Origin: Candidatus Cloacimonadales bacterium
Lineage (GTDB): Bacteria; Cloacimonadota; Cloacimonadia; Cloacimonadales; JAFGVF01
Assembly: GCA_963678315.1 (NCBI GenBank)
Contig: OY782781.1
Location: 2,237,482 to 2,301,481 of the forward strand
Direction of reading: 5' to 3'
Length of the DNA: 64,000 nucleotides
Shown: in pieces, positions 1 through 64,000 of the stretch
Layout: the number at the start of each line of letters is the position of its first letter
Numbering within the stretch: position 1 is the first letter of the stretch
Position numbers and translations under genes: made by a program
Notes under the pieces: model-generated
Database searches by the model: none
Seen by the model: only the letters and a program-made list of their open reading frames with translations
What the model was told of the DNA's origin: nothing

Positions 1-1246
1 AGCCCTTATCAAGAATAACAGAACCTTTTGTGGTAAATTCAGCAATTCCTGCTTCAACCAAGACTTTTACATTCTCAAGTTTCATTGGAATCATTTGAGT
101 AGCAACAAATCTATTCCAGATAAGACTATACAACCTAAACTGTTCAGGTGTTAACGAAGCTTTTATTGATTCAGGAGTTTTATAAACATCGGTAGGTCTG
201 ATTGCTTCATGAGCATCTTGTGCTTTAGATTTAGTCTTATAATTACGAACTGTTGGATTAAGCTTTTCAGCTCCAAAACGTTCTTTAATTAAACTTCTAC
301 AAGATTCTTTCGCTTCATCAGCAATTCTTAGAGAGTCAGTTCTCATATAAGTTATCAAACCGCTATGCTCTCCATTAATAGAAATGCCTTCATACAATTC
401 TTGAGCTATTCTCATTGTTCTTTTAGGACTAAATTTAGATATTCTTGAAGCATCTTGTTGTAATGTAGAAGTTATATAAGGTGCAGGAGGATTAACACTC
501 TTTTTATTTTTAACTATATCCAAGAGTTTTGCTTGGGACTTTTGAATCCCTTCAACAATAGCAAGAGCTTCTTTTTCATTAGCAACTTTTTGCTTCTTAC
601 CGTTAATTTTGGTGAGTTCTCCTGAAAAATCAGCTAATTGGTCTTTCCAAAACTTTGCTGAAATCTTCCAATACTCTTCAGGAACAAAAGCATTTATTTC
701 TTCTTCTTTTTCACATATCAATCTAAGAGCAACAGACTGTACTCTACCAGCACTTAGTTCTTTAGCGATAACTTTCCAAAGAATAGGACTAACCTTATAG
801 CCAACTATTCTATCAAGAATTCTCCTCGCTTGTTGAGCATTAACTTTATCCATATCAATATTACCAGGATTTTTAATAGCTTCTCTAATAGCTTTTTTGG
901 TAATTTCATTAAAAGTAATTCTATGAACAGGCTTTCCTTTAATCTCTTTCTTTAGCAACTCTTGTAAATGCCATGCAATTGCTTCCCCTTCTCTATCATG
1001 GTCACTTGCTAAATATATTTCAGGTGCATCTTTAGCTTTGCTTTTTAACTCTTTTACTATCTTAGTCTTTGTTCTATCAGTTACATATCTTGCTTCAAAA
1101 TTCTTTTCTACATTGATACCTAAAGTTGTTTTAGGTAAATCTCTAATATGCCCCATTGAAGCAGCAATTGTATATTTATTATCTAAGAATTTACTTATTG
1201 TCTTTGCTTTGGCAGGTGACTCCACAATAATCAGTTTTTTAGCCAT
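1..1246 (-). CDS. topA: DNA topoisomerase I, N-terminal part (CDS runs off the window start)
   Basis: Own translation of the minus strand from ATG at 1246: MAKKLIIVESPAKAKTISKFL...ASMGHIRDLP...DHDREGEAIAWH, the classic TopA Toprim N-terminus. No stop before position 1, so absent from the ORF track. Confidence 0.9.
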   Translation of the reverse strand, partial: MAKKLIIVESPAKAKTISKFLDNKYTIAASMGHIRDLPKTTLGINVEKNFEARYVTDRTKTKIVKELKSKAKDAPEIYLASDHDREGEAIAWHLQELLKKEIKGKPVHRITFNEITKKAIREAIKNPGNIDMDKVNAQQARRILDRIVGYKVSPILWKVIAKELSAGRVQSVALRLICEKEEEINAFVPEEYWKISAKFWKDQLADFSGELTKINGKKQKVANEKEALAIVEGIQKSQAKLLDIVKNKKSVNPPAPYITSTLQQDASRISKFSPKRTMRIAQELYEGISINGEHSGLITYMRTDSLRIADEAKESCRSLIKERFGAEKLNPTVRNYKTKSKAQDAHEAIRPTDVYKTPESIKASLTPEQFRLYSLIWNRFVATQMIPMKLENVKVLVEAGIAEFTTKGSVILDKG

Positions 1247-1253
1247 TTTTCCT

Positions 1254-1685
1254 CTAGTGTTCGTATTTGAAAATACTATTTATATTTTTTCCATTATCTG
1301 TTAAAAGTGTTTCTATAAAGTCTTTCATTGAAGCTTGATCTACTTCTGCAAAATTAACCATAGTTATAATCTTATCCATTTTTAATTTTGAAACTGGTTG
1401 ATCTGTATTGAAATAAAGATGTAAACATAGTTGAAGTATCTTCTCTAAGCTAACATCATCTATAGAATTTATATTATACATATTCATCAGATACCCATAA
1501 GCTTTCACAGTCATTGCTCTTGATTCAATAATATCAAGTGTTCTATGGTATTTTTTCTTTACATCTTCCTTGGATATATGTTTCTTTACTAAGTCTATGA
1601 GTTGATCTTCTGTTAATCCATCAAGAAAATCTTCTTCAAATATATGCATCAAACTCTTCTTTAGTACATCCAAACTTTTCTTCAT
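1254..1685 (-). CDS. Hypothetical 143-aa protein between secA and topA
   Basis: ORF packed directly between secA stop and topA start on the same strand. No recognisable motif. Confidence 0.45.
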   Translation of the reverse strand: MKKSLDVLKKSLMHIFEEDFLDGLTEDQLIDLVKKHISKEDVKKKYHRTLDIIESRAMTVKAYGYLMNMYNINSIDDVSLEKILQLCLHLYFNTDQPVSKLKMDKIITMVNFAEVDQASMKDFIETLLTDNGKNINSIFKYEH

Positions 1686-4600
1686 TTATTCCTCATCTAA
1701 AACTTTTTTGCCACAACATTTCTTGTATTTTTTTCCACTACCACATGGGCAAGGGTCATTTCTACCTATCTTTTCAGCATTCACAATTGGCTTAGTTTTA
1801 GCTTGTGAATTAGGCATATTCATCTTAGGCATTTGCGGTTTATCTTGAGTTTCTACATTTGCTTGTTTTGAGTTGTTAAAAGAACTCATTTCATTATGCA
1901 TTGTATTAATTCTATCCATAACATCTTCTAAGTTTGCCTGAGTTACAAGAACTCTTGTAAATACTCTTTTAGCAACCTGTTCTTGAATCTCAAATATCAT
2001 GTTTTGGAAAACATTGAAACTCTCTTTTTTATATTCAATAAGAGGATCTTTGTTGCCATAAGCACGTAAGCTAATACCTTCTTGTAAAAGGTCCATCTCT
2101 CTTAAGTGTTCTCGCCAATTAGTATCAACTGTCTCTAGTAGACTACGTCTTTCTAATTCACGTTGGTTCTCTTCACCAACAATATCTTCTTTATTGTTAT
2201 AAGCTTTGAGTAGGCGTTCTTCAAACTCATTTCTGATAACATTTATATCTAAGTTATTTATATCAAAATTATCGATTTTAATTGGCACTCCAAAGTTAAC
2301 TCGAATCCAAGTTGCTATTTCATCAACCTCTTCTAATGTTGGATAACTTTCATTTTCAACAATTCTATCAATTACATTATTGATTGAATCTGTAATCATA
2401 TTAAGAATCTCATTCTTAAGATCATAACCTTGTAGAACATTATTGCGATATTGATAAATGATTTCACGTTGTGACGTCATTACCTCATCATATTTAATTA
2501 ATCTTTTTCTTATTTCAAAGTTATGTTCTTCAACTCTTTTTTGAGCTTTAGATACAGCTCTAGTCATCCAAGGATGCACGATTGCTTCATCTTCTCCTGC
2601 TCCAAGTTTAATCATCATTGGTGCAATTCTTTCAGAACCAAATAATCTCATCAAATCATCTTCTAATGATAAATAAAAGCGAGATGTACCCGGGTCACCT
2701 TGTCTACCAGCGCGACCTCTTAACTGTCTGTCGATTCTTCTACTTTCATGTCTTTCTGAACCTATAACATGTAGACCATCAATAGGTCCACCGTAAGGCA
2801 TATCATCAGTTACTTTAGTCGCTTCTTTTAAATATTCATCATGTTCTTTGGTTACTACACCGTGACCAAGCTTGATATCTGTACCACGACCAGCCATATT
2901 GGTAGCTATAGTTACAGCTCCTGCTTGACCTGCAGTAGAAACAATCTCTGCTTCTTGTTGATGATTCTTAGCATTTAACACACTGTGAGCAATCTTTCTT
3001 CTGCGAAGCATTCTGCTCAAAGATTCTGAGACATCCACACTTGTTGTTCCGACAAGTACAGGCTTATTCATGCTATGCCAATACTCAATTTCTTTTATAA
3101 TAGCTTTATATTTTTGATTCTTTGTAAGATAAATTAAATCTTCATGATCTAACCTTGTAATTTCAACATTAGTAGGAATCTCAACCACGGGGAGTTTATA
3201 AATTTCTATAAATTCGCCTTCTTCTGTAATAGCAGTACCAGTCATTCCTGCTAGTTTATCAAACTTACGGAAATAGTTTTGAAGTGTAATTGTAGCAAGA
3301 GTCTGAGAAGCTTTTTGAATCTTAACACGCTCTTTAGCTTCCAAAGCTTGGTGCATACCATCACTAAATCTTCTACCTGGCATAATACGCCCAGTGAATT
3401 CATCAACAATCATAACTTGATTTTCCATAACGACATAATCTTTTTCCTTTTCAAAAAGAGAATAAGCTTTTAGTAATTGCTTAATATTATGTTGTTTTTC
3501 ACTCTTATCCATGAATTCTTTGGTAACTCTATCCTTTTCCTGAAGCTTTTCTTCAGCAGATAAACCTTGGTTATTATCAACTTCTTGAAGCAATTCATCC
3601 AGAGTAGAAACGATAAAAAGATTCTCTTCAAATCTACCCATAACTTCTTGCCCTTTTTCAGAAAGTTCAACTGTATTAGATTTCTCATCAATACTGTAGA
3701 ATAACTCAGAATTAAGTTCATGCATCTTCTTATCTCTTAAAATAATTCCTTCAGCATCGTTACATAGTTTCTTAAGTTCTCCATCCTTCATGTACTTAGT
3801 GAATGCCTTTCCTTGAGGAGAAGCATGCTTCATAAGTAATAACTGTCTTCCTACTTCGTAACTATCAATTTTATCTTGATCTAATAGAGTCTTTACTTTT
3901 GTATTAATCTGCTTTATTTGTTCAGATTGCAATTGAAATAATCTTTCTATATGAGGTCGAATTGGTTCATAAAAGTTTTTATCATCATCAACAGAACCTG
4001 ATATAATAAGAGGAGTTCTAGCTTCATCAATAAGAATACTATCTACCTCATCAACTATAGCATAATAGAAATCTCTTTGTACAAGTTGTTCTTTATTAAC
4101 AGCCATATTATCACGAAGATAATCGAAACCAAACTCACTATTCATACCATAAGTAACATCATAACGATAGATCTCTTTTTTATCTTCGAATGACATGCCA
4201 TTAACAATACAGCCAACTCTCATGCCATGGAATTCAAAAATAGGAGTCATCCACTCAGCATCACGTTGAGCTAAGTAATCATTAACTGTAACAAGATGAG
4301 CTCCTTTTCCAATTAGTGCATTTAGAAAAAGTGGTAATGTAGCAACTAAAGTTTTACCTTCACCTGTAGCCATTTCAGCGATTTTACCTTGATGTAGTAC
4401 TATACCACCAATCATTTGTACATCATAAGGAACCATGTCCCATTCAACTTCATTGCCTCTAACAAGGTATTTATGTCCGACAAGTCTACGACAAGTATCT
4501 TTCACTATAGCAAAGACTTCTATCAATTTATTATCAAGAAGCTCTTGGACTTTTTCTTTTACTTCTTTACGCTTTTCATCTAATTTATTACTAAGAGAAT

Positions 4601-4844
4601 CCTTTTTACTCTCATCAGGTTCAGTAATATATTCTTCACGTTGTTTTTCTACTTCTGCAAAGTCCTTCTTAAGTTCTTCTTGAAGTTCACTTTTTATATT
4701 ATTGATTCTATCTTTTATTTGCTCATCAGTTTCAGATGCTAATGTTTCATAGATGTCATTGATATCGCTGATTATTGGATATATATTCTTTAAGAATTGC
4801 TCTTTTTTATCACCAAAAATCTTTTTCAATAGTTTTTCAAACAT
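1686..4844 (-). CDS. secA: Preprotein translocase ATPase SecA
   Basis: DEAD-like motor domain and C-terminal zinc finger [14 protein letters not shown]. The ORF track begins at a TTG (4871). The more likely start is ATG at 4844 ([11 protein letters not shown], the canonical SecA N-terminus). Confidence 0.95.
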
Positions 4845-5126
4845 ATTTATACCACTTTTTATTTTTATCAAGTCATAATCGTTATTTTTATCTTTTTGTC
4901 AAACTAATATTGATTAACATTTATATATTATTATATATAAACACTTTAAGAATTAACTGTCGCCAAAGCATTATCCCTAATTCGTCATGGTCAAAAGCTA
5001 TAATAAAAAAAATCTATACATTATATGCACTATAATAAGTCAGTATTTTTATATAAAAGAAAAGAGAGTTAAGGTATGTCCAAAACTCTCTATAATTATA
5101 GTGTAAATTATCAGTAGAAATATATT

Positions 5127-6407
5127 CTATTTCATAAATTCAACAAAGACATCAGTCACGTATTTATGGTCTAACGTTCCCATAGTCTCTCTAGTTGAAT
5201 GCATAGCAAACATTGCATTGCCTATATCAACAGTTTTGATACTCATTTGAGCAGAACTAACAGGTCCTATTGTTGAACCAGAAGGGATGTCTGAGCGGTT
5301 AATCATCTTTTGATAAGGTACTTTAACTTTTTCACATAATTCTATGAAATAAGAAGAACTTAAAGAGGTTGTAGCATATCTATAATTAGCACTTAATTTT
5401 ATTACTGGACCTTGATTAACTTCTGGAGCGAATGCACTATCATGCTTGCTCACATAGTTAGGATGTACAGCATGCGCTTGATCAGCAGAAATCTGGAATG
5501 ACTTGTTAATTGCAATAGAATGATCTTCACTATCTTCTTTCCAAGATAGACTAATTCTTTTAAGAATCATTTTCATAAATGTTGAATTAGCACCTTGTAA
5601 AGTTTGAGAACCTATCTCTTCATTATCAAAGAAAGCACCAACAACAGTTGAAGTGTTATCTTTAACATTTACAAGTGCACTTAAGATTGCATGACACATA
5701 CCTAAATCATCTATTCTGCCAGAAGAGATTAATTCATTATCAATACCATAAATCATAGCTTTTTCAAATGGAATAAAGAATAAATCATAATCAAGAATTT
5801 TATCTTTATCGATACTGAGTTCTTTAGCAATCATTGGTTCAAAGACTTCACTTTGCTTAGATACACCTAATAATACTGGTAGCTCAGTTTGCTTATTGAT
5901 TTCAATACCTTTATTTACGGTTCTATTTAAGTGAATAGCAAGATTTGGAATTATACCAATAGGCTTGTTAATAAACAAAGATTTTGATTCAATGTTTTCT
6001 TTATCATTCTTATAGGTTACACGTCCAGCTACACATAGTTCTCTATCAAACCATGTATTGATGATGGGACCGCCATATACTTCTACAAAAATCTTGTGAT
6101 AATTTTTATATTTTGTTTCTGAACCAACTTTTACTTTTAAAGCAGGGCTATCAGTATGTGCTCCAGAAATCTTATATCCTGTCTTAGAAGGATTTTCTTC
6201 ACCATTAACAAAAGCAATAACGGCAGAATCGTTTCTTACTACAAAATATTTTCCATTTGGTTTAAGTTGCCATTTTTGGTCTTCATAAAGTTTCTCAAAA
6301 CCATTGCTTTCTAATCTATTTACTATTTCTATTGTTGCTTGAAAAGCTGTTGGACTATTGTCTAAAAATACTTTTAGGTCTTCAGCTAATTCTTTTTGTT
6401 TAAACAT
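5127..6407 (-). CDS. M18-family aminopeptidase (aspartyl aminopeptidase-like)
   Basis: 426 aa with the GAHTDSP motif and metal-binding His/Asp/Glu layout of peptidase family M18. Confidence 0.75.
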   Translation of the reverse strand: MFKQKELAEDLKVFLDNSPTAFQATIEIVNRLESNGFEKLYEDQKWQLKPNGKYFVVRNDSAVIAFVNGEENPSKTGYKISGAHTDSPALKVKVGSETKYKNYHKIFVEVYGGPIINTWFDRELCVAGRVTYKNDKENIESKSLFINKPIGIIPNLAIHLNRTVNKGIEINKQTELPVLLGVSKQSEVFEPMIAKELSIDKDKILDYDLFFIPFEKAMIYGIDNELISSGRIDDLGMCHAILSALVNVKDNTSTVVGAFFDNEEIGSQTLQGANSTFMKMILKRISLSWKEDSEDHSIAINKSFQISADQAHAVHPNYVSKHDSAFAPEVNQGPVIKLSANYRYATTSLSSSYFIELCEKVKVPYQKMINRSDIPSGSTIGPVSSAQMSIKTVDIGNAMFAMHSTRETMGTLDHKYVTDVFVEFMK

Positions 6408-6559
6408 GATAACCTCATTTTATTTTATTTTCTTAACTTTATTTGATTGCATGCTAATTTGTAAAGTATTTTCTTAAACTCTTTTTATCTTATACTTTTT
6501 ACTAATTAACAAATAAATGTCACTTTTAGTTACAATACTAAAATAAATCTTGAATTTCA

Positions 6560-7213
6560 CTAAATTAAATTGAAGTTCATATATGGCACATCCTTGAGAT
6601 CTTCTATTTTGGGAACTAGGATAATATCATTGCAATTAGTTAGATGCTGAATTATCTCAATATTTTCTCTTATCATTTGAGAATCAATACCCTTACTATC
6701 AGACATAATGATATTTATTTTACTAATGTTACAAAATTGTAGAGCTTTTATAGACAAAATAGTGTGGTTTTGCGTACCTAAACCAGCGCGAGTAACTAAA
6801 ATCACTTCTGCATCTAATTCTTTAATTAAATCTATCATACAGTAATCTTTTGTTATTGGTACAAAGAGTCCGCCGGCACCTTCACAAATCAAGATTTCTG
6901 AATCATTAGCAGTTCTTTTAATTTTATTCACAAGCTCTTGAATATCTATAGAATAATTATCATCTTTAGCAGCATAATAAGGGGCTTTAGGATTAGTAAA
7001 TATTTTATAGCACTTTTTGGTTATGTTTCCATTAGACTTACCTAGAACTTTCAAAGCATCGCTATCTTCACTATAAACATTTTTGCAGCCGGTTTGTAAC
7101 GGCTTAAAATAATCTACATCTATATTGTTTTCTTCAAAGTAATGATAAAGCAATTTCGCTATAATGCTCTTCCCTACATCAGTATCTGTTCCTGTAATAA
7201 ATAGAATTCTCAT
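6560..7213 (-). CDS. bioD: Dethiobiotin synthetase
   Basis: N-terminal P-loop GTDTDVGKS, 217 aa, last gene of the bio operon, overlapping bioF by 4 nt. Confidence 0.85.
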   Translation of the reverse strand: MRILFITGTDTDVGKSIIAKLLYHYFEENNIDVDYFKPLQTGCKNVYSEDSDALKVLGKSNGNITKKCYKIFTNPKAPYYAAKDDNYSIDIQELVNKIKRTANDSEILICEGAGGLFVPITKDYCMIDLIKELDAEVILVTRAGLGTQNHTILSIKALQFCNISKINIIMSDSKGIDSQMIRENIEIIQHLTNCNDIILVPKIEDLKDVPYMNFNLI

Positions 7214-8322
7214 TTTAAGGCTTCCTTTAATGCTTTAATTAAAACATTTACATCTTCAGTCGTGTGATTTGAAGTTAAACTTATTCTAAGCATCGCTTTA
7301 TTATAATCAACAGTAGGATACTTTGCAGGGAGAACTAATATGTTACTCTTGTACAAACTTTCATACACTTGATTACATGACCTAATTGAATCCATTGGTA
7401 TGGATATAATTTGATGTTTACCTGTGTATTTAATAATGTATTTTTTTAAGGTATGTTTTGCATAGTCGACTATGCTAGCTAGTTTCTCTCTCTTGCAATC
7501 TTGCGAGTGAACATATTCAATTGTAGAATCAAGTGCATAGAAGTATTTTTCTGGGAGTGCAGTCGTATAGATTAATTCTTCAGCAAAATTTATTAAATAA
7601 TCTTTAACCACTTTGGGACATAAGAGGAATCCTCCAAAAAGTCCATAAGCTTTTCCAAAAGTACCAATTTTAATAACTGCTTTATTGGTAAGTCCTAAAC
7701 CATTTTGTCCTAAAACACCGACTGCATGGGCTTCATCTACAATAAATTTATGACTAGCTCTTAATAAATCAACGTCATTTACTGATTTCCCTGACATACT
7801 AAACAATGATTCCGTTACGATGTAGAAGTCTTCAAAAGACTTTGATTTCTTAAGTAAGCTTTGAATATCACAATGTCTATAGCTTCTAATTGTTGCTTCA
7901 CTTTGCTTTAATCCATTAACTATACTATTATGAGATTGCTTATCATAGAACACTTTATCTTTGTTAGAAAATAGATGCTTAAAAGTTGCAATATTTAATT
8001 GGTATCCTGAATTAAATAGTAAAGCTGACTCATAATTATACATTTCAGCTAACTTCTCTTCAATATCATTAATTATTGACAGATTCCCTGAAACAAGCCT
8101 TGATGCAGAACTTCCATAATTTCTATCTTTTGTAAGTTCATCTAAGTGACTCCTAAACTTCTTATCTGAAGTTAGACCTAAATAATCATTAGATGTGAAA
8201 TTTAAGTATCTTGTCTTTCCTATATACGCATATCTGTCAGAAGGTTTAGTAATTGTCTTTAGTTTTCTATATAGATATTGTTCTTGTCTACTTATTAAAG
8301 AATATTCTAAATGCTTAAACAT
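7210..8322 (-). CDS. bioF: 8-amino-7-oxononanoate synthase (class II PLP aminotransferase fold)
   Basis: 370 aa alpha-oxoamine synthase family in bio operon context. The start overlaps the upstream gene. Confidence 0.8.
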   Translation of the reverse strand: MFKHLEYSLISRQEQYLYRKLKTITKPSDRYAYIGKTRYLNFTSNDYLGLTSDKKFRSHLDELTKDRNYGSSASRLVSGNLSIINDIEEKLAEMYNYESALLFNSGYQLNIATFKHLFSNKDKVFYDKQSHNSIVNGLKQSEATIRSYRHCDIQSLLKKSKSFEDFYIVTESLFSMSGKSVNDVDLLRASHKFIVDEAHAVGVLGQNGLGLTNKAVIKIGTFGKAYGLFGGFLLCPKVVKDYLINFAEELIYTTALPEKYFYALDSTIEYVHSQDCKREKLASIVDYAKHTLKKYIIKYTGKHQIISIPMDSIRSCNQVYESLYKSNILVLPAKYPTVDYNKAMLRISLTSNHTTEDVNVLIKALKEALK

Positions 8323-8723
8323 TTGAACCTCTTATGCATAAGTATATTGCTTTTATTATATAGTCCTTCATTAATAAGACCTATATATATCATTGATTTT
8401 GTTGTTTGTTGATTGATAATTGTTGTCACTTCATATAAAATTGCATTTGCGACTATTTCTACTACTCTTGCAAAAGTAATAACTACAATATTACTTTCAA
8501 AATCATAATGAGGATATTGTAGCTCTTTTATTGATAATAGAAAAGCATGTTTATCAAAATTCATTAAATATCTCGCATGTATTCCAGCTGATTGAGCAAG
8601 GAATTCAATAAAATTAAAATCATTCCAATCTTTCATAAGATATTTTGTTTTAATTGATTGAACATCGCAAGATAGAATTTTATTAATCATTAATGAAGTT
8701 TCTAGATTCGTGTTAATTTTCAT
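8307..8723 (-). CDS. Small hotdog-like protein (possible acyl-ACP dehydratase/thioesterase) inside the bio operon
   Basis: 138 aa, translationally coupled (overlaps) with the KAS gene upstream and bioF downstream. The assignment is weak and rests on size and context only. Confidence 0.4.
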   Translation of the reverse strand: MKINTNLETSLMINKILSCDVQSIKTKYLMKDWNDFNFIEFLAQSAGIHARYLMNFDKHAFLLSIKELQYPHYDFESNIVVITFARVVEIVANAILYEVTTIINQQTTKSMIYIGLINEGLYNKSNILMHKRFKCLSI

Positions 8724-9891
8724 TTAAATGATACCTTATGATAACTACAGAATTTTGACCTCCAAAGCCCATACTATTAACAAGTATAGTAAACGATTTC
8801 TTTTCTTTACTTAATTTCATGTTTTTTTTGAGTATATTGAAATCATCAATTGATGACTGACTAAAATTCGATTTTGGTATAAAGCCCTTATCTAAACATG
8901 ATAGTAATAAACATAATTCAGTAAGACCTGAAGCTGCTGATAAATGACCAATAATACTCTTCATAGTCATAACAATAGGTTTATAATCTCCGAATATATT
9001 TTTAAGAACCTTCTTTTCAGCAAGATCATTTGCTTCTGTTCCTGTAGCATGGGCAAGCACTAAATCTATTTGACAAGAACTTAAGTCTGCTTGTCTCAGA
9101 GCGTTAATTATTGCTTGTGTTAATCCTTTACCTTCTGGATTAGGTGAAGTTAAAGAAAAGCAATCCATTGTCGAGGAATGAGCTATTAATTCAATCTTTG
9201 TTTTATTGTACTTCTTAGCAATTTCTTCATTTGCGATAATCATAGATGATCCACCTTCTCCAGGAATAAATCCAAAATCTTCTTGATGGTAAGGTTGATA
9301 TTGACTTCTTGTTAGTTTTAAAGCACCGATTGAATTATATGCGTCTAGTCCATTCCCAGTCAATCGACTATCTCCACAACTACACAATACATAAGCAGAC
9401 ATATTATACTTGATTCTATCGAATGAAGTTCCTAATGCTTGCAGAGATGCCGAACAAGCAGTTCCTAAGCTTATACTCTCACCACAAATACCTGTTCTTT
9501 TTGCTATTACAGAAGCCGCAGTATTCGGTAAATATTGAAGAATCCATGCTTTCTTACTATTATCTGAATTAGCAATTGGAAAATTACCAAAGTTTGGTCC
9601 CGCTCCAACAATAATTGATCCATTTCCCAAGTGTATATATTCTTGATTAAGTCTCTTCCAAACAGAAAGAGCACTAGCTACAGAAAATAGAGCACCTCGA
9701 TTTAGATATCTTTTTTCTGGAAGTCTTTGGACAAAATCTTTATAGTTGAAACTTGTAATAGGAAATGTTCTAATAGAATCCTTTGATGTATAGATTGTTT
9801 GGTCAAAACATTCTAATGATGCTAATATCTCTTTACCATTATTTCCTATATGAGTTATTAATGAATAATCAAGGATAAATACTTTGTTCAT
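8713..9891 (-). CDS. Beta-ketoacyl-ACP synthase (KAS I/II-like) embedded in the bio operon
   Basis: 392 aa with the active-site Cys motif GTACSAS and thiolase fold signatures (MFACQ.., HATGT, GHLSAASG). Confidence 0.8.
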   Translation of the reverse strand: MNKVFILDYSLITHIGNNGKEILASLECFDQTIYTSKDSIRTFPITSFNYKDFVQRLPEKRYLNRGALFSVASALSVWKRLNQEYIHLGNGSIIVGAGPNFGNFPIANSDNSKKAWILQYLPNTAASVIAKRTGICGESISLGTACSASLQALGTSFDRIKYNMSAYVLCSCGDSRLTGNGLDAYNSIGALKLTRSQYQPYHQEDFGFIPGEGGSSMIIANEEIAKKYNKTKIELIAHSSTMDCFSLTSPNPEGKGLTQAIINALRQADLSSCQIDLVLAHATGTEANDLAEKKVLKNIFGDYKPIVMTMKSIIGHLSAASGLTELCLLLSCLDKGFIPKSNFSQSSIDDFNILKKNMKLSKEKKSFTILVNSMGFGGQNSVVIIRYHLNEN

Positions 9892-10286
9892 ATCTGTCTT
9901 TGTTTTGCATAGATGTAATCAACAATATCTGATACTTTTAACACTGGTCCATTACTTATATCTTCAAGGATATCATTAATTCTTTCTTTGGACAAATGAG
10001 AGTATTTCTTTTCTAACTCAAAAAAAAGCTCTTTATTCTCTGATTTATATCTCACAATATCAGTCCTTAGATTTTTTAAGAAGATGATATCGGAGCTAAA
10101 AAAGGATGTGTTACTAGCTAAGGTAAACTCTTTTTTTATATCAATCGCTAACTCCATTAAGTCGATTGATTCAGCTTCTAGCTCTCTTATTATGTAAGTA
10201 TCACTGCTAATTACATTGATATCAATATCTAGTAAATCTGAGATAATTTCTTTGAGTTTTATATAAATTTCTTTTTTATTTAACAT
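9888..10286 (-). CDS. Acyl carrier protein-like protein with C-terminal extension
   Basis: The N-terminal ~80 aa resemble ACP, with an ELEAESIDLMELAIDI motif (phosphopantetheine Ser in DSL/ESI context). Total length is 132 aa, longer than canonical ACP. Confidence 0.6.
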   Translation of the reverse strand: MLNKKEIYIKLKEIISDLLDIDINVISSDTYIIRELEAESIDLMELAIDIKKEFTLASNTSFFSSDIIFLKNLRTDIVRYKSENKELFFELEKKYSHLSKERINDILEDISNGPVLKVSDIVDYIYAKQRQI

Positions 10287-11250
10287 TATTAAATCCTTTA
10301 TCTAAATTAATTATATTCCCATGCATTAACCAAGTTTCTTCCTTAAGAAATAGAGCCATAAATGATGTAATCTCTTCAATTCCTAAGACCTTGTCTTTAG
10401 ATAGACTGACTTGCATATCATTATATCGACCACTCTCTATATATGTTGGTCTAATAATAATTGACTTAACACCCTTTTTTCTGAGTTCATTGCCTAGTGC
10501 TAAGTATATGTTTTCTATAGCAGTTTTACTTGCTAGGTAGAATGATTGTCCTTGATTAAATCTATTTACTGCATTTGATGAGACGTAGATTAGCCTACCA
10601 AAGCGTTTTATTCTCATAATATTACTTACTTCTCTCAAAAGTATAATCTTATTTGTAACATTGATTCTTAGGTATTCTTCAATATCAGCATTTAAAGATG
10701 TAGTAATAAGACTTTCATATCTTGAATGCAAAAAATCAAAAACATAAGCAAATTCTTTATCTTTGAAATAATCAATATTACTCAAAGAATTAAGATCTAC
10801 CTTTATCCATTCTACATTCGTGTTTACTTTTAAAAGAGGCTTATTTTTATTATAGCTAGCAACAACTTTATACTTAGTTAAATCAATTTTATTTATAAGC
10901 TTTTGACCAAGTTCACAAGATCCACCTAGTATTAGTACTCTTGTTTTTAAGTATATGGACTTATAAAAATATATTTTTCCTTTTGCATAAACTTGTGTAT
11001 TGTCATAGAGAGTACAAGTAGCAAGTTCTTCTTTAATCTCTATTTTTGCGCTATATATCTTTGGTTTAGCAAATTTATAAAACTTAAACCTAGAGATATT
11101 TTTTATATGATTAGGCTCAATTTCATTCTTTATAAAATTTATAAATGAAGCTATAATCAATGATCCTGGAACTAAAGGATTACTTGGAAAATGCTCCTGG
11201 TATATTAAATCTTCTTCATTGAAGTGAAATGTACTCTTTAATTGAAACAC
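10276..11250 (-). CDS. Fusion protein: FabZ/FabA-like hotdog dehydratase (N-terminal) + SDR-family ketoreductase (C-terminal)
   Basis: The N-terminus has EHFPSNPLVPGSLI (the FabZ HFPxxPVxPG catalytic His motif). The C-terminus has a Rossmann ILGGSCELGQ and an SDR catalytic YLASK (YxxxK). Confidence 0.7.
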   Translation of the reverse strand: MFQLKSTFHFNEEDLIYQEHFPSNPLVPGSLIIASFINFIKNEIEPNHIKNISRFKFYKFAKPKIYSAKIEIKEELATCTLYDNTQVYAKGKIYFYKSIYLKTRVLILGGSCELGQKLINKIDLTKYKVVASYNKNKPLLKVNTNVEWIKVDLNSLSNIDYFKDKEFAYVFDFLHSRYESLITTSLNADIEEYLRINVTNKIILLREVSNIMRIKRFGRLIYVSSNAVNRFNQGQSFYLASKTAIENIYLALGNELRKKGVKSIIIRPTYIESGRYNDMQVSLSKDKVLGIEEITSFMALFLKEETWLMHGNIINLDKGFNNVK

Positions 11251-12608
11251 TATCCGATAACCTCAAGAATAGAATCATAAGTAATGTTTAGCAATCTTTC
11301 AAAGTCATCTTGACTAATTGATAGAGGAGGCATTATAACAATGATATCTCCCAATGGACGTAAAATTAGCCCCTTTTCACGTGCTTTAAGTATAATTTTA
11401 TGGCCTACCTGGTCTTTTTGAGGAAAATTCTCTTTTGTTGTTTTTTCTTTTACTAGCTCAATAGCTATCATAATTCCTTTATTTCTTATATCTCCAACAT
11501 GTTTTAACAAAGCAAATTTATACTTAAAGTCATCGAATAATTGTATATTTTTTGCCACATTATCTAAAGTCTTTTCCTCTTCGAATAAATCTATGTTAGC
11601 TATTGCTACTGCTGAAGCAAGAGCATTACCTGTAAAAGTATGTCCATGATAAAAAGTTCTGCATTCTTCAGGCTCACCTAGAAAAGCTTCATAAATTTCT
11701 TCAGTTGTAACTGTAGCTGCTAATGGAATATATCCACCAGTAATACCCTTTGCCATACAAATTATATCAGGCTTTACATCTTCTTGCTGGCAAGCGAACA
11801 TTGTACCTGTTTTACCAAATCCTACTGCTACCTCATCACATATCATTAATATTTCATACTTTGTACATAGCCTTCTTACTTCTTTTAAATAACCCTGAGG
11901 ATGAACAATAAGTCCACAAGCTCCTTGAACTAAAGGCTCAATTACAAGAGCTGCAATTTCATTGTGATTGTTTGCCATGATTTCTTCTAATTGCCTAAGA
12001 CAATAATCTTTACATTCTTCTTCAGTCATACCACCATTTAACCTATAGCTATAAGGAGATTCAGCTTTGAATGAATTAAACAGTAGAGATGAATAAACTT
12101 TATGGAATAAATCAATTCCCCCGACACTTACAGATCCAATTGTGTCACCATGGTAGGCAGATTTATATGATATGAATTTTCTCTTGTTTTTAGAACCGTT
12201 TATTGATTGTTGTTGATACTGGTAAGCCATTTTGAGAGCAATTTCAACAGAAGTTGACCCATTATCTGAGTAGAATACTCTAGTTAGATTATCTGGGGTG
12301 ATTTCAATTATCTTATCAGATAATTCAATTGCTACTGAATTTGTCTGGCCTAGAAGAGTTGAATGAGATACTTTATGAACTTGATTAATAATAGCTTCAT
12401 TTAGTTTAGGATGATTATGGCCATGGACATTAGTCCATATAGAAGAAATACCATCTATATATTTTTTACCTTCAATATCATACAAATATATCCCTTCTCC
12501 CCTTTCTATAATCAAGTGTTCTTCATTATTTAATTGTTTCATTTGTGCAAAAGGGTACCACATGTTTTGCTTTGAAGACTTCATTAAATTTTCTTTTCTA
12601 GATTCCAT
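11250..12608 (-). CDS. bioA: Adenosylmethionine-8-amino-7-oxononanoate aminotransferase
   Basis: 452 aa class III aminotransferase (WYPF.., HGHNHP, DEVAVGFGKTG, PLP Lys in MAKGITGG), sitting between bioB and the fab-like genes. Confidence 0.85.
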   Translation of the reverse strand: MESRKENLMKSSKQNMWYPFAQMKQLNNEEHLIIERGEGIYLYDIEGKKYIDGISSIWTNVHGHNHPKLNEAIINQVHKVSHSTLLGQTNSVAIELSDKIIEITPDNLTRVFYSDNGSTSVEIALKMAYQYQQQSINGSKNKRKFISYKSAYHGDTIGSVSVGGIDLFHKVYSSLLFNSFKAESPYSYRLNGGMTEEECKDYCLRQLEEIMANNHNEIAALVIEPLVQGACGLIVHPQGYLKEVRRLCTKYEILMICDEVAVGFGKTGTMFACQQEDVKPDIICMAKGITGGYIPLAATVTTEEIYEAFLGEPEECRTFYHGHTFTGNALASAVAIANIDLFEEEKTLDNVAKNIQLFDDFKYKFALLKHVGDIRNKGIMIAIELVKEKTTKENFPQKDQVGHKIILKAREKGLILRPLGDIIVIMPPLSISQDDFERLLNITYDSILEVIG

Positions 12609-13536
12609 AAGTTACTAATCCTTGATCTCTTATCATTTGCTTATCCTCATCAATTGACCTTCCAGTAGTTGTTAAATAATCTCCAATCATAATTCCATTA
12701 GCTCCTGCCTGGAAAATTTTATCCTGTAGATGTTTTAATGTCTTCTCCCTACCACCAGCTATACAAATGTTAATATCTGGATTGATAACTCTAAATAGAC
12801 TTACTACCCTAAGAGCTTCTTCAGGATCCAATAACGCTTGTTTTTCTAATGGTGTGTTTGCAATAGGATTAAGAAAGTTCAATGGAATAGCATTAATATC
12901 TAACATGCTTATATACTTGGCCATTTCATAACGTTGTTCCCAAGACTCTCCCATACCAATTATTCCACCACAGCAAACTTCTAGTTCTGCTTCTTTTGCA
13001 TTTTTTATTGTTATGACAGAATCTTCAAAGTCATGACTTGAACAGATACTTGGAAAGAATGTTGGAGATGTTTCAATATTATGATGATATCTATCAAAAC
13101 CAATTATCTTTAACTTATCGGCTAATTGTTTGCTTAGTAATCCAAAGGAAGCACATAATCTTAAGTTTGTTTTTTCCTTGATTTTGCAAATTACAGGTTC
13201 AAGCCTTTCTAACTCTTCAAATGTAATATCTCTTCCACTAGTAACAATCGAAAATTGGGTTGCTCCATTATCAAAAGCTTTTGTAGCACTGCTAAATATC
13301 TGATCGTTACTTAGTAAATTGTATTCTGTGATATTAGTGTTATAATGAACTGATTGAGCACAATAGGCACAATTTTCCGGACATCTACCAGATTTTGCAT
13401 TGATTATAGCACATTGGTATATTTTATTACCATGTTTGCTATTTCTTAACAAATGTGTTTTTGCTAATAACTTATCTAAATCTTCATTAATAACATAATT
13501 TATTAATTCATAGTCTATCTCAAATTCATCTAACAT
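12598..13536 (-). CDS. bioB: Biotin synthase (radical SAM)
   Basis: CPENCAYCAQS radical-SAM Cys triad and YNHNIETS. The ORF track starts at GTG 13548. The likely real start is ATG 13536 (MLDEF...), with an AGGTG RBS 9 nt upstream. Confidence 0.9.
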   Translation of the reverse strand: MLDEFEIDYELINYVINEDLDKLLAKTHLLRNSKHGNKIYQCAIINAKSGRCPENCAYCAQSVHYNTNITEYNLLSNDQIFSSATKAFDNGATQFSIVTSGRDITFEELERLEPVICKIKEKTNLRLCASFGLLSKQLADKLKIIGFDRYHHNIETSPTFFPSICSSHDFEDSVITIKNAKEAELEVCCGGIIGMGESWEQRYEMAKYISMLDINAIPLNFLNPIANTPLEKQALLDPEEALRVVSLFRVINPDINICIAGGREKTLKHLQDKIFQAGANGIMIGDYLTTTGRSIDEDKQMIRDQGLVTYGI

Positions 13537-13541
13537 TTTTT

Positions 13542-13570
13542 TGTACACCTTCTATCTTTTAGGGTGTACA
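13542..13570 (-). promoter_or_regulatory. Candidate BirA operator (bioO): TGTACACC-N13-GGTGTACA palindrome over the bioB 5' leader/RBS. A TTGACA -35-like hexamer lies at 13590-13595 on the minus strand.
   Basis: Perfect 8-bp inverted repeat resembling the BirA site half-sites (TTGTAAACC...GGTTTACAA in E. coli), immediately upstream of bioB. Confidence 0.5.
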
Positions 13571-13636
13571 TTTTAATCTTTTGTATTTTTGTCAACAAAT
13601 AATGCTCTATGTGACTCTTTAATCACTAAATGATAT

Positions 13637-13833
13637 TACACCAAAAAATGTACTAGGACTTGAAAATAGCACTATATTATTCCTGTGAGGGCGTAGCTTT
13701 AGCAAAGACTCATGGTAAGAATAACTTCCATAATAACAACAAGAATATATTATTACTCGAGCGTCGATTCTGTATGCTATTTTGCTCAACTATATAGCAC
13801 TATTTTCGTCACAACTAATGCTTCATTTGGGTT
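13637..13833 (+). mobile_element. MITE-like repeat, copy 1 (~197 bp), with imperfect terminal inverted repeats ACACCAAAAAATG...CATTTGGGTT
   Basis: About 85% identical over its length to the reverse complement of 58235..58399. It lies between the bio promoter and the terminator of the upstream oxidoreductase operon. Confidence 0.7.
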
Positions 13834-13856
13834 AAATACATTAAGTATAACAATAA

Positions 13857-13890
13857 AAAGAGCGAGAATGTATGTTCTCGCTCTTTAAAT
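13857..13890 (-). terminator. Rho-independent terminator of the 2-oxoacid:ferredoxin oxidoreductase operon
   Basis: Minus-strand hairpin AGAGCGAGAA-cataca-TTCTCGCTCT followed by TTTTTATT, directly after the gamma-subunit stop. Confidence 0.8.
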
Positions 13891-13908
13891 TTATTTTAGT
13901 TATTAGAA

Positions 13909-14448
13909 TTAACTTTTTGCTAATTCAATACCTTTTTTAATTGCTACTAAGTTCATTGCAAGCAACTCAGGATTTCTTTTTTCTAAGAAAGCTGTTAAGT
14001 CACTTTCTAAAGTTTCATATTTAACCATATCAGTTAAGCCGATAATAATACCGATAGCTAACATGTTTAGAACTTTATCTGAACCGATTTCAGTTGCCAT
14101 TTTTGATAATGGTGCGCTGATAGTTTTAATTCCATCATAATTAGGAATATTATTACATAAATCTTCATTTGCAATAATAAATCCGCCTTTTGTTACATTT
14201 GAAGCAAATTTATCAATTGATGGTTGGTTAAGAGCAATAAGTACGTTAGGGAAAGTAACGATTGGTGATGCGATTGGGTTCTCTGAGATAACAGCTGCTA
14301 CATTAGCTGTACCTCCACGCATTTCGGGACCGTATGATGGCAACCATGAAACGTGTTTACCTTCTTTCATACCAGCTTTAGCTAAGAATTTACCTATAGT
14401 TAAAGCACCTTGTCCACCAAAACCTGAACTTATAATTTCATACATCAT
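13909..14448 (-). CDS. 2-oxoacid:ferredoxin oxidoreductase, gamma subunit
   Basis: 179 aa POR/KOR/VOR gamma-family sequence (GFGGQG...), last gene of a delta-alpha-beta-gamma operon. Confidence 0.8.
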   Translation of the reverse strand: MMYEIISSGFGGQGALTIGKFLAKAGMKEGKHVSWLPSYGPEMRGGTANVAAVISENPIASPIVTFPNVLIALNQPSIDKFASNVTKGGFIIANEDLCNNIPNYDGIKTISAPLSKMATEIGSDKVLNMLAIGIIIGLTDMVKYETLESDLTAFLEKRNPELLAMNLVAIKKGIELAKS

Positions 14449-15194
14449 TATTTCACCTCTCCTTCATCTCTGAATTGACCAATTGGGAAGAAAGGTAACA
14501 TGTTATCTTTAGCCCATTTTAATGAATCAACAGGAGAAATACCCCAGTTAGTAGGACAAGTTGATAGAAGCTCAACAAAAGTAAAGCCTTTACCTTCTTT
14601 ATTATATTGAAGAGCTTTTTTAACAGCTTTTTTAGCTTTAATAATATCAGCAGGAGATAATAATGAAACTCTTTCAATAAAGTATGGTGCAGATAAAGTA
14701 TTTAATAATTCACATACTTTAATTGGCATACCTACATCATCTGTTTTTCTACCATAAGGTGAAGTTGTTGTTTTCATTTCTGGTAATGTTGTTGGAGCCA
14801 TTTGACCACCAGTCATACCATAAATAGCATTATTTACGAAGAATACAGAGATATTTTCACCTCTATTAGCAGCATGAACGATTTCAGCAGTACCGATAGC
14901 TGCTAAGTCACCATCACCTTGATAAGTGAACACTTGCATATCAGGTCTAGCTCTTTTAATTCCAGTTGCTACAGCTGGAGCTCTACCATGAGCAGCTTCT
15001 GCCATATCCATGTCAAAAAACTTATATGCAAATACTGAACAACCAACAGGTGCAACACCAGTTGCAGTATCTTGAATTTCTAATTCGTCTATAGCTTCGG
15101 CTATCAATCTGTGAGCTACACCATGAAGACAGCCTGGACAGTAAGTAAACTGTAAATCAGTTAAAGATTTAGGTCTTGTTGCGATAACTTCCAT
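14448..15194 (-). CDS. 2-oxoacid:ferredoxin oxidoreductase, beta subunit (TPP-binding)
   Basis: 248 aa with the TPP-binding GDGD and conserved Cys cluster (CPGC...C) of the beta subunit. Confidence 0.85.
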   Translation of the reverse strand: MEVIATRPKSLTDLQFTYCPGCLHGVAHRLIAEAIDELEIQDTATGVAPVGCSVFAYKFFDMDMAEAAHGRAPAVATGIKRARPDMQVFTYQGDGDLAAIGTAEIVHAANRGENISVFFVNNAIYGMTGGQMAPTTLPEMKTTTSPYGRKTDDVGMPIKVCELLNTLSAPYFIERVSLLSPADIIKAKKAVKKALQYNKEGKGFTFVELLSTCPTNWGISPVDSLKWAKDNMLPFFPIGQFRDEGEVK

Positions 15195-15202
15195 TATATC
15201 TC

Positions 15203-16282
15203 CTATAAATTCTCTTCAATTTGTGCTTTGATTTCTTCAGGTGTAAATACTATACCACCAACTTTTCCGTAAAATTCAACTGGAATTTTACCATTAACAG
15301 CTAATTTTACATCTTCAACCATTTGACCTAAGTTCAATTCAAAAACCATAACTTTTTTAACTTTATCAGTTAAAGCATTAGCAATAGTTGAATATGGATA
15401 AGGCCATACAGTGATAGGTCTGATTAAACCAATATTCTTACCTTCTGCATTTAATTGGTCAATTGCAGATTTAACGATTCTTGAAGCAGTACCAAAGGCA
15501 ACACAAACCATTTCGTTATCAGGGTTTATATTATATTCTTCTACACGAACTTCATTTTCTTCGATTAATTTATATTTTTTACCTAAATCAATAACATGTT
15601 GTTCTAGAACTGAAGGATCAATTTCTAAAGAGTTGATTTCATTATGATGAGGAGCTTCACCTTCTTCTTTTGGATGAATACACCAATCTTTATGATCATC
15701 ACCTTGCTTAGCTATTTCTTCATCTGAAACTGCGTCTTTAAATTCAACAGGTTCCATCATTTGACCAAGCATACCATCAGATAAAATCATTACAGGTATT
15801 AAATATTTATCTGCTAAGTCAAAAGCTTCAGATGCCATATCAGCAAATTCTTGAACTGATGATGGAGCTAATACAACTGTATGATAGTCACCATGACCAC
15901 CACCTTTTGTTGCTTGGAAATAATCACCTTGAGCAGGTTGGATATCGCCTAAGCCAGGTCCACCACGTTGAACGTTAACGATAACAGCAGGAAGATTAGC
16001 ACCTGCAATATATGAAATACCTTCCATCTTCAATGAGATACCAGGAGATGAAGATGATGTCATTACTCTTTTACCAGTACCAGCAGCACCGTAAACCATG
16101 TTAATAGCAGCAACTTCACTCTCAGCTTGTAAAAAAGTACCATTAACGGTAGGCATTTTTTTAGCCATATATTCAATTAACTCACTTTGTGGAGTAATAG
16201 GATAAGCGAAATAGAGTCTACAACCTGATCTAATAGCAGCTTCAGCGACAGCTTCGTTACCTTTCATTAAAACTTTTGCCAT
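15203..16282 (-). CDS. 2-oxoacid:ferredoxin oxidoreductase, alpha subunit
   Basis: 359 aa pyruvate/ketoisovalerate oxidoreductase alpha family. Confidence 0.85.
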   Translation of the reverse strand: MAKVLMKGNEAVAEAAIRSGCRLYFAYPITPQSELIEYMAKKMPTVNGTFLQAESEVAAINMVYGAAGTGKRVMTSSSSPGISLKMEGISYIAGANLPAVIVNVQRGGPGLGDIQPAQGDYFQATKGGGHGDYHTVVLAPSSVQEFADMASEAFDLADKYLIPVMILSDGMLGQMMEPVEFKDAVSDEEIAKQGDDHKDWCIHPKEEGEAPHHNEINSLEIDPSVLEQHVIDLGKKYKLIEENEVRVEEYNINPDNEMVCVAFGTASRIVKSAIDQLNAEGKNIGLIRPITVWPYPYSTIANALTDKVKKVMVFELNLGQMVEDVKLAVNGKIPVEFYGKVGGIVFTPEEIKAQIEENL

Positions 16283-16293
16283 TCCTTATCTCC

Positions 16294-16503
16294 TTATTTT
16301 TCGATGGTTATTGCTACATCTGGACATGTTGTGTAGCATAATTTACAAGCTATACATGCTTCTTGGTCAAAACATTCAGCATAATTATAACCTTTTTCAT
16401 TAATATTTTCGGAAAATCTGATTATCTTCTTAGGACATGCAGCGATGCATAATCCACATCCTTTACAATAAGAAGGATTAACTGTCATTCTTGCCATAAC
16501 CAT
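16294..16503 (-). CDS. 2-oxoacid:ferredoxin oxidoreductase, delta subunit (2x[4Fe-4S] ferredoxin)
   Basis: 69 aa with two CxxCxxCxxxCP motifs. Confidence 0.85.
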   Translation of the reverse strand: MVMARMTVNPSYCKGCGLCIAACPKKIIRFSENINEKGYNYAECFDQEACIACKLCYTTCPDVAITIEK

Positions 16504-16515
16504 GACTCCTTTATT

Positions 16516-17733
16516 TTATTTTATATTGAGTTCTTTTTTAATTATTCTTGCTAATCTTATGATACCTTCAAGATTCTTTTCTTTTGAAGCATAAGAGAAG
16601 TTTAATCTTAATGTGTTTCTACCTTCACCATTACAGAAGAAAGATGTACCAGCAACAAAAGCAACATTCTCTTCAGAAATTGCTTTCTTAATTAGCTCGT
16701 TAGTATCAATACTTTCCGGTAGAGTCATCAATGTAAATAAACCACCTTCAGATTTAGTCCAAGTAACACCTTCTGGCATATACTCTTCAAGAGCATTCAT
16801 CATTACTTCTTTTTTAGCTTGGTACATTTCAATAATCTTTTTAATATTTACTTCAAGAAGACCTTTTTGCATGTATCTAGCTGCAATTCTTTGAGTGAAA
16901 GGAGGAGTACAAAGGTCAGTAGCCTGTTTAGCAACAACAATTTTATCAATAATGTCAGCATTAGCAATAACCCAACCGATTCTGAAACCAGGAGCAAATA
17001 TTTTAGAGAATGTCCCTAATAGTACAACCTGTTCAGTACCATCTAATTGGTACATTGTTCTTTGATGTTCACCTTCAAATCTTAACTCTCTATAAGGTGA
17101 ATCTTCAATTATTAGAATGTCGTACTTGCGCGCGATTTCAATAATTTCTAATCTTCTGCATTCTGGCATAGTGATACCTGCAGGATTTTGGAAATCAGGA
17201 ATGATATAGATGAACTTAGGAGCTTCATTATTATCTTTCATTTTAATAATGGCTTCTTCTAATAGATCAGAACGCATTCCTTTATCATCAAGATCAACAC
17301 CTACAATATTAGCACCATAACTGTTAAAAGCGCTTAGTCCACCAAGGTAAGAAGGCAAACCAACAATAACTTTATCACCAGGATTGATGAAAGCTTTAGC
17401 AATTAAATCAAGTGCTTGTTGAGAAGCTGTTGTAATTACTAAATTATCTGTAGTAATATTATGTCCTTCATTAACATATTTTTTAACTAACTCTTCTCTT
17501 AAAATAGGATCACCTTCAGTTGCTCCATATTGTAGAACTGTAGTTCCATCAGTATTAAGAACATCACAAGCTATGTCTCTTAATTCTTCAGTAGGGAAGG
17601 ATTCAGGAGCAGGTAGTCCACCAGCAAATGAAATAATCTCAGGTTTGTTAACCAATTTGAGGAGTTCTCTAATTGCAGAACGTTTCATTCCTTTAACATT
17701 TGTTGAGAGGATTGAATCTAAATTTTTAATCAT
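16516..17733 (-). CDS. PLP-dependent aminotransferase, class I/II (aspartate/aromatic aminotransferase-like)
   Basis: 405 aa fold-type I aminotransferase (SFSKIFAPGFRIGW Lys motif), first gene upstream of the oxidoreductase operon. Confidence 0.75.
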   Translation of the reverse strand: MIKNLDSILSTNVKGMKRSAIRELLKLVNKPEIISFAGGLPAPESFPTEELRDIACDVLNTDGTTVLQYGATEGDPILREELVKKYVNEGHNITTDNLVITTASQQALDLIAKAFINPGDKVIVGLPSYLGGLSAFNSYGANIVGVDLDDKGMRSDLLEEAIIKMKDNNEAPKFIYIIPDFQNPAGITMPECRRLEIIEIARKYDILIIEDSPYRELRFEGEHQRTMYQLDGTEQVVLLGTFSKIFAPGFRIGWVIANADIIDKIVVAKQATDLCTPPFTQRIAARYMQKGLLEVNIKKIIEMYQAKKEVMMNALEEYMPEGVTWTKSEGGLFTLMTLPESIDTNELIKKAISEENVAFVAGTSFFCNGEGRNTLRLNFSYASKEKNLEGIIRLARIIKKELNIK

Positions 17734-17765
17734 GGTTCCTCCATATTTATATTTTTTTTGTTTTT

Positions 17766-19070
17766 TTATGAATTAATGAATTTCATTTCATTGAATTTTG
17801 ATATCTGGCTTTTTACACTTTCGATATCGGTATCAGGTATATCTAAACTATACTTGAATGACTTTTCTTTCTCAATGTATATTTTCTCACTTACATTGTA
17901 CTTTTTTTCAAGAAAACTAATCAATGATACCATTTCAACTGGAACTAGTATGTTAGTATCTGATTTATTATCTCTTAAGACTTTTTTAATAATCTCATTT
18001 ATAGTGTCAACATTTGTTTTATCTTTAGCTGAAATAAATACACTGTTAGGATATTTTATGTTCAAACTTTTACGCAAAAACATACTAGCAACACTTTCAA
18101 TTTTATCAACTTTATTAAATACCATGACAGTTGGAATACTACTAGCCCCAATATCTTTAATAACAGTTTCAACATCTGCTATTCTATCATCTGCCCTAAT
18201 CTGGGAAACATCTACAACATGAAGAAGTAAATCTGCATCAATTACATCTGACAAGGTCGAGTGGAAAGAGCTAATGAGTGTGGTTGGTAGATTTTTTATA
18301 AATCCTACTGTGTCTGTTAAAACAACTTTACCAGCCTCACTATATAGAAATTGCGATTTAGAATCTAAGGTAGCAAATAATTCGTCTGCAACATAAATAT
18401 CAGATTTCGTTAGCACATTAAAAAGGGTACTTTTACCTGCATTAGTGTAACCAACGAGAGCTATTCTAAAGAAATCTTTCCTTTTCTTTCTTTGCACAGA
18501 AGATACAGTTTTTATTTTTGACAACTTCTTCGTAAGAAAAGAAATCCTTTTCTTAACCAAGCGTCTATCAATTTCTAATTGTTTCTCTCCCGGACCTTTA
18601 GTTCCTAATCCACCAGCAATTCTTGAAAAATGTTGCCATAAATTTCTTAATTTAGAATAACTATATTCTAATTGTGCTAGTTCAACTTGAATCTTTGCTG
18701 CATTAGTTCTAGCATGCATAGCAAAAATACTAAGAATTAATTCTGTCCTATCAACAACATTAGCTTTTGTAGCTTCACTTATATTCTTAGCCTGAGCAGG
18801 TGTAAGATTATCAACGAAGACCAAAGTTTTTATATCATTAGAAAAACACAATTCCCGTATCTCTTCTAGTTTGCCTTTACCAATATAAGTATCAGACTTA
18901 TTATGTGACAAAGCCTGGGTAAAACTATCTACAACATTTAAATTAGCTGTTTTGCATAGAAGAATAGTTTCTTCAACTAGCTGCAGAAAAGTATCTTGAG
19001 ATTCGGTTTTTATATAACTACCAACTATAAAAACTTTTTCACTAGGTTTATCAATAAACTTATGATTCAT
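17766..19070 (-). CDS. hflX: GTPase HflX
   Basis: 434 aa. HflX N-domain followed by G-domain motifs LVGYTNAGKSTL (G1) and DTVGF (G3). Confidence 0.85.
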   Translation of the reverse strand: MNHKFIDKPSEKVFIVGSYIKTESQDTFLQLVEETILLCKTANLNVVDSFTQALSHNKSDTYIGKGKLEEIRELCFSNDIKTLVFVDNLTPAQAKNISEATKANVVDRTELILSIFAMHARTNAAKIQVELAQLEYSYSKLRNLWQHFSRIAGGLGTKGPGEKQLEIDRRLVKKRISFLTKKLSKIKTVSSVQRKKRKDFFRIALVGYTNAGKSTLFNVLTKSDIYVADELFATLDSKSQFLYSEAGKVVLTDTVGFIKNLPTTLISSFHSTLSDVIDADLLLHVVDVSQIRADDRIADVETVIKDIGASSIPTVMVFNKVDKIESVASMFLRKSLNIKYPNSVFISAKDKTNVDTINEIIKKVLRDNKSDTNILVPVEMVSLISFLEKKYNVSEKIYIEKEKSFKYSLDIPDTDIESVKSQISKFNEMKFINS

Positions 19071-19347
19071 ATATTAAAACTTTTTTGAAATTTTGTCTCC
19101 ATTTTCTATATTCTTCTTTTATATCAAGTTCAAATAAAGTTTTCTTATCTTCGCTAGAGAACATAACAATATTCATAAAATGAGCCCTTCCATCTTTACC
19201 TTTGAAACTTTTCATTGGAAATTCGACTCTAATATCATCATCATCTCTTAAAATAGTAATTTCATTTAAGTAAATACCTTCAACAAGTTCTATGACAGCT
19301 CTAGCAAGAACTGAGCCTTGTGAAACATCGCGAAATTTAATTTTCAT
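19060..19347 (-). CDS. SpoVG-like small regulatory protein
   Basis: 95 aa. The pattern ITILRDDDDIRVEFPMKSFKGKDGRAHF resembles the SpoVG core (DIRVI...F.AMP.R...G). Overlaps the hflX start by 11 nt. Confidence 0.5.
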   Translation of the reverse strand: MKIKFRDVSQGSVLARAVIELVEGIYLNEITILRDDDDIRVEFPMKSFKGKDGRAHFMNIVMFSSEDKKTLFELDIKEEYRKWRQNFKKVLIYES

Positions 19348-19496
19348 ATTTATTCCTAATTATTTTTTTTTATTTTACTAAAGCACAACTATAATGTCAA
19401 GTTTTTTCAACAAAAATATATATACTACATATATCCTGTTAACAGTTAAGAAAAAATTCTTTCTTTTTTTATTTTACAGATTAATTGGACTAGATT

Positions 19497-21140
19497 CTAC
19501 TTGATGTGTAACAATTTTGAAGTCTTACATTTTCCTTCAGAAGAAACTTTAACCAAGTAGACACCACTTGGAAGTTCTTTATCATTTTCATTACAACCAT
19601 TCCAAACTATCTCTAAATGGCCTGATCTATTATTCTGATTCATAAAACTTTTCACTTTTTGTCCCTTAATATTGTATATTTCTACATTGACCCGAACATT
19701 TGATTTCGTATCGATTTTTATATTTGACTTGCTTCTAAATGGATTAGGATAATTATTTACCGTTAAATTATTTACAGGAGTTGAATCTTCTGAATTAGAA
19801 ACAATTTCACTTATTCCTTCTAAATTTATATTCCAGTTTGAGTTGTTAGGGTCACTTGAGGAAATAGTTAAAGATCCATTATAGCTTGATTCTTCAGTAG
19901 GGGTAAAATCAACATTGATTATTCCTATATCACCTTGTCCAATACTATTAGGAAAACTTATATTATTAAAGACCTCTACATTAGAATGAACATTATTTAT
20001 TTGCAATATGTCAGTTCCATTATTAACAACAGGTATTGATAATGTTACTGCATTATTAAGATCATAAGCATAGGCAACAAAATTATCAACAGGTATAAAC
20101 ATATCGGGATAACGTGATGTACTTGTGTTTGACGTAATACTTGCAAGTCTATCTAATAGTTCTGGGTGCTCTATGAAAGGATTTGGTTTATTTTGGACTT
20201 CTTCTATTTCTTGAGCTCTGTATAATTCATAGTCACTAACAGGGTCTTGATAATACCAATTTCTTAAAACTTCTTGCTGACCAGCACTATTTAAAAAGTT
20301 GTTAGGATTATTATATCTAATACTAAAGTAGAACATAGCTCTTGCCACATCTCCTTTGTGATCATCTCTTGGTTCAAATACGGTTGTACCGGATGAATTA
20401 GAGCCTCTCTTAGAACCACCATCAGACCAATTAGAAGAAGATACTTCACCAAATGGAAGGTTACCTCTTACACTATTAGCTTGTGAATCAGTTGGAAATA
20501 AATGGAACAAATCCGACTTTGCAGTACCTGTTGCCCCCATACTTTGAGGCCAAGTGTGTTCAGTATTGATTTGATTCCAATTAGGAATAGATCCAGGAGA
20601 ACAATTGTACCATTCATCAGTATAAACACATCTAACCTGACCATTGTCATTGTCTATATATCCAAAAATCTCTATTCTTGCATCTTCATAGCTGATTGAA
20701 GTATGATTTCTAATGATAGCCGAAATTGCATTCTTGAGTTCAAAATCATATTTGTTGTAGGTTGTGTTATAAATACTTTCAGAGAATGTTCCTTGTGCTG
20801 ATACTTCAATTGTTTGTATTTCACTTCTAGCTTCATCAACGATAAATATAGCTGTATCATAGTTGATATTTGTTTCTGGTGAGAAGGTAACAGTAACTTC
20901 TATTTCTTCATTCGCAAATAAACTAACATTATCATTACTTAATAAAATCTGTTCACTATCTTCAATTATATCTATGTTTAATTCATTATTAGTTAAATTG
21001 GTTATTGTAAAAACACCTTGAACCTCTCCCCCATCAATCACTGAGCCAAATTCTAATTCTGTTGTTGAGACTTGAAAAGAATTTGCCTTAATTGTCATTA
21101 TAACAAATAATACTATAAATATTACTAACGTTTTTTTCAT
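19497..21140 (-). CDS. Secreted endonuclease I family nuclease with T9SS-type C-terminal sorting domain
   Basis: N-terminal signal peptide. Endonuclease I motifs NTEHTWPQSMG and DLFHLFPTDSQANSVRGNLPFG. The C-terminus NYPNPF...GVYLVKV... matches the Por/T9SS CTD pattern. Confidence 0.75.
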   Translation of the reverse strand: MKKTLVIFIVLFVIMTIKANSFQVSTTELEFGSVIDGGEVQGVFTITNLTNNELNIDIIEDSEQILLSNDNVSLFANEEIEVTVTFSPETNINYDTAIFIVDEARSEIQTIEVSAQGTFSESIYNTTYNKYDFELKNAISAIIRNHTSISYEDARIEIFGYIDNDNGQVRCVYTDEWYNCSPGSIPNWNQINTEHTWPQSMGATGTAKSDLFHLFPTDSQANSVRGNLPFGEVSSSNWSDGGSKRGSNSSGTTVFEPRDDHKGDVARAMFYFSIRYNNPNNFLNSAGQQEVLRNWYYQDPVSDYELYRAQEIEEVQNKPNPFIEHPELLDRLASITSNTSTSRYPDMFIPVDNFVAYAYDLNNAVTLSIPVVNNGTDILQINNVHSNVEVFNNISFPNSIGQGDIGIINVDFTPTEESSYNGSLTISSSDPNNSNWNINLEGISEIVSNSEDSTPVNNLTVNNYPNPFRSKSNIKIDTKSNVRVNVEIYNIKGQKVKSFMNQNNRSGHLEIVWNGCNENDKELPSGVYLVKVSSEGKCKTSKLLHIK

Positions 21141-21356
21141 ATCACATCTCCGATTTTTTAGTAAAACAATTTTATTTATTATAGCTATTAAGGCAATAAA
21201 TAAATTATTCTTTCAGTCTTTGAAGCCTAGATGATGCAGAATTAGTACACCCCTATTTTAAATTTGTAAAATTAAGACGCAATTGTAATTTATCATGATA
21301 TTAACATTTATGGGCTACAATTTTATATAATCGTGAATTACTAAATATGTGTTTAA

Positions 21357-21605
21357 TTATTCTGCCAAATAATAAGCTCCTTCATAATCACCTGTTTGGA
21401 TGGTAAACAATGTGTCCAGTTTACTGACTTGATAGTTAGTGGTAATAGTGTTAAACCATGTTCTATCAGTTATCACTAAACCTGAATTGTTTCCTGTAAC
21501 ATTTATTGAAACATCACTCTTAAAGAGAATATTTCCTTCTACAAAATTAGCTGATAAAGTGCTCATAACAATAATTATAGTGATAATAACAATTATCTTC
21601 TTCAT
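21357..21605 (-). CDS. Small hypothetical secreted protein
   Basis: 82 aa with a hydrophobic N-terminal signal-like segment. No similarity recognised. Confidence 0.3.
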   Translation of the reverse strand: MKKIIVIITIIIVMSTLSANFVEGNILFKSDVSINVTGNNSGLVITDRTWFNTITTNYQVSKLDTLFTIQTGDYEGAYYLAE

Positions 21606-21625
21606 TTCTTCCTCCTATTTATTTG

Positions 21626-22582
21626 CTATTTTATAATTGTAATTTTCTTAACTTGACTCCTTTCCCCATACTTAACATTTAGAAAGTATATGCCAGACGG
21701 ATAATCTAAATTCTGAATCTGAAAATATCCTTTCTTTGATTTAAGATTGTTTTCAGAATAAACTAATCTACCTCTAAGGTCATAGAGAGACAGACTTATA
21801 TTCTTATTACTTTTTTCCATAAATTCAATATTGAAACTGTTTATACAAGGTTGCGGATATATCTGTTTGATTAGCTGATTCTGCATAGGTTCAACCTCTT
21901 GAGAATTTGACACTGTTTTATGGTAGGTTACGATTAAGTGCGGATCATATGAATTTGATGAGGTTGGGTTATTTGAATATGAAACATAATCTGCTTCATA
22001 TAGTCCTATATCATGACCTGGAGGGAATCTCAGTCTAAACTGTGAGTATCCACGTGAATGTTCTATATCATTAAGATAGCTCTCAGTAATTGGAAAGGAG
22101 ACCCAGCCAACATGACCACTATCTTGCAGAACACCTACATTGGAAGTAAGTGGTTCAAGATCAAAAACAGAAGGAGCTAAAGTCTCATACTCTATGTGGT
22201 CTATATTTACTGAGTAGGGTGTAGTGTAGTAGTGTGGCCAAACAAGATCTATCCCATTATCCCAATAGCGCCAACAGTAAAGTTGAAGTATTACATTTGC
22301 CACGACGTAATCATTGGGAACAGGAATAGTCTCGAATGAAATAAATGATCTTAATTCAAAAATACCGGTTCCAACAAACTGAGCATAACCGTAGCCAATG
22401 TCTAAAGTTGTTAGATTGGGAAAATTGTAATAATCATGATAATCCATATTATAGTATATAGTCCCAGTCATAGGATTAGGTTCAGAGTATATTGTGTCAA
22501 CAAGAACTGAGTCATCTCTATCAGCATATAATTGTAGAATTAAGCTATATAGAATTAAAAAGATTAATAGATATCTCTTCAT
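21626..22582 (-). CDS. Secreted hypothetical protein with T9SS C-terminal domain (tandem paralog 1)
   Basis: Signal peptide and C-terminal YPQPCINSFNIEF...GIYFLNVKYG...KKITIIK CTD. About 82% aa identity to the adjacent ORF. Confidence 0.7.
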   Translation of the reverse strand: MKRYLLIFLILYSLILQLYADRDDSVLVDTIYSEPNPMTGTIYYNMDYHDYYNFPNLTTLDIGYGYAQFVGTGIFELRSFISFETIPVPNDYVVANVILQLYCWRYWDNGIDLVWPHYYTTPYSVNIDHIEYETLAPSVFDLEPLTSNVGVLQDSGHVGWVSFPITESYLNDIEHSRGYSQFRLRFPPGHDIGLYEADYVSYSNNPTSSNSYDPHLIVTYHKTVSNSQEVEPMQNQLIKQIYPQPCINSFNIEFMEKSNKNISLSLYDLRGRLVYSENNLKSKKGYFQIQNLDYPSGIYFLNVKYGERSQVKKITIIK

Positions 22583-22605
22583 TTCTTCCTCCTATTTATT
22601 TGCTA

Positions 22606-23562
22606 TTATTTTATAATTGTGATTTTCTTAACTTGACTTCTTTTCCCATCCTTAACCTTGATAAAATATATTCCTGATGGATAATCTAAGTTTTGCATTC
22701 GGAAAAGCCCCTTATTTGATTTTAGATTATTTTCAGAATAAACTAATCTACCTCTAAGGTCATAAAGAGACAGACTTATGTTCTTATTACTTTTTTCCAT
22801 AAATTCAATATTGAAACTGTTTATACAAGGTTGCGGATAGATCTGTTTGATTATTTGCTCCTGCATAGGTGTAACCTCTTCAGAATTTGACACTGATTTA
22901 TGGTAGGTTACGATTAGGTGTGGATCATGCGAACTAGATGAAGTTGGGTTATTTGAATAATTTACAACATCTGCTTCATATAGAGATATATCATGACCTG
23001 GTGGAAATCTCAGCCTAAACTGAGAATAATCATGCGATTGTTCAATATCGTTAAGATAGCTCTCAGTAATCGGGAAGGAAATCCAACCAACATAAGCACT
23101 ATCCTGCAAGACCCCCACACTGGAAGTAAGTGACTCAACATCGAAAACTGAAGGTTCTAAGGCTCCAAACTGTATGTGATCAATATTTACTGAATAAGGT
23201 GTAGAATAATAGTGTGGCCATATAAAGTCGGTGCCATTATCCCAATAGTACTGACATTTAAGACGTAACATTACACTTGATATGACGTAATCATTGGGAA
23301 CAGGAATAGTCTCGAATGAAATAAATGATCTTAATTCAAAAATACCGGTTCCAACAAACTGAGCGTAACCATAACCAATTTCTAAGGATGTTTGATTGGG
23401 AAAGTTATAATAATCATGATAATCCATACTATAGTATATAGTCCCAGTCATAGGATTAGGCTCAGCGTATATTGTATCAACAAGAACTGATTCATATCTA
23501 TCAGCATATAACTGTAGAATTATGCTAAGTAGAATTAATAAGATTAAGAGATGTCTCTTCAT
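22606..23562 (-). CDS. Secreted hypothetical protein with T9SS C-terminal domain (tandem paralog 2)
   Basis: 318 aa, same length as and collinear with paralog 1. The upstream RBS/leader sequence is duplicated too. Confidence 0.7.
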   Translation of the reverse strand: MKRHLLILLILLSIILQLYADRYESVLVDTIYAEPNPMTGTIYYSMDYHDYYNFPNQTSLEIGYGYAQFVGTGIFELRSFISFETIPVPNDYVISSVMLRLKCQYYWDNGTDFIWPHYYSTPYSVNIDHIQFGALEPSVFDVESLTSSVGVLQDSAYVGWISFPITESYLNDIEQSHDYSQFRLRFPPGHDISLYEADVVNYSNNPTSSSSHDPHLIVTYHKSVSNSEEVTPMQEQIIKQIYPQPCINSFNIEFMEKSNKNISLSLYDLRGRLVYSENNLKSNKGLFRMQNLDYPSGIYFIKVKDGKRSQVKKITIIK

Positions 23563-23947
23563 TTTTCCTCCATTTTAATGTATAAATTAATTATTTTTTC
23601 AAAACATATTATTAAGATTTAATCTGATAATAAAAAACTTCCCTAACCAAGTAATAGTTTATTTTAAAGCTGATCATTGAATTTATTTAAGTTTCTATAC
23701 TTTCTTACAAGATAAAACATTTAGCAAAAACCATTTTGAAAATAGTTAGTATTTTATTTATTGTCAATTACTTTATATACTTTTTACATAAAAGGGTATT
23801 AGAAAAGGCTTTTTCATGCTAAATGGACGATCTAAACCTGATAATATTTGGTTATACTAATAAGCCATGCTTAATAGCCTCTTGCATTAAACCGCTTTTT
23901 TATGCAAGAGGCAAGTAAACACGACATAATAGCCATTAAAGACAAAA

Positions 23948-23981
23948 AAAGAGAGAGTACTGAAATTCAGTACTCTCTATA
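23948..23981 (-). terminator. Rho-independent terminator after iorB
   Basis: Minus-strand hairpin AGAGAGTACTG-aattt-CAGTACTCTCT followed by CTTTTTTTGTC. Confidence 0.8.
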
Positions 23982-24026
23982 GAACTAAAGCTTAGCTCTT
24001 AATCTTTTAATTTATATAATCTTAAA

Positions 24027-24602
24027 CTATTTTTTAGCAGCTTCGTAACCAGCTTTAAGAGCTTTTACATTAGCTTGAACAATAGCTTCACCTTTTCTAC
24101 CAAAAACAGCATTAATTGCCTCTTCAAGTTTTTCTAAAGAAAGACCTAAAATCTGTGCAGATGCTCCTAGCATTACAATATTCATTGAACGAGCTGAACC
24201 GCAATCTTTAGCAATTGCATCAGCATCTATAAGAATATGGTTTTCTAAGCTTTCAATCTTTTTATACACTTCTTCAGCTTCAGGATAATTAGGAATGTTC
24301 ACAAAAGGTGTTTTGTTAGCAACAACCCAACCTGTTTTGCTTAAGTAAGGTAGGTATCTTAATGATTCCATAGGTTCAACTGAAAGAATTAAATCAGCTC
24401 CACCCATAGGGATTAAATCAGAATGAATTTCATCATCAGAGATTCTTAAATGTGATTGTACATCACCACCACGCTGAGACATTCCGTGAACTTCTGCTTG
24501 CTTAATATTCATGTTTGTTGAAAGAGCTGCATGACCAATCATAGTAGCGATAGTCAAAATACCTTGTCCACCAACACCAGCTAAAATTATATCTTTTTTC
24601 AT
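24027..24602 (-). CDS. iorB: Indolepyruvate:ferredoxin oxidoreductase, beta subunit
   Basis: 191 aa IorB/POR-gamma-like family (AGVGGQGILT), downstream of iorA. Confidence 0.75.
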   Translation of the reverse strand: MKKDIILAGVGGQGILTIATMIGHAALSTNMNIKQAEVHGMSQRGGDVQSHLRISDDEIHSDLIPMGGADLILSVEPMESLRYLPYLSKTGWVVANKTPFVNIPNYPEAEEVYKKIESLENHILIDADAIAKDCGSARSMNIVMLGASAQILGLSLEKLEEAINAVFGRKGEAIVQANVKALKAGYEAAKK

Positions 24603-24612
24603 GTCTTGGCTC

Positions 24613-26199
24613 CTATCTTTTCTTTCTTTTTAATGTTTGGATACATTCTCTTCTTGGAATGATTACAGAAACGCCATCATACTCAATTTCTTCTCTGAAG
24701 ATTTCAACATTCTTTTCATGTTGGTTTTTAAGAGGAGTAATTACGCGGATGTGAGCAGGATCAACACCAAGACCTTCACATACAGCTTCAATTCTACCGA
24801 AACCTGTATAGTCTTGACCACCTGTCATACCTGTTGTACTGTTATCTAAAATAACTACAACTAAGTTGTTTTTATCAAATACGCAGTCCATAAGACCTGT
24901 CATACCTGAATGGAAGAAAGTAGAGTCACCAATAACGGCAATAGCAGGATGAAGACCTGCATCAGCAGCACCTTTAGCCATTGTGATAGAAGCACCCATA
25001 TCAAGACATGTATTAATAGCATTATAAGGAGGTAAGAAACCTAGAGTATAACAACCGATGTCTGAGAATACTTTGCCCATAGGGTAATCTTTTAATACTT
25101 CATTGATAGCACCAAAAGAATCAATGTGAGGACAACCAACACAAAGTGCAGGTGGTCTTCCAGCAACCATTTCTGGTACATTTTCACCGTATGTATCTTC
25201 TAAACCAAGAGCTTTAGCTACATGATTAGGGTTTAACTCACCTACACGTGGAAGAGTGCCATCTAATCTACCTTTCACTTTATCATTACCAGAGATAAAA
25301 CCTTTAAGTTGTTGCTCTACAACAGGCATACCTTCTTCAATAACAAGAACTTTATCACATTCGTTGAACATTCTTTCAACTTGTTTTCTTGGTAGTGGAT
25401 ATTGAGATATTTTAAGGATAGGATGTTTAAAATCAACTTTTTGAACATTTTCCATTAAGTAGTTATAACCTAAACCACAAGCAATAACACCAAGACTCCT
25501 ATCTTCACCATCAACATACTTGTTAAATGGAGATTCTTCAGAAGCTTTTTCTAATTCAGCTTGCATTGGTACTAATACATCGTACTTTGCCCTTGACATA
25601 GCAGGTAGAAGCATGAATTGATTAGGGTTTTCAGGAAGTTTTATATCATTAAGAGGTAAAACTTCTTTAGTTTCAACACCAGCTCTCGAGTGAGAAAGTC
25701 TAGTTTCTAATCTAAGCATTACTGGTAATTTAAACTTTTCAGAAAGTTCAAAAGCATGGAAAGCAGCATCATAGCATTCTTGTTGATTTGATGGCTCAAT
25801 ACAAGGGATTAATGCAAAATTAGCAAAGACTCTAGAGTCTTGTTCATTTTGTGAAGAGTGCATTGAAGGATCATCAGCAACTGCAACAATAAGTCCACCA
25901 TTAGCACCAGTCATAGCTGAGTTCATGAATGGATCAGCTGCAACATTAAGTCCAACGTGTTTCATCGTTACCATAGTTCTTTTGCCAGTATAAGACATAC
26001 CAACAGCAGCTTCCATAGCAGTTTTTTCATTTGAAGCCCAAGTTCTATGAACTTGTCTTTCTTCAGCTAGTTGATTTTTTTGTACATATTCAATAATTTC
26101 GGTTGAAGGTGTTCCTGGATAACCAAAAGCACCAGACATACCAGCATCTAACGCACCTTGCGCCAGAGCTTCATCGCCGAGTAGTAGTAATTTTTTCAT
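24613..26199 (-). CDS. iorA: Indolepyruvate:ferredoxin oxidoreductase, alpha subunit (TPP-binding; no C-terminal ferredoxin domain seen)
   Basis: 528 aa with a TPP-binding region (GDSTFFHSGMTGL...) and IorA-like N-terminus. It ends without the CxxCxxCxxxC motifs typical of longer IorA proteins. Confidence 0.75.
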   Translation of the reverse strand: MKKLLLLGDEALAQGALDAGMSGAFGYPGTPSTEIIEYVQKNQLAEERQVHRTWASNEKTAMEAAVGMSYTGKRTMVTMKHVGLNVAADPFMNSAMTGANGGLIVAVADDPSMHSSQNEQDSRVFANFALIPCIEPSNQQECYDAAFHAFELSEKFKLPVMLRLETRLSHSRAGVETKEVLPLNDIKLPENPNQFMLLPAMSRAKYDVLVPMQAELEKASEESPFNKYVDGEDRSLGVIACGLGYNYLMENVQKVDFKHPILKISQYPLPRKQVERMFNECDKVLVIEEGMPVVEQQLKGFISGNDKVKGRLDGTLPRVGELNPNHVAKALGLEDTYGENVPEMVAGRPPALCVGCPHIDSFGAINEVLKDYPMGKVFSDIGCYTLGFLPPYNAINTCLDMGASITMAKGAADAGLHPAIAVIGDSTFFHSGMTGLMDCVFDKNNLVVVILDNSTTGMTGGQDYTGFGRIEAVCEGLGVDPAHIRVITPLKNQHEKNVEIFREEIEYDGVSVIIPRRECIQTLKRKKR

Positions 26200-26454
26200 A
26201 CTAACTCCTTATTCATATTTATGTTTTCTACCATTTTCTGATATTTGCTAATCTAAGGCAAGGATTTTTTTAAAATAGGCTTTGAATCGCTTTAAAAATA
26301 TTGATTTAATAAAAATATAAATCATAATATAATAAAAAGTTTCAAATTGTAAGCTAATGTTGCAAGATACTTATATATCATTTACTTTGACAAAATAAAT
26401 AGCAGTCTATATTTTGACAATAATTAACAAAATTATATAATATAGGAGAATTTT

Positions 26455-27828
26455 ATGGAAAAAATGCCATACGCAGAACCGTACAAAATTAAGATGGTTG
26501 AACCAATTAAAACAACTACAAGAGAACAACGTGCTAAGCTTATTGAAGAAGCAGGATTCAATCTTTTTAATCTTAAAGCTGAAGATGTTAGAATCGATTT
26601 ATTAACAGATTCTGGTACTGGTGCGATGTCAGATAAACAGTGGTCTGAATTAATGTTAGGTGATGAATCTTATGCAGGTTCTAATTCTTTCTTCAAAATG
26701 AAAGATACAATCAAAGAAATTTTAGGTTTTGACTATGTTTTACCTACTCACCAAGGAAGAGCAGCTGAAAATGTTCTTTTCTCTGCTATAGTTAAAGCAG
26801 GTGATATTATTCCTGGTAACAGTCATTTTGATACAACAAAAGGTCATATCGAATTTAGAAAAGCTTTTGCTGTTGACTGTACTATTGATGAAGCATTTGA
26901 TCCAACATTAATTCACCCTTTTAAAGGTAACATAAATATTGAAAAGTTTGAAGAAGTTATCAAAACTAATAGAGATAAAGTTCCTTTTGCGGTTGTTACA
27001 GTAACATGTAATAACGGTGGTGGACAACCAGTTTCTTTGGCAAACTTAAAAGCAGTTAGAGAAGTAGCTGACAAATATGATTTACCTATCTTCTTTGATT
27101 CTGCAAGATTCGCTGAGAATGCTTATTTTATTAAAATGAGAGAAGAAGGCTACGCAGATAAAACTATCAAAGAAATTGTTAAAGAAATGTACCAATATGC
27201 AGACGGAATGACAATGAGTTCAAAGAAAGATGCTATTGTTAACATCGGTGGTTTTATAGCTATGAGATCACAAGAACTCTACCAAAAATGTTCAACATTT
27301 AATATAATGTTTGAAGGTTATTTATCTTATGGTGGTATGGCAGGTCGTGATATGGCTTGTCTTGCACAAGGTTTAAAAGAAAATACAGAATTTGAATCCT
27401 TGCACGCTAGAATGTCTCAAGTAGCATATCTTGGTCAAAGACTTAAAGAAGAAGGTATCCCTGTAATGGAACCATTCGGAGGTCATGCAATATATCTTGA
27501 TGCATTAAGATTCTTACCACACATTCCTCAAACTGAATTCTCTGCACAAGTATTGGGTATCGAGTTATATATCGAAGCAGGTGTACGTGGTGTAGAAATT
27601 GGAACTGTTCTTGCTGATAGAGACCCTGTTACAAGAGAGAATAGACCTCCAAAAACAGAATTGCTTAGACTTGCTATTCCTAGAAGAGTTTATACAAACA
27701 ATCACATGGAAGTAATTGTTTGGGGTTGTAAGAAAGTTTGGGAAAGAAGAAATGAGTTGAAAGGTCTTGAGCTAGATTACGAAGCACCAATTATGAGACA
27801 CTTCACAGCAACATTTAAAAGAAAATAG
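26455..27828 (+). CDS. Beta-eliminating lyase: tryptophanase / tyrosine phenol-lyase family
   Basis: 457 aa. DLLTDSGTGAMSDKQW...GDESYAGS and the PLP-Lys region closely match TnaA/Tpl. Substrate (Trp vs Tyr) cannot be resolved by eye. Confidence 0.8.
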   Translation: MEKMPYAEPYKIKMVEPIKTTTREQRAKLIEEAGFNLFNLKAEDVRIDLLTDSGTGAMSDKQWSELMLGDESYAGSNSFFKMKDTIKEILGFDYVLPTHQGRAAENVLFSAIVKAGDIIPGNSHFDTTKGHIEFRKAFAVDCTIDEAFDPTLIHPFKGNINIEKFEEVIKTNRDKVPFAVVTVTCNNGGGQPVSLANLKAVREVADKYDLPIFFDSARFAENAYFIKMREEGYADKTIKEIVKEMYQYADGMTMSSKKDAIVNIGGFIAMRSQELYQKCSTFNIMFEGYLSYGGMAGRDMACLAQGLKENTEFESLHARMSQVAYLGQRLKEEGIPVMEPFGGHAIYLDALRFLPHIPQTEFSAQVLGIELYIEAGVRGVEIGTVLADRDPVTRENRPPKTELLRLAIPRRVYTNNHMEVIVWGCKKVWERRNELKGLELDYEAPIMRHFTATFKRK

Positions 27829-27843
27829 AATAATTTCACATTT

Positions 27844-27876
27844 AGAGTAGGTTTTTACGCCTACTCTATTTTATTA
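27844..27876 (+). terminator. Rho-independent terminator after the tryptophanase-family gene
   Basis: AGAGTAGG-tttttacg-CCTACTCT followed by ATTTTATTATT. Confidence 0.7.
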
Positions 27877-27890
27877 TTATAGGAGGCTTT

Positions 27891-29144
27891 ATGATAAAAT
27901 GTATAGATGTATTAACTGAACTGAACTTTGAACATTTAGCAGGTTCAAAAGAAGAGAAAATCGCTCGTGATATTATTAAGAAACACTTAGACCAATCTAA
28001 TATTAAATATGAAGAACAAGAGTTTACGCTTCATGGCTTTGATCATGGTTCTGCACAGATAGATGTTGATGGACAATCATTAGATGCCAATCCTTATGGA
28101 CTAGTGGAAACTTGCCAGATATCAGGTCAGCTTTGTGTTTTAGATAACGCAAAAGTAATTGAGCACAATATAGGGGCTTTTAAAGATAAAATTATCATGT
28201 GTAAAGGGTCATCCAGAAACGCTTTTGATATAATGCTAAAAACAGGTGTTAAAGGATTTATCTCTGTTGGAGCACCCGGGAAATTAGAAGCAAACTCATC
28301 ACATAGACAAAAGAATGTCGAGTCTGGAATTCTTCCTTCTGTTACTATTTCTTACGATAATGCAGTAAAATTACTCAAATATAATGGACAAGAAATTAAT
28401 ATTTCCATCAATCAAGAACGTTCAGAGAGAAAGGCTTATAATATAGTAGCTACTCTGGGAGAAAACAAGTTAGATGATAATATAACTTATCTTACAGCTC
28501 ATTATGATACAGTTGCTCAATCACATGGTTCTTCAGACAATGGTGCAGGAACTGTTGTTATTCTCAAAGCAGCCCAATACTTTGCTGAAAATAATCCAGC
28601 TAGAACTTTAAAAGTTATTTTCTGTAGTGGTGAAGAAATGGGATTACTTGGTTCAAGTGCTTATGTTCAATCTAACTTAGATGAAGTTAAGTCAAATGGT
28701 GCTTTTGTAGTTAATGTTGATGTAGCAGGTGACTACTTTGGTTCTGACGCAATGATGGTTATTGGAACAAGTGATACAAAAGGCTATTTAGCTGGTATTT
28801 CTATGGAAAAAGGATTCCTATTTAATAGTTCAATCAACATATATAGCTCAGATGCTATGCCTTTTGCTGTCTATGAAGTCCCTTCTGTGAATCTAGCTAG
28901 GTTTGGTGGTAATGCCTCTTCTGTTATTCATACAGCAGATGATAGAATTGAAAATATAAGTAGTGATAATCTAGACTTCTATTACAATGCAACAATAAAT
29001 ATTCTCGATAGAGTTTTAAATTCTAAAGTTTGGCCAATTCAAAAAGAAATAGATCCTAAACTTCGTCCTAAGATTGAAAAATATATGTGGGGTTCACGAA
29101 GAGAAGCTCCAAAATTGGAATGGAAAGCTGGATTTAAGAAATAA
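27891..29144 (+). CDS. M28-family Zn-peptidase/aminopeptidase
   Basis: 417 aa. The HYDT...DNGAG...GEEMGLLGS motif arrangement matches the peptidase M28 metal ligands. Confidence 0.7.
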   Translation: MIKCIDVLTELNFEHLAGSKEEKIARDIIKKHLDQSNIKYEEQEFTLHGFDHGSAQIDVDGQSLDANPYGLVETCQISGQLCVLDNAKVIEHNIGAFKDKIIMCKGSSRNAFDIMLKTGVKGFISVGAPGKLEANSSHRQKNVESGILPSVTISYDNAVKLLKYNGQEINISINQERSERKAYNIVATLGENKLDDNITYLTAHYDTVAQSHGSSDNGAGTVVILKAAQYFAENNPARTLKVIFCSGEEMGLLGSSAYVQSNLDEVKSNGAFVVNVDVAGDYFGSDAMMVIGTSDTKGYLAGISMEKGFLFNSSINIYSSDAMPFAVYEVPSVNLARFGGNASSVIHTADDRIENISSDNLDFYYNATINILDRVLNSKVWPIQKEIDPKLRPKIEKYMWGSRREAPKLEWKAGFKK

Positions 29145-29294
29145 TTAATTACTTTAATAAACTTTCTTTATTTATTATATATTAATATTATAAGTATATA
29201 TCTAAAATGATTAAATAAAAAAGTTATAAGTAACTAATTGACAATCTAGCAGAATGTTTTAAAAAGTGCCAAAAAAACAATATTGAGGTAAGAC

Positions 29295-30137
29295 ATGGAA
29301 GAAAACAAAAGTAAAGAACAAGAAATTAAAGAAACTCAATATCAAGAGAATCTTTCAAGAATTAAGAATAGAATCGTAGTTATTAGTGGTAAAGGTGGTG
29401 TTGGAAAATCAACTACCACAGTTAATATTGCTTATGGTTTAGCCTTTGCTGGTAAAAAAGTAGGTATCATTGATGTTGATATTCATGGTCCTTCTATTGC
29501 GAAGATGATGGGCATTGAAGGTAAAAATCTTCAAGCTGACCCTAAAACTGGTCGTCCTGTACCAATTAAAGTTCATGATAATATGCATGTTCTTACTATT
29601 GCTACATTAATGCCAAATCAAGATGATCCGCTAATATGGAGAGGTCCTCTTAAAATGGGATTAATCAAACAATTCTTACAAGACATTGAATGGCCAGAAA
29701 TTGATTACTTAGTAGTTGATTGCCCTCCAGGAACAGGTGACGAACCATTATCAATAGTACAACTTCTTGGTAAAGTTGATGGTTCAGTAATAGTTTCTAC
29801 ACCGCAAGATGTAGCTTTCTTAGACGCTAGAAAGACAATTAAATTTAGCGAAAAGATGAATGTACCTATTCTAGGTATTGTAGAAAACATGGCTTCATTT
29901 GTATGCCCTCACTGTGGAGAGCCTATTGACTTATTCAAAGGTGAAGGAGCTGTTAAGGCTGCAAAAGACTTTGGTGTTGAAATCATTGGAAAAATTCCTG
30001 TTGATATTAACATTCCAAAAACAACTGACGAAGGAAGACCTTACATCTATGATTTCGGAAAAACTGCTGGTGCTGCTGAATTTACTAAAGTAGTTCACCG
30101 TATTATCGAAAAGATTGAAGATGTAAACATAGATTAA
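29295..30137 (+). CDS. Mrp/NBP35-family Fe-S cluster carrier ATPase (ApbC)
   Basis: Deviant Walker A GKGGVGKST and the CPHCG Fe-S ligand motif. Confidence 0.85.
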   Translation: MEENKSKEQEIKETQYQENLSRIKNRIVVISGKGGVGKSTTTVNIAYGLAFAGKKVGIIDVDIHGPSIAKMMGIEGKNLQADPKTGRPVPIKVHDNMHVLTIATLMPNQDDPLIWRGPLKMGLIKQFLQDIEWPEIDYLVVDCPPGTGDEPLSIVQLLGKVDGSVIVSTPQDVAFLDARKTIKFSEKMNVPILGIVENMASFVCPHCGEPIDLFKGEGAVKAAKDFGVEIIGKIPVDINIPKTTDEGRPYIYDFGKTAGAAEFTKVVHRIIEKIEDVNID

Positions 30138-30160
30138 TATAATATATCTAAACTAAATTT

Positions 30161-30191
30161 AGAGAATGTAGATTTCTGCATTCTCTTTTTT
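30161..30191 (+). terminator. Rho-independent terminator after mrp/apbC
   Basis: AGAGAATG-tagatttctg-CATTCTCT followed by TTTTTT. Confidence 0.75.
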
Positions 30192-30210
30192 ATCATAAAT
30201 GGACAGGAAT

Positions 30211-31449
30211 ATGAAATTTGATGTTATTGTTATTGGTGCTGGAGCAGCAGGAATGCTATGTGCAGGAAAATTAAGCAGTAATGGTTTAAGAACACTACTA
30301 ATAGAAAAGAAGCCAAAGGCAGGTAGTAAACTTAGGATTACAGGTAAAGGTAGATGCAATATTACTAATGATTCTAATATGAAGGAGCACCTAAGTCATT
30401 TATACCCAAAAGCTAACTTTCTACGTAATGCATATTCATCTTTCTTTGTTGAAGATATAATTAAGTTACTTAACCAATATGGTGTTGAAACTAAAGTTGA
30501 AAGAGGTAATAGGGTCTTCCCAGTATCAGATAAAGCACAAGACGTTGTAGATGCTTTTGAAAAGTTCTGTTTTGAAAATGGAACTAAGTTTAACTTTAAT
30601 GATAGCGTGATATCTGTTAGTAAGCTTGGCTCTGAGTTTAAAGTAAAAACAAAAGCTGGACAAGAATATCAGGCTGTTAATGTAATCATAGCTACTGGAG
30701 GCAAGTCATATCCAGTAACAGGCTCAACAGGTGACGGTTTTACTATAGCAAAGACCTTAGGCCATACAATAATTAAACCCTTTCCAGCCTTAGTTCCATT
30801 TGAAACTCAAGGAAACTTAGCCCAACAAATGCAAGGTGTTTCTCTTAAGAATGTTTCTGCTTCAATTTGGCAAGACAACAAGAAGCTTCATGAAGAGTTT
30901 GGAGAAATGATGTTTACCCATTTTGGAGTCACAGGTCCAATTATTTTAACATTAAGTAATCTAGTTTGCCGGTCAAACTTTGAGAACGTTGAGCTTCACA
31001 TAGATCTAAAGCCTGCCATTTCTCACAAAGAGTTAGATCAACGCATTCTTAAAGATATAGACCTGCATGGCAATCAATCATTTGAAAGCTTACTTAAGGG
31101 TTATTTACCTCGTAAAATGATATCAGTTTGTGCCGATTCGATTAAAGTATCATTAGATAAAAAAGTTAATCAGATTAGCTCAACAGACAGAAAGAATCTA
31201 AGAGCATGGTTAAAAGACTTAAGACTAATAATAAAAGGAACAAGGTCGTTCAAAGAAGCTATTATTACTTCGGGAGGTGTAAGTCTCGATGATATTAATA
31301 AAAAGACTATGGAATCAAAAATAGTAGCTAATCTATATTTTATAGGAGAAGTAATAGACCTTCATGCCGATACAGGTGGTTTTAATTTGCAAATTGCGTA
31401 TTCAACAGCATATTTAGCTGCAAAATCAATAATAAAAAGTATGTTATAA
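30211..31449 (+). CDS. FAD-dependent oxidoreductase, HI0933/YhiN (BaiN-like) family flavoprotein
   Basis: Dinucleotide-binding MKFDVIVIGAGAAG N-terminus. The ORF track start 30199 lies inside the preceding terminator; ATG 30211 with a GGACAGGAA RBS is preferred. Confidence 0.75.
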   Translation: MKFDVIVIGAGAAGMLCAGKLSSNGLRTLLIEKKPKAGSKLRITGKGRCNITNDSNMKEHLSHLYPKANFLRNAYSSFFVEDIIKLLNQYGVETKVERGNRVFPVSDKAQDVVDAFEKFCFENGTKFNFNDSVISVSKLGSEFKVKTKAGQEYQAVNVIIATGGKSYPVTGSTGDGFTIAKTLGHTIIKPFPALVPFETQGNLAQQMQGVSLKNVSASIWQDNKKLHEEFGEMMFTHFGVTGPIILTLSNLVCRSNFENVELHIDLKPAISHKELDQRILKDIDLHGNQSFESLLKGYLPRKMISVCADSIKVSLDKKVNQISSTDRKNLRAWLKDLRLIIKGTRSFKEAIITSGGVSLDDINKKTMESKIVANLYFIGEVIDLHADTGGFNLQIAYSTAYLAAKSIIKSML

Positions 31450-31491
31450 GTTTGATCTAAATAATACACAGGTTTAACTAAGCAATATAAA

Positions 31492-31516
31492 AAGCCTACT
31501 TGATAAAAGTAGGCTT
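31492..31516. terminator. Bidirectional terminator between convergent genes
   Basis: AAGCCTACTT-gataa-AAGTAGGCTT hairpin flanked by T-runs on both strands. Confidence 0.7.
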
Positions 31517-31534
31517 AATTTGTTTAAATAATGA

Positions 31535-32467
31535 TTATTTCTTATTGTTATCTACATTTAGTATTAATGGCATACCTGAAGCATTTGCATCAGTTGGAGC
31601 TATTACAAATGTAGTATTGTTACTATTTGCAAGTTCTTTGTAAGCTTGAACTGCTTCATATTGAATATAAAGTGGATCAAGTTTCTTTTGAATGATTTCT
31701 TGTGCTTCAGCAATACCTTTAGCAGTAGCTTTTCTAATTTCAGCATCTTTCTTTGCTTTAGCAAGCTCGAGTTTTTTTGTTTCAAGGTTTTGCTCTTGCA
31801 CAAGTTTATTTTCGATTGACTTCTTCACTGAAGCTGGTGGATCAACTTTTCTGATAAGAACTTTATCAGTTGTTATACCCTTAGTATCGATTATTGCTTT
31901 AAGTGAAGTTTCCATCTCAGTAGCAAACTCTTGTCTTCTTTCAATAGTTTCTTTAAAGGTATACTTAGTTGAAACATTTCTTACAACATTCTTAACTGCA
32001 GGTCTAACAATTTTTCTTTTTAACTCATTATTGTTCTTTGCAATAGTCTTATAGATTGAACTTGCTTGAGATTGATTAATATAGAACCAAACAGATAGAT
32101 CAATCTTTAACTCTAGATTATCTTTAGTGATAACAGTAATAGCATCATCACCTTGTATTTCTCCTTCTGATCTTGAAGAAGACATTGTATACTCTTGAAG
32201 TCTAACATCGTAAGTAAGAACTTCTACAAATGGTGATTTAATATTGATACCTTCAGTCAAAGTTGAATCAAGAACTTTTCCAAATAACAATTGAATACCA
32301 ACTTCACCAGCATCTATAATTGCTATACTTTGAAACAATAGTAGAACAATAGAAACAAGTGTTACGATATTACCAACAATCTTTGTTTCTCGGTTATTTT
32401 TTGATTTAGCAACTACAAAGATAATGATACCAACAATAACGCCCAATAAAGCCATAATTCCTAACAT
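31535..32467 (-). CDS. SPFH/band-7 domain membrane protein (prohibitin/HflK-like)
   Basis: N-terminal TM helix, band-7 core and a coiled-coil-rich C-terminal part. Confidence 0.75.
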   Translation of the reverse strand: MLGIMALLGVIVGIIIFVVAKSKNNRETKIVGNIVTLVSIVLLLFQSIAIIDAGEVGIQLLFGKVLDSTLTEGINIKSPFVEVLTYDVRLQEYTMSSSRSEGEIQGDDAITVITKDNLELKIDLSVWFYINQSQASSIYKTIAKNNNELKRKIVRPAVKNVVRNVSTKYTFKETIERRQEFATEMETSLKAIIDTKGITTDKVLIRKVDPPASVKKSIENKLVQEQNLETKKLELAKAKKDAEIRKATAKGIAEAQEIIQKKLDPLYIQYEAVQAYKELANSNNTTFVIAPTDANASGMPLILNVDNNKK

Positions 32468-32479
32468 CTTTTATACTCC

Positions 32480-33076
32480 TTAAAATTTAAACGTCAATGA
32501 ACATTGAGGAATGTACATTACAATCTTCTTCTCAGATGATATAGTTAAAGGCCATTCAAGTGCAAAAGAAGCATGTTTTGATAATTCTAAATCTACTCCA
32601 ATACCAGGACCGAAATAGTATACATCATCATTTACAGTTTTCGATGTCTCGATATCTGTTAAATAATAGGTTGCTCTATTACTTGCATCATATACTCTTG
32701 AATAAACTTTTTTTCTATCTAATCTAACACTTCCGCCAACAAAACAATAAAATTTAGAATGTTCATAATCTTTCAATGTCTTTATTAACATTAAGCCTAT
32801 TGAACCATCTAATTCCCATCCTTTTTTAGATTTAGTAATAGTATTACCAGAAAGTCCATATTCACTAATAGTATCACTAAAATTTGGCTTTTTGTCATCA
32901 GAAGCTGTGATTCCAACTGTGATTTGATAACCAAAGTCTTTAACATATTGCCTGTAACTAAATCCTATACCAGATACAGTACCTGCTGAAAAGCCTAATC
33001 CTCTTTCAGAGTATTGCTCTCCAAAAACACTAACAACAATTAGTAAAAACATCATAACAAAACATATTTTTTTCAT
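32480..33076 (-). CDS. Hypothetical secreted/outer-membrane protein
   Basis: 198 aa with a signal peptide and alternating hydrophobic beta-strand-like pattern, ending in F. Paired with the SPFH gene. Confidence 0.4.
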   Translation of the reverse strand: MKKICFVMMFLLIVVSVFGEQYSERGLGFSAGTVSGIGFSYRQYVKDFGYQITVGITASDDKKPNFSDTISEYGLSGNTITKSKKGWELDGSIGLMLIKTLKDYEHSKFYCFVGGSVRLDRKKVYSRVYDASNRATYYLTDIETSKTVNDDVYYFGPGIGVDLELSKHASFALEWPLTISSEKKIVMYIPQCSLTFKF

Positions 33077-33087
33077 ATGTTCCCCCT

Positions 33088-36000
33088 TTACATATATCTA
33101 TCTATCATAACCTTTAAATCATCCAATTTAAAAGGTTTCGCTAAGAAATCAATCATTCCTGCACTTTTACATTTCTCTTTATCTTCCTGGAAAACATTCG
33201 CTGTAAGAGCAATAATTTTAGGTCTAACAATGTTATTTTCCAAACAATAAGCAAAAATATAGTTACTTGCCTGAATGCCATCAACGTTTGGCATTTGTAA
33301 ATCCATAAATATTATATCATAAACACTCTTTTCAAACATATTAACTGCTTCCATACCGTCAACTGCTAAATCTATATTAATATCTAGCTTTTTGAACATT
33401 CTCTGAATTAGTTTTTGATTAATCTTATTATCTTCTGCAACTAATATTTTTACATTTTGATTTGTAACTATCTCGCTGACTTTAGATTCATCATGTTTCT
33501 TTGTTATTCTAGCAATTCCATACATATCAAATAATAGTTGATAGAACTTATTATAAATAAGAGGATAACTTAGCTGATTAACTATAGTATTATTATTGTT
33601 TTTCAATAGTTTATCTTCTGTTGTAACATAAATGAATTTTTTGTTAGTGTTTGGGAAAATAGAATTAATCTTTGTAGAATAAGCTTCATTTGAATAAATC
33701 ACAACATCACTCATTTCAATATCTTCTATGAAATTCTCGAAAGAATCGTTATCTGGAATTAATTGAACAGCTGTAACGTGCTTTTGTACAATTGATGACA
33801 CTGTATTGAACAAGAGTCTATTTGAAAGAACTAGAACTTTTAAATTCTTGATTTTATCATCATTAGTTTTGCTTATTGTTTTGTTCGATAGGCTAACTTG
33901 TATAGTGAAGGTTGTTCTTGTACCTTCTTTATATTTTGAATCAATCCATATATCACCTCCCATAGCCTTAGTTAATGATTTACATATTGCTAAGCCTAAG
34001 CCTGTGCCAGTATATCTTCTTGTATTAGAAGAATCTACTTGAGTAAATGATTCAAAAATAGTAGAAAGCTTATCTGCAGGAATACCTATTCCAGTGTCTT
34101 TTATAACAAACTCTAATTTATATCTACCATTATTTTTTCCCGCTATCTTAACCGAAATATTTATATATCCGCTATCAGAAAATTTCCATGAGTTATTAAT
34201 TATATTGATGAGTATCTGCTTTAATCTACCTCTGTCGGCAATTACATACTCTGGAAGGTCACTATCAATATCATAATATAATTTCAAGAATTTTGAATTA
34301 TCTGCATAATTAACCATTGATAAGACATCCTCAATAACACTAGGTATGTTTACTTCTGTTTCATGCAATTCAAATTTATTTGATTCAATTTTAGAAAAAT
34401 CTAATATATCGTTAATAATCCTTAATAAGCTATCACCAGATAAACTAATAGTCTCAACATATTCTCTTTGTTCTGTTGATAAACTAGTTTTAGAAAGAAG
34501 TTCAGCCATACCTAAAACACCATTCATAGGTGTTCTTATTTCATGACTCATTGTTGCAAGAAATTGTGATTTTATTTTCACTGCATCTAGTGCTTGCTGA
34601 GAAGCTATTTTAAGATTTGTTTCATACTCTAATTGTTTAGTCCTGTTTTGATATATGACAAATATTGAAACAATTTTCGATGCTACCTCAATTGGAATAC
34701 CTGTGATTTGCATATTAAGTTGTTTTCCTGTCTTAGATATTCTAATCCCATTAAAGCTAGTCTTTTGTCCATTTTTAACTTGAAAGGTCTCCCTTTTTGC
34801 TCTAGCAAGGTCATTTTTCCTAGATAATAGCAAATCGATATTCTTTCCAAGACATTCGTTTTCGTCATATTCAAATTCTTTTGTAAACAAATAGTTAATT
34901 CTTTGAATATTACCATTGATATCAACTACGGCGATTGGTTCAGGGTTATCGTTAATTAAATTATCTAAGAATAATTTATCTTGAATACTGTCGTTAATCT
35001 GTTTATGATAGTGACTAATTAATTCAATAATATGAGTTTTAATTGTGTTTATTTCATAAAATTCAGTATCAACAGGAGGAATAAGTTTGATTGTTGATTT
35101 AGATGAATCAACAAAATCATACAAATCTTCTAAGTCTCCTGAAATTCTTTGCATAAGCTTTTTACTGTAGAGGTTAAATATCAAAGAAAAAAGAAAAACA
35201 AAGGCTATGAGAATTATATTTCTTAATATTATAGTTGTATAAGCTCTACTGATTGCTTTGTTTTGCTCCAATTTTATTAGATTGGGATCTGTATAACTGA
35301 CAATCAACCAACTTAACTTAGTTTCTACCTCAACCTTTCTTACAACCCCAGAGGAGTTAATTATTTTTGAAAATTTTAAGGAGGGAATTCTATCAATGAA
35401 TGCTTCATTTACATTGTGAGTTTTATTAACATAATATTCAAACAGCTCATCATCTAAACGTGAATAAGTTTCATAAACTGACTTTGCTTCCTTGATTTTT
35501 TTATCGTGTAAGAAAAGGAACTCATTAGTGTTTTTATCGATTATTGTGAGATATTCACTATTCCCTACATTTAGAAATACCAAATCATTTAGAAGTTCCT
35601 GCTTCATTTCATCAATATATATGTTATAATAATCACCCACACCAATAATAATATCTGTATTTGGAATTCTTTTAACATATAACCATTTTGCATATTTTCT
35701 GGTGAGGTTATTAGGTAGATACCATTTCCCTTTAACAAGACCTTCATTTTCATTTCGTACAATATTGATTATATCGATGATTACTTGTTCTTGGCTAAAA
35801 TTTTGTTTTTCTAAACTAGGATTCCCTACATTTAAAATCATTTCACCATTTAAATCAACTGCGAAATAATAACCTCTTCTTTTAAAAAAGTGATGACGTT
35901 TAAAATTTTCATGTAAGAAATTATACTTTTCTTGTTTGCTTAATTTTGGGAAATCAGAACCAAATAGTTCAATGCCACCGTATAAACGTTCTTTCAGTTT

Positions 36001-36246
36001 ATCGATAAGTTGTTCATCAGTATTTTGAATCCTTTTACCAATATAAGTGGCTATATTTTTAGCTACTTTGATGTTATTGTCCATGGACTCATAATCGTGA
36101 TTTCTTATTTTAAATTCATGTTCATTTTTTTCCATAAAGAGACCAACAAACATGTTTAAAATTATCGATAACAGCACAACAATTACCATTATCCAGTAGA
36201 ATCTACTAAATTTAGCTAGAATTTTAACTTCTTTTTGATTTTCCAT
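33088..36246 (-). CDS. Hybrid sensor histidine kinase/response regulator (TM-anchored extracytoplasmic sensor, PAS, HisKA, HATPase, REC)
   Basis: H-box ATMSHEIRTPMNGVLGMAELL, G-box DTGIGI...GTGLGL and a C-terminal REC domain (ILVAEDNKINQ...IIFMDLQMP). Confidence 0.85.
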   Translation of the reverse strand: MENQKEVKILAKFSRFYWIMVIVVLLSIILNMFVGLFMEKNEHEFKIRNHDYESMDNNIKVAKNIATYIGKRIQNTDEQLIDKLKERLYGGIELFGSDFPKLSKQEKYNFLHENFKRHHFFKRRGYYFAVDLNGEMILNVGNPSLEKQNFSQEQVIIDIINIVRNENEGLVKGKWYLPNNLTRKYAKWLYVKRIPNTDIIIGVGDYYNIYIDEMKQELLNDLVFLNVGNSEYLTIIDKNTNEFLFLHDKKIKEAKSVYETYSRLDDELFEYYVNKTHNVNEAFIDRIPSLKFSKIINSSGVVRKVEVETKLSWLIVSYTDPNLIKLEQNKAISRAYTTIILRNIILIAFVFLFSLIFNLYSKKLMQRISGDLEDLYDFVDSSKSTIKLIPPVDTEFYEINTIKTHIIELISHYHKQINDSIQDKLFLDNLINDNPEPIAVVDINGNIQRINYLFTKEFEYDENECLGKNIDLLLSRKNDLARAKRETFQVKNGQKTSFNGIRISKTGKQLNMQITGIPIEVASKIVSIFVIYQNRTKQLEYETNLKIASQQALDAVKIKSQFLATMSHEIRTPMNGVLGMAELLSKTSLSTEQREYVETISLSGDSLLRIINDILDFSKIESNKFELHETEVNIPSVIEDVLSMVNYADNSKFLKLYYDIDSDLPEYVIADRGRLKQILINIINNSWKFSDSGYINISVKIAGKNNGRYKLEFVIKDTGIGIPADKLSTIFESFTQVDSSNTRRYTGTGLGLAICKSLTKAMGGDIWIDSKYKEGTRTTFTIQVSLSNKTISKTNDDKIKNLKVLVLSNRLLFNTVSSIVQKHVTAVQLIPDNDSFENFIEDIEMSDVVIYSNEAYSTKINSIFPNTNKKFIYVTTEDKLLKNNNNTIVNQLSYPLIYNKFYQLLFDMYGIARITKKHDESKVSEIVTNQNVKILVAEDNKINQKLIQRMFKKLDINIDLAVDGMEAVNMFEKSVYDIIFMDLQMPNVDGIQASNYIFAYCLENNIVRPKIIALTANVFQEDKEKCKSAGMIDFLAKPFKLDDLKVMIDRYM

Positions 36247-36400
36247 AAATCAATTCTGCATTATTTTTTTGTTTATGTCAATCTATTTGTTTTCATTAAT
36301 AAAAATATTAAGTAATTACATACTAACTTTGATAAACTATACTATAAGCTTATTGATATATTTCAATAATTTTACAACTTTTGTATTCAGTTAATGCTTG

Positions 36401-36450
36401 TATATAAGGTCACCCTTACTTGCCTCTTTGAAAAAGAGCCGATTTTTCAA
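36401..36450. repeat. Second copy of the CACCCTTACTTGCCTC...CCGATTTTTCAA repeat (the 3' arm has degenerated)
   Basis: 36 of 40 nt identical to 58652..58691 in the same orientation. Located in the divergent intergenic region between the hybrid HK and the 852-aa gene. Confidence 0.55.
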
Positions 36451-36717
36451 TGAGACCCTTAAGGCAGGAATTAGGAGTTACTGGGAACAAACAGCTGCTA
36501 GCTGGCTAATAGAAGTGATGAGTTAGAGGAGTTAGCATAAAAGTAAACAGAATCCAGGATGGAATAATATTGAAAGTCTAATATCATCAAAAGACTATAC
36601 TTGTTATAGCTTCATTATAGTTTAATATTTTCTATAAATAAGAATATTCATTGACGTTTAATATGCTCTAGTTTAAATTAATATAATAAGAGCTAAGGTA
36701 ATTAATTTATAAATGAG

Positions 36718-39276
36718 GTGCTGATTATGAAAAAGAGCTTATTGCTATTTACAATACTTTTAACATGCCTTGTGTTACAAGGATATACTGGACCATTATC
36801 TTGGAACTACATTAATAATGGAAGGTTCTATGTCTATTATCCAGATAAGTTCTATCCTTATGCAAAATATGCTCTTAACAACCTTGTTACTTATAGTGAT
36901 TCTATTGATACAATAACAGGAAATAGCAGAGAGCAAGATGTCATTGTTACAATAGAGGATGCTGGAGAATATTATAATGGCTCAGATAACCCGATTGCTA
37001 ATAGATTATTATTTTATAATAACACACCTAGAAGCAATGATGATTTTATCGCTCAAGATTGGATTAAAACACTTGCTATCCATGAATATACTCATCAATC
37101 GCATCTCACCAATGCTCAAAATACACCCCTAATTTTGTCTAAATATATGGGCAACATATTCGCTCCAAATGTCTATTCTCCCATGTGGATTATTGAAGGT
37201 ATCACTGTTAGGAATGAATCTCATTTTAATGAATATCAAGGAAGATTAAATCATGGCTATTATAGTGAAATAGTAAGAGCAAAAGCAAGAGAAAATAAAT
37301 TACCTACACCTATATCTGCTAACTACTATCTTGATGACTATCCGTGGGGAAATTTCTATGTTTATGGTGGTTCTTTTATAAAATATTTAAGTGATAAATA
37401 TGGTGAAGAAAAGTTAACAGCCTTTTTTAATGAGAATGGAGGTCGAACTTTTAATATCTTGTTTGGGGTAGTATTCCCTAGATTGACATTAGATAGGTCT
37501 GCTAAAAAAGTTTTTGGGAAAAGCTTTCCTAGTTTGTTTAAAGAATGGAGATATAGTATTAAATCTTCATTGAACTCATACCCTACGTCCTCAAACTATC
37601 TAAAAGGAATTGATTGGAGCAATGTAATCAAAGTCAATAATGTAATAAGTGATGATAATGGAAATCTGTATTTTACACTTATAAAGAAGAAATATTCATC
37701 ATATCAATATATATTAGTGAAATATGACACAAAAAATGAGACTAGCAAAATTTTATATGAATCCGATATGGGGTTTAATGCAAATTTAGTCTTTGACAAT
37801 AATAAACTATATTTTAGTGAATCAGAACAAAGATATAGTGGAAACAATCTTATGAACAGTGGCTATGAAGAGTATTCTGTTATTAAATGTATTGATCTAT
37901 TGAATGGTGAAGTTACAAGAGTCTTTTCTGATAAGTTCAAAAACTTTGAAGTCCTAGACAATAATAAGATTTTTTATACTAAAGAAAACACTAATAAAAT
38001 GACTTCTGAAATATTCCTTTATGACAATGGTATTATTGTTAAAATATCTTCTTTACCATGTTTGGTTTCGGAACTTAAAACATATAATGATGATTTACTT
38101 CTTGTTTATAAGGATTTAGGTGCTTCGTGGGATATAGGGATATTATCTAAAGAATCAGATTATACAGAAATAGAACCTTTAATAAATTCACCTTATGCTG
38201 AACGCAATATTCAAATCCATAAAAACTGGATTGTTTTTTCCTCTACTAAAGACAATCAATTTAAATCATTTAGATACAACATTGAGACAAATAATCTTGA
38301 AGATATTAGTAATGGTCTGTATTCTGATAATCCAACTGTGGTAGCTAACAAACTATACTTTAAAAATATACATGCTAAAGGAGAAAGGGTATCTACGTTT
38401 GAAATCAACAGCAAAGCTATTCCTCTTTCTGATTTCAATATAAAACAAGATAATGATAATCTTCATGTCTCAGACAGAGATTACAAACCAAGAAATGCTA
38501 TGTTAAAATCATTATCAGAATTATACAAACCATATATAAGAACACCTTTTGTTTTTATGGGGCAAGATGGTATTGGATATTTTAACTATGACTTAGCATG
38601 GGATTGGGATGCTGACGAGGGTTGGAGTGGTTCTATTGGTCTGACAACTAAATTATTAAATCCTTTGATTCTAAGTTTTGATATTGACAATGATGACAAT
38701 ACTTCAATGAACATATCCTTACCGCTTTACAAATCCAATTTAAATCTTATTAAAAATGTTAATCTATTAGTTGAAACAGATTTCAGGGAAGAAAATTATT
38801 ATGGAGCTCAGCTTTATGTTAAAAGAAGATCTTTTGATTCACAAACTACTTACTTATATTCACATATAGAAAATGGCTATTATACAAGTAATGAATCAAA
38901 TATTCATCTTAAGAATTATAAACTGTTCATGAAAAATACAATCTTAAATAATTATGATACTACTACAATTCTTTATCCTGAGAACTTAAGCGAAGATAAT
39001 AATAAAAGATACTATAATCTCAACATTGGTACAGAATTTAATGTATGGGATTCTTATATAGAATCATGGACTTTCAATTTTGCTTTAAAACATATAAACC
39101 TTGAATTTGGATATAATTACTTAAATATCGAAGATGAAGATTCTTATAGCTATTTGAATGCTGGTTTTAATACAAGAATGTTCATGTTTAACCAACTAAG
39201 TTTTAAAACACATTATGGATTGTATATAAATAAGGCTGATATTGAACCTTACCTAAAAATATCCACTGCTTTTTAA
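36718..39276 (+). CDS. Large secreted protein with HExxH zinc-protease-like motif and a C-terminal beta-rich region ending in Phe
   Basis: 852 aa with a signal peptide and an AIHEYTHQSH motif. The C-terminus YLKISTAF is reminiscent of an outer-membrane beta-barrel terminal Phe. Confidence 0.5.
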   Translation: MLIMKKSLLLFTILLTCLVLQGYTGPLSWNYINNGRFYVYYPDKFYPYAKYALNNLVTYSDSIDTITGNSREQDVIVTIEDAGEYYNGSDNPIANRLLFYNNTPRSNDDFIAQDWIKTLAIHEYTHQSHLTNAQNTPLILSKYMGNIFAPNVYSPMWIIEGITVRNESHFNEYQGRLNHGYYSEIVRAKARENKLPTPISANYYLDDYPWGNFYVYGGSFIKYLSDKYGEEKLTAFFNENGGRTFNILFGVVFPRLTLDRSAKKVFGKSFPSLFKEWRYSIKSSLNSYPTSSNYLKGIDWSNVIKVNNVISDDNGNLYFTLIKKKYSSYQYILVKYDTKNETSKILYESDMGFNANLVFDNNKLYFSESEQRYSGNNLMNSGYEEYSVIKCIDLLNGEVTRVFSDKFKNFEVLDNNKIFYTKENTNKMTSEIFLYDNGIIVKISSLPCLVSELKTYNDDLLLVYKDLGASWDIGILSKESDYTEIEPLINSPYAERNIQIHKNWIVFSSTKDNQFKSFRYNIETNNLEDISNGLYSDNPTVVANKLYFKNIHAKGERVSTFEINSKAIPLSDFNIKQDNDNLHVSDRDYKPRNAMLKSLSELYKPYIRTPFVFMGQDGIGYFNYDLAWDWDADEGWSGSIGLTTKLLNPLILSFDIDNDDNTSMNISLPLYKSNLNLIKNVNLLVETDFREENYYGAQLYVKRRSFDSQTTYLYSHIENGYYTSNESNIHLKNYKLFMKNTILNNYDTTTILYPENLSEDNNKRYYNLNIGTEFNVWDSYIESWTFNFALKHINLEFGYNYLNIEDEDSYSYLNAGFNTRMFMFNQLSFKTHYGLYINKADIEPYLKISTAF

Positions 39277-39376
39277 CGTCTCTAGCTTTATTTGGAGTTA
39301 ACTATAAACTTTACTATTGACTAAAATAACATATTATTTAAAATAATTATATAATATAAGATTTTAAGGAGACACT

Positions 39377-41734
39377 ATGTTTAGAAAAGCTATTTTAATT
39401 GCTATTACTGTTTTATTATCTAGCATATCATTATTTGCATTTGATTACGAGGAAATATATTTTAAAGTCCCTAATTTAGGAAAAGAATATATTCAACAAA
39501 TAAATGAACTTTGTTCTGTAGATAAATATGATGATAACTTTATTTATTGTTATGCTAATCCTAAGCAGTTTATTACTGTCCAATCAAAAGATAACAATAT
39601 TCAAATATTAACTAACCCTTCTGATATATTTGAAGCACCTATGGCTTTTACTCCTGAAGAAGTCAGAGAATGGGATAGTTATCCATCTTATGATGCTTAT
39701 GTGCAAATGATGTATGACTTCCAAACTAATTACCCAGACCTATGTACAACTGAAAGCTTTGGACAAAGCGTTGATAACAGAGAATTACTTGTTGTTAAAA
39801 TCTCGGATAATGTTAATATAGACGAAGCTGAACCGGAATTCTTCTATTCTGGTCAAATGCATGGTGATGAGTTGGTTTGTTCTGTACTCTTTTTAAGATT
39901 AATTGATTATCTTCTTTCTAACTATGAAACTGACCAAGATATTCAGAATATTGTTAATTCAACAGAAATATTCATTAACCCAATCTCAAACCCTGATGGA
40001 GTATACACCAATAACAATAATACAGTAAACGGAGCTACTCGCTATAATGCTAATGGAGTGGACTTAAACAGAAACTTTCCTTCAATTAATGGTGAGCAAA
40101 ACCCTGACGGTAATGCAACCCAAATTGAAAATACACATATGATGAATTTTGCAAACCAACACCATTTTACTTTCTCTTCTAATTCACATTCAGGAGCAGA
40201 AGTTATAAATTATCCATGGGATACATGGGAGCGAACACATGCAGACGATGAATGGCTTGAATATCTAAGTAGAATATATGCTGACACAGTACATGGATAT
40301 GCTCCTGATGGCTATATGGACTATCTTGATAATGGTGTGACAAATGGTTATCAATGGTACACTACATCAGGTAATCGTCAAGATTGGTTTACTCACTTTA
40401 TGAAATGTAGAGAAATTACAATAGAGTTGTCAGATGAGAAATTGCTCCCTGCCAGCCAACTCAATGATCATTGGGACTACAATGTTGAGTCAATGCTAGA
40501 ATGGATTAGGCAAGTTAACTATGGAATTTCTGGTACTATAACTGACTCAGAAGGTAATCCTTTACATGCTAAAATAGAAATATTGAATCATGATATAGAT
40601 GAATCTTTCATTTTTTCAGAAGAAGAAACTGGTTATTATCATAGACTAATATATGAAGGAACTTATGATATTGAAATTTCGTGTGATGGTTATGTTGGCC
40701 AAATAATTGAAAATGTTCAAGTAAACAATAACGAACTTCTTTCTTTAGATGTTGTACTTGAAAATGCAAATGTAATAACAGTCAGTGGAAGTATAATTGA
40801 TAATGAGACAAATGAAGCAATTGAAGGAGCCTTAATCAGCTTTAATAGTATTAATTCTTATACTACAACATCTGACATTAATGGTAATTTCAATATTGAA
40901 GAAATTTATGAAGGTAACTATGACTTTACTATTGTTAAGAGTGGTTATCAAACATACTTTGAAAATATAGTACTTGAAGAAGGAAACAACTCTTTTGACA
41001 TATCATTGAATCTCTCATCTGTTATTGGTTTTGAAGAAGGGATACCACAGGAATGGACATCATCATCAAATACTCCTTGGTTAATATCTGACATTGCTTA
41101 TGAAGGATTAAGTAGTATTAAATCTGGAGCAATTGGAAATCAAAGTGAAAGCAATATTTCTTTGAGTATCAATGTTCTTCAAACATCAGAAATAAACTTC
41201 TTCTATAAAGTATCTTCTGAATCTGATTATGACTTTCTTAAATTCTATATTGATGGAGATCTTCAAGATGAATGGTCTGGTGAAATTGATTGGACTAATT
41301 ACAGCCAACTAGTTCAAGCTGGAAATCATACATTTACTTGGTCTTACGAAAAAGATTGGTCAGAAGAGGACGGCAGTGATTGTGCCTATATAGATGCTGT
41401 TGAATTACCAATTACTGAAATTACACCTAATTATGATGGAGAGACAGTAGATCCTGTTAATTTTAATCTATCATGTTATCCGAACCCATTCAATCCTGAA
41501 CTAACTATTAGATACAATAATACTACTAAAGATGTACATACAAGTATATCAATATTTAATGTTAAAGGTCAACTAGTTAAGACATTCAGCACTAAAGTTT
41601 CACAAAAAGGCTATAATAGTCTTGTATGGAATGGTCTTGATAATAACAACAAAAAAGTTTCTACAGGAATTTATTTTGTAAAGGTTGGAAACAATCAAAA
41701 TTCTGAAATGCAAAAAGTCCTTTTGTTGAAATAA
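39377..41734 (+). CDS. M14 zinc carboxypeptidase with C-terminal T9SS sorting domain
   Basis: M14 motifs SGQMHGDE, NRNF and HSGAEVINYPWD. C-terminal CYPNPFNPELTI...GIYFVKV CTD. Confidence 0.8.
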   Translation: MFRKAILIAITVLLSSISLFAFDYEEIYFKVPNLGKEYIQQINELCSVDKYDDNFIYCYANPKQFITVQSKDNNIQILTNPSDIFEAPMAFTPEEVREWDSYPSYDAYVQMMYDFQTNYPDLCTTESFGQSVDNRELLVVKISDNVNIDEAEPEFFYSGQMHGDELVCSVLFLRLIDYLLSNYETDQDIQNIVNSTEIFINPISNPDGVYTNNNNTVNGATRYNANGVDLNRNFPSINGEQNPDGNATQIENTHMMNFANQHHFTFSSNSHSGAEVINYPWDTWERTHADDEWLEYLSRIYADTVHGYAPDGYMDYLDNGVTNGYQWYTTSGNRQDWFTHFMKCREITIELSDEKLLPASQLNDHWDYNVESMLEWIRQVNYGISGTITDSEGNPLHAKIEILNHDIDESFIFSEEETGYYHRLIYEGTYDIEISCDGYVGQIIENVQVNNNELLSLDVVLENANVITVSGSIIDNETNEAIEGALISFNSINSYTTTSDINGNFNIEEIYEGNYDFTIVKSGYQTYFENIVLEEGNNSFDISLNLSSVIGFEEGIPQEWTSSSNTPWLISDIAYEGLSSIKSGAIGNQSESNISLSINVLQTSEINFFYKVSSESDYDFLKFYIDGDLQDEWSGEIDWTNYSQLVQAGNHTFTWSYEKDWSEEDGSDCAYIDAVELPITEITPNYDGETVDPVNFNLSCYPNPFNPELTIRYNNTTKDVHTSISIFNVKGQLVKTFSTKVSQKGYNSLVWNGLDNNNKKVSTGIYFVKVGNNQNSEMQKVLLLK

Positions 41735-43885
41735 ATGCAATATAAACTAATTTCGGAAAATGAGCTCGTAGATTACATTAAATGTAATCTACGAGACATT
41801 GATATTGATATGGTATTAAGAGCAATTGAGATTGCTGAAATTGCCCATAAAAACCAAAGAAGAGATTCTGGAGAAGCATACATAACTCATCCTCTGAATG
41901 TAGCCTTCATTCTTGCTCAATTGCACTGTGACACTGACACTATTTGTGCGGGAATTCTACATGATACTGTTGAAGATACTAGTCTGACTTCATATGATAT
42001 CAAAACTCATTTCAATTCAGATATTCAAAATTTGGTCGAAGGCGTCACAAAACTAGACACTTATCAATACAAAAGAAATAAAGACCAATTAGAAAGACAA
42101 GCAGAAAACTTCAGAAAATTACTTATTTATACAGTTAAAGACTATCGAGTTCTATTGCTTAAATTAGCTGATAGACTTCATAACATGCGAACTTTACAAT
42201 ATGTATCACCTGAAAAAAGCTACAAAATTGCTTCTGAAACTTTAGAGATATATGCCCCCTTAGCTAATCGTTTTGGGCTTGCCTTAATAAGATGGGAATT
42301 AGAAGATCTTGCTTTTAAATACCTACAACCTGAAGAATACAGAAAGATTGTGGATATGGTTGTAATGAAAAGACATGAACGAGAGCAGTTCATTCAAGCA
42401 TGTGTGACTCCTGTAAAAAGTGCATTATTATCTGAGAACTTAGAAGCTGAAGTTTATGGTAGATCTAAACACTTTTATTCAATTTATAAAAAGCATATTA
42501 AAAAGAAAATCTCATATAATGATATTTACGATTTAGCTGCTATAAGAATTATTACGAAATCTGTCGAAGATTGTTATCGCGTGTTAGGTATTATTCATTC
42601 AATATTCCAACCTTTAGAGAAACGTTTTAAAGATTATATTTCTAGACCTAAAGCAAACCATTACCAATCATTACACTCCATTGTGTTGACAGATAAGGGG
42701 AAGAAAATCGAGTTTCAAATTAGGACACTAGAAATGCACAAAATAGCTGAAGAAGGAATTGCTGCTCATTGGAAATATAAAGAGAAAGATATTAAATTAA
42801 ATATTGATTTCGAGAATCAAATAAAATCTATAAGAAAACTACTGAATAAAGACTTTTTATCCGGACAACAATTTATCGAGGATTTAAAATCTAGCTTAAT
42901 TGCTAATGAGATAATAATAATTACTCCCAATGGCGATCTAGTAAAACTTCAAGAACATTCTACCCTTCTCGACTTTGCTTTTGCTATTCATTCTGATATA
43001 GGTTTAACTTGCATTGGGGGCAGAGTAAACGGAAAATTTGTTCCTTTAAAAACCGAATTAAAGAATGGCGATAAAGTTTATATTATTACAAATTCTACTG
43101 CAAAACCAAGTATAGATTGGCTTCAATATGTAAAAACAAATAAGGCAAGAAGTGAAGTTAGATCTTATTTCAAAAAGAAAGCTATGGAAGATTCAATTAT
43201 TATAGGCAAGGAACTTTTTGAAAAAAGAATTAGAAAAAGTATATACAAATATAAGAAAGAAGTAGATATTTTATTACTTGCAAGAAACTTTAAATTGTTC
43301 AATTTAGATGATTTTTATTCAGCTTTAGGAAATGGAAAGCTGGATTTCCAGAATATCATCAGTTATTTAGAGAACAAAGATAATACCGAAGTAGTTGTTC
43401 CTGGTCCAAAAACAGACAAAGAAGAGATAACAGAACATGATATAATATACTTAGATGATATAAATAATCTTATGCTTAAATTTGCTAAATGTTGTAATCC
43501 TAAACCTGGAGATGATATAGTTGGATATGTTACAAGAGGAAAAGGTATAACCATTCATAGAACTGACTGTACGAATAGCAATTTTAAGAAAATAGAAATG
43601 GAAGAAGCTTTCAGATTATTTAAGATATCTTGGTCTAAACAAGCTTTCAAAAATAAATCAAGGACTCTTAAAATATGTGGAGAATATAATAATGCTGTTC
43701 ACTACGAAATTGTAAAGACACTTACAAGTTTCAATGTAAATGTTATCTCAAATAAGTTCAATGTTGGAGGAATAGATTTCTCTTGCATTATTAAGTATGA
43801 CAATAAGCACTTTAAAAATATCAAACTGTTGATTAATCAATTAAAGAAAATAAAAGGCATCAACAAAGTAACTGATAAAAAATAG
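41735..43885 (+). CDS. Bifunctional (p)ppGpp synthetase/hydrolase, RelA/SpoT family
   Basis: HD hydrolase domain (HDTVEDT) and synthetase domain (RSKHFYSIYKK..), followed by TGS and ACT-like C-terminal domains. 716 aa. Confidence 0.9.
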   Translation: MQYKLISENELVDYIKCNLRDIDIDMVLRAIEIAEIAHKNQRRDSGEAYITHPLNVAFILAQLHCDTDTICAGILHDTVEDTSLTSYDIKTHFNSDIQNLVEGVTKLDTYQYKRNKDQLERQAENFRKLLIYTVKDYRVLLLKLADRLHNMRTLQYVSPEKSYKIASETLEIYAPLANRFGLALIRWELEDLAFKYLQPEEYRKIVDMVVMKRHEREQFIQACVTPVKSALLSENLEAEVYGRSKHFYSIYKKHIKKKISYNDIYDLAAIRIITKSVEDCYRVLGIIHSIFQPLEKRFKDYISRPKANHYQSLHSIVLTDKGKKIEFQIRTLEMHKIAEEGIAAHWKYKEKDIKLNIDFENQIKSIRKLLNKDFLSGQQFIEDLKSSLIANEIIIITPNGDLVKLQEHSTLLDFAFAIHSDIGLTCIGGRVNGKFVPLKTELKNGDKVYIITNSTAKPSIDWLQYVKTNKARSEVRSYFKKKAMEDSIIIGKELFEKRIRKSIYKYKKEVDILLLARNFKLFNLDDFYSALGNGKLDFQNIISYLENKDNTEVVVPGPKTDKEEITEHDIIYLDDINNLMLKFAKCCNPKPGDDIVGYVTRGKGITIHRTDCTNSNFKKIEMEEAFRLFKISWSKQAFKNKSRTLKICGEYNNAVHYEIVKTLTSFNVNVISNKFNVGGIDFSCIIKYDNKHFKNIKLLINQLKKIKGINKVTDKK

Positions 43886-44260
43886 CTATCGGTGCATATC
43901 ATTCTTTTGAGTATGCCGCAATACAACTATGCCACCAATAATCGCAATAACCAATACAAAGGCAATAGTAAAAGCAACTAAAGGATGAACAAAATCTTTA
44001 TAAAAGATGGGACTATTCCATGAGGTATCCTTCTTATCTTTCTTCCATTTATTCTTATCAACAAGAGTAGGATCACTTCCAGGAGTGCTTGTATATTGCA
44101 TTTTAAAAGACTCATAGTTAGTTTTAGAAGAATCAAATGTATATTCAAAAAATGAATTTACGATAAGATAAATCAAAAATAAAGCAGCTACTCCACCTGT
44201 TATATAGAGAGCCCATGAAAACACTTTTCTATAAAAGAAATACTTATGTTGTCTATCCAT
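43886..44260 (-). CDS. Small membrane protein, hypothetical
   Basis: 124 aa with two predicted TM helices. Confidence 0.4.
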   Translation of the reverse strand: MDRQHKYFFYRKVFSWALYITGGVAALFLIYLIVNSFFEYTFDSSKTNYESFKMQYTSTPGSDPTLVDKNKWKKDKKDTSWNSPIFYKDFVHPLVAFTIAFVLVIAIIGGIVVLRHTQKNDMHR

Positions 44261-45032
44261 CTAATCCTAACATCTCTTTATTATGATAAATTATTGATTT
44301 TATGGTTTTAACATACTCACTACCTTTAGCTGAGTAATGTATCAAACCGTCGGCAAGATCATATCCTAATAGTTCTTTACCTTCATTACGTTTATTAGCT
44401 CTAATTCTTCTAAGTTCTCTATAAGCTCTGTTAGTATTTAAATTATTAATATACCTTTTTATAGAATCGTTTACGGTAGCGAATATAGACACTTCATGAG
44501 TTTTACCTTCTTCCCTATCCTTAGGGACTAAACCACTTCCAATGTTATAAGTCCAATGGCCAAACAAATTATTAGCCTCCTGGGCAAAGTAAGATGTACC
44601 CCAAGCTGATTCACATGCAGCCTGAGCAATTGCCAATTCAAAAGGGATAATATCTACCCTTAAAAACAACTCAGTCCAATTAATATCACTGACAGATTCA
44701 GAAGCACTTAGCTTATATACTTTCTCTAAATTTTGTATATATTTAAAATCAATTGTTGTCAAGTTTTTTTCTTTTTCCAATAACAACAACTTATTTCTAT
44801 CCTTCATAATAGCATTATTTTCAGATTCTATAATCAGATACATAAAATCGATAAACCTTTGTTTCCGTATCTTTACATCTTTATATACTGAGAAGTCGGG
44901 AATATCATTAGCATAGTATTTATCAGTCTTAGGATTATACTTCAAATAATTATCATCAACAATTCTTGAATTAAGATTCGTGAAAGTGATCAACAAAACT
45001 ATTATGAATAACTTAAATTTTCTTTCTAGCAT
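44253..45032 (-). CDS. Bax/FlgJ-like glucosaminidase domain protein (secreted)
   Basis: Signal peptide and the C-terminal motif AIAQAACESAWGTSYFAQEANNLFG typical of the mannosyl-glycoprotein endo-beta-N-acetylglucosaminidase domain. Confidence 0.65.
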   Translation of the reverse strand: MLERKFKLFIIVLLITFTNLNSRIVDDNYLKYNPKTDKYYANDIPDFSVYKDVKIRKQRFIDFMYLIIESENNAIMKDRNKLLLLEKEKNLTTIDFKYIQNLEKVYKLSASESVSDINWTELFLRVDIIPFELAIAQAACESAWGTSYFAQEANNLFGHWTYNIGSGLVPKDREEGKTHEVSIFATVNDSIKRYINNLNTNRAYRELRRIRANKRNEGKELLGYDLADGLIHYSAKGSEYVKTIKSIIYHNKEMLGLDG

Positions 45033-45513
45033 ATTCTTTTCTAATTACTTCAATATTCTGACTATTATTAATTTTTTGTTCTTTAATTAAAGTCCAGTTT
45101 CCTAAACTAACCTTTGGGAAGTAAGTATCACCTTCGGCTTCGATAGCAAGTTCACTGATTAAGAGTCTATTAGCAAGAGGTAAGAAAAGATCATATATTT
45201 CTTTGCCACCAATAACAAAAAATAGCTCATCAGACTTCTCAATCAAATCAAACATAATCTCACCAAACCCACTTCTAAATTTAACTTCTTCAGTATCAGG
45301 ATCATTTATACTCTTGCTTAAAACATAATTTACTCTACCAGTTAAAGGTTTCCCTAATGATTCGTAGGTCTTCCTGCCCACAATAACATTATGACCCATA
45401 GTAGTTTCTTTGAAAAGTGCCAATTCTTCTGGAATATCCCAAGGCATTTCACCATGGCTTCCAATAAGGCCATTCAAGTCTCGGGCAACAATGATTGTTA
45501 TATTATTTTTCAT
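45013..45513 (-). CDS. folA: Dihydrofolate reductase
   Basis: 166 aa with IVARDLNGLIG...MPW and VIVGRKTYES, the DHFR signature. Confidence 0.85.
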   Translation of the reverse strand: MKNNITIIVARDLNGLIGSHGEMPWDIPEELALFKETTMGHNVIVGRKTYESLGKPLTGRVNYVLSKSINDPDTEEVKFRSGFGEIMFDLIEKSDELFFVIGGKEIYDLFLPLANRLLISELAIEAEGDTYFPKVSLGNWTLIKEQKINNSQNIEVIRKEYARKKI

Positions 45514-46069
45514 TGTTTTTAACCTTTGTTGTTTTTTGGATTTTACTTACAACTATTGTTTGAAGAAACTCATCATATTCAGCATTTGGGGACAATTCAG
45601 CCATACTATTAATTATTTCTAGCATTTGCTTAAACACTAAAAGCAGATTGTATTGCTTTTTGTTGTTGTTTTCGTCAAGATAGGATATAATAACATACCT
45701 TTTCTTACCAGAATTCATACTAAATTTTGTTATGGAATCCCACTTTATCTTTCTTTTAAGTCCCAGTATACTTGAAGCAATAAAATAGTCTTTGGTAATC
45801 GTTATAGTGTGAATATTAAACAAGTTTTGAAAGAGTGTATTAGCACCAGCAAATAATACAATAATAGGAACAGCTTTAGCAAATATGGTCGGGTCTTTTA
45901 CAATTGGTAATTTAAAGAACATAAAATACAAGGCATATCCAACCACTAAGAAAGAAAATGCAATCATAATCAATCTAATTACTAGATTAAATCTATACTT
46001 TCTTGGTAGTCCCTTCTTTCTATTAATATCAACAAAATCATTTATATCTAAATTAGTCTTTGTTTTCAT
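45503..46069 (-). CDS. Hypothetical membrane protein (bPH/YdbT-like?)
   Basis: 188 aa with two N-terminal TM helices and a soluble C-terminal domain. Confidence 0.4.
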   Translation of the reverse strand: MKTKTNLDINDFVDINRKKGLPRKYRFNLVIRLIMIAFSFLVVGYALYFMFFKLPIVKDPTIFAKAVPIIVLFAGANTLFQNLFNIHTITITKDYFIASSILGLKRKIKWDSITKFSMNSGKKRYVIISYLDENNNKKQYNLLLVFKQMLEIINSMAELSPNAEYDEFLQTIVVSKIQKTTKVKNNEK

Positions 46070-46896
46070 AAATTAATCCTCTCTTCTAATAACTTATTAA
46101 GTTCATTAATAACACAATCAGGAGCAGTATATTCTCCTATAGTTTGATGCTTCAGCTTTCCATGGAAATCACTACCACCGGTTGATATTAGATTATTATC
46201 ACGACAAATATTCTCACATCTCGCAATTTCTTTAGGACTGTGGTCATAATAATATGTTTCTATACCGTCAATTCCTGCTTTAACGAAATAGGAAATATTC
46301 TTTATATCTATTGATTTAAAGGGATGAGCTAGAACCACGAAGCCACCTGCTTGATGAACTATATCTATCACTTCCTTTGGGGATACATCTAATTTAGGCA
46401 CGTAGGCTGGTCCATTGTCAGAAATATATTTATTAAACGCTTGCTGAGGATGCTTAAAATAACCATTATTAACTAAAGCTCTAGCAATATGGGGTCTACC
46501 AATAGAAGCATTAGAATCTGCCACTTCTAAAACATCATTAATTGTCACATCTAATCCCAACTCATTAAGCTTGTTAATCATCTTCTTAGCACGTATATTA
46601 CGGGAATTCTTAATATTATTTAGAAGTGTAAACAATTTACTATTGTTTATATTGAAATCATAAGCTAGAAGATGAACTTCTCGGTCTGCATATCGTGAAC
46701 TTATCTCAACACCTTTTAACACTCTCATTTTCCCTTTGTACAAAGTAGTAATATCATTGTATGCATCAATAGAGTCATGGTCAGTTATTGAAATAACATC
46801 ATAACCTAGCTGATAGTATGATTCTAAAACATTAAGTAAAAGCTCTTCACCATCAGAAAAAGTAGTGTGTATGTGTAAATCTATCTTTCTTTTCAT
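46066..46896 (-). CDS. PHP-domain metal-dependent phosphoesterase
   Basis: DLHIHTTFSDGE N-terminal PHP motif and additional His/Asp metal ligands. 276 aa. Confidence 0.75.
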   Translation of the reverse strand: MKRKIDLHIHTTFSDGEELLLNVLESYYQLGYDVISITDHDSIDAYNDITTLYKGKMRVLKGVEISSRYADREVHLLAYDFNINNSKLFTLLNNIKNSRNIRAKKMINKLNELGLDVTINDVLEVADSNASIGRPHIARALVNNGYFKHPQQAFNKYISDNGPAYVPKLDVSPKEVIDIVHQAGGFVVLAHPFKSIDIKNISYFVKAGIDGIETYYYDHSPKEIARCENICRDNNLISTGGSDFHGKLKHQTIGEYTAPDCVINELNKLLEERINL

Positions 46897-46898
46897 AA

Positions 46899-47525
46899 CT
46901 AAAGCTTCTTGTGTTGCATAAGCATATGTTTCAACCTCGATGTTATCATATCTATGGCAATTTTATTCTGTCCACCCTCAGGAACAATAACATCGGCATA
47001 ACGTTTGGTTGGTTCTACAAATCTAATATGCATTGGTCTAACGGTTTCTCTATACTGTTCTACAATACTATCAAGACTCCTTCCTCTTTCTGACATATCT
47101 CTTTGGATTCTTCGTAATATTCGCAAGTCTGAATCTGTATCAACATATATTTTAATATCCATTAAATTCCTTAACTCTTCATTCTCAAAAATAAGTATTC
47201 CTTCTATGACTATAATTGAATTTGGATATACTTTAAGAGTATTTTCGAGTCTGCTATGTGTAGTAAACTCGTAAATAGGTTGTTCTATTGGTACTGACTC
47301 CTTCAACGCCCTAACATGCGATATTAGGAGGTCTGAATCAATAGATTTAGGGTGGTCATAATTTATCTTGGATTTTTGCTCAAAAGTCATGTCAGAAAAG
47401 TCTTTATAATAAGCATCCTGTGGAATAATAGTAATATGCTCAGATATTGCAGATTGGATAGCATTAGTAATACAAGTTTTTCCTGACCCAGTTCCTCCAG
47501 CGATTCCAACTATCAACGGTTTCAT
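46899..47525 (-). CDS. udk: Uridine kinase
   Basis: P-loop GIAGGTGSGKT and uridine/cytidine kinase family pattern. 208 aa. Confidence 0.8.
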   Translation of the reverse strand: MKPLIVGIAGGTGSGKTCITNAIQSAISEHITIIPQDAYYKDFSDMTFEQKSKINYDHPKSIDSDLLISHVRALKESVPIEQPIYEFTTHSRLENTLKVYPNSIIVIEGILIFENEELRNLMDIKIYVDTDSDLRILRRIQRDMSERGRSLDSIVEQYRETVRPMHIRFVEPTKRYADVIVPEGGQNKIAIDMITSRLKHMLMQHKKL

Positions 47526-47534
47526 TTATACCTC

Positions 47535-48641
47535 TTAATTTTTCCATTTATACTTGCCTAAAGTACCATTAATTGCAAAGATAACGAATATCAAAATATA
47601 AACTATCATAAATGCAAAATAGCACCACAAGTATCTAAGTCTTTTAATTTTGTATGAGAAGTAGCCCAAATAGAGCAATTCAATAAAAACTTTACTAATA
47701 ATAATATACATAAAGATACTTATTGGCATTGAAGCAATCAATGCTGAATATATCATATATCCCAGACTAATAAAATACATGAACATAAAGATGCTAAATA
47801 GCTGAAGTACTTTTGGATGGTACTTAAACTTAGAAGCCCTTCTAGTTTCTAAATTAGCATGAGCGCTAGTAGATTCTTTTTCTATAGTAGAGATTTGTGA
47901 ATCTGATGAAGTAAGATACTTAACATTACGTAAATTAACCCACATATTGAATAACTGCAAATCATCATCACCTGAAGGTATATGTTTAAATCTTCCGAAG
48001 CCTCCACTCTTTAAGTACACAGATTTCCTGTAAGCCATATTAGAAGCTGAAGCTGTAATTGGTGTACGATTACCTAATCCACTGGCAGCTAGGGCTCGAT
48101 AAACTATTGCTTCAAAAGTTTTAAGCTTATTAAGGAAGGTTTTATGCCTAAATATGACATGAGTGTAACCTAAAATATAATCTGTTTTATCATCAAACTC
48201 ATTGGCAAAAGTCTCTATCCATTTACTATTAACAACACAGTCAGAATCTGTAAACATAAGAATATCATTTGCAGCAGACTCAATTCCTTTTGCTACGGCT
48301 TGCTTTTTACCGGTAGTTCCATCTTTTTTGTTAATACTAATTAATTTGATATTAATATTCGAACTAATTATGTATTTTTGAACTTTATTATAGGTATTAT
48401 CATGACTTCTATCATCAACAATTAATACTTCGAATAAGTCCTTTGGATAAGTTTGTTCTTCTAGTGATTCAAGAAGATTTATAATGTTGGCTTCTTCATT
48501 TCTAGCAGCTACGATTACAGAAACTTTGTTCTTCTTTTTGCTTGTATTATTCTTTCTGTAACATATTCTAACTACACCAATAATTAGATATATAATCAGT
48601 AAAACATATATGACATTTATTGCTATTAAGGTATTTATCAT
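47535..48641 (-). CDS. Family 2 glycosyltransferase, membrane-anchored
   Basis: N-terminal TM helix, GT2 core (VSVIVAARNEE...DSDC) and multiple C-terminal TM helices. Confidence 0.7.
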   Translation of the reverse strand: MINTLIAINVIYVLLIIYLIIGVVRICYRKNNTSKKKNKVSVIVAARNEEANIINLLESLEEQTYPKDLFEVLIVDDRSHDNTYNKVQKYIISSNINIKLISINKKDGTTGKKQAVAKGIESAANDILMFTDSDCVVNSKWIETFANEFDDKTDYILGYTHVIFRHKTFLNKLKTFEAIVYRALAASGLGNRTPITASASNMAYRKSVYLKSGGFGRFKHIPSGDDDLQLFNMWVNLRNVKYLTSSDSQISTIEKESTSAHANLETRRASKFKYHPKVLQLFSIFMFMYFISLGYMIYSALIASMPISIFMYIIISKVFIELLYLGYFSYKIKRLRYLWCYFAFMIVYILIFVIFAINGTLGKYKWKN

Positions 48642-50326
48642 TATCTATTTTGAATATTAACTATCTTTGAATTTGTATCTTTGATAAGCTTTGCTAAATC
48701 AGGACTTTTTTTTTCAATGTTATCAATAGTTACTTCTTCAATTACTTTCTTATCTTTTTTTTTTAGTAATACTTCTAATGTAACTTTATTATCAAAGAAT
48801 TTCGATAATTCTTCTTCAAGTATTATCATATCAGTCTTAAACTTATTCTCAATTAGTGTAGAATCGGTAGAAATTATAATCCTGTTATTAATAACATCTT
48901 CAACTGATACTCTCAATAAGTAAGTTGCAAGAAGACTATAATTCTTTTTTACAAATCTATTAAGTTTATCCCAATTATTATTCACTACATCAAGGGATAT
49001 TTTTTGATTACTATTTACAGCTTCTGGTTTCGTACGAATATTCTCTGTCGGTGTATTATCTAATTTTTCTACTTTCTTTTTTGTATCCTCAGTTCGTTTT
49101 TCTTCAAGCTTTTTTGCTTCACTTGCTTGTGAGTTAACATTTGATTCAGTTATAGTAACAGTTTTCTTTACTTGAGAATTATTAGCATTAGTAGATTGGA
49201 TATTTATTGTTGTAGGAGGAGCAATTACATCATCAATATTTACTAAGTCATGAATTTTAGAAAGCTTTATAAGGACTATCTCAATCATTATCTCTGGATG
49301 ATCGGCATATTTCATATCCATCTTAGTTTTCATCAAAATAGATATTATATAAAGAATATCTTCATCATCAAATTTTCTAGTTACATTAGTAAGAGATTCC
49401 ATCTGACTATCAGAAACTTCTCCAGAATTAACACCATAGTTAGCTAAAAGACAGAATCTTAAATAATCAAGGAAGCCATTTACAACTTCAATTATATCTT
49501 TTCCAGTTGCAATAACACTGTGTAAATTCTCAATAACTGCTTTTGTATTACCTGAGTTAATGTTCATCATTATGTTTTCATAGACATCGAAGGACAATAT
49601 CCCGAACACTTCTCTTACTGTAACCTCATCAATGATTTCATTACCAGTAGAGATTACTTGATCCATAAGAGAAAGTGCATCACGCATTCCACCATCAGCC
49701 TTTTTAGCTATTTGGAATAAGGCCTCTTCTTCATATTTTAGATTCTCACTATTGCATATATTCTTAAGGTTTTTAACTATTGATTCAACTGGAATACGTT
49801 TAAAATCATATCTTTGACAGCGTGATATAATAGTAGGAATAACCTTATGAGGCTCTGTAGTAGCAAATATAAAAATCACATTTTCAGGTGGCTCTTCTAA
49901 TGTCTTTAGTAGGGCATTGAATGCATTCTTTGATAGCATATGAACTTCATCAATTATATATATCTTATACTTAGAGCTATTGGTTGTATATAAAAGTTCT
50001 TTTTGAAGCTCTCTAATGTCATCAACACCAGTGTTAGAAGCACCATCTATTTCTATTACATCTGATGATATACCAGAAGTAATCTCTATACAATTTGAAC
50101 ACTTATTACATGGGTGTCCTTTGCTACCTTCTGTGCAGTTAAGAGTTTTAGCTAAAATACGAGCCAAGGATGTTTTGCCAACACCTCTAGGACCTGTAAA
50201 AAGAAACGCATGTGCAATTCTATCATTTTCAATAGCATTAACCAATATTTTAGTTATATGCTCTTGTGCATAAACATCTTCAAAAGTCTGGGGTCTATAT
50301 TTTCTAGCTAAAACAACGTATGACAT
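48641..50326 (-). CDS. dnaX: DNA polymerase III subunit gamma/tau
   Basis: ARKYRPQTF, Walker A GPRGVGKTS and the zinc module CxxC..C..C. 561 aa. Confidence 0.9.
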   Translation of the reverse strand: MSYVVLARKYRPQTFEDVYAQEHITKILVNAIENDRIAHAFLFTGPRGVGKTSLARILAKTLNCTEGSKGHPCNKCSNCIEITSGISSDVIEIDGASNTGVDDIRELQKELLYTTNSSKYKIYIIDEVHMLSKNAFNALLKTLEEPPENVIFIFATTEPHKVIPTIISRCQRYDFKRIPVESIVKNLKNICNSENLKYEEEALFQIAKKADGGMRDALSLMDQVISTGNEIIDEVTVREVFGILSFDVYENIMMNINSGNTKAVIENLHSVIATGKDIIEVVNGFLDYLRFCLLANYGVNSGEVSDSQMESLTNVTRKFDDEDILYIISILMKTKMDMKYADHPEIMIEIVLIKLSKIHDLVNIDDVIAPPTTINIQSTNANNSQVKKTVTITESNVNSQASEAKKLEEKRTEDTKKKVEKLDNTPTENIRTKPEAVNSNQKISLDVVNNNWDKLNRFVKKNYSLLATYLLRVSVEDVINNRIIISTDSTLIENKFKTDMIILEEELSKFFDNKVTLEVLLKKKDKKVIEEVTIDNIEKKSPDLAKLIKDTNSKIVNIQNR

Positions 50327-50327
50327 A

Positions 50328-52253
50328 TTATCCTCTTAAATCTATTTCCTTTCCGGTAAAAACTCTAGTATCTTCCATTCTTTTAGTAATAGCAATTTTG
50401 TCAAAGATTTCTAAATAATATAAAGTGATTTTTCTATTAACTCCAAGAGCATCTCTAACTTCACTTACTTTAAAATTCTTAGGACATTTGTCTTTAATAG
50501 CTTCAATTATACTTAAAATTATACTTGCTGAAATGAAGACATTATTTTGAGGTATAATTAGCTTTTGTTCAATCAGGTGATTGATTATTGAATTATAATC
50601 TTGCCCTTTTAACGAATACTTTTTTATAGACAGATCTTTCAAGTCCTCTTCGGGATAGTCTACACCAATCTGATTTATATCTTCAAGAATGCTTTTTTCT
50701 GTGTTAATCAAGTAATTTGCATCTTCTGGATTATGAGAACTTAGCAAATATGTACTATCAAATGCCTTTACAGAATTTTCTTCAGTCATGCCTTTTAGAA
50801 TGCTTATTAAAACTGACTTTGTAATAGTAGTGTGTTTACTCGAGATATATTTAAATATATCATTTATTGATAATCCCTTATTACTTAGTTTATTTTGTAA
50901 ATGATGTCTTCGAAGGACTTTATTTACTTCCTCTTCAATAATTTCTTTCCTCTCTCGTAAGACTAATAAACTTTCATTATCTTCTTTGATAATTGTAATC
51001 ATATCCGGAATTTCTTTTATAGCAGAATCCAACACTTCTAAAGTAATATTTAGATATCTACAGATAGTTGTAGCTTTCAATAAATCAAGCGACTTTTCCA
51101 GTTCATTGAGAATAACCCATTTTACTTCGTTATTAGCTAGTTGATGTAACTTATCAATTAGTTTTTTAGGTCTTTTCTTATGTTTTAAAGGGTAAGCATC
51201 AATAATTCTACCACCGCCAATAGTCTTTGTATTAGAACTGTCTCTTATAATGTACTTGTCGTTATAGTAAAATACTCCAGCTTTATCTAACGTAATTTGG
51301 ACTATAGCCGTTTCATTTTCAGTTAGTTCATTTTTATCAATCAAGTGCATTTTGGCTTTCGATTTGTAAGTACCAGATAATAGGATTACTGTTGACCATA
51401 ACTTCAATGTTTCTTTAGAGTAATTTACTAAATGACAATCAATCCTATCGCTGTTATCTCTATCATGAGATGTAATCAACATACCTCGTCTAAATTCAGA
51501 AACTTTCAAACCTGTTACGTTAAGAGAAGCTCTGTCTCCTGGAAATATACTATCTACAGAATGTTTAAATCTTTCGATTCCTCTTATTCTTAAATTTTTT
51601 CTATCAGGGAGTAATAAGACTTCATCAGTTTTAACCAATTTCCCACTTAATACTGAGCCATTAACAACAGTTCCATGACCTGTAACTGAAAAGATTCTAT
51701 CTATATACATTCTAAAAACTAGACCTAAGTCTTTTTCATTAACCATAGAAATTTGATTAGCAATCTCTTTTCTTATATCATTCAGTCCATTCCCTGTTTT
51801 ACTGGATACTTTTATAATATTACAATTTTCAAGAAAGCTACTTGAAACAAACTCTTTAACCTCTTCAATTGCTAATTCTGTCAATTCCTCGTCTACTAAG
51901 TCAGTTTTTGTTAATGCAACGAAGCCAGATTTAATGTCTAATAGCTCCATGATTTTAAGATGTTCTTGTGTTTGTGGCATAATTCCACTATCTGCTGAGA
52001 TAACTAACATAACAAAATCAATGCTTGAAGCACCAGCTATCATAGTATTTATGAAGTCCTTATGACCTGGTACATCAATTATTCCCACTTCCTTATCTTC
52101 ATCAATCTTAATATGACTAAAACCTAGATGAATTGTTATACCCCTATTCTTTTCTTCTTTATGAGTGTCACAATCAAAGCCGGTTAGAAGTTTTATTAAA
52201 GACGTTTTTCCATGGTCAACATGGCCTGCAGTTCCCATTGTTAAGTGTTTCAT
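50328..52253 (-). CDS. selB: Selenocysteine-specific translation elongation factor SelB
   Basis: EF-Tu-like GTPase GTAGHVDHGKTSL with long C-terminal winged-helix extensions. 641 aa. Immediately downstream of selA and tRNA-Sec. Confidence 0.85.
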   Translation of the reverse strand: MKHLTMGTAGHVDHGKTSLIKLLTGFDCDTHKEEKNRGITIHLGFSHIKIDEDKEVGIIDVPGHKDFINTMIAGASSIDFVMLVISADSGIMPQTQEHLKIMELLDIKSGFVALTKTDLVDEELTELAIEEVKEFVSSSFLENCNIIKVSSKTGNGLNDIRKEIANQISMVNEKDLGLVFRMYIDRIFSVTGHGTVVNGSVLSGKLVKTDEVLLLPDRKNLRIRGIERFKHSVDSIFPGDRASLNVTGLKVSEFRRGMLITSHDRDNSDRIDCHLVNYSKETLKLWSTVILLSGTYKSKAKMHLIDKNELTENETAIVQITLDKAGVFYYNDKYIIRDSSNTKTIGGGRIIDAYPLKHKKRPKKLIDKLHQLANNEVKWVILNELEKSLDLLKATTICRYLNITLEVLDSAIKEIPDMITIIKEDNESLLVLRERKEIIEEEVNKVLRRHHLQNKLSNKGLSINDIFKYISSKHTTITKSVLISILKGMTEENSVKAFDSTYLLSSHNPEDANYLINTEKSILEDINQIGVDYPEEDLKDLSIKKYSLKGQDYNSIINHLIEQKLIIPQNNVFISASIILSIIEAIKDKCPKNFKVSEVRDALGVNRKITLYYLEIFDKIAITKRMEDTRVFTGKEIDLRG

Positions 52254-53612
52254 TTATTTTGAATACTCTCTATTGATTTGACTTGTTATGTATTCAATAT
52301 CATCATCATTAATTGCAATCACATCTAACACTAACTTACTTCCTTTCAGAAAACCGAGAATAGGTTTTTCTAAAGCTAGCAGATTATAGAAAGCTCTTTT
52401 ACTTACTTCTTCAGTTGCATCAATTTCAATTGCATATGATTCTAATTTAATTTTTGGTAAAGAACCACCACCAACTTTAGCTGAGTGCTCAATAATAGAA
52501 GTCTTAACAAATATACGCTTACCCAAAGAATATGCTCTATTATAAAGTATTTCTTTAGACTGTCTTATTTGTCTAAAAAATGGTAGGTCTATCTCACTAA
52601 TAGGCTTGTTATGCTCTTTTATAGTTTCGTATAAAATAGTTTCTGTCACTTTACCAACTCTCAACACACGATACAAAGGGTTTTTCTTTAATCTATCAAT
52701 GTACTCTCTTTTTCCTACAATAATGCCAGCTTGTGGTCCGCCTAATAACTTGTCCCCACTAAAACTTACTAAATCTACTCCATATTTAAGAATTTCGGAT
52801 ACGCTCTCTTCCCATTCAAAAGTAGAAGAAGAGTCTTTAGTTAAAATTGCTGATCCAACATCATAATATGAAATCAGATTATTTTCTTGTGCTAAACTTG
52901 CGATTTTATCAATTAATACTTCTTCAGTAAAACCTTCTAAGAAGAAGTTTGATCTATGAACTTTCATCAGCATAGTTGTATTTTCATTAATGTTATTGAT
53001 GTAATCATTCAGTTTAGTTTTATTTGTAGTACCAATTTCTTTAAGTTTTGCCCCACTCATATTCATTATGTCTGGAACCCTAAATGAACCACCAATTTCT
53101 ACTAATTCCCCGCGTGATACAATGACCTCAGATTTTTTAGCTAATTCATTTAATATAAGAAATACAGCACTTGCATTGTTATTAACAATGAGACTTGCCT
53201 CAGCCCCAGTTGTCTTACAAATAATGTTTTTAAGATAAGCACCTCTCTCTCCTCTCTTCCCTTTCTCTAAATCAAATTCTATATTTAAATAATTAGCTAG
53301 TTTTTCAGATGTTGATTCCAAAATCTTTTTACTAATTTTAGCCCTTCCTAAATTAGTATGAATTAAAACCCCGGTGCAATTAACAACATTCTTTAATTCT
53401 GTGGGTAAATATTGTTTAAGTTGATTATCTAAGAGAATTAATATCTCTTCACTTGTATAGCCTGAGCCTGATAATATATCTTTCTTAATTGATGAAATGA
53501 AAGCCTTAGTTAGTTCCTTTGTTCTTTGTTCACCTAAAACTTTAAAATATTCTTGTAATCTATTGTCTTCATATATCTTATTCATTGATGGAACATTAAT
53601 CATTTCATTCAT
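52254..53612 (-). CDS. selA: L-seryl-tRNA(Sec) selenium transferase SelA
   Basis: PLP-Lys motif SFSGDKLLGGPQAGIIVGK, as in E. coli SelA. 452 aa. Confidence 0.9.
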   Translation of the reverse strand: MNEMINVPSMNKIYEDNRLQEYFKVLGEQRTKELTKAFISSIKKDILSGSGYTSEEILILLDNQLKQYLPTELKNVVNCTGVLIHTNLGRAKISKKILESTSEKLANYLNIEFDLEKGKRGERGAYLKNIICKTTGAEASLIVNNNASAVFLILNELAKKSEVIVSRGELVEIGGSFRVPDIMNMSGAKLKEIGTTNKTKLNDYINNINENTTMLMKVHRSNFFLEGFTEEVLIDKIASLAQENNLISYYDVGSAILTKDSSSTFEWEESVSEILKYGVDLVSFSGDKLLGGPQAGIIVGKREYIDRLKKNPLYRVLRVGKVTETILYETIKEHNKPISEIDLPFFRQIRQSKEILYNRAYSLGKRIFVKTSIIEHSAKVGGGSLPKIKLESYAIEIDATEEVSKRAFYNLLALEKPILGFLKGSKLVLDVIAINDDDIEYITSQINREYSK

Positions 53613-53630
53613 AAAAACCTCTTATTAGAG

Positions 53631-53660
53631 AAGACGAGTCGGAAATTATTCCGACTCGTT
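53631..53660 (-). other. Stable hairpin between selC and selA (GACGAGTCGG-aaattatt-CCGACTCGTT)
   Basis: A 10-bp perfect stem directly 3' of the tRNA on the transcribed strand, followed by the selA RBS (AAGAGG). It is not followed by a U-run, so it is a processing or partial-termination signal rather than a canonical terminator. Confidence 0.5.
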
Positions 53661-53669
53661 AATTTATTT

Positions 53670-53765
53670 GGCTGAGAGGGCAGGAATCGAACCTGCCAAA
53701 AACGGTTTTATCCGCTTCCTATCGGTTTTGAAGACCGACTGAACCACCAGATTCATCCTCCCGGC
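53670..53765 (-). tRNA. selC: tRNA-Sec (selC), anticodon UCA
   Basis: Folded by eye on the minus strand. It has a GGTTCGATTCC T-loop with a 5-bp T-stem. The 6-bp anticodon stem (GTCGGT/ACCGAT) carries loop CTTCAAA, giving anticodon TCA. The D-stem is 6 bp (TGAATC/GGTTCA) with 4-nt loop TGGT. The variable arm is long (~23 nt) and the acceptor is extended (8-9 bp) with one C.A mismatch. Exact ends are uncertain to within ~3 nt. Confidence 0.8.
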
Positions 53766-53777
53766 AATTTCTATTTA

Positions 53778-55616
53778 TTAATAGATATCTTTTTCTGCTT
53801 TTGCTGCAACATTCATCATTTCTGGGTGCATACCAGGTAATATATCTACAGCATGTACTGGACATACGTCAGCACAGTTTCCACATTTAACACATTCAGG
53901 TTGTGAGATAGTGTATTTTTCTTCTCTGCTACCTGAAATACAGTTAACAGGACATTTTCTAGCACATAATGAACAACCGATACATTTGTCTTTATCAATG
54001 TCGAAGTGAATAAGTGATGTACAAACTTTAGCAGGACAGCTCTTATCTTTAATATGAGCTTCATATTCACTTCTAAAGTATCTAATAGTACTTAAAACAG
54101 GATTAGGAGCAGTTTGACCTAGTCCACATAATGAAGATTTTTTAATATCTTTACCTAATCTAATAAGTTCCTCGATATCACCTTCTTTACCTTTGCCTTT
54201 AGTAATATTATCTAATATACCGTACATTTGTTTTAGACCTAAGCGACATGGGAAACATTTACCACAAGATTCTTCAACTGAGAAGTCTAAGAAGAATTTA
54301 GCAACATTAACCATACAGTTACTGTCATCCATAACAATAACACCACCAGAACCCATCATTGCACCTTTTTCAGTCAATGATTCATAAGTAATAGGTGTAT
54401 CAAGATCTTTTTCAGTTAAGCAACCACCTGATGGTCCACCAAGCTGAACAGCTTTGAATTTCTTGCCATTAGGAATTCCACCACCAACTTCAAAGATAAG
54501 CTCTCTAAGTGTGATGCCCATAGGCACTTCAACAAGACCTGTGTTTTTCACGTCACCTGTTAAAGCGAAAACTTTAGTACCTTTTGATTTTCCTTCACCC
54601 ATTGAAGCAAACCATTCAGCACCTTTATTAAAGATTGTAGGAATATTAGCTAAAGTTTCAACATTGTTAACTGTAGTTGGTTTATCCCATAATCCTTTTA
54701 CAGCTGGGAATGGTGGTTTTGGAGTTGGTTGTCCTCTCATACCTTCGATAGAGTGGATAAGAGCTGTTTCTTCACCACATACGAAAGCACCAGCACCAGT
54801 TCTAACTTCAGCATCAAACTCGAAACCACTAGCAAAAATATCTTTACCTAAAAGACCTATTTCTCTCATGTTTTCTAGAGCTTTATTGATTCTAGCAATA
54901 GCTAAAGGATATTCAGCTCTGATATAGAAATAACCTTTTGTCGCACCAATAGCATAACCTTCTACCATCATACCTTCAATGATTCTATAAGGATCACCTT
55001 CAAGTAATGATCTATCCATGAATGCACCTGGATCACCTTCGTCAGCATTACAGATTACATATTTTTGGTCAGCTTCATTGTTATAACAGAACTGCCATTT
55101 TAAACCTGTTGGGAATCCACCACCACCACGACCTCTAAGTCCAGATGCTTTGATAAGATCGATAGTTTCTTGTTGTGACATTTCTGACAAGACTTTACCT
55201 ATAGCTTCAAATCCGCCTGTAGCAATGTATTCATCCATAGATTCAGGATCAATATGTCCACAATTTTCTAAAGCTACTTTAACTTGTTTTTGGTAGAAAG
55301 GAATATCTTTCTTAGTAGCAAGAACTTTTTCAGCTTCAGAAATCATTAATCTTTTAACAGGTCTACCTTTTAAGAAGTGTTCAGTAACAATTTCATCTAC
55401 ATCATCAACTGTTACTTTTTGATAGAATACACCTTCAGGGTAAACCATCATAACAGGACCGAAATCACATGGTCCCATACAACCTGTTTCAATAATATTT
55501 ACTTCACTTCTTAAATCATTTTCTTCTAATAATTCAACGAATCTATTTTTAATTTTTAATGCACCTGCTGATACACAACCAGAGCCACAGCAAATAAGTA
55601 AATCTAATCTCTTCAT
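53778..55616 (-). CDS. NuoF-like NAD(P)H-binding flavoprotein subunit (HydB/HndC/FdhB-type) with N-terminal thioredoxin-like [2Fe-2S] and C-terminal 2x[4Fe-4S] domains
   Basis: 612 aa with N-terminal CCGSGC...C, an FMN/NADH site (GRGGGGFPTG...) and C-terminal CIGCSLCARKCP / CVKCGNCADVCP ferredoxin motifs. Confidence 0.85.
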   Translation of the reverse strand: MKRLDLLICCGSGCVSAGALKIKNRFVELLEENDLRSEVNIIETGCMGPCDFGPVMMVYPEGVFYQKVTVDDVDEIVTEHFLKGRPVKRLMISEAEKVLATKKDIPFYQKQVKVALENCGHIDPESMDEYIATGGFEAIGKVLSEMSQQETIDLIKASGLRGRGGGGFPTGLKWQFCYNNEADQKYVICNADEGDPGAFMDRSLLEGDPYRIIEGMMVEGYAIGATKGYFYIRAEYPLAIARINKALENMREIGLLGKDIFASGFEFDAEVRTGAGAFVCGEETALIHSIEGMRGQPTPKPPFPAVKGLWDKPTTVNNVETLANIPTIFNKGAEWFASMGEGKSKGTKVFALTGDVKNTGLVEVPMGITLRELIFEVGGGIPNGKKFKAVQLGGPSGGCLTEKDLDTPITYESLTEKGAMMGSGGVIVMDDSNCMVNVAKFFLDFSVEESCGKCFPCRLGLKQMYGILDNITKGKGKEGDIEELIRLGKDIKKSSLCGLGQTAPNPVLSTIRYFRSEYEAHIKDKSCPAKVCTSLIHFDIDKDKCIGCSLCARKCPVNCISGSREEKYTISQPECVKCGNCADVCPVHAVDILPGMHPEMMNVAAKAEKDIY

Positions 55617-55631
55617 TTTAAAAAACTCCTC

Positions 55632-55991
55632 TTATTTACTGATGATAAAATCAGCTACAGGTTGTCCATTCACTATATGTTCAGCAACAACTTTTTTAGC
55701 TTTTTCTACATCCATGTTACCATAAGTAACAGCTTCTTTACCTTCTACAATGATATCAACCACTGGTTCCATAGAAGAAAGACCTTTTTCTCCAGTTTGA
55801 CTAACTACAACATCTTTGATTTGTCTTGTAGCTATTTCGTCTAGAAAAGTTTTCATAACTTCTCTAGCTCCCATTGCGATACCTGATGTACCCATTCCAA
55901 CAACTATCTTTATTCTACTGCCTGAATTTCTCAACTTCATATCTTGTTGAGCTTTCTCACGTATTTTTCTGAGTTCAGCCAATGTTTTCAT
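55632..55991 (-). CDS. Small thioredoxin-like-fold protein (HndB-like) lacking Cys ligands
   Basis: 119 aa in the position typical of HndB / (2Fe-2S)-ferredoxin-fold proteins in NuoEF-type modules, but containing no cysteine. Confidence 0.45.
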   Translation of the reverse strand: MKTLAELRKIREKAQQDMKLRNSGSRIKIVVGMGTSGIAMGAREVMKTFLDEIATRQIKDVVVSQTGEKGLSSMEPVVDIIVEGKEAVTYGNMDVEKAKKVVAEHIVNGQPVADFIISK

Positions 55992-56560
55992 TAGATATCT
56001 CCCATTTTTGTATTTTTAATTCCATTTTTTATATTTTCATCTATAAATTGAATAACATCCGGATATGTAAGAGGTATGTCTCCCAACTCTTCTTTAATAA
56101 TTCTCGTATCAAATTCAAAATAAAATTCTTGTTCCAACGTATTATGAATAATCTTTAAGAGAAAATCTGTCTCTGGATGTCCAATTATCGAACCAATTAC
56201 TGTGTCTGCCAAACTTCCAACTGGCATTCTATCAATATGGTCTTTTTTAAATATTGCTTCTAATGTTGTGCCTTTATTTACTTCGCTGGTCATTAAGAAT
56301 TTACCATCACAAAGTTCAGCATTTTGTTTGAATAAAGGAATTCCTAATCCAACTTTTTTCTTTCTTTCTGACTTTGAAGTATAAAAAGGATTTAAAGCAT
56401 TCTGAAGTGTTTCATTATCCATTCCTATCCCATCATCGATTATTTTAAAGCTTAGATAATTGTCCTTTTCATCAGCTTTCATAATAATTTCAACAAGCGA
56501 CGAATCCGCTCTTGCTGAATTCTCAATAATGTCCAATAAATGTAGGGATAAGTCTTGCAT
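55991..56560 (-). CDS. Histidine-kinase-like ATPase (HATPase_c only) associated with the NuoEF module
   Basis: 189 aa with N-box/G-box-like motifs (HLLDIIENS, IIDDGIGMD, GLGIPL) and no HisKA or sensor domain. Confidence 0.6.
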   Translation of the reverse strand: MQDLSLHLLDIIENSARADSSLVEIIMKADEKDNYLSFKIIDDGIGMDNETLQNALNPFYTSKSERKKKVGLGIPLFKQNAELCDGKFLMTSEVNKGTTLEAIFKKDHIDRMPVGSLADTVIGSIIGHPETDFLLKIIHNTLEQEFYFEFDTRIIKEELGDIPLTYPDVIQFIDENIKNGIKNTKMGDI

Positions 56561-56563
56561 AAT

Positions 56564-57046
56564 TTATCTGTACTGGTTTAAAATTTCAATAACCTTATCT
56601 TTTGAATCGATTCTACCGTAAGTTTCTTCACCGATAACAAAAACAGGTGCTAATGAACATGCACCAACACATCTAACAGCACTAAGAGTAAACATACCAT
56701 CTTTGGTTGTTTCACCCATTTCAATACCTAATTCATCACTAAACATTTGAATCAATCTAGGAGCGCCTTTAACATAACAAGCTGTACCTGTACATACGTT
56801 GATAACGTACTTACCTCTTGGTTTCATTGTAAAGAAGTTGTAGAATGTCACTACACCGTAGATTTTATTAAGTGGAACACCTAACTCAATAGAAATAAAT
56901 TTTTGAACTTCCATTGGTAAGTAACCAAAAATAGCTTGAGCTTCTCTCAATACTTCAATTAAAGGATTTCTAAGCTGTTTTTTAACATCAATAATTGCTT
57001 TTAAATCCCTATACATTTGGTTGTCGTAATTAGCTATTTGCGACAT
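56564..57046 (-). CDS. NuoE-like thioredoxin-fold [2Fe-2S] ferredoxin subunit (HydC/HndA-type)
   Basis: 160 aa with the Cys pattern CTGTAC...CVGACSLAP characteristic of NuoE/24-kDa subunits. Confidence 0.8.
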   Translation of the reverse strand: MSQIANYDNQMYRDLKAIIDVKKQLRNPLIEVLREAQAIFGYLPMEVQKFISIELGVPLNKIYGVVTFYNFFTMKPRGKYVINVCTGTACYVKGAPRLIQMFSDELGIEMGETTKDGMFTLSAVRCVGACSLAPVFVIGEETYGRIDSKDKVIEILNQYR

Positions 57047-57406
57047 TTTTCCTCCAGTTTATATATTTTTTTAGAAATTTTTTATAAATCTGTTACCTAT
57101 GAGTGTTAATCTTCATTAAATATGAATTAAGTCAATGAATATTTGCATATTTTAATAAATTTATGGCCTATTTTTATTTTCTGATTATTGTCATAGCTTT
57201 TTGTCTTACAAAAAAGAATAAAATTGATTACTTCTAATGAGTTTTGGCAAGATGAAATATCAGTATTTTATATTCATTATTATCCAAAAATAAGTTGTGT
57301 TTATAGCTCTAAGTATTCTATATGACCTACTATTTAAGTTTTTTAGATAATGTTATTGTTTTTCCTTCATCTGCATTGCAAGCTAAAAATTAAATAAATG
57401 TTTAAG

Positions 57407-58603
57407 CTAATGAATTGCATATTGCTGCACTTCTTCGAACAATAATCTATCTCTTTTTATTTCGTTAGCTAACTCCTCTTTAGTAGGCAAGTAGTGTTTA
57501 TATTTTGAAGCAAAAAGCTGATTATTATCATTTAATATAGAATATTTTACGATAGTAGAATCCGTCTCACTACATAAAAGCATGCCAATTGTAGGATTAT
57601 CATCCTCACCTCTTTCTAAATCATCAAACATACGTACATACATATCCATCTGCCCAACATCTTGATGAGTCAATTTATCTGTCTTTAGATCAATTAGAAC
57701 AAAACATTTGAGAATATAGTTATAGAAAACTAAATCAATATAGAAATCTGAAGTTTCGGTCCTAATAAGCTTTTGTCTAGCAACAAAAGAAAAACCTTTT
57801 CCTAGCTCAAGAAGGAAACTTTGCAGATTAGTTATCAGAGAATCTTCTAATTTAGATTCTGTATAGCTTTTATTTCTTGGGATATCTAAGAATTCTAAGA
57901 CATAAGGATTTTTAAAGAAATCTTTTTGATTTTGTTTCATTTTGGCTGTCTTTTTTTCCATTTCTGCAATAACTGGAGCAGTTTCTTGAGAACTTAACAA
58001 TCGTTCATAGTAGAGAGTATTGTAATTTCTTTCTAATGTTCTATAAGACCAACGCTGTGACACAGCCTCATCTGTATAGTACTGTCTAGCATCACTATTT
58101 GTAATTCTGATTAGTACTCTATAATGACTCCAACTCAATTCGGGTCGCACTGCGGACCGAATTGGGTAAACATTATAAAACTGTCTCATTCTTCTAAGTG
58201 ATCTTTCATTAAAGCCTTTGCCAAATTCTTTTTTAACCCATATGATGCATTAGGTTTGACGAAAATAGTGCAGATTATTTCAGCAAAATAGCTTACAGAA
58301 TCGAAGCTCGAATAATATATATTCTAGTTAAGATTATGGAAGTTATTCTTGCCAAATAATATAGTGCTATTTTTCAAGTCCTAGTGCATTATTTGGGTTT
58401 AACTCCAAAGATAGTTCTTTAAGTAATTTCCTACCATAAGTTGCTCTATCCGCTCCTTTCTGTTCTTCTTCTACAATTCTTTTACCTATGAGCCAATAAG
58501 CTTGAACCATAGCGGAATTTACAACATTACGTGCTTTACTTCTAGCTTTATTTAAAATCTCTTTAATATCTTTTATAAGTTCATTTTCATGTATTTTTAC
58601 CAT
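57407..58603 (-). pseudogene. DUF1016/YhcG-family PDDEXK nuclease gene interrupted by a MITE-like insertion (N-fragment 58367..58603, C-fragment 57407..58250)
   Basis: N-fragment ...AMVQAYWLIGKRIVEEEQKGADRATYGRKLLKELSLEL and C-fragment KKEFGKGFNERSLRRMRQFYNVYP... are contiguous in YhcG-family proteins. Between them lies a 165-bp element introducing a stop. Confidence 0.75.
58235..58399 (-). mobile_element. MITE-like repeat, copy 2 (165 bp), TIRs AACCCATATGATGCA / TGCATTATTTGGGTT, inserted in the YhcG-like gene
   Basis: About 85% identical to the reverse complement of 13637..13833 apart from a ~32-bp internal deletion. Removing exactly 58235..58399 restores a continuous in-frame YhcG-like ORF (…LSLEL|KKEFGKGF…). 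Confidence 0.75.
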
Positions 58604-58651
58604 AATTAACCAGCTCTCATTTGCTTTACTAACTTATTTCCTTCATATATT

Positions 58652-58703
58652 CACCCTTACTTGCCTCTTTAAAAAAAAACCGATTTTTCAAGGAGGCAAG
58701 TAA
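58652..58703. repeat. Palindromic intergenic repeat (13-bp perfect stem CCTTACTTGCCTC / GAGGCAAGTAAGG around an A/T-rich loop containing CCGATTTTTCAA)
   Basis: Shares a ~40-nt block (CACCCTTACTTGCCTCTTT.AAAA....CGATTTTTCAA) with 36401..36440. A related palindrome with GAGGCAAGTAA is at 23877..23920. Confidence 0.6.
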
Positions 58704-58777
58704 GGAACAAGTATAAATTATATAGTTTTTAATTAAGAATAGCCCCTTATTACTTTGTTATTTAAAACAATAACACC

Positions 58778-60142
58778 TTATTTTCTTTCAAGAACGATAT
58801 AGTTTTCTATATGGTAAGTGTTAGGAAACATATCAAAAGGAATAACTTTGGAGACATTAAAGTCAGCTTTAATCAAATCTTGTACATCTCGCTTTTGAGT
58901 CATTGGGTTACAAGATAAGTAGAGTATTTTTTTAATAGAAGAACTTTTTATGAGCTCTCTAATTGATGTATCTAGTCCTTTTCTTGGAGGATCAAAAACT
59001 ATAGTATCAATGTTAACTTGGCTTATGAGCTTATTGAAGATTTGTTCAAGATCGTTATTGATAACTTTTAAGTTTCTAACACTATTGATTTGTGTATTTT
59101 CAATAGCATCCTGAGTTGCAAATTCGTTATTCTCTACAGATATAACTTGCTTAGCTTTTTTAGCAATGTATAAGCCAATAGTAGAAACTCCACTGTAAGC
59201 ATCTAAAACTATTGAATCTTTATCAATATCACGCAATATCTGATTATAAATATTCTCAGTTTGATCTCTATTTATTTGGAAGAATGATTGATAATGTATC
59301 TTATATTTCAATTGACCAATATAATCAAAGAAATAATCATTGCCGTATAAGACTTTATCTTCAGAAGCAAGAATCTTATTAGTGTTGGAGCTATTGATAT
59401 TCTGGATAATCCCAATAATTTCAGGGTATTCACTGGTCAAAGAACTAACTAATTGATTAGTAAAAGCAAGTTTTCTCTTTCTGGTTACAATAACTATCAG
59501 GAGTTGGCCTTGCTTGTTGATTCTAAAACCTAAATGTCTTATATTCCCTTTATGTGATTTCTCGTTATAAACTTGCTCTTTTGCTTTGGTTAAATGTAGG
59601 CAAATAAGTTTTGCAATGTTGATTATTTTTGGAGAAACTAGCTTACATTGGTCAGCTGAAATTACGTCATGAGTCATTGTTTTAAACAAACCAAAAGTAA
59701 TCTCATTTCCATTATTTGTAACAGGGAAATACATTTTATTTCTATAAGAATAGAATTTTAAAGAAGAACGGCATTGTTCAATTTTATCAACATATTGAGG
59801 AAATATATCTTCTATAATTGATTTCTTAAACATTGTTTGATCATTATAGTTAACATCAAGCCAATTACAACCACCACATTTAAGAAATGATGGACAGGTT
59901 ATTTCTTTTCTTTCTATACCTGGTGATATTAGTTTAATGATTTTCCCTTTAAAATAGTCTTTCTTTTCAGAGATAACTTTGATATTAACTACATCATTAG
60001 GATATGCGTAAGGGACAAAAACTTTCTTACCTTCGTACTCCCCCATTCCAAGACCTTTGAAGACAACTTTATCTATTTTAACATCTTTTAGAATCATAAT
60101 TTCCCAATCATTTTCATTATTCTTAATTGCCATACCATCCAA
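58778..60142 (-). CDS. 23S rRNA (uracil-C5)-methyltransferase RlmD/RumA family (TRAM + [4Fe-4S] + SAM MTase)
   Basis: Cys cluster CPSFLKCGGCNW, and SAM-binding VLDAYSGVSTIG, DPPRKG and C-terminal catalytic Cys motifs. 454 aa. Confidence 0.8.
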   Translation of the reverse strand: MDGMAIKNNENDWEIMILKDVKIDKVVFKGLGMGEYEGKKVFVPYAYPNDVVNIKVISEKKDYFKGKIIKLISPGIERKEITCPSFLKCGGCNWLDVNYNDQTMFKKSIIEDIFPQYVDKIEQCRSSLKFYSYRNKMYFPVTNNGNEITFGLFKTMTHDVISADQCKLVSPKIINIAKLICLHLTKAKEQVYNEKSHKGNIRHLGFRINKQGQLLIVIVTRKRKLAFTNQLVSSLTSEYPEIIGIIQNINSSNTNKILASEDKVLYGNDYFFDYIGQLKYKIHYQSFFQINRDQTENIYNQILRDIDKDSIVLDAYSGVSTIGLYIAKKAKQVISVENNEFATQDAIENTQINSVRNLKVINNDLEQIFNKLISQVNIDTIVFDPPRKGLDTSIRELIKSSSIKKILYLSCNPMTQKRDVQDLIKADFNVSKVIPFDMFPNTYHIENYIVLERK

Positions 60143-60807
60143 ATAGCTTCATAAACTATTGATTTAGACATCTTGGATTTACCATCCCTTCTTTCATAGA
60201 ATACGATAGGTACTTCTTTCACTTTAAAATTTCTTATAACAGTACGATAATTCATTTCAATTTGAAAAGAATAGCCATCAGATAATATTTTATCAAGATC
60301 GATACTTTCAAGCACCTGAGTTTTAAAACACTTAAAGCCACCTGTTGGGTCGTCTATCTTCATTCCTGTAATCACTTTCACATAGAAAGAAGCAAAGTAA
60401 CTCAACATTAACCTTGACATAGGCCAATTTACTACATTTACACCTTCAGAATACCTAGAACCAATTGCTAAATCACAATCATTCATAGCCGAGATTAAGC
60501 GAGGTAAATCACTAGGTGAATGAGAAAAATCAGCATCCATTTCTATTACATAATCAAACTTGTTTCTAATTGCAAATTTAAAGCCTTCAACATATGCTGT
60601 ACCAAGTCCTAGCTTACCTTTTCTTTCTATAAGGTGTATCCGGTCTGTTTCAGTCATTAACTTGATAACTTCTTTTCCAGTACCATCAGGAGAATTATCA
60701 TCTACTACTAAGATTTCAATTCTTTCATCTTGCTCTAGTACTACATTGATTATCTTTTTGATATTATCAATTTCATTATATGTTGGAATTATAACTAATA
60801 TTCTCAC
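60094..60807 (-). CDS. GT2 glycosyltransferase, polyprenol-phosphate mannose/glucose synthase-like
   Basis: 237 aa with IIPTYNE...VVDDNSPDGTG and a DAD acceptor motif (EMDADFSH), as in the DPM1-like family. Confidence 0.75.
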   Translation of the reverse strand: MRILVIIPTYNEIDNIKKIINVVLEQDERIEILVVDDNSPDGTGKEVIKLMTETDRIHLIERKGKLGLGTAYVEGFKFAIRNKFDYVIEMDADFSHSPSDLPRLISAMNDCDLAIGSRYSEGVNVVNWPMSRLMLSYFASFYVKVITGMKIDDPTGGFKCFKTQVLESIDLDKILSDGYSFQIEMNYRTVIRNFKVKEVPIVFYERRDGKSKMSKSIVYEAIWMVWQLRIMKMIGKL

Positions 60808-60883
60808 CTAACCATCCTAAAATAACTTAAGACTGAGCAAACAGCCTTAAGTTAACAAAATATTATATAAAATTAATAAAATA

Positions 60884-61633
60884 CTAATCTAAATTATTGT
60901 CAAGTAATTGCTCTTGCGGAACATCTCTAAACTTTCTTGCTGGATTTCCTGCATATATTCCTGGTTCAGTATAATCTTTTGTAACTAAAGAACCTGCAGC
61001 TATAGCAACATCTTTTCCTAACGTTTTACCAGGCAATAAGGTAGAATTAACACCAATACGGCAACCTGTCTTAAGAGTAGCACCTTTAAAGTGGTTAAAT
61101 CTTTCTTTATCTCTAGCCATATAATTATCATTACTTGTAGCAACACATGGAGCAACAAAGCAGTAATCTTCAACTTCTGAATATGCTGTAATATAGGCAT
61201 TAGTTTCAAATTTATTCTTGTTACCTATTTTAGTAAAATTCTCAATTGTAACATTCCTACCAATTATATTTAAATCACCAACTTCAACATTCTCTCTTAC
61301 TGTAGCTAAGTCAGCAATCAGATTATTATTACCAATTTTAGATTGAACATAAATTACTACATTAGCACCAATTTGGCACATATCTCCGATTATAGCAGCG
61401 TCCATATTATCTTTAACCTTAAAGATACTTCTAGGAGAAGATAGTGGCTTCTTTCCAATAATAACATTGTCGTCTATTCTAACATGATGTCCTATCTTAG
61501 AACCTTCGTAAATTACAACATTGTTAGCGATTTGGCAACCATCACCAATCTCTACATTATCCATAATAATAACGTTAAATCCAATTTTAACATCATTACC
61601 AATCTTAGCTGTTTTTGAAATAACTTGATTCAT
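60884..61633 (-). CDS. Hexapeptide-repeat (LbH) acetyltransferase
   Basis: Many tandem [LIV]-G-x-x-x-x hexapeptides and a C-terminal AGSLVTKD...AGNPARKF, as in sugar O-/N-acetyltransferases. Confidence 0.7.
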   Translation of the reverse strand: MNQVISKTAKIGNDVKIGFNVIIMDNVEIGDGCQIANNVVIYEGSKIGHHVRIDDNVIIGKKPLSSPRSIFKVKDNMDAAIIGDMCQIGANVVIYVQSKIGNNNLIADLATVRENVEVGDLNIIGRNVTIENFTKIGNKNKFETNAYITAYSEVEDYCFVAPCVATSNDNYMARDKERFNHFKGATLKTGCRIGVNSTLLPGKTLGKDVAIAAGSLVTKDYTEPGIYAGNPARKFRDVPQEQLLDNNLD

Positions 61634-61683
61634 ATATTCACCTTTATATAATTTTTAGATTAAAATTTTTATAATATTGAGCA

Positions 61684-62220
61684 TTATTTGATTAGTTTCG
61701 ATATTTCTCTAAAACTTTCATGTTTTGCATCTTGCATTAATTCAAATAGAATCATCTCTGTTGATAAGATATCTATTCCCTTGTTTTCTAAACGTGTAAG
61801 AGCAAATAGTTTGTTTTCTATATTTCTTGAGGAAACAGCATCTGCTACAATACCAACTTTATATCCTTTGCTTTTCAATTCTATAGCTGTTTGCATTAAA
61901 CAAACATGAGTTTCTACACCATATATTACAATACTTGACTTTTTCAAATCAACTATAGCTTTTTCAACTTCTGCAGTAAGAGCGCTAAACTTATACTTTT
62001 CAAAGATAGGAGTACCTTTAGGTATATATATATGGTCAATAGTATGACCCAATCCTTTAGGATATTGTTCAGTGATTATTAATGGTAAACCTAGTAACTC
62101 TGAAGATTTATTTAATATAATTGAGTTATTTATAACTTCATCCATAGAAAATATTACATTTGTGAACTTTTCTTGCATATCAATCATTAAGAAAAGTGTG
62201 TCATCTTGTTTAAAACGCAT
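61684..62220 (-). CDS. Isochorismatase-family cysteine hydrolase
   Basis: 178 aa with LFLMIDMQEKF and a catalytic Cys in GVETHVCLMQT. Confidence 0.7.
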   Translation of the reverse strand: MRFKQDDTLFLMIDMQEKFTNVIFSMDEVINNSIILNKSSELLGLPLIITEQYPKGLGHTIDHIYIPKGTPIFEKYKFSALTAEVEKAIVDLKKSSIVIYGVETHVCLMQTAIELKSKGYKVGIVADAVSSRNIENKLFALTRLENKGIDILSTEMILFELMQDAKHESFREISKLIK

Positions 62221-62350
62221 TTATACACTCCAAAAATTTATTGACTAATCTCTGTCTATATTGTATAATGACTAATATTAATATAAATGATTTCTTGTAA
62301 ATTAATATTTTACAAGATTTCATTTCAGACCTTTATATAAAGGAGCTAAA

Positions 62351-64000
62351 ATGTTTAATCTATGTGACAATGCTAAAATAAATACAGTCTTAAATGATAT
62401 AGTTAAAAGAGTCAATAATCTTGCTGAAGAACAATTAGACCATATAAACAGACTTACAGAAATTGGTTTATCACTTTCTCAAGACAATAAAATTGAGGAT
62501 GTATTTGATTTAATCCTTTCTGAGGCAATTGCATTTACTAATGCTGATGGTGCAACTATCTATTCTGTTACTGAAGACAAAAAGAGTTTAGAATTTGCTT
62601 TAATGGTTACCCGTTCTAAAGGAATTAAGGCTGGCGGTAAATACGGTCAAGTTAAACTCAAACCTGTTCCGATATACAGAGAAGATGGACTACCAAACAT
62701 GTCGCATCAAGCCTCTTGTGTTTTTCATACAAAAGAATTTTTAGAGTTTGATGATTATTACCATCAAGATAGATTTGATCCATCTGGAACCATAGCCTGG
62801 GACAAAGCTAATGATTATAGATGTAAATCAATGTTGGCTATCCCATTAATGAATCATGAAAAGGATGTTCTTGGAGTAATCCAGCTTATTAACGCAATAG
62901 ATAAGCATACTGGTGAGATAATAAGCTTCCCTAAAGAATCCATAACCATGGTTATGTCCTTAGCTTCCCAAGCTGCTATAGCATTAACAAACAAATACTT
63001 GATATACTCTCTAGAGAAGCTATTCAAGGAATTTATCAAAGCTATTGCGCTCGCACTTGATAGAAAATCCAAGCATACTGGTGGACATATTGAAAGAGTT
63101 GCCAAGATATGTATGATGATTGCTAATAAAGTCAATAGTGATAAAACTGGATATTACAAGAATGTGGAGTTCTCAAAAATAGAACTTGATGAACTATCAA
63201 TTGCTGCCTGGTTACATGATGTTGGTAAAATAGCTACTCCTGATCATATAATGAATAAAGCAACAAAACTTAATCTACCATTCGATAAGATAGACCTTAT
63301 AGATTCTCGAAAAGACACAATATTAGCTTTACATAATAATGATAAGTACATACAAACTAATTTTAAAAACAGGACTAATTTCAATTATCTCGAACTTGAA
63401 CCTTCAACTGAACAAGAATATCAACAAGCAATAATTAAGAAAATTGAAGATGACTTCTTATTCTTGCAAGAAGTAAATATAGGTGGCGAATACTTTAGCC
63501 ACGAAAAAGAACTTAGTGTCAAAAGAATTGCTAAGTTTGTTTATTTCATAAATGATACAAAAAAGAATTTTATTGAAGCAGATGAACTTAAAAATCTTCT
63601 CATAGCTAGAGGTACCCATACTAATGAAGAAACCAAGATTATGCATGATCATGTTAAAATATCTTATGAAATATTAAATCAGATGTCTTATCCTAAAAGA
63701 TATTCTAATGTACCAATCTATGCTTCTTCACACCATGAGAAAATGAATGGAGATGGCTATCCATGGGGATTCTCAGCTGACGAGCTTCCTCTTCAATCAA
63801 GGATATTAGCAGTATCGGATATATTCGAAGCTTTAACTGCTCCTGATAGACCATACAAATCTGGGAAAAAGCTCTCTGAATCAATGAAGATACTTGCATA
63901 TATGGTTAAAGATGGTCATATTGATAAGAATCTTTTCAAATTAATCCTTGACTCAAACTTTATTGAAGAATATTCGGAGAAACATATTCCTGCTATCCAA
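62351..64000 (+). CDS. GAF domain-HD-GYP phosphodiesterase (partial; runs off the window end)
   Basis: Own translation shows an uninterrupted frame from ATG 62351 to the window end. The N-terminal region is GAF-like. The HD-GYP signatures are AAWLHDVGKIATPD and HHEKMNGDGYPWG. Confidence 0.75.
   Translation, partial: MFNLCDNAKINTVLNDIVKRVNNLAEEQLDHINRLTEIGLSLSQDNKIEDVFDLILSEAIAFTNADGATIYSVTEDKKSLEFALMVTRSKGIKAGGKYGQVKLKPVPIYREDGLPNMSHQASCVFHTKEFLEFDDYYHQDRFDPSGTIAWDKANDYRCKSMLAIPLMNHEKDVLGVIQLINAIDKHTGEIISFPKESITMVMSLASQAAIALTNKYLIYSLEKLFKEFIKAIALALDRKSKHTGGHIERVAKICMMIANKVNSDKTGYYKNVEFSKIELDELSIAAWLHDVGKIATPDHIMNKATKLNLPFDKIDLIDSRKDTILALHNNDKYIQTNFKNRTNFNYLELEPSTEQEYQQAIIKKIEDDFLFLQEVNIGGEYFSHEKELSVKRIAKFVYFINDTKKNFIEADELKNLLIARGTHTNEETKIMHDHVKISYEILNQMSYPKRYSNVPIYASSHHEKMNGDGYPWGFSADELPLQSRILAVSDIFEALTAPDRPYKSGKKLSESMKILAYMVKDGHIDKNLFKLILDSNFIEEYSEKHIPAIQ

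Follow-up and report, generated by a model that had tools for sequence, protein, structure and literature searches.

A Desulfovibrio-type extended biotin operon from Cloacimonadota with a hotdog::ketoreductase fusion and a predicted split dehydratase

The 64-kb stretch of Cloacimonadota DNA analyzed here (the window) carries a biotin operon on its minus strand, at positions 6560-13548. Its eight co-directional genes follow the order bioB, bioA, a hotdog::ketoreductase fusion, a 132-aa acyl carrier protein (ACP), a Cys-His-His beta-ketoacyl-ACP synthase (KAS), a 138-aa hotdog protein, bioF, and bioD. All eight ORFs were confirmed at their coordinates, and every adjacent pair overlaps, by 1-16 nt (Table 1), in line with the tightly coupled operon originally described. 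The fab-like cassette lies in one transcription unit with the bio genes, flanked by bioB/bioA and bioF/bioD. The start of bioB is more likely the ATG at 13536 than the listed GTG at 13548; the gene call of a sister assembly gives 312 aa from that ATG. BioF scores 288 bits against its best family, below the 426-bit cut-off.

Table 1. Features of the biotin operon and of its upstream boundary in the window
Feature	Position	Strand	Description
Terminator-like hairpin	13857..13886	-	12-13 bp stem, then T-run
Perfect inverted repeat	13542..13570	-	TGTACACC-N13-GGTGTACA; candidate BirA-type operator; read directly and scanned
bioB, biotin synthase	12598..13536	-	312 aa; TIGR00433, 376 bits (above 225-bit cut-off); Radical_SAM and BATS domains
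bioB/bioA overlap			11 nt
bioA, adenosylmethionine-8-amino-7-oxononanoate transaminase	11250..12608	-	TIGR00508, 551 bits (above 405-bit cut-off)
bioA/fusion overlap			1 nt
HD1 domain, fusion residues 1-96	10963..11250	-	Short ApeI-like hotdog; FabZ catalytic His motif
KR domain, fusion residues 97-324	10276..10962	-	SDR 3-oxoacyl-ACP reductase; adh_short 4e-14
Fusion/ACP overlap			11 nt
Dedicated ACP	9888..10286	-	132 aa; PP-binding, 23 bits; phosphopantetheine Ser is S40 in E-S-I-D
ACP/KAS overlap			4 nt
FabF/FabB-type beta-ketoacyl-ACP synthase	8713..9891	-	ketoacyl-synt N and C domains; GTACSAS motif
KAS/HD2 overlap			11 nt
HD2, divergent FabZ/FabA-like hotdog	8307..8723	-	138 aa; alignment A2 and profile searches
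HD2/bioF overlap			16 nt
bioF, 8-amino-7-oxononanoate synthase, divergent	7210..8322	-	Aminotran_1_2 domain; TIGR00858 best NCBIfam family
bioF/bioD overlap			4 nt
bioD, dethiobiotin synthase	6560..7213	-	TIGR00347, 147 bits (above 83-bit cut-off)

A survey of all ORFs of at least 120 aa across the 64-kb window found no bioC, bioH, bioW, bioZ, bioI, bioG, or bioK, which agrees with the earlier claim that the known pimelate-supply genes are absent, and no birA or fab paralogue outside the cassette. The window also codes for 2-oxoacid:ferredoxin oxidoreductases, peptidases, and a beta-eliminating lyase.

The terminator-like hairpin closes an upstream 2-oxoacid:ferredoxin oxidoreductase operon and delimits the bio transcription unit on its 5' side. 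The perfect repeat TGTACACC-N13-GGTGTACA is flanked by A/T-rich upstream DNA on one side and by the bioB ATG on the other. BirA-like sites of the form TGTnAACC-N14-17-GGTTnACA immediately precede the first bio gene at four related loci (L002, L004, L005, and L013), and the 13-nt spacer of the window repeat is shorter than the 14-17 nt of these relatives. The loose BirA-like pattern is no rarer in the window than chance would give (4 real occurrences vs 5.1 in shuffles). Identification of the repeat as a BirA-type operator, for which position and perfect symmetry are the sole arguments, is uncertain; expression of the operon is probably biotin-responsive through this predicted operator overlapping the bioB start, although support for this is weak.

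The condensing enzyme has the catalytic triad C146-H281-H316 with K311 (alignment A1), the family-specific motifs GxGPN (96-100) and GDSR (173-176) together with R65, and aligns over its full length to FabF/FabB structures. Condensing enzymes of the Cys-His-His FabF/B type take ACP-bound primers, whereas the Cys-His-Asn enzymes of the FabH/BioZ type take CoA primers. An assignment as BioZ was rejected on the basis of the triad, the ketoacyl-synt domains, and the full-length FabF/FabB alignment. In a neighbor-joining tree, the window KAS and those of other bio clusters, including the Desulfovibrio and Desulfovibrionaceae loci L016 and L017, form one clade with 100/100 bootstrap support, separate from generic KAS; by this tree, the window enzyme is orthologous to the bio-cluster KAS of Desulfobacterota. 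The ACP falls under the cut-off of every NCBIfam ACP model and has about 43 extra residues, among them the invariant R74 and R102 (alignment A4; profile comparison with PDB ACPs). Its length had been regarded as unusual for this locus, but the protein measures 121-134 aa in 13 other loci; the whole family shares this length and several invariant arginines.

The 324-aa fusion protein joins an N-terminal hotdog (HD1) to a ketoreductase (KR) by a linker of about 6 residues. HD1 contains the His motif H20-F-P-S-N-P-L-V-P-G, in which H20, F21, P22, P25, P28, and G29 are invariant in an alignment of 11 orthologues, while the catalytic Glu is missing and orthologues vary at the position equivalent to the FabZ Glu. 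Its profile matches FabZ structures (1e-6) and 6qsr_A (1.4e-4). Domain searches gave adh_short and a weak N-terminal FabA match for the fusion protein, along with PP-binding and ketoacyl-synt for the ACP and KAS; the precomputed assignment of the fusion protein, PF22818 (ApeI-like), is recorded for its relatives as well. The AF2 model (pLDDT 88 and pTM 0.73 overall) displays a hotdog fold for HD1 with pLDDT >95. KR has the catalytic residues S225, Y238, and K242 together with the family-invariant R267 and R275 (alignment A6), and the top Foldseek PDB matches are the MupS and FabG 3-oxoacyl-ACP reductases.

HD1 and KR are separate genes in 17/17 other loci, and a search of 1.84 billion representatives gave, within its best 150 matches, no further protein that covers both halves. 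The fusion is private to this lineage and, as had been claimed, unusual. An assembly or sequencing artefact, such as a homopolymer indel at an overlapping stop/start junction of two genes that are truly separate, might be suspected from the separate arrangement in all 17 other loci and from the A/T-homopolymer-rich junction (…AAAAGGAAAAATATATTTTTATAAG…), but it is highly improbable: the identical 324-aa protein comes from two independent assemblies (98.4% identity over 5 kb; 82 SNPs, no indels), whose fusion genes differ by three synonymous changes, and the remaining two frames at the junction are both rich in stop codons. There is also no in-frame ATG, GTG, or TTG near the KR N-terminus, hence no internal start for a separate KR. 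The fusion is genuine, and its short linker would tether dehydratase to reductase in this lineage.

The second hotdog (HD2) presents the opposite half of the FabZ motif set. Its catalytic Glu helix, E40-x-x-A43-Q44, is invariant, as are H49 and R51 (alignment A2), and the FabZ-type His motif is missing. The sequence alone has no match in Pfam. The profile has three PDB matches at E<=10, all of them FabZ-type dehydratases, the best of which is remote (E 0.023) and aligned over the Glu helix; a local profile search, in a small local database, matches ORFs assigned by Pfam to PF07977 (FabA) at 2e-6 to 1e-4. E40 falls on the FabZ Glu in the alignment. These searches bear out the hotdog-like character originally attributed to the 138-aa ORF, as a divergent FabZ/FabA-type member. 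For PF22817 (ApeP-like), there is a weak precomputed match to the HD2 orthologue of L002, and our own scan matched 1 of 14 members (E 0.12). The single-sequence structure model of HD2 has a pLDDT of 34. The HD1 His motif and the HD2 Glu helix map onto one and the same genuine FabA-like (PF07977) sequence, and by their motifs the two proteins are complementary half-enzymes. In aryl-polyene clusters, ApeI and ApeP pair up as a heterodimeric dehydratase that has a single active site, and ApeI may be fused to another enzyme (PMC8041823). Because the His motif and the Glu helix are complementary, an ApeI/ApeP-like heterodimer with a single active site is implied by analogy for HD1 and HD2.

The same cassette was found between bio genes in 17 other fetched loci when genomic neighborhoods were searched, and its placement within the bio operon is conserved across phyla. 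The original prediction mentioned fab-like genes in bio operons of sulfate reducers, and these do exist: a pimelate route was predicted in 2004 by Rodionov et al. for the extended biotin cluster DVU2558-DVU2565 of D. vulgaris, with a dedicated KAS, KR, dehydratase (DH), and private ACP feeding BioF and an external enoyl reductase (PMC545781). Using RB-TnSeq, Trotter et al. 2023 observed fitness defects specific to biotin-free growth in DVU2558:DVU2565 mutants, and two rounds from malonyl-ACP have been proposed for this cluster (PMC10102598). D. vulgaris encodes DVU1205 as a separate, essential ACP, and its enoyl reductase candidate, the nitroreductase-like DVU1220, lies outside the cluster; in the Syntrophobacter/Desulfobacter-type variant, a nitroreductase-like gene is within it (PMC10102598). 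We found no published biochemistry for any member of this cluster type, in keeping with the earlier note. The route, described as uncharacterized, is so biochemically, but it was already recognized through the 2004 prediction and the 2023 genetics. The locus belongs among the extended biotin operons of the Desulfovibrio type; its pathway is known rather than new, and its host phylum, Cloacimonadota, is previously unreported for this cluster.

A nitroreductase-family gene of about 200 aa lies between ACP and KAS in L003 (Cloacimonadota), L004, L005, L008-L010, and L012; this candidate enoyl reductase is present in half of the related clusters. Neither the window operon nor its nearest relative, L002, has this gene between ACP and KAS, and tblastn and Pfam searches detected no nitroreductase homologue or enoyl reductase in the operon or the 64-kb window. 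Since DVU1220 is also outside the D. vulgaris cluster, this absence is not decisive; an enoyl reductase supplied from elsewhere, as had been anticipated, is part of the published Desulfovibrio hypothesis (PMC545781).

It is likely that the locus encodes a self-contained, Desulfovibrio-type FAS-II-like module in which the pimeloyl thioester destined for BioF is assembled on a dedicated carrier protein, with no BioC/BioH methyl-ester disguise. This is essentially the supply of pimeloyl-ACP by KAS, KR, DH, and a private ACP that was originally put forward, and the 2004 hypothesis (PMC545781), the RB-TnSeq data (PMC10102598), and the 100/100 KAS clade support it. Housekeeping enzymes would phosphopantetheinylate the dedicated ACP at Ser40 and then malonylate it. 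The KAS, as its enzyme class and the published proposal suggest, would use ACP-bound malonyl with a free omega-carboxylate as primer and condense it with a second malonyl-ACP, giving 3-oxoglutaryl-ACP. The KR domain, with its catalytic triad present, would reduce the 3-oxo group, and a FabZ-like heterodimer of HD1 (His) and HD2 (Glu), postulated from the complementary motifs and the ApeI/ApeP analogy, would dehydrate the 3-hydroxy intermediate. An enoyl reductase from outside the operon, either a nitroreductase-like flavoprotein (cf. DVU1220) or housekeeping FabI/K/V, would finish the cycle. A second round would yield pimeloyl-ACP, which BioF, BioA, BioD, and BioB, by their family assignments, would convert to biotin. 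The primer, the cycle number, and the thioester product in this scheme are inferred.

A variant following BioZ-like logic, in which a C5 glutaryl primer is loaded on the dedicated ACP and a single elongation cycle gives pimeloyl-ACP, is unlikely. A glutaryl primer was suggested in the earlier note, primer identity is unconstrained by sequence, and the host appears to be of an amino-acid-fermenting type, judging from the oxidoreductases, peptidases, and lyase mentioned above, which makes glutaryl from lysine or amino-acid catabolism plausible; moreover, the known BioZ route uses glutaryl-CoA (PMC12625853). Against this, the KAS belongs to the class taking ACP-bound primers, unlike FabH/BioZ, the cassette has no acyltransferase or ligase for glutaryl loading, and what has been proposed for the orthologous cluster is a pair of rounds from malonyl-ACP (PMC10102598).

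Even less probable is that the four fab-like genes are the sole housekeeping FAS-II, merely located in the bio operon, with pimelate coming from elsewhere, even though the 64-kb window contains no further fab genes. The KAS reaches 161 bits against FabF TIGR03150 (cut-off 493.75), the KR 46 bits against FabG TIGR01830 (cut-off 297.75), and the ACP 24 bits against AcpP TIGR00517 (cut-off 70.45). The catalytic residues of all three are intact despite these scores, which lie so far under the housekeeping cut-offs that the cassette proteins look specialized rather than housekeeping. The extra ACP residues and the division of the dehydratase into two half-site proteins are further arguments against a housekeeping role, as are the orthology of the KAS to the Desulfobacterota bio-cluster enzymes and the presence in D. 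vulgaris of DVU1205 as a separate essential ACP and of a separate enoyl reductase candidate (PMC10102598). FabD, FabH, and an enoyl reductase are all missing from the cassette, which is therefore incapable of fatty-acid synthesis alone. The idea that the cassette makes some other acyl compound (a small polyketide or a lipid, for instance) and that the bio genes are merely co-located draws on the resemblance of the hotdog pair to aryl-polyene ApeI/ApeP but is the least credible of all, given the position between bioA and bioF with overlapping frames, conserved across phyla, the BirA-type operators at related loci, the fitness defects of the D. vulgaris orthologues specifically without biotin (PMC10102598), and the absence of chain-length factor, thioesterase, and tailoring genes from the cassette.

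Pimeloyl-thioester synthesis by a dedicated module, the favored interpretation, places the window operon beside several known systems. With DVU2558-DVU2565 it shares bioB, bioA, FabZ-like, KR, ACP, KAS, the FabZ-like DORF42491 (the counterpart of HD2), bioF, and bioD in identical order, the lack of bioC/bioH (here, in the 64-kb window), and a cluster devoid of enoyl reductase. It differs in the fusion of HD1 and KR into 324 aa, in its host (Cloacimonadota, vs Desulfobacterota or Chrysiogenetes), and in having no divergent birA gene adjoining the operon; its proteins are only ~25-37% identical to those of Desulfovibrio-type loci. The Syntrophobacter/Desulfobacter-type loci likewise share the cassette and its position in the bio operon. 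As in ApeI/ApeP, there are two distinct small hotdogs, which divide the catalytic His and the catalytic acid between them; HD1, assigned to PF22818 and matching 6qsr_A by profile, is fused to a pathway enzyme as ApeI can be to ApeH, although the partner is a ketoreductase instead of an acyl-ACP synthetase-like enzyme. Pathway and substrate also differ, the HD2 match to PF22817 is weak, and the HD1/HD2 complex is a prediction from sequence.

In E. coli, the BioC/BioH route borrows housekeeping FAS-II and AcpP: BioC hides the omega-carboxylate by methyl esterification, two FAS-type cycles from a malonyl thioester lead to pimeloyl-ACP for BioF, and BioH removes the mask. The route proposed here would likewise run two elongation cycles from malonyl to BioF, but the window has a dedicated KAS, KR, DH, and ACP in place of a methyltransferase and esterase. 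BioZ, the alpha-proteobacterial KAS III, is a FabH-type enzyme with a glutaryl-CoA primer, reduction being left to housekeeping enzymes (PMC12625853). In both systems, the C7 chain would come from a condensing enzyme dedicated to the biotin pathway, but the one encoded here is of the FabF/B type (Cys-His-His) and is accompanied by its own KR, DH, and ACP.

Of all parts of bacterial biotin synthesis, the making of the pimelate moiety is the least settled. The minus-strand operon described here is likely to be a Cloacimonadota member of the Desulfovibrio-type route, in which two malonyl-ACP cycles would lead to pimeloyl-ACP and from there to biotin. A ketoacyl-ACP synthase (KAS), a ketoreductase (KR) domain, a split dehydratase formed by two hotdog proteins (HD1 and HD2) and an unlinked enoyl reductase would start from malonyl-ACP and complete two cycles on a dedicated acyl carrier protein (ACP). 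Their product would be pimeloyl-ACP, from which BioF, BioA, BioD and BioB would complete biotin. A product unrelated to biotin is improbable; biotin-specific fitness phenotypes are available from the literature for the orthologous D. vulgaris genes (PMC10102598).

The predicted eight-gene bio operon with embedded fab-like ORFs is present. Its ORFs are co-directional, neighbouring ends overlap by 1-16 nt, four non-bio ORFs lie between bioA and bioF, and families were assigned with Pfam and NCBIfam (see the table).

Coordinates and assignments of the operon genes (in order of transcription) and of other features in the window
Feature	Coordinates	Strand	Assignment or remark
Biotin operon	13548 to 6560	-	8 ORFs
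BioB			TIGR00433, 376 bits
BioA			TIGR00508, 551 bits
HD1::KR			324 aa; N-terminal hotdog, C-terminal SDR
ACP			132 aa; PP-binding
KAS			392 aa; GTACSAS motif
HD2			138 aa; no direct Pfam match
BioF	7210-8322	-	divergent; top family TIGR00858, 288 bits against a 426-bit cut-off (NCBIfam)
BioD			TIGR00347, 147 bits
Palindrome	13570-13542		candidate operator
Hairpin	13857-13886		terminator-like
2-oxoacid:ferredoxin oxidoreductase, first set	13909-16282	-	
Endonuclease I	19497-21140		type IX secretion (T9SS) cargo
Tandem paralogue 1	21626-22582	-	318 aa
Tandem paralogue 2	22606-23562	-	318 aa
2-oxoacid:ferredoxin oxidoreductase, second set	24027-26199	-	
198-aa ORF	32480-33076	-	no Pfam match at thresholds used
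852-aa ORF	36718-39276	+	no Pfam match at thresholds used
M14 carboxypeptidase	39377-41734		T9SS cargo
188-aa ORF	45503-46069	-	no Pfam match at thresholds used
Selenocysteine machinery	50328-53765	-	three genes in a row
selB	50328-52253	-	
selA	52254-53612	-	
tRNA-Sec	53671-53765	-	Rfam RF01852, 61 bits
Flavoprotein	53778-55616		NuoF-like/HydB-type
Flavoprotein partner	56564-57046		2Fe-2S, thioredoxin-like

As the original prediction stated, bioC, bioH, bioW and bioZ were not found within the 64-kb window, and searches of the whole window for fab paralogues, birA, a nitroreductase homologue or another enoyl reductase were likewise negative. It is unlikely that the cassette is a housekeeping FAS-II merely located in a bio operon, as none of its four proteins comes near the NCBIfam cut-offs set for housekeeping FabF, FabG or AcpP. 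BioF may score low because it has adapted to an unusual acyl donor, the long ACP. The likely bioB start is the ATG at 13536, and the resulting length of 312 aa is that annotated in the sister assembly. G+C content is a uniform ~30% in the operon and on either side of it, and base composition thus gives no hint of recent acquisition.

The KAS retains C146, H281, H316 and K311 and aligns over its full length to FabF/FabB structures. The C146-H281-H316 set, together with this alignment, identifies a Cys-His-His elongating synthase, not one of the BioZ/FabH type, which argues against a BioZ-like reading in which a glutaryl primer would be extended in a single cycle; we give that reading little weight. 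Members of the KAS family carry GxGPN (96-100) in place of the FabF 'sGIGG', GDSR (173-176) in place of 'GGtEa', and an invariant R65, unlike FabF; both replaced loops presumably line the acyl pocket in FabB/FabF. The KR retains S225, Y238-x3-K242 and the GGS nucleotide motif, with R267 and R275 invariant in the substrate-loop region. The ACP retains E-S40-I-D. Its length had been regarded as unusual in itself, a view contradicted by the 121-134 aa of the ACP in all 13 other loci with an ACP ORF. The ~43 extra residues include invariant R74 and R102. Global alignment, which puts the conserved C-terminal 'PVLKVxDLVxY' on canonical helix IV, would make this segment an internal insertion, and local HMM alignment to AcpM would make it a tail.

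The dehydratase appears to be divided between two proteins. In HD1 orthologues, the FabZ catalytic His motif H20-F-P-x-x-P-x-x-P-G is invariant, and the position of the FabZ catalytic Glu is variable (A, D, G, R, Q, H or E). The HD1 profile matches FabZ structures at 1e-6 and also 6qsr_A, a 119-aa chain that we take to belong to the aryl-polyene ApeI work. HD2 orthologues are without the His motif and share an invariant E40-x-x-A43-Q44 followed by H49-x-R51. A Pfam scan of all 14 HD2 members gave no significant family, and a single-sequence AlphaFold model of HD2 was unusable (pLDDT 34). With the HD2 profile, the PDB yields three matches at E<=10, every one a FabZ-type dehydratase; the best (E 0.023) places the 'lliEalAQ' segment over the Glu helix of FabZ. 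A local search with this profile recovers HD2 ORFs in three Desulfovibrio-type loci (L016, L017 and L019), which are counterparts of DORF42491 in the D. vulgaris cluster. It also matches ~165-aa ORFs (2e-6 to 1e-4) in which Pfam PF07977 FabA is above cut-off. On one such FabA-like protein, '…HDHFPGFPVMPECLMIEAMAQTAG…', HD1 covers the His motif and HD2 the region from the Glu helix onward. Because hhalign found no similarity between the HD1 and HD2 families (probability 2.4%), their relationship is shown indirectly, through these shared matches on genuine FabA-like ORFs. At the level of aligned motifs, HD1 and HD2 thus carry complementary His and Glu residues.

In the FabZ homodimer, one subunit contributes the His and its partner the Glu to each active site. 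Since such a site needs the two residues from different subunits, an HD1/HD2 heterodimer would have exactly one complete site. The predicted complex would in this respect be like the aryl-polyene dehydratase ApeI/ApeP, for which a single-site heterodimer has been reported and whose ApeI subunit also occurs fused to a different enzyme (PMC8041823).

The fusion of HD1 to KR is unusual, as had been suspected. Separate and usually overlapping genes encode HD1 (~95-112 aa) and KR (~230-270 aa) in every other locus. When 1.84 billion cluster representatives were searched exhaustively with HMMER, 622 matches were obtained, and among the best 150 no protein other than the fusion itself spans both halves, these matches being free ~100-aa hotdogs (residues 1-95) or free ~240-aa SDRs (residues 100-324). 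That the fusion is real, and an assembly artefact improbable, is shown by a sister assembly that encodes an identical 324-aa protein (three synonymous changes in the gene; 82 substitutions and zero indels over 4,972 nt), by the lack of an available start codon for a separate KR, and by the closed state of the other two frames at the HD1/KR junction. A confident AlphaFold model using free-HD1 and free-KR homologues as input (pLDDT 88, pTM 0.73) predicts a hotdog at residues 1-96, a ~6-residue linker and a Rossmann domain; the closest solved structures are the 3-oxoacyl-ACP reductases MupS and FabG. Sister strain identity is 99.3-99.7% in bioB, bioA and the fusion gene (window 8276-13250 against 1-4975 of the sister-assembly locus) and just 96.4-97.1% in the ACP, KAS and HD2 genes, which show many amino-acid changes and no indels. 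Identity drops in one step at the fusion/ACP boundary, which points to recombination or to a higher evolutionary rate in the last three genes of the cassette.

A bolder and rather doubtful possibility is that the cassette family is a carboxylate-tolerant mini fatty-acid synthase, in which a free omega-carboxylate would be recognised via invariant arginines, replacing the BioC/BioH methyl-ester disguise. The proposed carboxylate-reading residues would be R65 and R176 of KAS, in the loops replacing the FabF 'GIGG' and 'GGxE' pocket loops; R267 and R275 in the KR substrate loop; R51 of HD2, beside the catalytic Glu helix; and R74 and R102 in the extra ACP segment. If this is true, the HD1::KR fusion would show that KR and the split dehydratase form one physical complex. 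If the genome is also without a nitroreductase-like partner, the version with four genes would represent the pathway at its most reduced, working with a generic enoyl reductase. The split His/Glu dehydratase, the conserved extra ACP segment and the invariant arginines are family-wide features that were not found in the searchable literature. As structural hypotheses, they could explain the FAS-like handling of a dicarboxylic chain without methyl-ester masking, and the locus provides a compact set of four genes that lends itself to reconstitution, dehydratase and reductase being tethered from the start.

Related loci were collected by a scan of species-representative genomes followed by our own annotation. 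As anticipated, the same cassette recurs in other bio operons, lodged among bio genes in at least 17 other loci (L002-L017 and L019), including two from Cloacimonadota (L003 and L011). The KAS has 693 homologue clusters, the best being 35-45% identical, and the top labels are Syntrophales, Desulfobacterales, Syntrophobacteraceae, Magnetomoraceae and Cloacimonadota. In a neighbour-joining tree, 100/100 bootstraps support both the monophyly of bio-cluster KAS against generic KAS and the pairing of the window KAS with that of L002, its nearest relative. The four Cloacimonadota-like KAS fall together in just 40/100, too few to establish vertical inheritance within the phylum. Additionally, a ~200-aa nitroreductase-family gene occurs in about half of the related cassettes (7392-7991 in L003, 7269-7913 in L004). 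It lies between ACP and KAS in L003, L004, L005, L008, L009, L010 and L012 and is missing from the cassettes of the window, L002, L006, L013, L015-L017 and L019; with L003 carrying it and the window and L002 lacking it, the gene is variable even among Cloacimonadota. The bacterial HD1-KR-ACP-nitroreductase-KAS cassette of L009 (5674-9083) lies on a contig binned as 'Methanosarcinaceae archaeon', and its KAS is sister to that of L007, a Deltaproteobacteria MAG; the most likely reason is mis-binning, not true presence in an archaeon. Six Gemmataceae/Planctomycetota loci (L051, L053, L064, L072, L075 and L082) hold clusters without biotin-gene linkage, each with a KR, one or two FabA-like hotdog ORFs and two adjoining KAS genes, and look like a separate FAS/PKS-like system.

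Directly upstream of the bioB ATG lies a perfect palindrome, TGTACACC-N13-GGTGTACA. BirA-like sites (TGTnAACC-N14-17-GGTTnACA) precede the first bio gene in L002, L004, L005 and L013, in agreement with the BirA regulon described by Rodionov et al. (PMC545781). The palindrome of the window is a candidate BirA-type operator only, because its 13-nt spacer is shorter and a loose operator pattern shows no enrichment (4 real matches in the window against 5.1 in shuffles). The terminator-like hairpin closes the upstream oxidoreductase operon. A TTGACA/TAAAAT pair seen by eye has a 14-nt spacer and was not called by the promoter scan, and scanning the operon with Rfam revealed no regulatory RNA.

Cloacimonadota are uncultured amino-acid fermenters of digesters and sediments. 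All named SecA relatives belong to Candidatus Cloacimonadota/Cloacimonetes (nearest 75-76% identity, bulk ~60%), and two contigs (2.99 and 3.02 Mb), both near-complete, carry the window proteins. The two separate oxidoreductase gene sets and the flavoprotein pair are typical of an amino-acid-fermenting anaerobe; peptidases are also encoded in the window. The tandem paralogues carry a type IX secretion C-terminal sorting domain and no other recognisable domain.

The locus reveals no new route; it extends the Desulfovibrio-type route to Cloacimonadota, which matters for predictions of vitamin auxotrophy and cross-feeding among digester and sediment communities. Rodionov et al. (2004) described an extended Desulfovibrio biotin operon with five fab-like genes, homologues of ACP, 3-oxoacyl-ACP synthase, reductase and dehydratase, and proposed a novel pimeloyl thioester route in place of bioC/H/G/W (PMC545781). 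Trotter et al. (2023) identified ten D. vulgaris genes specifically important for biotin-free growth, nine of them clustered at DVU2558:DVU2565: bioB, bioA, bioD, bioF, DVU2560 (FabZ-like), DVU2561 (KR), DVU2562 (ACP), DVU2563 (KAS) and the unannotated, FabZ-like DORF42491. The tenth, DVU1220, is nitroreductase-like and unlinked to the cluster (PMC10102598). The pathway class has therefore been known since 2004, with genetic support since 2023, and the original prediction of an uncharacterised pimeloyl-ACP route holds for its biochemistry and not for its novelty: no biochemical study after 2023 was found in the searchable literature, which leaves this among the known pimelate-supply routes still without published biochemistry. 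The cluster was reported from Desulfobacterota and Chrysiogenetes only, and Trotter et al. mention neither Cloacimonadota nor a heterodimeric dehydratase (PMC10102598). Specific to the present locus are its phylum and its unique HD1::KR fusion. In components and arrangement it matches the Desulfovibrio cluster DVU2558-DVU2565, with which it also shares the lack of an in-cluster nitroreductase.

Follow-up and report, generated by a model that had tools for sequence, protein, structure and literature searches.

How the pimelate moiety is made in organisms without BioC/BioH, BioI/BioW, BioZ or BioE is a long-standing gap in the understanding of biotin biosynthesis. In Desulfovibrio, the bio operons contain genes for an acyl carrier protein (ACP), a beta-ketoacyl-ACP synthase (KAS), a ketoreductase (KR) and two FabZ-like proteins, and a role in making the pimeloyl moiety was suggested for them (PMC545781). 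This 'extended biotin operon', comprising DVU2558-DVU2565 and DORF42491 (Rodionov 2004; Lin & Cronan 2011; Trotter 2023), is proposed to yield pimeloyl-ACP without BioC/BioH (Rodionov 2004; Trotter 2023). Considered a candidate since 2004, the cluster was demonstrated genetically in 2023, when every equivalent gene of D. vulgaris was found to be required for growth without biotin; its enzymes are uncharacterised and the biochemistry of the pathway is undefined (PMC10102598). A survey of December 2025 counts four pimeloyl routes, and the Desulfovibrio-type route is not among them (PMC12704756). The second relevant system is the heterodimeric dehydratase ApeI/ApeP, in which two chains share a single active site and ApeI is fused to a neighbouring enzyme (PMC8041823).

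Here we report a computational analysis of a gene cluster in a window of 64,000 nucleotides (the whole stretch of DNA that was analysed), where four proteins resembling type II fatty acid synthesis (FAS) components are encoded inside a biotin operon. Its genes are ordered on the minus strand as bioB, bioA, a gene in which a hotdog domain is fused to a short-chain dehydrogenase/reductase (SDR), ACP, a FabF-type KAS, a 138-aa hotdog, bioF and bioD. This module most likely represents the Desulfovibrio-type route to pimeloyl-ACP. An earlier note had read the module, from the DNA letters, as a dedicated, substrate-specific elongation system and not as bulk lipid synthesis, and this reading is supported by the bio operon context, by recurrence of the cluster in Desulfobacterota and by the D. 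vulgaris genetics (PMC10102598). The pathway is thus known genetically, while the fused form is new, and so is the split His/Glu hotdog pair.

Layout and conservation of the biotin operon

The features of the locus are collected in Table 1. The bioB, bioA and bioD products score above the cutoffs of their equivalog profiles; bioF is divergent and falls below its cutoff, though TIGR00858 is the best match for the gene. Starts and stops overlap throughout the operon. Its upstream boundary is marked by a stem-loop of the intrinsic terminator type that closes the preceding genes for a 2-oxoacid:ferredoxin oxidoreductase. The likely true start of bioB is the ATG at position 13536, as the GTG at 13548 falls inside a perfect palindrome; the bioB gene call in the genome of a second strain (L001) is 312 aa long. 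This palindrome, TGTACACC-N13-GGTGTACA, has one match in the window and none in 100 shuffled sequences. Similar sites precede bioB in the Syntrophales locus L052, where the site adjoins a divergent birA, and in Desulfoluna (L009). The BirA operator consensus is TTGTAAACC-N14/15-GGTTTACAA (PMC545781), and the palindrome is a candidate BirA-type biotin operator.

Table 1. Coordinates of the biotin operon features within the window, in the order of reading on the minus strand
Feature	Position	Strand	Supporting detail
Terminator-like stem-loop (intrinsic type)	13857..13886	-	13-bp stem, then T-run
Perfect palindrome	13542..13570	.	overlaps bioB RBS/start
bioB, biotin synthase	12598..13548	-	TIGR00433, 1e-112, above cutoff
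bioA, adenosylmethionine-8-amino-7-oxononanoate transaminase	11250..12608	-	TIGR00508, 1.3e-165, above cutoff
Fusion residues 1-96, truncated FabZ/FabA-type hotdog ('His half')	10963..11250	-	His20 codon 11191-11193
Fusion junction	10948..10984	-	A4, A5 and T5 runs (10965-10984) and linker residues 97-101
Fusion residues 102-324, FabG-like SDR	10276..10947	-	Tyr238 codon 10537-10539
Specialised ACP, 132 aa	9888..10286	-	PP-binding 1e-4; Ser40 codon 10167-10169
ACP internal insertion, residues ~67-110 (~44 residues)	9957..10088	-	alignment to AcpP and AlphaFold
FabF-type beta-ketoacyl-ACP synthase, 392 aa	8713..9891	-	Cys146 codon 9454-9456
138-aa FabZ-type hotdog ('Glu half')	8307..8723	-	Glu40 codon 8604-8606
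bioF, 8-amino-7-oxononanoate synthase	7210..8322	-	TIGR00858, 7.8e-86, 288 bits vs cutoff 426
bioD, dethiobiotin synthase	6560..7213	-	TIGR00347, 5.7e-43, above cutoff

No bioC-, bioH-, bioG-, bioW-, bioI-, bioZ- or bioE-like gene was found in the scanned ORFs of the window, the scan covering the ORFs other than four large ones at ~33.1-43.9 kb. Neither the cluster nor the scanned ORFs of the window yielded an enoyl reductase, and a nitroreductase-like gene is absent in or near the cluster.

Every protein of the window was compared by tblastn with loci from Desulfomicrobium (L007), Desulfoluna (L009) and Desulfosarcinaceae (L006), and with loci L008, L053 and L052 (Syntrophales). The gene order is shared with the metagenomic relative L002 and was also found in Desulfosarcinaceae, Desulfomicrobium, Desulfoluna and Desulfobacteraceae genomes, in a Syntrophales metagenome-assembled genome and in another contig, so that synteny and orthology extend to Desulfovibrionales and other Desulfobacterota; the link to D. 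vulgaris runs via the Desulfomicrobium cluster. As in the Desulfovibrio operon, two FabZ-like hotdogs, a FabG-like SDR, an ACP and a FabF-like KAS lie between bioB/bioA and bioF/bioD, with no bioC or bioH in the operon, and the gene content matches that described in PMC10102598. Unlike there, a single chain carries both the first hotdog and the SDR, a form that has no second example among 1.84 billion representatives. The host encodes T9SS-type secreted proteins and has ~30% GC, which together suggest a lineage beyond Desulfobacterota and Chrysiogenetes, the phyla reported for the cluster so far; the host probably lies outside both.

The module might instead make a product unrelated to biotin, such as a specialised lipid or polyketide of the aryl-polyene (type II PKS) kind, and merely be located in the bio operon. 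Its KS, KR, two half-hotdogs and dedicated ACP do recall aryl-polyene machinery, and an orphan hotdog and SDR pair occurs away from bio genes in two other loci (L003/L004). We nevertheless consider a non-biotin product very improbable, since the module is framed by bioA and bioF, start and stop codons overlapping, in an arrangement conserved across distant lineages, and lies behind a BirA-like operator; since its one active KS is accompanied neither by a chain-length-factor partner nor by an enzyme for aryl loading; and since D. vulgaris mutants in each equivalent gene are biotin auxotrophs (PMC10102598). The presumed product of the module, a saturated C7 diacid, differs from an aryl polyene.

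The fusion protein and its hotdog partner

The fusion is encoded by a single, uninterrupted ORF of 324 aa (10276-11250, minus strand), whose GTG start overlaps the bioA stop by 1 nt. The earlier note had described a FabZ-like module of ~110 aa fused in frame to an SDR. Both halves are indeed independently significant, but the hotdog is shorter, ~96 aa, and is not a complete dehydratase. Its residues 2-95 match ~50 stand-alone hotdogs of 93-105 aa (35-46% identity, E 1e-8 to 5e-15), and the profile of this small-hotdog family finds FabZ structures at ~1e-6; in profile searches with the fused hotdog alone, the score against Pfam FabA (20.1 bits) stays just under the cutoff of 23. His20 of the motif EHFPSNPLVPG is invariant in the family alignment, whereas the position of the FabZ catalytic Glu (His+14) is occupied by Ala34 and its column is variable across the family.

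The SDR half (residues ~102-324) gives a clear profile match (adh_short, 4e-14), and the profile of its subfamily aligns full-length with E. coli FabG (1i01) at 4e-34, over 237 positions. The Rossmann glycine motif GGSCELG (109-115) and the YLASK motif, both pointed out in the earlier note, are present and conserved, with Ser224/225 and an invariant Tyr238/Lys242 completing the Ser-Tyr-x3-Lys set. The classical NNAG motif is replaced by D-x-x-H-S. In the substrate loop, the FabG sequence 'VAPGFIETDM' has become 'lRPgYIxxGR', where Gly274-Arg275 are invariant and Arg267 occurs in at least 90% of the members. With 46 bits against a cutoff of 298, the protein is outside the FabG equivalog TIGR01830, and we regard it as a presumed 3-oxoacyl-ACP reductase. 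The AlphaFold model of the whole fusion is poor (pLDDT 57).

The catalytic Glu missing from the fused hotdog has a counterpart in the 138-aa protein. Its family has the invariant pattern E40-A43-Q44...H49-x-R51, in which Glu40 aligns to the FabZ catalytic Glu, and has lost precisely the segment that forms the His loop of FabZ. That the 138-aa protein is a hotdog is a prediction from profile methods: hhalign of the family against a FabZ-type profile gave a probability of 94.2% and E=1.2e-7, the alignment leaving 14 columns of gap where FabZ has its His loop, and FabZ PDB entries are hit in the same register at E=0.022. Individual members have no Pfam matches, and the comparison of this family with the small-hotdog family was not significant.

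The two chains are thus non-identical small hotdogs, each missing one catalytic residue: the fused hotdog has the His and lacks the Glu, its partner has the Glu and lacks the His loop. This distribution implies a heterodimeric dehydratase in the style of ApeI/ApeP (PDB 6QSR), for which a composite active site is predicted here from the alignments; the prediction would also account for the constant presence of two 'FabZ-like' genes in the clusters. Another shared trait is the tendency of the His-bearing chain to be fused with a neighbouring pathway enzyme, which is a ketoreductase here and an acyl-ACP synthetase in the A. baumannii ApeH-ApeI fusion. The small-hotdog profile detects ApeI (6qsr_A) at E=0.003, but in sequence the resemblance is marginal. 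The fused hotdog scores 14.4 bits against the ApeI-like Pfam family PF22818, below its cutoff of 28.5, and ApeP-like (PF22817) was matched by one of seven members of the 138-aa family, at E=0.12. PF22818 is listed in a precomputed annotation.

The earlier note had further argued from 'mini-PKS-like fusions', an argument that lacks support as a general rule: the relatives examined use separate genes and the hotdog is a 96-aa half-enzyme. As in the DH-KR parts of type I PKS and FAS, dehydratase and ketoreductase functions are covalently linked. In a PKS, the DH is a full double hotdog of ~280 aa, and other domains normally lie between it and the KR. The present chain, by contrast, joins a half-hotdog without the catalytic acid to the SDR through a linker of ~5 residues, and has neither a double-hotdog DH nor both dehydratase catalytic residues in the KR chain.

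The hotdog-SDR fusion is unique to this species among the relatives examined and 1.84 billion representative proteins: no other representative contains it, and in all nine relatives the hotdog and the SDR are two overlapping genes. Its junction, spanned by the peptide KGKIYFYKSIYLK of a predicted ~37-kDa protein, contains no stop and no ATG, GTG or TTG in frame. One additional base in any of the three A/T runs at the junction would bring back a 96-aa hotdog with its stop at the usual place (after ...KGKIYFL) and an SDR with its own ATG. The fusion could therefore be an assembly artefact, in which one base was dropped from overlapping genes for a 96-aa hotdog and a ~240-aa SDR; that no second fused homologue was found fits such an error.

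Several observations make this explanation improbable. The junction is identical, and the ORF intact, in the second strain, with 3 synonymous and 0 non-synonymous differences between the two fusion ORFs. The two contigs (2.99 and 3.02 Mb) were assembled separately and differ by 271 substitutions over 21 kb, where the sole indel is intergenic. They come from very close strains (background divergence ~0.5%), so a systematic error specific to the sequence context could have recurred. Homopolymer miscalls are nonetheless rare in the window, because its long intact ORFs contain 304 A/T runs of at least 5 nt (214 of 5 nt and 90 of at least 6 nt), with a coding density of ~85% and full-length profile matches. 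The restored SDR start would moreover lie 8 residues upstream of that in any relative, and the usual position has no start codon. The fusion is thus probably genuine, though it stays a single homopolymer base away from the unfused state. If genuine, it may have arisen by a lineage-specific, net one-base change at an overlapping stop and start.

The condensing enzyme and the dedicated ACP

The FabF-type KAS retains an intact and invariant catalytic set, C146/H281/K311/H316, which comprises the Cys-His-His triad and the conserved Lys, and its family profile matches FabF structures at 1e-77 over positions 3-391, that is, over a full-length thiolase fold. Family-specific invariant motifs are RYLNRG, GxGPN and GDSR.

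The ACP was described in the earlier note as bearing a C-terminal tail of ~50 aa. Its length of 132 aa and its ESID motif stand (E39-S40-I41-D42 is invariant, with the phosphopantetheine Ser40 at the N-terminus of helix II), while the additional residues form an internal insertion of three helices between helix II and the last helix. An AcpP-like helical-bundle core retains helices I, II and IV of canonical ACPs; the C-terminal one (residues 118-130, '...VSDIVDYIY') corresponds in the alignment to helix IV of E. coli AcpP. In the AlphaFold (AF2) model (pLDDT 87.8, pTM 0.84), the extra helices span residues 68-82, 87-94 and 100-112. Conserved motifs of the insertion are FLKNLR (F69, R74) and KY.HLS..R..EIL (R102). 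The ACP family comprises 1,147 clusters, and the best 120 of these 1,147 are 119-136 aa long, compared with ~75-80 aa for canonical ACPs; the protein falls short of the AcpP equivalog (TIGR00517, 24 bits, cutoff 70). Matches of the model in the PDB are canonical ACPs only, with TM-scores of 0.72-0.81 normalised to the target. The insertion most likely would give the ACP a private docking surface that excludes omega-carboxy intermediates from bulk FAS.

As a set, the components are homologous to FabZ, FabG, FabF and AcpP and have the catalytic residues of type II FAS (KAS Cys-His-His, SDR Ser-Tyr-Lys, hotdog His and Glu, ACP Ser). They differ from it in that the FabZ His and Glu are divided over two truncated chains and that all of them fall below the NCBIfam equivalog cutoffs.

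Proposed route to the pimeloyl moiety

We infer a pimeloyl product from the operon context and the D. vulgaris genetics. In the proposed scheme, the dedicated ACP would be phosphopantetheinylated on Ser40 and then loaded with malonate. The KAS would elongate an omega-carboxy-acyl primer, using malonyl-ACP. Reduction of the 3-oxo group would fall to the SDR half of the fusion and dehydration to the hotdog pair, which would combine His20 of the SDR-fused chain with Glu40 of the 138-aa protein in the manner of ApeI/ApeP. The round may be completed by an enoyl reductase whose gene lies elsewhere, either a nitroreductase-like flavoprotein as in the relatives or a housekeeping enzyme. Two rounds starting from malonyl would yield pimeloyl-ACP, to be consumed by the adjacent divergent BioF, and the BioC/BioH methyl-ester disguise would not be used. 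The BioC-BioH, BioI-BioW, BioZ and BioE routes have the same presumed end, pimeloyl-ACP or pimeloyl-CoA for BioF, and get there by a methyl-ester hijack of FAS, cleavage of long acyl chains or a KAS III, whereas the present locus has a private set of KS, KR, DH and ACP.

The primer could alternatively be a C5 diacid thioester, since the characterised BioZ condenses glutaryl-CoA with malonyl-ACP (PMC8024396, PMC12704756). The KAS would then condense glutaryl-CoA or glutaryl-ACP with malonyl-ACP, and one KR/DH/ER round would give pimeloyl-ACP, without any need to prime a KS with undisguised malonyl. Anaerobes that handle glutaryl-CoA or glutaconyl-CoA are numerous among the hosts of the cluster, which also counts for such a single-round route. 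We consider it unlikely, because the KAS is a FabF-type Cys-His-His enzyme, and these normally use ACP-bound primers, unlike the KAS III-type BioZ; because none of the loci examined has genes for glutaryl-CoA formation or lysine catabolism linked to the cluster; and because one relative (P0082) carries a fusion of the small hotdog with a FabD-like malonyl transacylase, a sign that the dedicated input is supplied by malonyl loading.

The fusion places the KR and the His half of the DH on one covalent chain and might be read as a 'Rosetta stone'. In this tentative reading, possible but rather doubtful, the KR, the two-chain DH and the expanded ACP would form one physical 'pimelate synthase' complex, in which free omega-carboxy intermediates would be handled by family-invariant arginines, replacing the BioC/BioH disguise. 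Family-invariant arginines are R61, R65 and R176 of the KAS, R275 of the SDR, R51 of the hotdog and R34, R74 and R102 of the ACP; R267 of the SDR is nearly invariant.

The natural KR-DH fusion suggests which proteins of the pathway to co-express and co-purify and, if real, would offer a convenient single chain for structural studies of the complex. The pathway ACP represents a class of its own, marked by a conserved insertion of three helices and represented by more than 1,100 clusters. The gene cluster now extends to a host of low GC content that encodes T9SS-type secreted proteins and probably lies beyond the phyla reported so far, and if the 'pimelate synthase' reading is true, it would constitute a fifth, mechanistically defined route to the biotin precursor that extends beyond Desulfobacterota.

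Gene content and candidate regulation of the biotin operon

The fusion gene belongs to a set of eight close-packed ORFs with overlapping starts and stops, which occupies positions 6560-13548 on the minus strand and includes four biotin synthesis genes recognized by profile scans. BioF of this operon scores 288 bits against TIGR00858, for which the cutoff is 426, while bioA, bioB, and bioD score above their own cutoffs; the divergence of BioF may represent an adaptation to receiving acyl groups from the unusual ACP.

Features of the biotin operon and of other regions of the window
Feature	Position	Strand	Profile match or remark
bioB	12598-13548	-	TIGR00433, 1e-112
bioA		-	TIGR00508, 1e-165; outer operon gene
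Fusion ORF, 324 aa	10276-11250	-	between bioA and bioF
ACP-like ORF, 132 aa	9888-10286	-	between bioA and bioF
FabF-like ketosynthase (KAS), 392 aa	8713-9891	-	between bioA and bioF
138-aa ORF	8307-8723	-	between bioA and bioF; no Pfam hit
bioF	7210-8322	-	TIGR00858, 8e-86; below equivalog cutoff
bioD		-	TIGR00347, 6e-43; outer operon gene
Palindrome	13542-13570		overlaps RBS/start of bioB
Terminator-like hairpin	13857-13886		between bio operon and upstream genes
Third T9SS-tailed protein	19497-21140		endonuclease-like
Tandem 318-aa paralogues	21626-23562		C-terminal T9SS sorting domain in both
selB	50328-52253		
selA	52254-53612		
tRNA-Sec	53670-53765		

Across the RBS and start of bioB we identified a perfect palindrome, TGTACACC-N13-GGTGTACA, that occurs once in the window, is matched in none of 100 shuffled sequences, and is similar to the consensus of the BirA operator (PMC545781). 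Related sites precede bioB in two relatives, at 1976-2005 of locus L052, where the site adjoins a divergent birA gene, and at 8817-8846 of locus L009. This candidate operator is consistent with biotin-responsive control of the operon. The mechanically called bioB ORF begins at GTG 13548, within the palindrome; the ATG at 13536, which is preceded by AAGGTG and agrees with the 312-aa gene call in the second strain's locus (L001), is more likely the start codon. The terminator-like hairpin separates the bio operon from the upstream genes for a 2-oxoacid:ferredoxin oxidoreductase, and a scan for sigma-70 promoters was uninformative (44 sites found, 44 expected). Elsewhere in the window, the selB, selA, and tRNA-Sec genes lie in a region (50328-55616) with an adjoining 612-aa NuoF/HydB-like flavoprotein carrying Fe-S domains, and three proteins, including the tandem pair, carry a T9SS sorting domain (Por_Secre_tail in the pair).

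The fusion protein and its junction

When 1.84 billion representative proteins were searched exhaustively with phmmer (622 hits), the query was the only protein covering both halves among the matches listed, the others being either SDRs of ~230-250 aa aligned to residues ~100-324 or hotdogs of ~93-105 aa aligned to residues ~2-95; we therefore place the domain boundary at about residues 96-101. Related systems show other fusions, namely the small His-hotdog joined to a FabD-like malonyl transacylase (P0082) and a single 479-aa chain composed of a MaoC-type hotdog, an SDR, and an ACP (P0100). The two halves were aligned separately; a joint MAFFT alignment mis-registered the N-termini of SDRs onto the hotdog half.

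Profile comparison relates the SDR half to FabG. Its subfamily profile aligns with the whole length of E. coli FabG (4e-34), with the Ser, Tyr238, and Lys242 conserved, and differs from it in having D-x-x-H-S in place of NNAG and 'lRPgYIxxGR' where the FabG substrate loop reads 'VAPGFIETDM'. In the hotdog half, the FabZ-type His motif 'HFPxNPxVPG' is invariant. The small-hotdog family profile matches FabZ structures at ~1e-6 and ApeI (6qsr_A) at 0.003; the half alone scores slightly below the Pfam FabA cutoff, and four relatives score above it. An AlphaFold model of the fusion, built from a three-sequence alignment, was too poor for use (pLDDT 57).

The distance from the conserved 'GK' to 'ILGG' is 42 nt in the window and 43 nt in the closest relative (L002), and the 42-nt spacing therefore places both halves in one frame; in the vicinity of the junction there is no stop codon and no ATG, GTG, or TTG. 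Programmed frameshifting is ruled out, as the ORF is simply in frame. The junction holds A4, A5, and T5 runs, and one additional base in any of them would give a 96-aa hotdog with the usual end, together with an SDR ORF that starts at an ATG of its own; the fusion could thus stem from the miscall of one homopolymer base in what are truly two genes. We consider such an artefact unlikely, though well short of negligible. The junction is identical in the second genome, L001, whose contig measures 3.02 Mb (2.99 Mb for that of the window), although the two are very close strains, with a background divergence of ~0.5%, and possibly come from the same sample. Three synonymous and no non-synonymous differences separate the two copies of the fusion gene, the only indel accompanying 271 substitutions over 21 kb is intergenic, and 304 A/T runs of at least 5 nt lie within intact long ORFs of the window, all of which argues for a genuine fusion.

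The divergence between the two strains is a mosaic, with a background of 0.3-0.7% and patches of 3-5% at 8300-10250, 16300-17700, and 19700-20700. One patch spans the ACP, KAS, and 138-aa ORFs, where amino acid changes make up an unusually large part of the divergence (8 amino acids for 13 nucleotides in the ACP and 10 for 12 in the 138-aa ORF); the fusion gene, lying beside this patch, has no amino acid change. This pattern suggests recombination, or relaxed or diversifying selection, on part of the module.

In the relatives examined, hotdog and SDR are encoded by separate genes. L002, a metagenome scaffold of 33% GC with a T9SS-type protein nearby, has the order bioB, bioA, 98-aa hotdog, 231-aa SDR, 128-aa ACP, 393-aa KAS, and 143-aa ORF. 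Genome and contig look-ups placed the cluster also in Desulfobacteraceae, Desulfosarcinaceae, Desulfomicrobium, Desulfoluna, a Syntrophales MAG, and at least two more contigs; the profile scan of genomes used an eight-sequence hotdog subset, and the genomes named are those among the matches listed. Hotdog and SDR are in different frames in all nine relatives, counting the orphan pair of L003 and L004, and overlap by 4-11 nt where the gene ends can be called cleanly (L002, L003, L005, L006, L052, and L053). No intermediate relative by which to date the fusion was found, and neither of two metagenome scans, which used the fusion and the closest ACP subfamily respectively as query, gave a relevant match. 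The orphan small-hotdog and SDR pair (L003, 6062-7829; L004, 2791-4558), with its 11-nt overlap, adjoins a chemoreceptor and a 255-aa protein without a Pfam hit; no biotin genes, ACP, or KAS were found on its contig, and the pair may have a role in another pathway too.

A predicted split-site dehydratase

In FabZ the catalytic Glu follows the catalytic His by 14 residues, in 'PGVLIIEAMAQ', and active sites form across the dimer interface. The earlier note had described a FabZ-like hotdog fused to an SDR; the single in-frame ORF and the profile matches of both halves bear this out, but the hotdog is a half-enzyme, with Ala34 at the Glu position, a column that is variable across the small-hotdog family. 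A PKS-type DH-KR didomain is ruled out, the chain holding a half hotdog only.

A candidate for the other half is the 138-aa protein, whose homologues occupy the same place in the relatives examined, after KAS and overlapping bioF. The invariant residues of this family (E40, A43, Q44, H49, and R51) form the pattern 'lEalAQ..g.H.R'. Individual Pfam scans of its members gave essentially nothing, its family profile matches FabZ structures only, with every alignment beginning at the 'LIIEAMAQ' helix (E=0.022), and an hhalign comparison with the small-hotdog family was not significant. The predicted hotdog assignment comes solely from profile-profile comparison with 22 genuine FabZ-type ORFs from the fetched loci (94% probability, E=1.2e-7, 101 columns), in which Glu40 is aligned with the catalytic residue of FabZ, a Glu, and the 'GHFPGNPvVPG' loop of FabZ coincides exactly with a 14-column gap. 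As judged from these alignments, one chain carries the His without the Glu and the other the Glu without the His. Because these residues are divided between the chains and FabZ sites span the dimer interface, a heterodimer with one composite active site would be the natural reading. The architecture resembles that of ApeI/ApeP, a heterodimeric dehydratase with a single composite site whose His-bearing chain is sometimes fused to a neighboring enzyme (PMC8041823), whereas the proteins described here fall outside the Pfam ApeI and ApeP families. A dehydratase split over two chains would also explain the two 'FabZ-like' genes of the D. vulgaris cluster.

The expanded ACP, the ketosynthase, and the proposed pimeloyl pathway

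Pfam PP-binding covers only residues 10-56 of the 132-aa ACP. In an alignment with E. coli AcpP, the first ~60 and last ~20 residues correspond ('VSDIVDYIY' to 'VQAAIDYIN') and ~44 residues between them are unmatched. An AlphaFold model from a 62-sequence alignment (pLDDT 87.8, pTM 0.84) has helix I at 4-19, helix II from Ser40, extra helices at 68-82, 87-94, and 100-112, and a terminal helix at 118-130. Foldseek against the PDB returned canonical ACPs only (TM 0.72-0.81, target-normalised), and these leave half of the query uncovered (TM <=0.51), so that the insertion has no solved counterpart. A profile search recovered 1,147 clusters of this type, the best 120 of which are 119-136 aa long, and the few named members of the clusters listed come from Desulfoluna, Desulfomicrobium, and Syntrophales. 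The invariant residues are E39-S40-I41-D42, F69, R74, R102, G113-P114, D120, and Y124.

KAS is of the FabF type over its full length (family profile against FabF, 1e-77), with invariant Cys146, His281, Lys311, and His316; a KS/CLF pair is ruled out by the single KAS with an active Cys. Family-invariant RYLNRG, GxGPN, and GDSR stand in for FabF segments that lie near the acyl pocket, where these motifs may play a role.

Such genes in Desulfovibrio bio operons were proposed by Rodionov et al. to form a new pimeloyl pathway (PMC545781), and by RB-TnSeq Trotter et al. found that growth of D. vulgaris without biotin depends on each of the genes in its cluster, as well as on a nitroreductase-like gene (PMC10102598). 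The window cluster matches this Desulfovibrio-type system in content and synteny. Among the scanned ORFs of the window (those other than four large ORFs at ~33.1-43.9 kb), we found no bioC-, bioH-, bioW-, bioI-, bioZ-, or bioE-like gene, no enoyl-reductase candidate, and no nitroreductase-family gene. In two relatives a nitroreductase-family gene lies between ACP and KAS (L006, 1752-2426; L052, 8569-9201), matching the enoyl-reductase candidate of Trotter et al.; the cluster of L052 is further interrupted, between SDR and ACP, by an AAA gene and a toxin-antitoxin pair. Trotter et al. suggested that the active sites are less hydrophobic than those of FAS homologues (PMC10102598), and the invariant arginines that recur in KAS, SDR, the 138-aa hotdog, and ACP would, we infer, fit this suggestion.

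The C-terminal tail that the earlier note had assigned to the ACP is instead an internal, family-wide insertion, though the length it gave was correct. Its proposal of a specialised elongation module gains support from the biotin-operon context and not from the fusion, the module being normally unfused. The pathway is already known genetically; a December 2025 count of pimeloyl routes comprises four without this one (PMC12704756). What is new here is the KR-DH fusion, unique in our search, the reading of the dehydratase as a putative split-site enzyme, the definition of an expanded ACP class, and the presence of the pathway in an organism of low GC content that has T9SS-type proteins.

Follow-up and report, generated by a model that had tools for sequence, protein, structure and literature searches.

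A probable family of non-autonomous MITE-type DNA transposons in a Cloacimonadota genome

Prokaryotic MITEs are less than 500 bp in size, carry terminal inverted repeats, encode no transposase, form stable stem-loops and are dispersed, and their young copies are flanked by direct repeats (PMC10969869). The Correia elements of Neisseria, RUP of S. pneumoniae and QMITE2 of Coxiella are among the examples reviewed (PMC10969869), and MITE families are known to be widespread across prokaryotes (PMC11602168). Our literature search found no paper on MITEs in Cloacimonadota. Here, we describe a repeated element from a Cloacimonadota genome, which probably represents a family of non-autonomous MITE-type DNA transposons.

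IS200/IS605-type elements have no terminal inverted repeats; they carry separate short subterminal hairpins, make no target duplication and insert 3′ of a fixed tetra- or pentanucleotide. The ends of IS1380 elements begin with CC, and their target duplications are AT-rich and 4–5 bp in length. The IS1380 transposases serve as the prokaryotic outgroup of piggyBac (PMC10813416). Members of the IS982 family have conserved 5′-AC ends and direct repeats of variable length (PMC7335449).

The stretch of DNA analysed here, the window, is 64 kb in length. It was compared with a sister strain (contig ENA ERZ21831104 ctg97479l, 3.02 Mb), the DNA of which is 97.5–99% identical to the window; the sister-contig DNA compared is ~87 kb in size (positions 101,479–188,555, with a 4-kb gap). 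As stated by the sequence-only reading, the window contains two related copies of the element in opposite orientations. One more copy was identified in the sister strain, giving three loci in the window and the ~87 kb of sister contig.

13639–13833, plus strand: copy 1, 195 bp, the older, decayed form
13682–13712, plus strand: segment found only in copy 1, 31 nt, CCTGTGAGGGCGTAGCTTTAGCAAAGACTCA, unique in the window
58235–58399, minus strand: copy 2, the canonical 165-bp element, AACCCAAATAATGCA...TGCATCATATGGGTT
58380–58399, minus strand: left terminal inverted repeat of copy 2, AACCCAAATAATGCACTAGG
58235–58254, plus strand: right terminal inverted repeat of copy 2, AACCCATATGATGCATTAGG on the plus strand
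16210–16374 of sister-strain sequence L005: copy 3, 165 bp, located by blastn and an nhmmer profile

Copies 2 and 3 are identical at 160 of 165 positions (97%), and both are ~85–89% identical to copy 1. By blastn and pairwise alignment, copies 1 and 2 share 84.7% identity over 124 nt and 92.9% over 42 nt, in agreement with the ~85% given by the sequence-only reading; its limits for copy 2 are exact and its end for copy 1 (13833) stands, whereas the start of copy 1 moves from 13637 to 13639. With ^ marking the border, the aligned copies start with TTA^(A/C)ACC(C)AAA and end with TGGGTT^AAA. The start sequence that had been described as common to the copies is only approximate, since the left end of copy 1 is decayed (CACC-AAAAAATGTACTAGG); its left inverted repeat has lost one C through a 1-nt deletion, and two or three other bases are changed. 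The 31-nt segment is present in copy 1 of both strains only. It is relatively G+C-rich and remains unpaired, having no partner in the other arm. It had been taken for a deletion of ~32 bp in copy 2; however, the alignment gives 31 nt, and because copy 3 is also without them and the 165-bp form is a symmetric hairpin, they are better read as an addition in copy 1.

The flanks of all three copies are unrelated, and the similarity ends sharply at the same bases each time. Within the 64-kb window, conserved blocks (for example GCACTATTTTCGTCA) and the end motif ACCCAAATRATGCAYTAGG are confined to copies 1 and 2. With just two copies in the window and a genome of 31% G+C, segmental duplication or chance similarity of AT-rich DNA could be considered; we give this explanation next to no weight, as the identity stops at common bases in every copy, the E-values for the copy matches range from 1e-32 to 1e-80, three short conserved blocks of copies 1 and 2 exceed the shuffle expectation, and a third copy lies elsewhere. 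Segmental duplication in particular is excluded, given boundaries that are sharp and shared by the copies, flanks without relationship and a third locus. The sequence-only reading had named the lack of further copies, or a segmental duplication with extended flanking identity, as the outcomes that would speak against it; what we found instead is copy 3, so close in sequence to copy 2, and flanks without any relationship.

The tips of the canonical element, AACCCAAATAATGCACTAGG and AACCCATATGATGCATTAGG, match at 17 of 20 positions. The complementarity does not stop there, but runs to the centre; the full 165 bp and its reverse complement share ~72% identity, and the single strand folds as one long imperfect hairpin. 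The terminal inverted repeats had been correctly called imperfect, but the ~15 bp assigned to them is too short, given the 20-bp tips and the fold-back across 165 bp. Compared to dinucleotide shuffles, the hairpin of copy 2 has z values of -5.3 (DNA) and -5.1 (RNA). The hairpin of copy 3 has a z value of -4.1 (DNA); the fold of copy 1 is no better than that of the shuffles (z 0.27). The canonical copy has stops in all six frames, and its longest open stretch is shorter than 40 codons. A six-frame peptide query, aimed at spurious ORFs annotated over other copies, revealed no further copy among 5.8 billion proteins. The element is thus small (165 or 195 bp) and non-coding, as had been noted; it is not especially AT-rich, its G+C content (31%) being the same as that of the window.

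Copy 2 lies within a DUF1016/YhcG-type nuclease gene, between TTA and AAAAAA, and divides it into two parts.

58400–58603, minus strand: N-terminal part of the gene, 68 codons of the DUF1016/YhcG-type nuclease
57407–58234, minus strand: C-terminal part of the gene, in frame from KKEFGKGF onward

When joined, the upstream 78-codon ORF and the downstream 260-codon ORF give a DUF1016_N plus YhcG_C (PDDEXK nuclease) protein. The N-terminal ORF enters copy 2 for 10 codons and meets a stop at 58367. A search with the rejoined protein identified the uninterrupted gene of the sister strain (P0001), which encodes 343 aa and is 97% identical over the full length. At this locus, where the two strains are ~99% identical, the flanks are the same, and the window has exactly 165 extra bases; the empty site of the sister strain reads GGAGTTAAAAAAAGAATTT, and the filled site of the window reads GGAGTTA[AACCCAAAT...CATATGGGTT]AAAAAAGAATTT. 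Because ten homologues from other organisms share the sister-strain spacing L-x-x-E-F-G-K-G-F, the intact allele is the original state. Neither gene fragment in the window carries any lesion other than the insertion, which is therefore recent. The nuclease gene is split by copy 2 in the window strain, and the filled/empty pair is direct evidence of movement of the element.

The same locus bears on a different explanation, in which the copies would be duplicates of an immobile hairpin that acts in regulation or as RNA; a terminator, a small RNA or an invertible promoter segment would be of this kind. Although the hairpin is stable from both strands, copies 1 and 3 are intergenic and one sigma-70-like match lies inside copy 1 (the number of matches in that region is not above chance), copy 2 interrupts a conserved ORF that is free of the element in the sister strain, and the three copies have nothing in common in context or orientation. 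No Rfam family matches the element at threshold. At the Rfam gathering thresholds the sole match in the window is a tRNA-Sec located elsewhere, and a permissive scan over copy 2 returned only sub-threshold plant miRNA-precursor look-alikes, reflecting the hairpin shape. We regard this explanation as very improbable. An invertible promoter or an intron-like insert is excluded by the presence/absence polymorphism inside the ORF and by the in-frame stop.

In the sister strain, copy 3 has the 3′ end of a DUF2391 gene on one side and that of uvrB on the other, and lies ~4.5 kb past the left end of the window. Together with copies 1 and 2, it makes three independent insertions, one of which is polymorphic between the closely related strains; the form with recent activity is that of copies 2 and 3. 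Like prokaryotic MITEs, the element is smaller than 500 bp, has terminal inverted repeats and a stem-loop, contains no ORF and is dispersed, with copies in unrelated flanks and presence or absence at one site; like them, it can split genes or adjoin promoters. Different from them, its one checkable young insertion has no clear flanking direct repeat, the fold-back spans the whole element and not the tips only, and nothing similar in sequence turned up in the collections searched. The filled/empty site, copy 3, the terminal inverted repeats, the hairpin and the lack of an ORF all support the MITE assignment made by the sequence-only reading. The family is a new one, but of an ordinary kind apart from lacking a clear target duplication. 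The active form is the 165-bp element, with ~20-bp imperfect terminal inverted repeats (AACCCAAATRATGCAYTAGG) that extend into the near full-length fold-back. In the mechanism that we propose, a transposase encoded elsewhere in the genome would bind both ends, and the same enzyme would move the element in trans into TTAAA(W) sites.

Copy 3 turned up in ~23 kb that had not been selected for carrying a copy. Extrapolated from this one event, the density suggests tens to perhaps at least 100 copies per 3 Mb. An nhmmer profile built from four sequences was run over the window and the ~87 kb of sister contig; beyond the three loci, it detected neither full nor decayed copies, nor solo ends. No transposase gene with matching ends was found in the same DNA. 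Searches of plasmids and phages by blastn, using the element and its left end, found no copy, and three exact-pattern scans of viral contigs gave no match. Among one genome per species, the exact pattern AATGYACTAGGACTTGAAAA had a single match, which is inside a Bacteroidaceae glycosyltransferase gene and is due to chance; the 20-nt match encoding ...NALGLEK..., in another gene, is a coincidence. The single match of the exact pattern TGGYAAGAATAACTTCCATAAT in the JGI metagenomes, in coding DNA, is likewise a chance match. The UvrC of the sister strain is 73–77% identical to proteins of several metagenomic contigs, and ~55% identical to many Cloacimonadota entries.

TTA is found directly to the left of the element in all three insertions, and AAA or AAT directly to the right, giving the target TTAAA(W). 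The apparent TTAA(A) on both sides could be read in two ways: as a duplicated TAA around an element with the ends ACCC...GGGT, or as a duplicated TTAAA around CCC...GGG. However, the filled/empty pair (n=1) has no duplication longer than 2 bp, at most AA. Subtracting the empty site, GAGTTAAAAAAAG, from the filled one, GAGTTA[165 bp]AAAAAAG, leaves exactly the symmetric AACCC...GGGTT. The empty site has seven A's, whereas the TA, TAA, TTA, TTAA and TTAAA duplication models all predict six; the only exact fits are a symmetric 165-bp insert without duplication, or a 1–2 bp duplication (A or AA) with asymmetric ends. Among A/T runs of at least 7, a change of length between the strains was observed in 0 of 19 coding and 1 of 11 non-coding runs, and the assembly is therefore sound. 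Loss of 1 nt in the A-run of the dead gene after insertion is possible, though not likely (under ~10%). Weighed together with the rarity of inverted-repeat elements without duplication, a duplication followed by the 1-nt loss and a duplication-free insertion are roughly equally probable.

An alternative that departs from the MITE explanation in the mechanism of movement only is a seamless hairpin element, in which the 165-bp fold-back enters TTA^AAW without duplication, through an HUH/Y1 single-strand transposase or a site-specific recombinase and not through a staggered-cut DDE enzyme. It would account for the exact symmetry of the filled/empty difference, for which the duplication models are one A short, and for the fixed TTA to the left of all three copies; the strong hairpin of the single strand and the lack of homopolymer frameshifts in the assembly (none of the 19 coding A/T runs differs) are also in its favour. 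However, there is only one filled/empty pair, the one differing non-coding run of 11 makes a 1-nt loss in the A7 run of the dead gene plausible, the end-to-end palindrome is unlike IS200/IS605-type elements, and none of the copies is linked to an HUH or recombinase gene. We consider this alternative unlikely. Slightly less likely again is its full form, a seamless, site-specific fold-back transposon that enters at TTA^AAW without target duplication and moves through its single-strand hairpin, with the help of a non-DDE enzyme that has so far not been connected with elements of this sort.

The element resembles IS200/IS605-derived palindrome-associated elements and the REP/RAYT system in that it is apparently seamless, sits beside a fixed short sequence and forms DNA hairpins. 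Different from these, it forms one imperfect palindrome from end to end, the tips of which match; it possesses the terminal inverted repeats that IS200/IS605-type elements are without, and has no separate subterminal hairpins. Compared by end letters only, the CCC...GGG reading with TTAAA on both sides resembles the ends and target of IS1380, as well as the TTAA and CCC...GGG of piggyBac; however, it needs the loss of one A from the right flank, and no IS1380-type transposase was seen. The ACCC...GGGT reading with TAA on both sides fits the AC ends of IS982, again by end letters only, but it has the same one-base discrepancy, and no transposase was found.

Copy 1 is situated in a 360-bp spacer between the stop of the gene for the gamma subunit of a 2-oxoacid:ferredoxin oxidoreductase and the start of bioB; in the sister strain, its position upstream of bioB is unchanged. 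Copy 1 is thus fixed in both strains and has decayed ends; it looks like an old copy, probably immobile by now. A terminator-like hairpin also lies in this spacer.

13857–13886: two-way terminator-like hairpin, 24 bp from the right end of copy 1, outside the element; it ends the oxidoreductase operon

The left end of copy 1 is ~100 nt upstream of the bioB ATG (13536). A TTGACA hexamer lies at 13590–13595 on the minus strand, ~42 nt from copy 1; it is presumably the -35 element of the bio promoter in the sequence-only reading, which suggested that copy 1 may influence bio expression. A sigma-70 scan found no complete promoter at this hexamer, though the sigma-70 consensus may not be that of the phylum. 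An inverted repeat, TGTACACC-N13-GGTGTACA, is located at 13542–13570, 6 nt upstream of the bioB ATG, and is kept in the sister strain; a possible role is that of an operator bound by a biotin regulator. The bio operon (L001 13945–16888; ~8300–11250 of the window) includes a ketoacyl synthase gene, an ApeI-like short-chain dehydrogenase gene and two small ORFs between bioA and bioF. This gene content suggests a possibly unusual route to the pimeloyl precursor. At least six runs in the range SRR26952395 to SRR26952404 contain the same organism. One contig from Logan SRR26952396 (L009, 941 nt) stops 38 nt past the stop of the oxidoreductase gamma gene, just before copy 1, which is the end point that repetition of the element in that sample would give.

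Apart from the element, a second small repeat family was noticed. It is a palindromic hairpin of ~51–55 nt, CCTTACTTGCC.C.TTGAAAAA..CCGATTTTTCAAGG.GGCAAGTAAGG, which is intergenic and occurs in both orientations; one copy lies 17 bp from copy 3 of the MITE, and another ~250 bp from copy 2. This family may be REP-like or terminator-like.

36410–36464 of the window: second repeat family
58651–58705 of the window: second repeat family
23889–23918 of the window: second repeat family, degenerate
~16395–16445 of L005: second repeat family
~1240–1295 of L001: second repeat family
53671–53765 of the window, minus strand: selenocysteine tRNA, Rfam 61.4 bits

In the sister strain (L004), selA and selB are located ~1.3–4.6 kb from the position matching the tRNA-Sec; the presence of tRNA-Sec, selA and selB indicates that the organism uses selenoproteins. 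A 300-nt repeat (21573–21872 and 22553–22852, 83% identical) is common to two paralogous genes that lie in tandem and carry T9SS sorting tails. The region 22700–24100, overlapping the second of these paralogues, is far more diverged between the strains, with dozens of indels versus almost none elsewhere. T9SS-type sorting domains are present in neighbouring genes, in keeping with Cloacimonadota.

The apparently duplication-free insertion at TTA^AAW is the point of possible wider interest, and it rests on a single site. If the seamless reading were true, Cloacimonadota would harbour a miniature element of a new mechanistic class, and not an ordinary IS-derived MITE. As a MITE family, which we consider the best explanation, the find extends the catalogue and changes no concept. 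In this uncultured lineage of Cloacimonadota, the element is a miniature transposon with recent activity; it has knocked out a nuclease gene in only one of two closely related strains, and offers a handy marker for strain divergence and ongoing transposition.

Follow-up and report, generated by a model that had tools for sequence, protein, structure and literature searches.

Textbook tRNA-Sec, as found in E. coli and Aquifex aeolicus, has an 8/5 (13-bp) branch, and its discriminator base, G73, occurs in nearly all tRNA-Sec and has been reported to be critical for serylation (PMC5330540). A 12-bp form with a bulged acceptor base is known from Epsilonproteobacteria, Spirochaetes, Clostridiales and others (PMC5330540), and a 7/5 "Cloacimonetes-type" tRNA-Sec has also been documented (Mukai 2016, as summarised in PMC5330540). 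The allo-tRNAs are of the 8/4 or 9/3 type, and U73 is found in selC* tRNA-Cys (Mukai 2017, PMC5389517).

The locus analysed here lies in a stretch of 64,000 nt from the genome of a Candidatus Cloacimonadales bacterium (the window), in which selC, selA and selB were found on the minus strand. The tRNA resembles those of E. coli and Aquifex: all have the anticodon UCA, a D-stem of 6 bp closed by a 4-nt loop, an anticodon stem of 6 bp, a long variable arm and a G73-CCA end, and the Aquifex and E. coli proteins of solved structure are homologues of SelA and SelB. However, the tRNA of the window has an acceptor one pair shorter and a linker one base shorter, and selC adjoins selAB there, while the E. 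coli selC is unlinked. The bulged 12-bp type, as seen in the Brachyspira loci L002 and L003, likewise has 7 nt from the T-stem to G73, but its 5' side is 10 nt long (with a bulge or an extra linker base) and its first pair is a Watson-Crick G1-C72, whereas the window's selC has no bulge, 8 nt and a C.A pair. Allo-tRNAs and selC* tRNA-Cys likewise combine a Sec-like D-arm with a long variable arm and a 12-bp branch, in some cases with UCA as well, but they carry other identity elements and do not occur ahead of a canonical selA-selB pair (PMC5389517). With the Cloacimonetes type, as far as the summary in PMC5330540 describes it, the window's selC shares the 12-bp 7+5 branch, a linker one base short, G73, UCA, the Sec-type D-arm and the linkage to selA and selB, and no structural difference was detected in these described features. 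In selC itself, 7 nt separate the T-stem from G73, the linker is 1 nt and no acceptor base is bulged.

The locus as a whole is best explained as a working Sec-insertion module with a 7/5 tRNA and a read-through layout, a reading that we consider highly likely. It is an ordinary, intact Sec-insertion gene set that leaves the current understanding of the Sec system unchanged, and it provides further cases of the 12-bp Cloacimonetes type of tRNA-Sec, found in complete genomes of ~3 Mb.

Gene order, the intergenic hairpin and probable mode of expression

The features of the locus, in window coordinates, are as follows.

48641-50326, minus strand: dnaX, downstream, beginning 1 nt after the selB stop
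50328-52253, minus strand: selB, Sec-specific elongation factor, 641 aa (TIGR00475)
52254-53612, minus strand: selA, L-seryl-tRNA(Sec) selenium transferase, 452 aa (TIGR00474, Pfam SelA)
53618-53623, minus strand: Shine-Dalgarno-like AAGAGG, 5 nt upstream of the selA ATG, as read from the sequence
53633-53660, minus strand: conserved hairpin (stem of 11-12 bp, loop of 4 nt), separated by 8 nt from the CCA end and by 20 nt from the selA ATG
53669-53763, minus strand: selC, tRNA-Sec(UCA), 95 nt including the encoded CCA, with ends set by conservation in 8 loci
53729-53731, minus strand: anticodon UCA, inside the loop CUUCAAA (53727-53733)
53778-57046, minus strand: NuoE-like, HATPase, 2Fe-2S ferredoxin-like and NuoF-like genes, upstream context

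The preliminary description had presented selC-selA-selB as an operon of its own. The NuoF-like stop codon lies only 14 nt before selC, the selB ATG follows the selA stop codon without a gap, and selB, dnaX and the next genes (GT2, udk, a PHP-domain gene, folA and more) remain packed, abutting or overlapping. The same gene order was observed in six other loci (L004-L006, L008, L009 and L048), representing five distinct relatives, and in each of the four lineages a tRNA gene immediately precedes selA-selB. Judging from this spacing and synteny, the three genes sit within a tightly packed, syntenic block and not in a self-contained operon. A sigma-70 promoter scan returned 37 sites where 37.1 were expected, and the Bacteroidetes-type TAnnTTTG box occurred at about one site per 0.8 kb, with none in the 700 nt upstream of either selC or selA; no promoter was assigned from either scan.

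The strong hairpin that had been noted between the tRNA and selA proved to be real and conserved. Its 11-bp stem folds at -21.6 kcal/mol (z = -5.0), a stability matched by 0 of 200 shuffled sequences, and the consensus comprises 9 pairs, one of them compensatory (UA in five sequences, CG in three). The ~50% relatives show a GNRA loop followed by a T-run; T-rich tails are present in L004-L010, and in the window the T-run is eroded to CTTCTCT. A terminator scan flagged the hairpin solely in the opposite orientation, the coding-strand tail CUUCUCU falling below the scan threshold.

The degree to which the stem GAGUCGGA/UCCGACUC is conserved is unusual for an intergenic element, and the hairpin lies 20-60 nt upstream of the selA start, a position that would suit a SECIS mimic binding SelB and thereby autoregulating translation of selA-selB. 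Such autoregulation was reportedly described by Thanbichler and Bock in 2002 for the E. coli selAB leader. We nevertheless set this possibility aside as improbable, because the loop is not conserved: it varies among UAAU, GUAU, GAAA, GCAA and GUAA, yet SelB reads the loop in known SECIS elements. In addition, a terminator-like T-run follows the stem in most relatives, the hairpin is missing from lineage L012, and a permissive Rfam search with the hairpin and the selA leader returned nothing credible, no Rfam family matching the element.

The read-through layout would work as follows. The tRNA is probably made from the upstream nuoE-nuoF-like transcript, from which RNase P would cut it out, and the conserved hairpin that follows it probably serves to terminate transcription leakily or to stabilise the 3' end. 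On this model selA, selB and dnaX, for which the stretch from the hairpin to the selA start is too short to hold a separate promoter, would be expressed by read-through, at a level below that of the tRNA.

Acceptor geometry of the tRNA

ARAGORN called a tRNA-SeC(tca) at 53670-53764 on the minus strand, and Rfam RF01852 matched 53671-53765 on the same strand at 61.4 bits, above its gathering score of 47, so that both predictors named tRNA-Sec(UCA). In the fold that we derived, the acceptor has 7 bp (C1.A72, G2-C71, G3.U70, G4-C69, A5-U68, G6-C67 and G7-C66) and is joined by a 1-nt linker (A8) to a 6-bp D-stem with a 4-nt loop, followed by a 6-bp anticodon stem, an 8-bp variable stem with a 6-nt loop and a 5-bp T-stem. 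The discriminator G73, at 53672 and followed by CCA at 53671-53669, is invariant across the clade's 8 loci. The D-, anticodon and variable stems were 97.6-100% paired in 7 homologues and contained six pairs changed on both sides (two per stem), a count reached in 0 of 500 shuffles. Together with the agreement of the two predictors, this supports the initial identification of a tRNA with anticodon UCA, a Sec-type D-arm, a 6-bp anticodon stem and a long variable arm.

The register of the acceptor was compared among 8 homologous loci from 4 lineages, the window's own lineage and three others, in which SelA is 42-100% identical; per-pair counts were taken from 7 aligned sequences, 4 of them from one lineage (L004-L009). 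In 8/8 loci an invariant block starts at the C before GGGAGG (C53763) and stops at GCCA (53669), with flanks diverging on both sides, and the tRNA is nearly invariant although SelA divergence reaches 42% identity. This conservation places the mature ends of the tRNA most plausibly at C53763 and at G73-CCA (53669). Ordinary 13-bp tRNA-Sec genes from metagenome and viral contigs served as controls; in the viral contigs, a search with a pattern carrying the clade's 8-nt spacer matched only 13-bp tRNA-Sec genes. From the T-loop to G73/GCCA, every clade member has 12 nt, versus 13 in the controls. The window reads CCUGC / CCUCUCA / G / CCA on the 3' side of the T-loop, with 7 nt from the T-stem to G73, and CGGGAGG-A-UGAAUC on the 5' side, which corresponds to 7+1+6 nt versus 8+2+6 in the controls. 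The canonical 8/5 form has 13 nt from the T-loop to G73 and a 2-nt linker; selC has 12 nt and 1 nt.

Whether the helix was 8/5 or 9/4 had been left undecided in the preliminary description. Neither reading agrees with the comparison, in which the 12-nt spacing, the 1-nt linker and the failure of the outer pairs support 7/5: the outer pair of a 9-bp model was unpaired in 5/7 sequences and that of an 8-bp model in 4/7. The "extended acceptor" reported earlier can be drawn on the window's sequence alone and gains no support from the relatives. One point against the 7/5 reading is that, in the window's genome alone, the leader can lengthen the acceptor helix to 9 bp. The C.A mismatch reported in the acceptor is real, but it lies at the terminal pair 1:72 and not internally; the first pair is C1.A72 in the window and U1.G72 in lineage L012. 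By this comparison, selC is of the 12-bp 7/5 Cloacimonetes type, which has already been described, and not of the textbook 13-bp form.

The ARAGORN fold corresponds to a standard 8/5 (13-bp) tRNA-Sec with imperfect terminal pairs, starting at C53764 with C1-G72, C2.A71, C73 and no encoded CCA. Such a structure would satisfy the 13-bp rule, and its extra pair can form in the window (C-G) and in L010 and L012 (U.G in both), but it is A.G throughout the L004-L009 lineage, leaving 4/7 sequences unpaired. It also demands C73 in place of the near-universal G73 that is reported to be critical for serylation (PMC5330540), leaves the invariant GCCA unaccounted for and still has a linker of just 1 nt, and the type description, as given in PMC5330540, is 7/5. 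We therefore regard the 8/5 structure as quite improbable. The ARAGORN 8/5 drawing and the Rfam 9-bp alignment are, by the same comparison, artefacts of 13-bp templates; in the window's genome they make use of chance pairing of two leader bases with G73 and C74. Standard tRNA finders assume a 13-bp branch and consequently mis-draw selC, with the wrong 5' end and the wrong discriminator base.

A tRNA-His-like pair between positions -1 and 73, which would restore 13 bp, was also considered and rejected: it pairs in 3 of 4 lineages, as chance gives in AT-rich flanks, and it would take away the free G73 needed by SerRS.

A normal 7/5 geometry had been named in advance as pointing to a different identity, such as a suppressor-like tRNA-Ser. 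The geometry is indeed 7/5, but the identity remains Sec in view of the D-arm, the anticodon stem, the Rfam score, the conserved site 5' of selA-selB and the fact that 7/5 tRNA-Sec is a documented type.

Probable selenocysteine decoding

SelA scored 487.5 bits against TIGR00474 (cutoff 267.9) and matched Pfam SelA (PF03841) at 1e-122, the PLP-lysine motif SFSGDKLLGGPQAG (SFSGDK) was found in it, and its closest solved structure was Aquifex SelA (3W1H, E = 7e-101). SelB scored 325.3 bits against TIGR00475 (cutoff 242.25) and comprises an EF-Tu-like GTPase, a SelB beta-barrel and a C-terminal winged-helix, with matches to PF00009, PF25461 and PF09107; its closest solved structures were 4ZU9 and 5LZB. 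With both family scores above their cutoffs, selA (with its PLP motif) and selB are confirmed, as first described, on the same strand directly downstream of the tRNA. Among species-representative genomes the SelA relatives were only 38-40% identical, the closest named one being a Cloacimonadota MAG at 40%, a match that, like the type of the tRNA, is in keeping with a probable host in Cloacimonadota. Relative to a sister genome, pN/pS was 0.27 for selA and 0.04 for selB, values similar to those of dnaX (0.26) and nuoF (0.03), and both genes are evidently under purifying selection.

Since selC, selA and selB are genuine, intact in every lineage sampled and conserved, recoding of UGA to Sec very probably operates in this organism, as had been proposed. 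To call the set complete was an overstatement, in that selD is not in the window: no AIRS domain was found in the window ORFs of at least 90 aa. Nor was any TGA-split or TGA-extended coding-strand ORF found in the window, gaps and window ends included, in agreement with the earlier statement that it holds no selenoprotein gene; TGA still serves as a stop in 5/52 window ORFs. Most bacteria carry selD and their selenoprotein genes at sites unlinked to selABC. SelD itself is ~60% identical across phyla, and none of the best 120 matches to the SelD of L014 lay on the contigs of the source or sister genomes.

A stretch of 64 kb with neither selD nor a selenoprotein gene might also be expected of a decaying relic that had lost selD or its selenoproteins and whose genes no longer served recoding. 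This is very improbable, given that all three genes are intact in each lineage sampled, that pN/pS is 0.04-0.27, that the tRNA is nearly invariant down to 42% SelA identity and that selD and selenoprotein genes lie apart from selABC in the majority of bacteria. Equally hard to credit is an EF-Tu-dependent opal suppressor, tRNA-Ser-like or allo-tRNA-like, with a 12-bp branch of the canonical length of elongator tRNAs and 1/3 of the E. coli antideterminants against EF-Tu kept (C50-G64), because the tRNA lies directly 5' of selA-selB in 4/4 lineages, shows a D-arm of Sec type (6 bp with a 4-nt loop) and a 6-bp anticodon stem, scores above the Rfam tRNA-Sec gathering threshold and is 7/5 where allo-tRNAs are 8/4 or 9/3, while selA and selB, both under purifying selection, require a tRNA-Sec substrate, and TGA terminates 5/52 ORFs.

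In the working Sec-insertion module that we favour, SerRS would charge the tRNA(UCA) with serine via G73 and the long variable arm, SelA would read the 6-bp/4-nt D-arm and turn Ser-tRNA into Sec-tRNA, and SelB would bring the Sec-tRNA to UGA codons with a SECIS hairpin after them, in selenoprotein genes that would lie at other sites of the ~3 Mb genome. Because the organism almost certainly reads some UGA as selenocysteine, TGA-interrupted genes elsewhere in the genome deserve re-examination.

The 12-bp type raises a recognised question, namely how SelB and EF-Tu distinguish a tRNA of canonical length from elongator tRNAs. The eighth acceptor pair was reportedly found by Baron and Bock in 1991 to be necessary for SelB in E. 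coli. At the antideterminant positions the window has G7-C66, G49-C65 and C50-G64, whereas E. coli has C7-G66, G49.U65 and C50-G64. One speculative reading, which we think unlikely, is that a non-Watson-Crick 1:72 pair has replaced the 13-bp rule and the E. coli-type antideterminants in barring EF-Tu, that an Ala-like stack may make the tRNA a weak AlaRS substrate, and that the placement of selC may tie its supply to a redox complex. Under its first part, C1.A72 (U1.G72 in L012) would exclude EF-Tu as in bacterial initiator tRNA; the stack in question is G2-C71/G3.U70/G4-C69. For the redox part, the complex would be the NuoE/F-type module upstream, with a selenoprotein encoded elsewhere as its catalytic partner; no catalytic partner (HydA or FdhA) was found adjacent to the NuoE/F-like genes.

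The window's host genome has a GC content of 31%, and the T9SS Por_Secre_tail and FlgD_ig proteins encoded in the window fit the FCB group.

Identification and conservation of the selC-selA-selB module

ARAGORN predicted a single tRNA in the whole window, a minus-strand tRNA-SeC(tca) spanning 53670-53764, and the Rfam tRNA-Sec model scored 61.4 bits over 53671-53765 (gathering score 47). The next open reading frames (ORFs) on this strand were selA and selB.

52254-53612, minus strand: selA (TIGR00474, 487.5 bits, cutoff 267.9; Pfam SelA, 1e-122)
50328-52253, minus strand: selB (TIGR00475, 325.3 bits, cutoff 242.25)

SelA contains the PLP motif SFSGDKLLGGPQAG and is closest among solved structures to Aquifex SelA (3W1H/3W1K, E = 7e-101). 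SelB combines an EF-Tu-like GTPase domain with the SelB beta-barrel and a C-terminal winged helix, its nearest solved structures being Aquifex and E. coli SelB (4ZU9 and 5LZB). Between the tRNA and selA lies a strong hairpin (11-bp stem; -21.6 kcal/mol; z = -5.0) whose stability was not matched by any of 200 shuffles. Since the tRNA, the selA and selB family matches, and the hairpin were all recovered, the preliminary description was correct in placing a tRNA-Sec(UCA) 5' of same-strand selA and selB, with a strong hairpin separating the tRNA from selA.

The relatives retrieved were the sister genome L048 (SelA at least 90% identical to that of the window), the next nearest lineage, L010 and L011 (59%), five loci, L004-L006, L008, and L009 (approximately 50%; three on complete contigs of approximately 3 Mb), and the lineage of L012 and L013 (42%). 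In every one of them tRNA-Sec was directly 5' of selA. The gene order NuoE-like, HATPase, ferredoxin-like, NuoF-like, selC, selA, selB, dnaX, GT2, udk, PHP, x, folA, and onward was common to the window, the five loci, and the sister genome; selC-selA-selB is a genuine, ordinary module inside a conserved housekeeping gene block. The host genome is probably a member of the Cloacimonadota; the nearest named genome was a Cloacimonadota MAG (SelA 40% identical), and the numerous Por_Secre_tail and FlgD_ig proteins in the window are consistent with this phylum. In L014, an FCB-type relative (SelA 47%), a cluster at 9106-12165 comprised selA, a TusA/YedF-like gene, and a Cys-form selD (GGCSAK), with no selC near the cluster, and the Sec genes are therefore differently arranged in neighbouring lineages.

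The conservation of the module speaks against a general opal suppressor tRNA; so do the Sec-type D-arm of the tRNA, its constant placement 5' of selA-selB, and the fact that TGA still serves as a normal stop codon (5 window ORFs, with 29 ending in TAA and 18 in TAG). The same conservation argues against a relic: selA and selB were intact in every lineage compared, the tRNA was near-invariant over SelA divergence down to 42%, and pN/pS values relative to the sister genome were low (0.27 for selA and 0.04 for selB), similar to those of the neighbours dnaX (0.26) and NuoF-like (0.03).

Geometry and type of the tRNA-Sec

The geometry (acceptor/T-stem base pairs) had been left undecided between 8/5 and 9/4, and it appears to be neither. 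The conserved tRNA block extended from the C before GGGAGG (53763) to GCCA (53669), the bases 5' of it varying by lineage (GC in the window, AT in L010, AA in L004-L009, and GGT in L012) and those 3' of it being A/T-variable. From the T-loop to GCCA there were 12 nt in all clade members, compared with 13 in ordinary tRNA-Sec genes from metagenome and viral contigs, and the 5' side to the D-loop measured 7+1+6 nt in the clade versus 8+2+6 in these controls. When pairing was counted in seven distinct sequences, it reached 97.6-100% in the D, anticodon, variable, and T stems, and six pairs had changed on both sides, a number reached in 0 of 500 shuffles. The outermost pairs needed for a 9-bp and an 8-bp acceptor were unpaired in five and four of the seven sequences, respectively; the ARAGORN 8/5 drawing and the Rfam 9-bp alignment were therefore rejected as products of 13-bp templates. 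In the window, both make use of chance pairing between two leader bases and G73 and C74. The conserved boundaries, the 12-nt spacing, and the failing outer pairs support a 7/5 fold, with the mature ends predicted from conservation.

53763-53757 / 53679-53673, minus strand: 7-bp acceptor (C1.A72, G2-C71, G3.U70, G4-C69, A5-U68, G6-C67, G7-C66)
Other parts: linker A8; 6-bp D-stem with 4-nt loop; 6-bp anticodon stem; 8-bp variable stem; 5-bp T-stem; G73; encoded CCA

The C.A mismatch seen earlier in the acceptor was confirmed and located at pair 1:72. Both structural features of the 12-bp Cloacimonetes type are present, and this tRNA-Sec is assigned to that type, which has been described before and is attributed to Mukai et al. 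in the Secmarker paper (PMC5330540). In the same paper, G73 was found in 94.6% of tRNA-Sec predictions and 93% of the bacterial tRNA-Sec genes had an encoded CCA, and further 12-bp forms are known from Spirochaetes, Clostridiales, and other groups (PMC5330540; also PMC5389517). The Brachyspira loci differ in having a bulged form of 12 bp, whose 5' side counts 10 nt and in which G73 is preceded by 12 nt. Standard tools mis-register the window tRNA, and the locus is chiefly useful as an annotation flag.

Bacterial alanine identity involves four acceptor-stem elements, G2-C71, G3.U70, G4-C69, and A73 (PMC9976931). In the 7/5 register, the first three were present in the window tRNA, combined in the same acceptor stem with an initiator-like unpaired C1.A72. 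The L012 lineage has U1.G72 and A3-U70, and G3.U70 is therefore not essential to the type. Of the pairs by which E. coli tRNA-Sec rejects EF-Tu (C7-G66, G49.U65, and C50-G64), only C50-G64 was retained. The branch being of canonical length and two of those pairs absent, EF-Tu may plausibly be kept off by the weak 1:72 pair, as an analogy to initiator tRNA would suggest.

Gene organisation and the intervening hairpin

The selC gene begins 14 nt past the NuoF-like stop codon and the hairpin 8 nt past CCA, and 20 nt separate the hairpin from the selA ATG, which has AAGAGG 5 nt ahead of it. selB abuts selA, dnaX begins 1 nt past selB, and there is a 1-nt overlap between dnaX and the gene after it. 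There is no space outside coding sequence for a separate selC or selA promoter, and promoter scans were uninformative on this point. In the simplest model, one long transcript would start upstream of the NuoE-like gene and RNase P would free the tRNA from it, while the hairpin may terminate transcription leakily or stabilise the 3' end, so that selA-selB-dnaX would be expressed less than the tRNA.

The hairpin stem was kept among relatives, with one compensatory pair (U-A in five sequences, C-G in three) and one wobble change, and a T-run followed it in most of them, being eroded in the window; the L012 lineage was without the hairpin. It matched no Rfam family. The loop was variable (UAAU, GUAU, GAAA, GCAA, or GUAA), which argues against a SECIS mimic bound by SelB.

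The upstream NuoE-like/HATPase/2Fe-2S-ferredoxin-like/NuoF-like module occupies 53778-57046 (minus strand). Such modules accompany bifurcating hydrogenases or formate dehydrogenases, and HydA or FdhA is usually the next gene. No catalytic subunit was found beside the module in the window, L004-L006, L008, L009, or L048, and selC-selA-selB stands in the usual HydA/FdhA position after the NuoF-like gene.

Selenoprotein survey and other features

The window was searched for frames that remain open through TGA; each ORF was tabulated with its stop codon and with any TGA in frame before or after it, and the unannotated gaps and window ends were covered too. No coding-strand gene split or extended by TGA was found among the ORFs, gaps, and ends of the 64-kb window, and Pfam detected neither SelD (AIRS-domain protein) nor typical selenoprotein families among window ORFs of at least 90 aa, in agreement with the initial impression that the window has no obvious selenoprotein gene. 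The window ends carry ordinary partial genes.

2-1279, minus strand: topoisomerase-like partial ORF running off the left window end (L048 annotation)
62306-64000, plus strand: GAF/HD-domain partial ORF, 565 aa, running off the window end

A 93-aa ORF antisense within the latter (62854-63135, minus strand) is probably spurious. Tandem 318-aa ORFs at 21626-22582 and 22606-23562 (minus strand) are of equal length, each with a C-terminal T9SS sorting domain and no Pfam match beyond it, and probably arose when a gene for a secreted protein was recently duplicated in tandem.

Standard 13-bp tRNA-Sec(UCA)-like genes were also present on IMG/VR viral contigs (L051, 8313-8411; L059, 592-685; L061, 545-638), within phage tRNA arrays (16 tRNAs in L051; SeC beside Ala and Cys in L059 and L061). 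On five other viral contigs (L052, L053, L055, L060, and L063) such genes were at contig ends, the pattern expected for prophage attachment at selC.

A DUF1016/YhcG PDDEXK nuclease gene (57407 to about 58603), intact in the sister genome (343 aa), is interrupted by an element of approximately 157 nt at 58241-58397 (minus strand). In the sister genome there is a 10-nt overlap between the flanking alignments, suggesting a target-site duplication. The element looks like a MITE because it is predicted to fold as a long imperfect hairpin (-33 kcal/mol), and a second copy, 85-93% identical, is in the gap between bioB-like and POR-gamma genes at 13641-13836.
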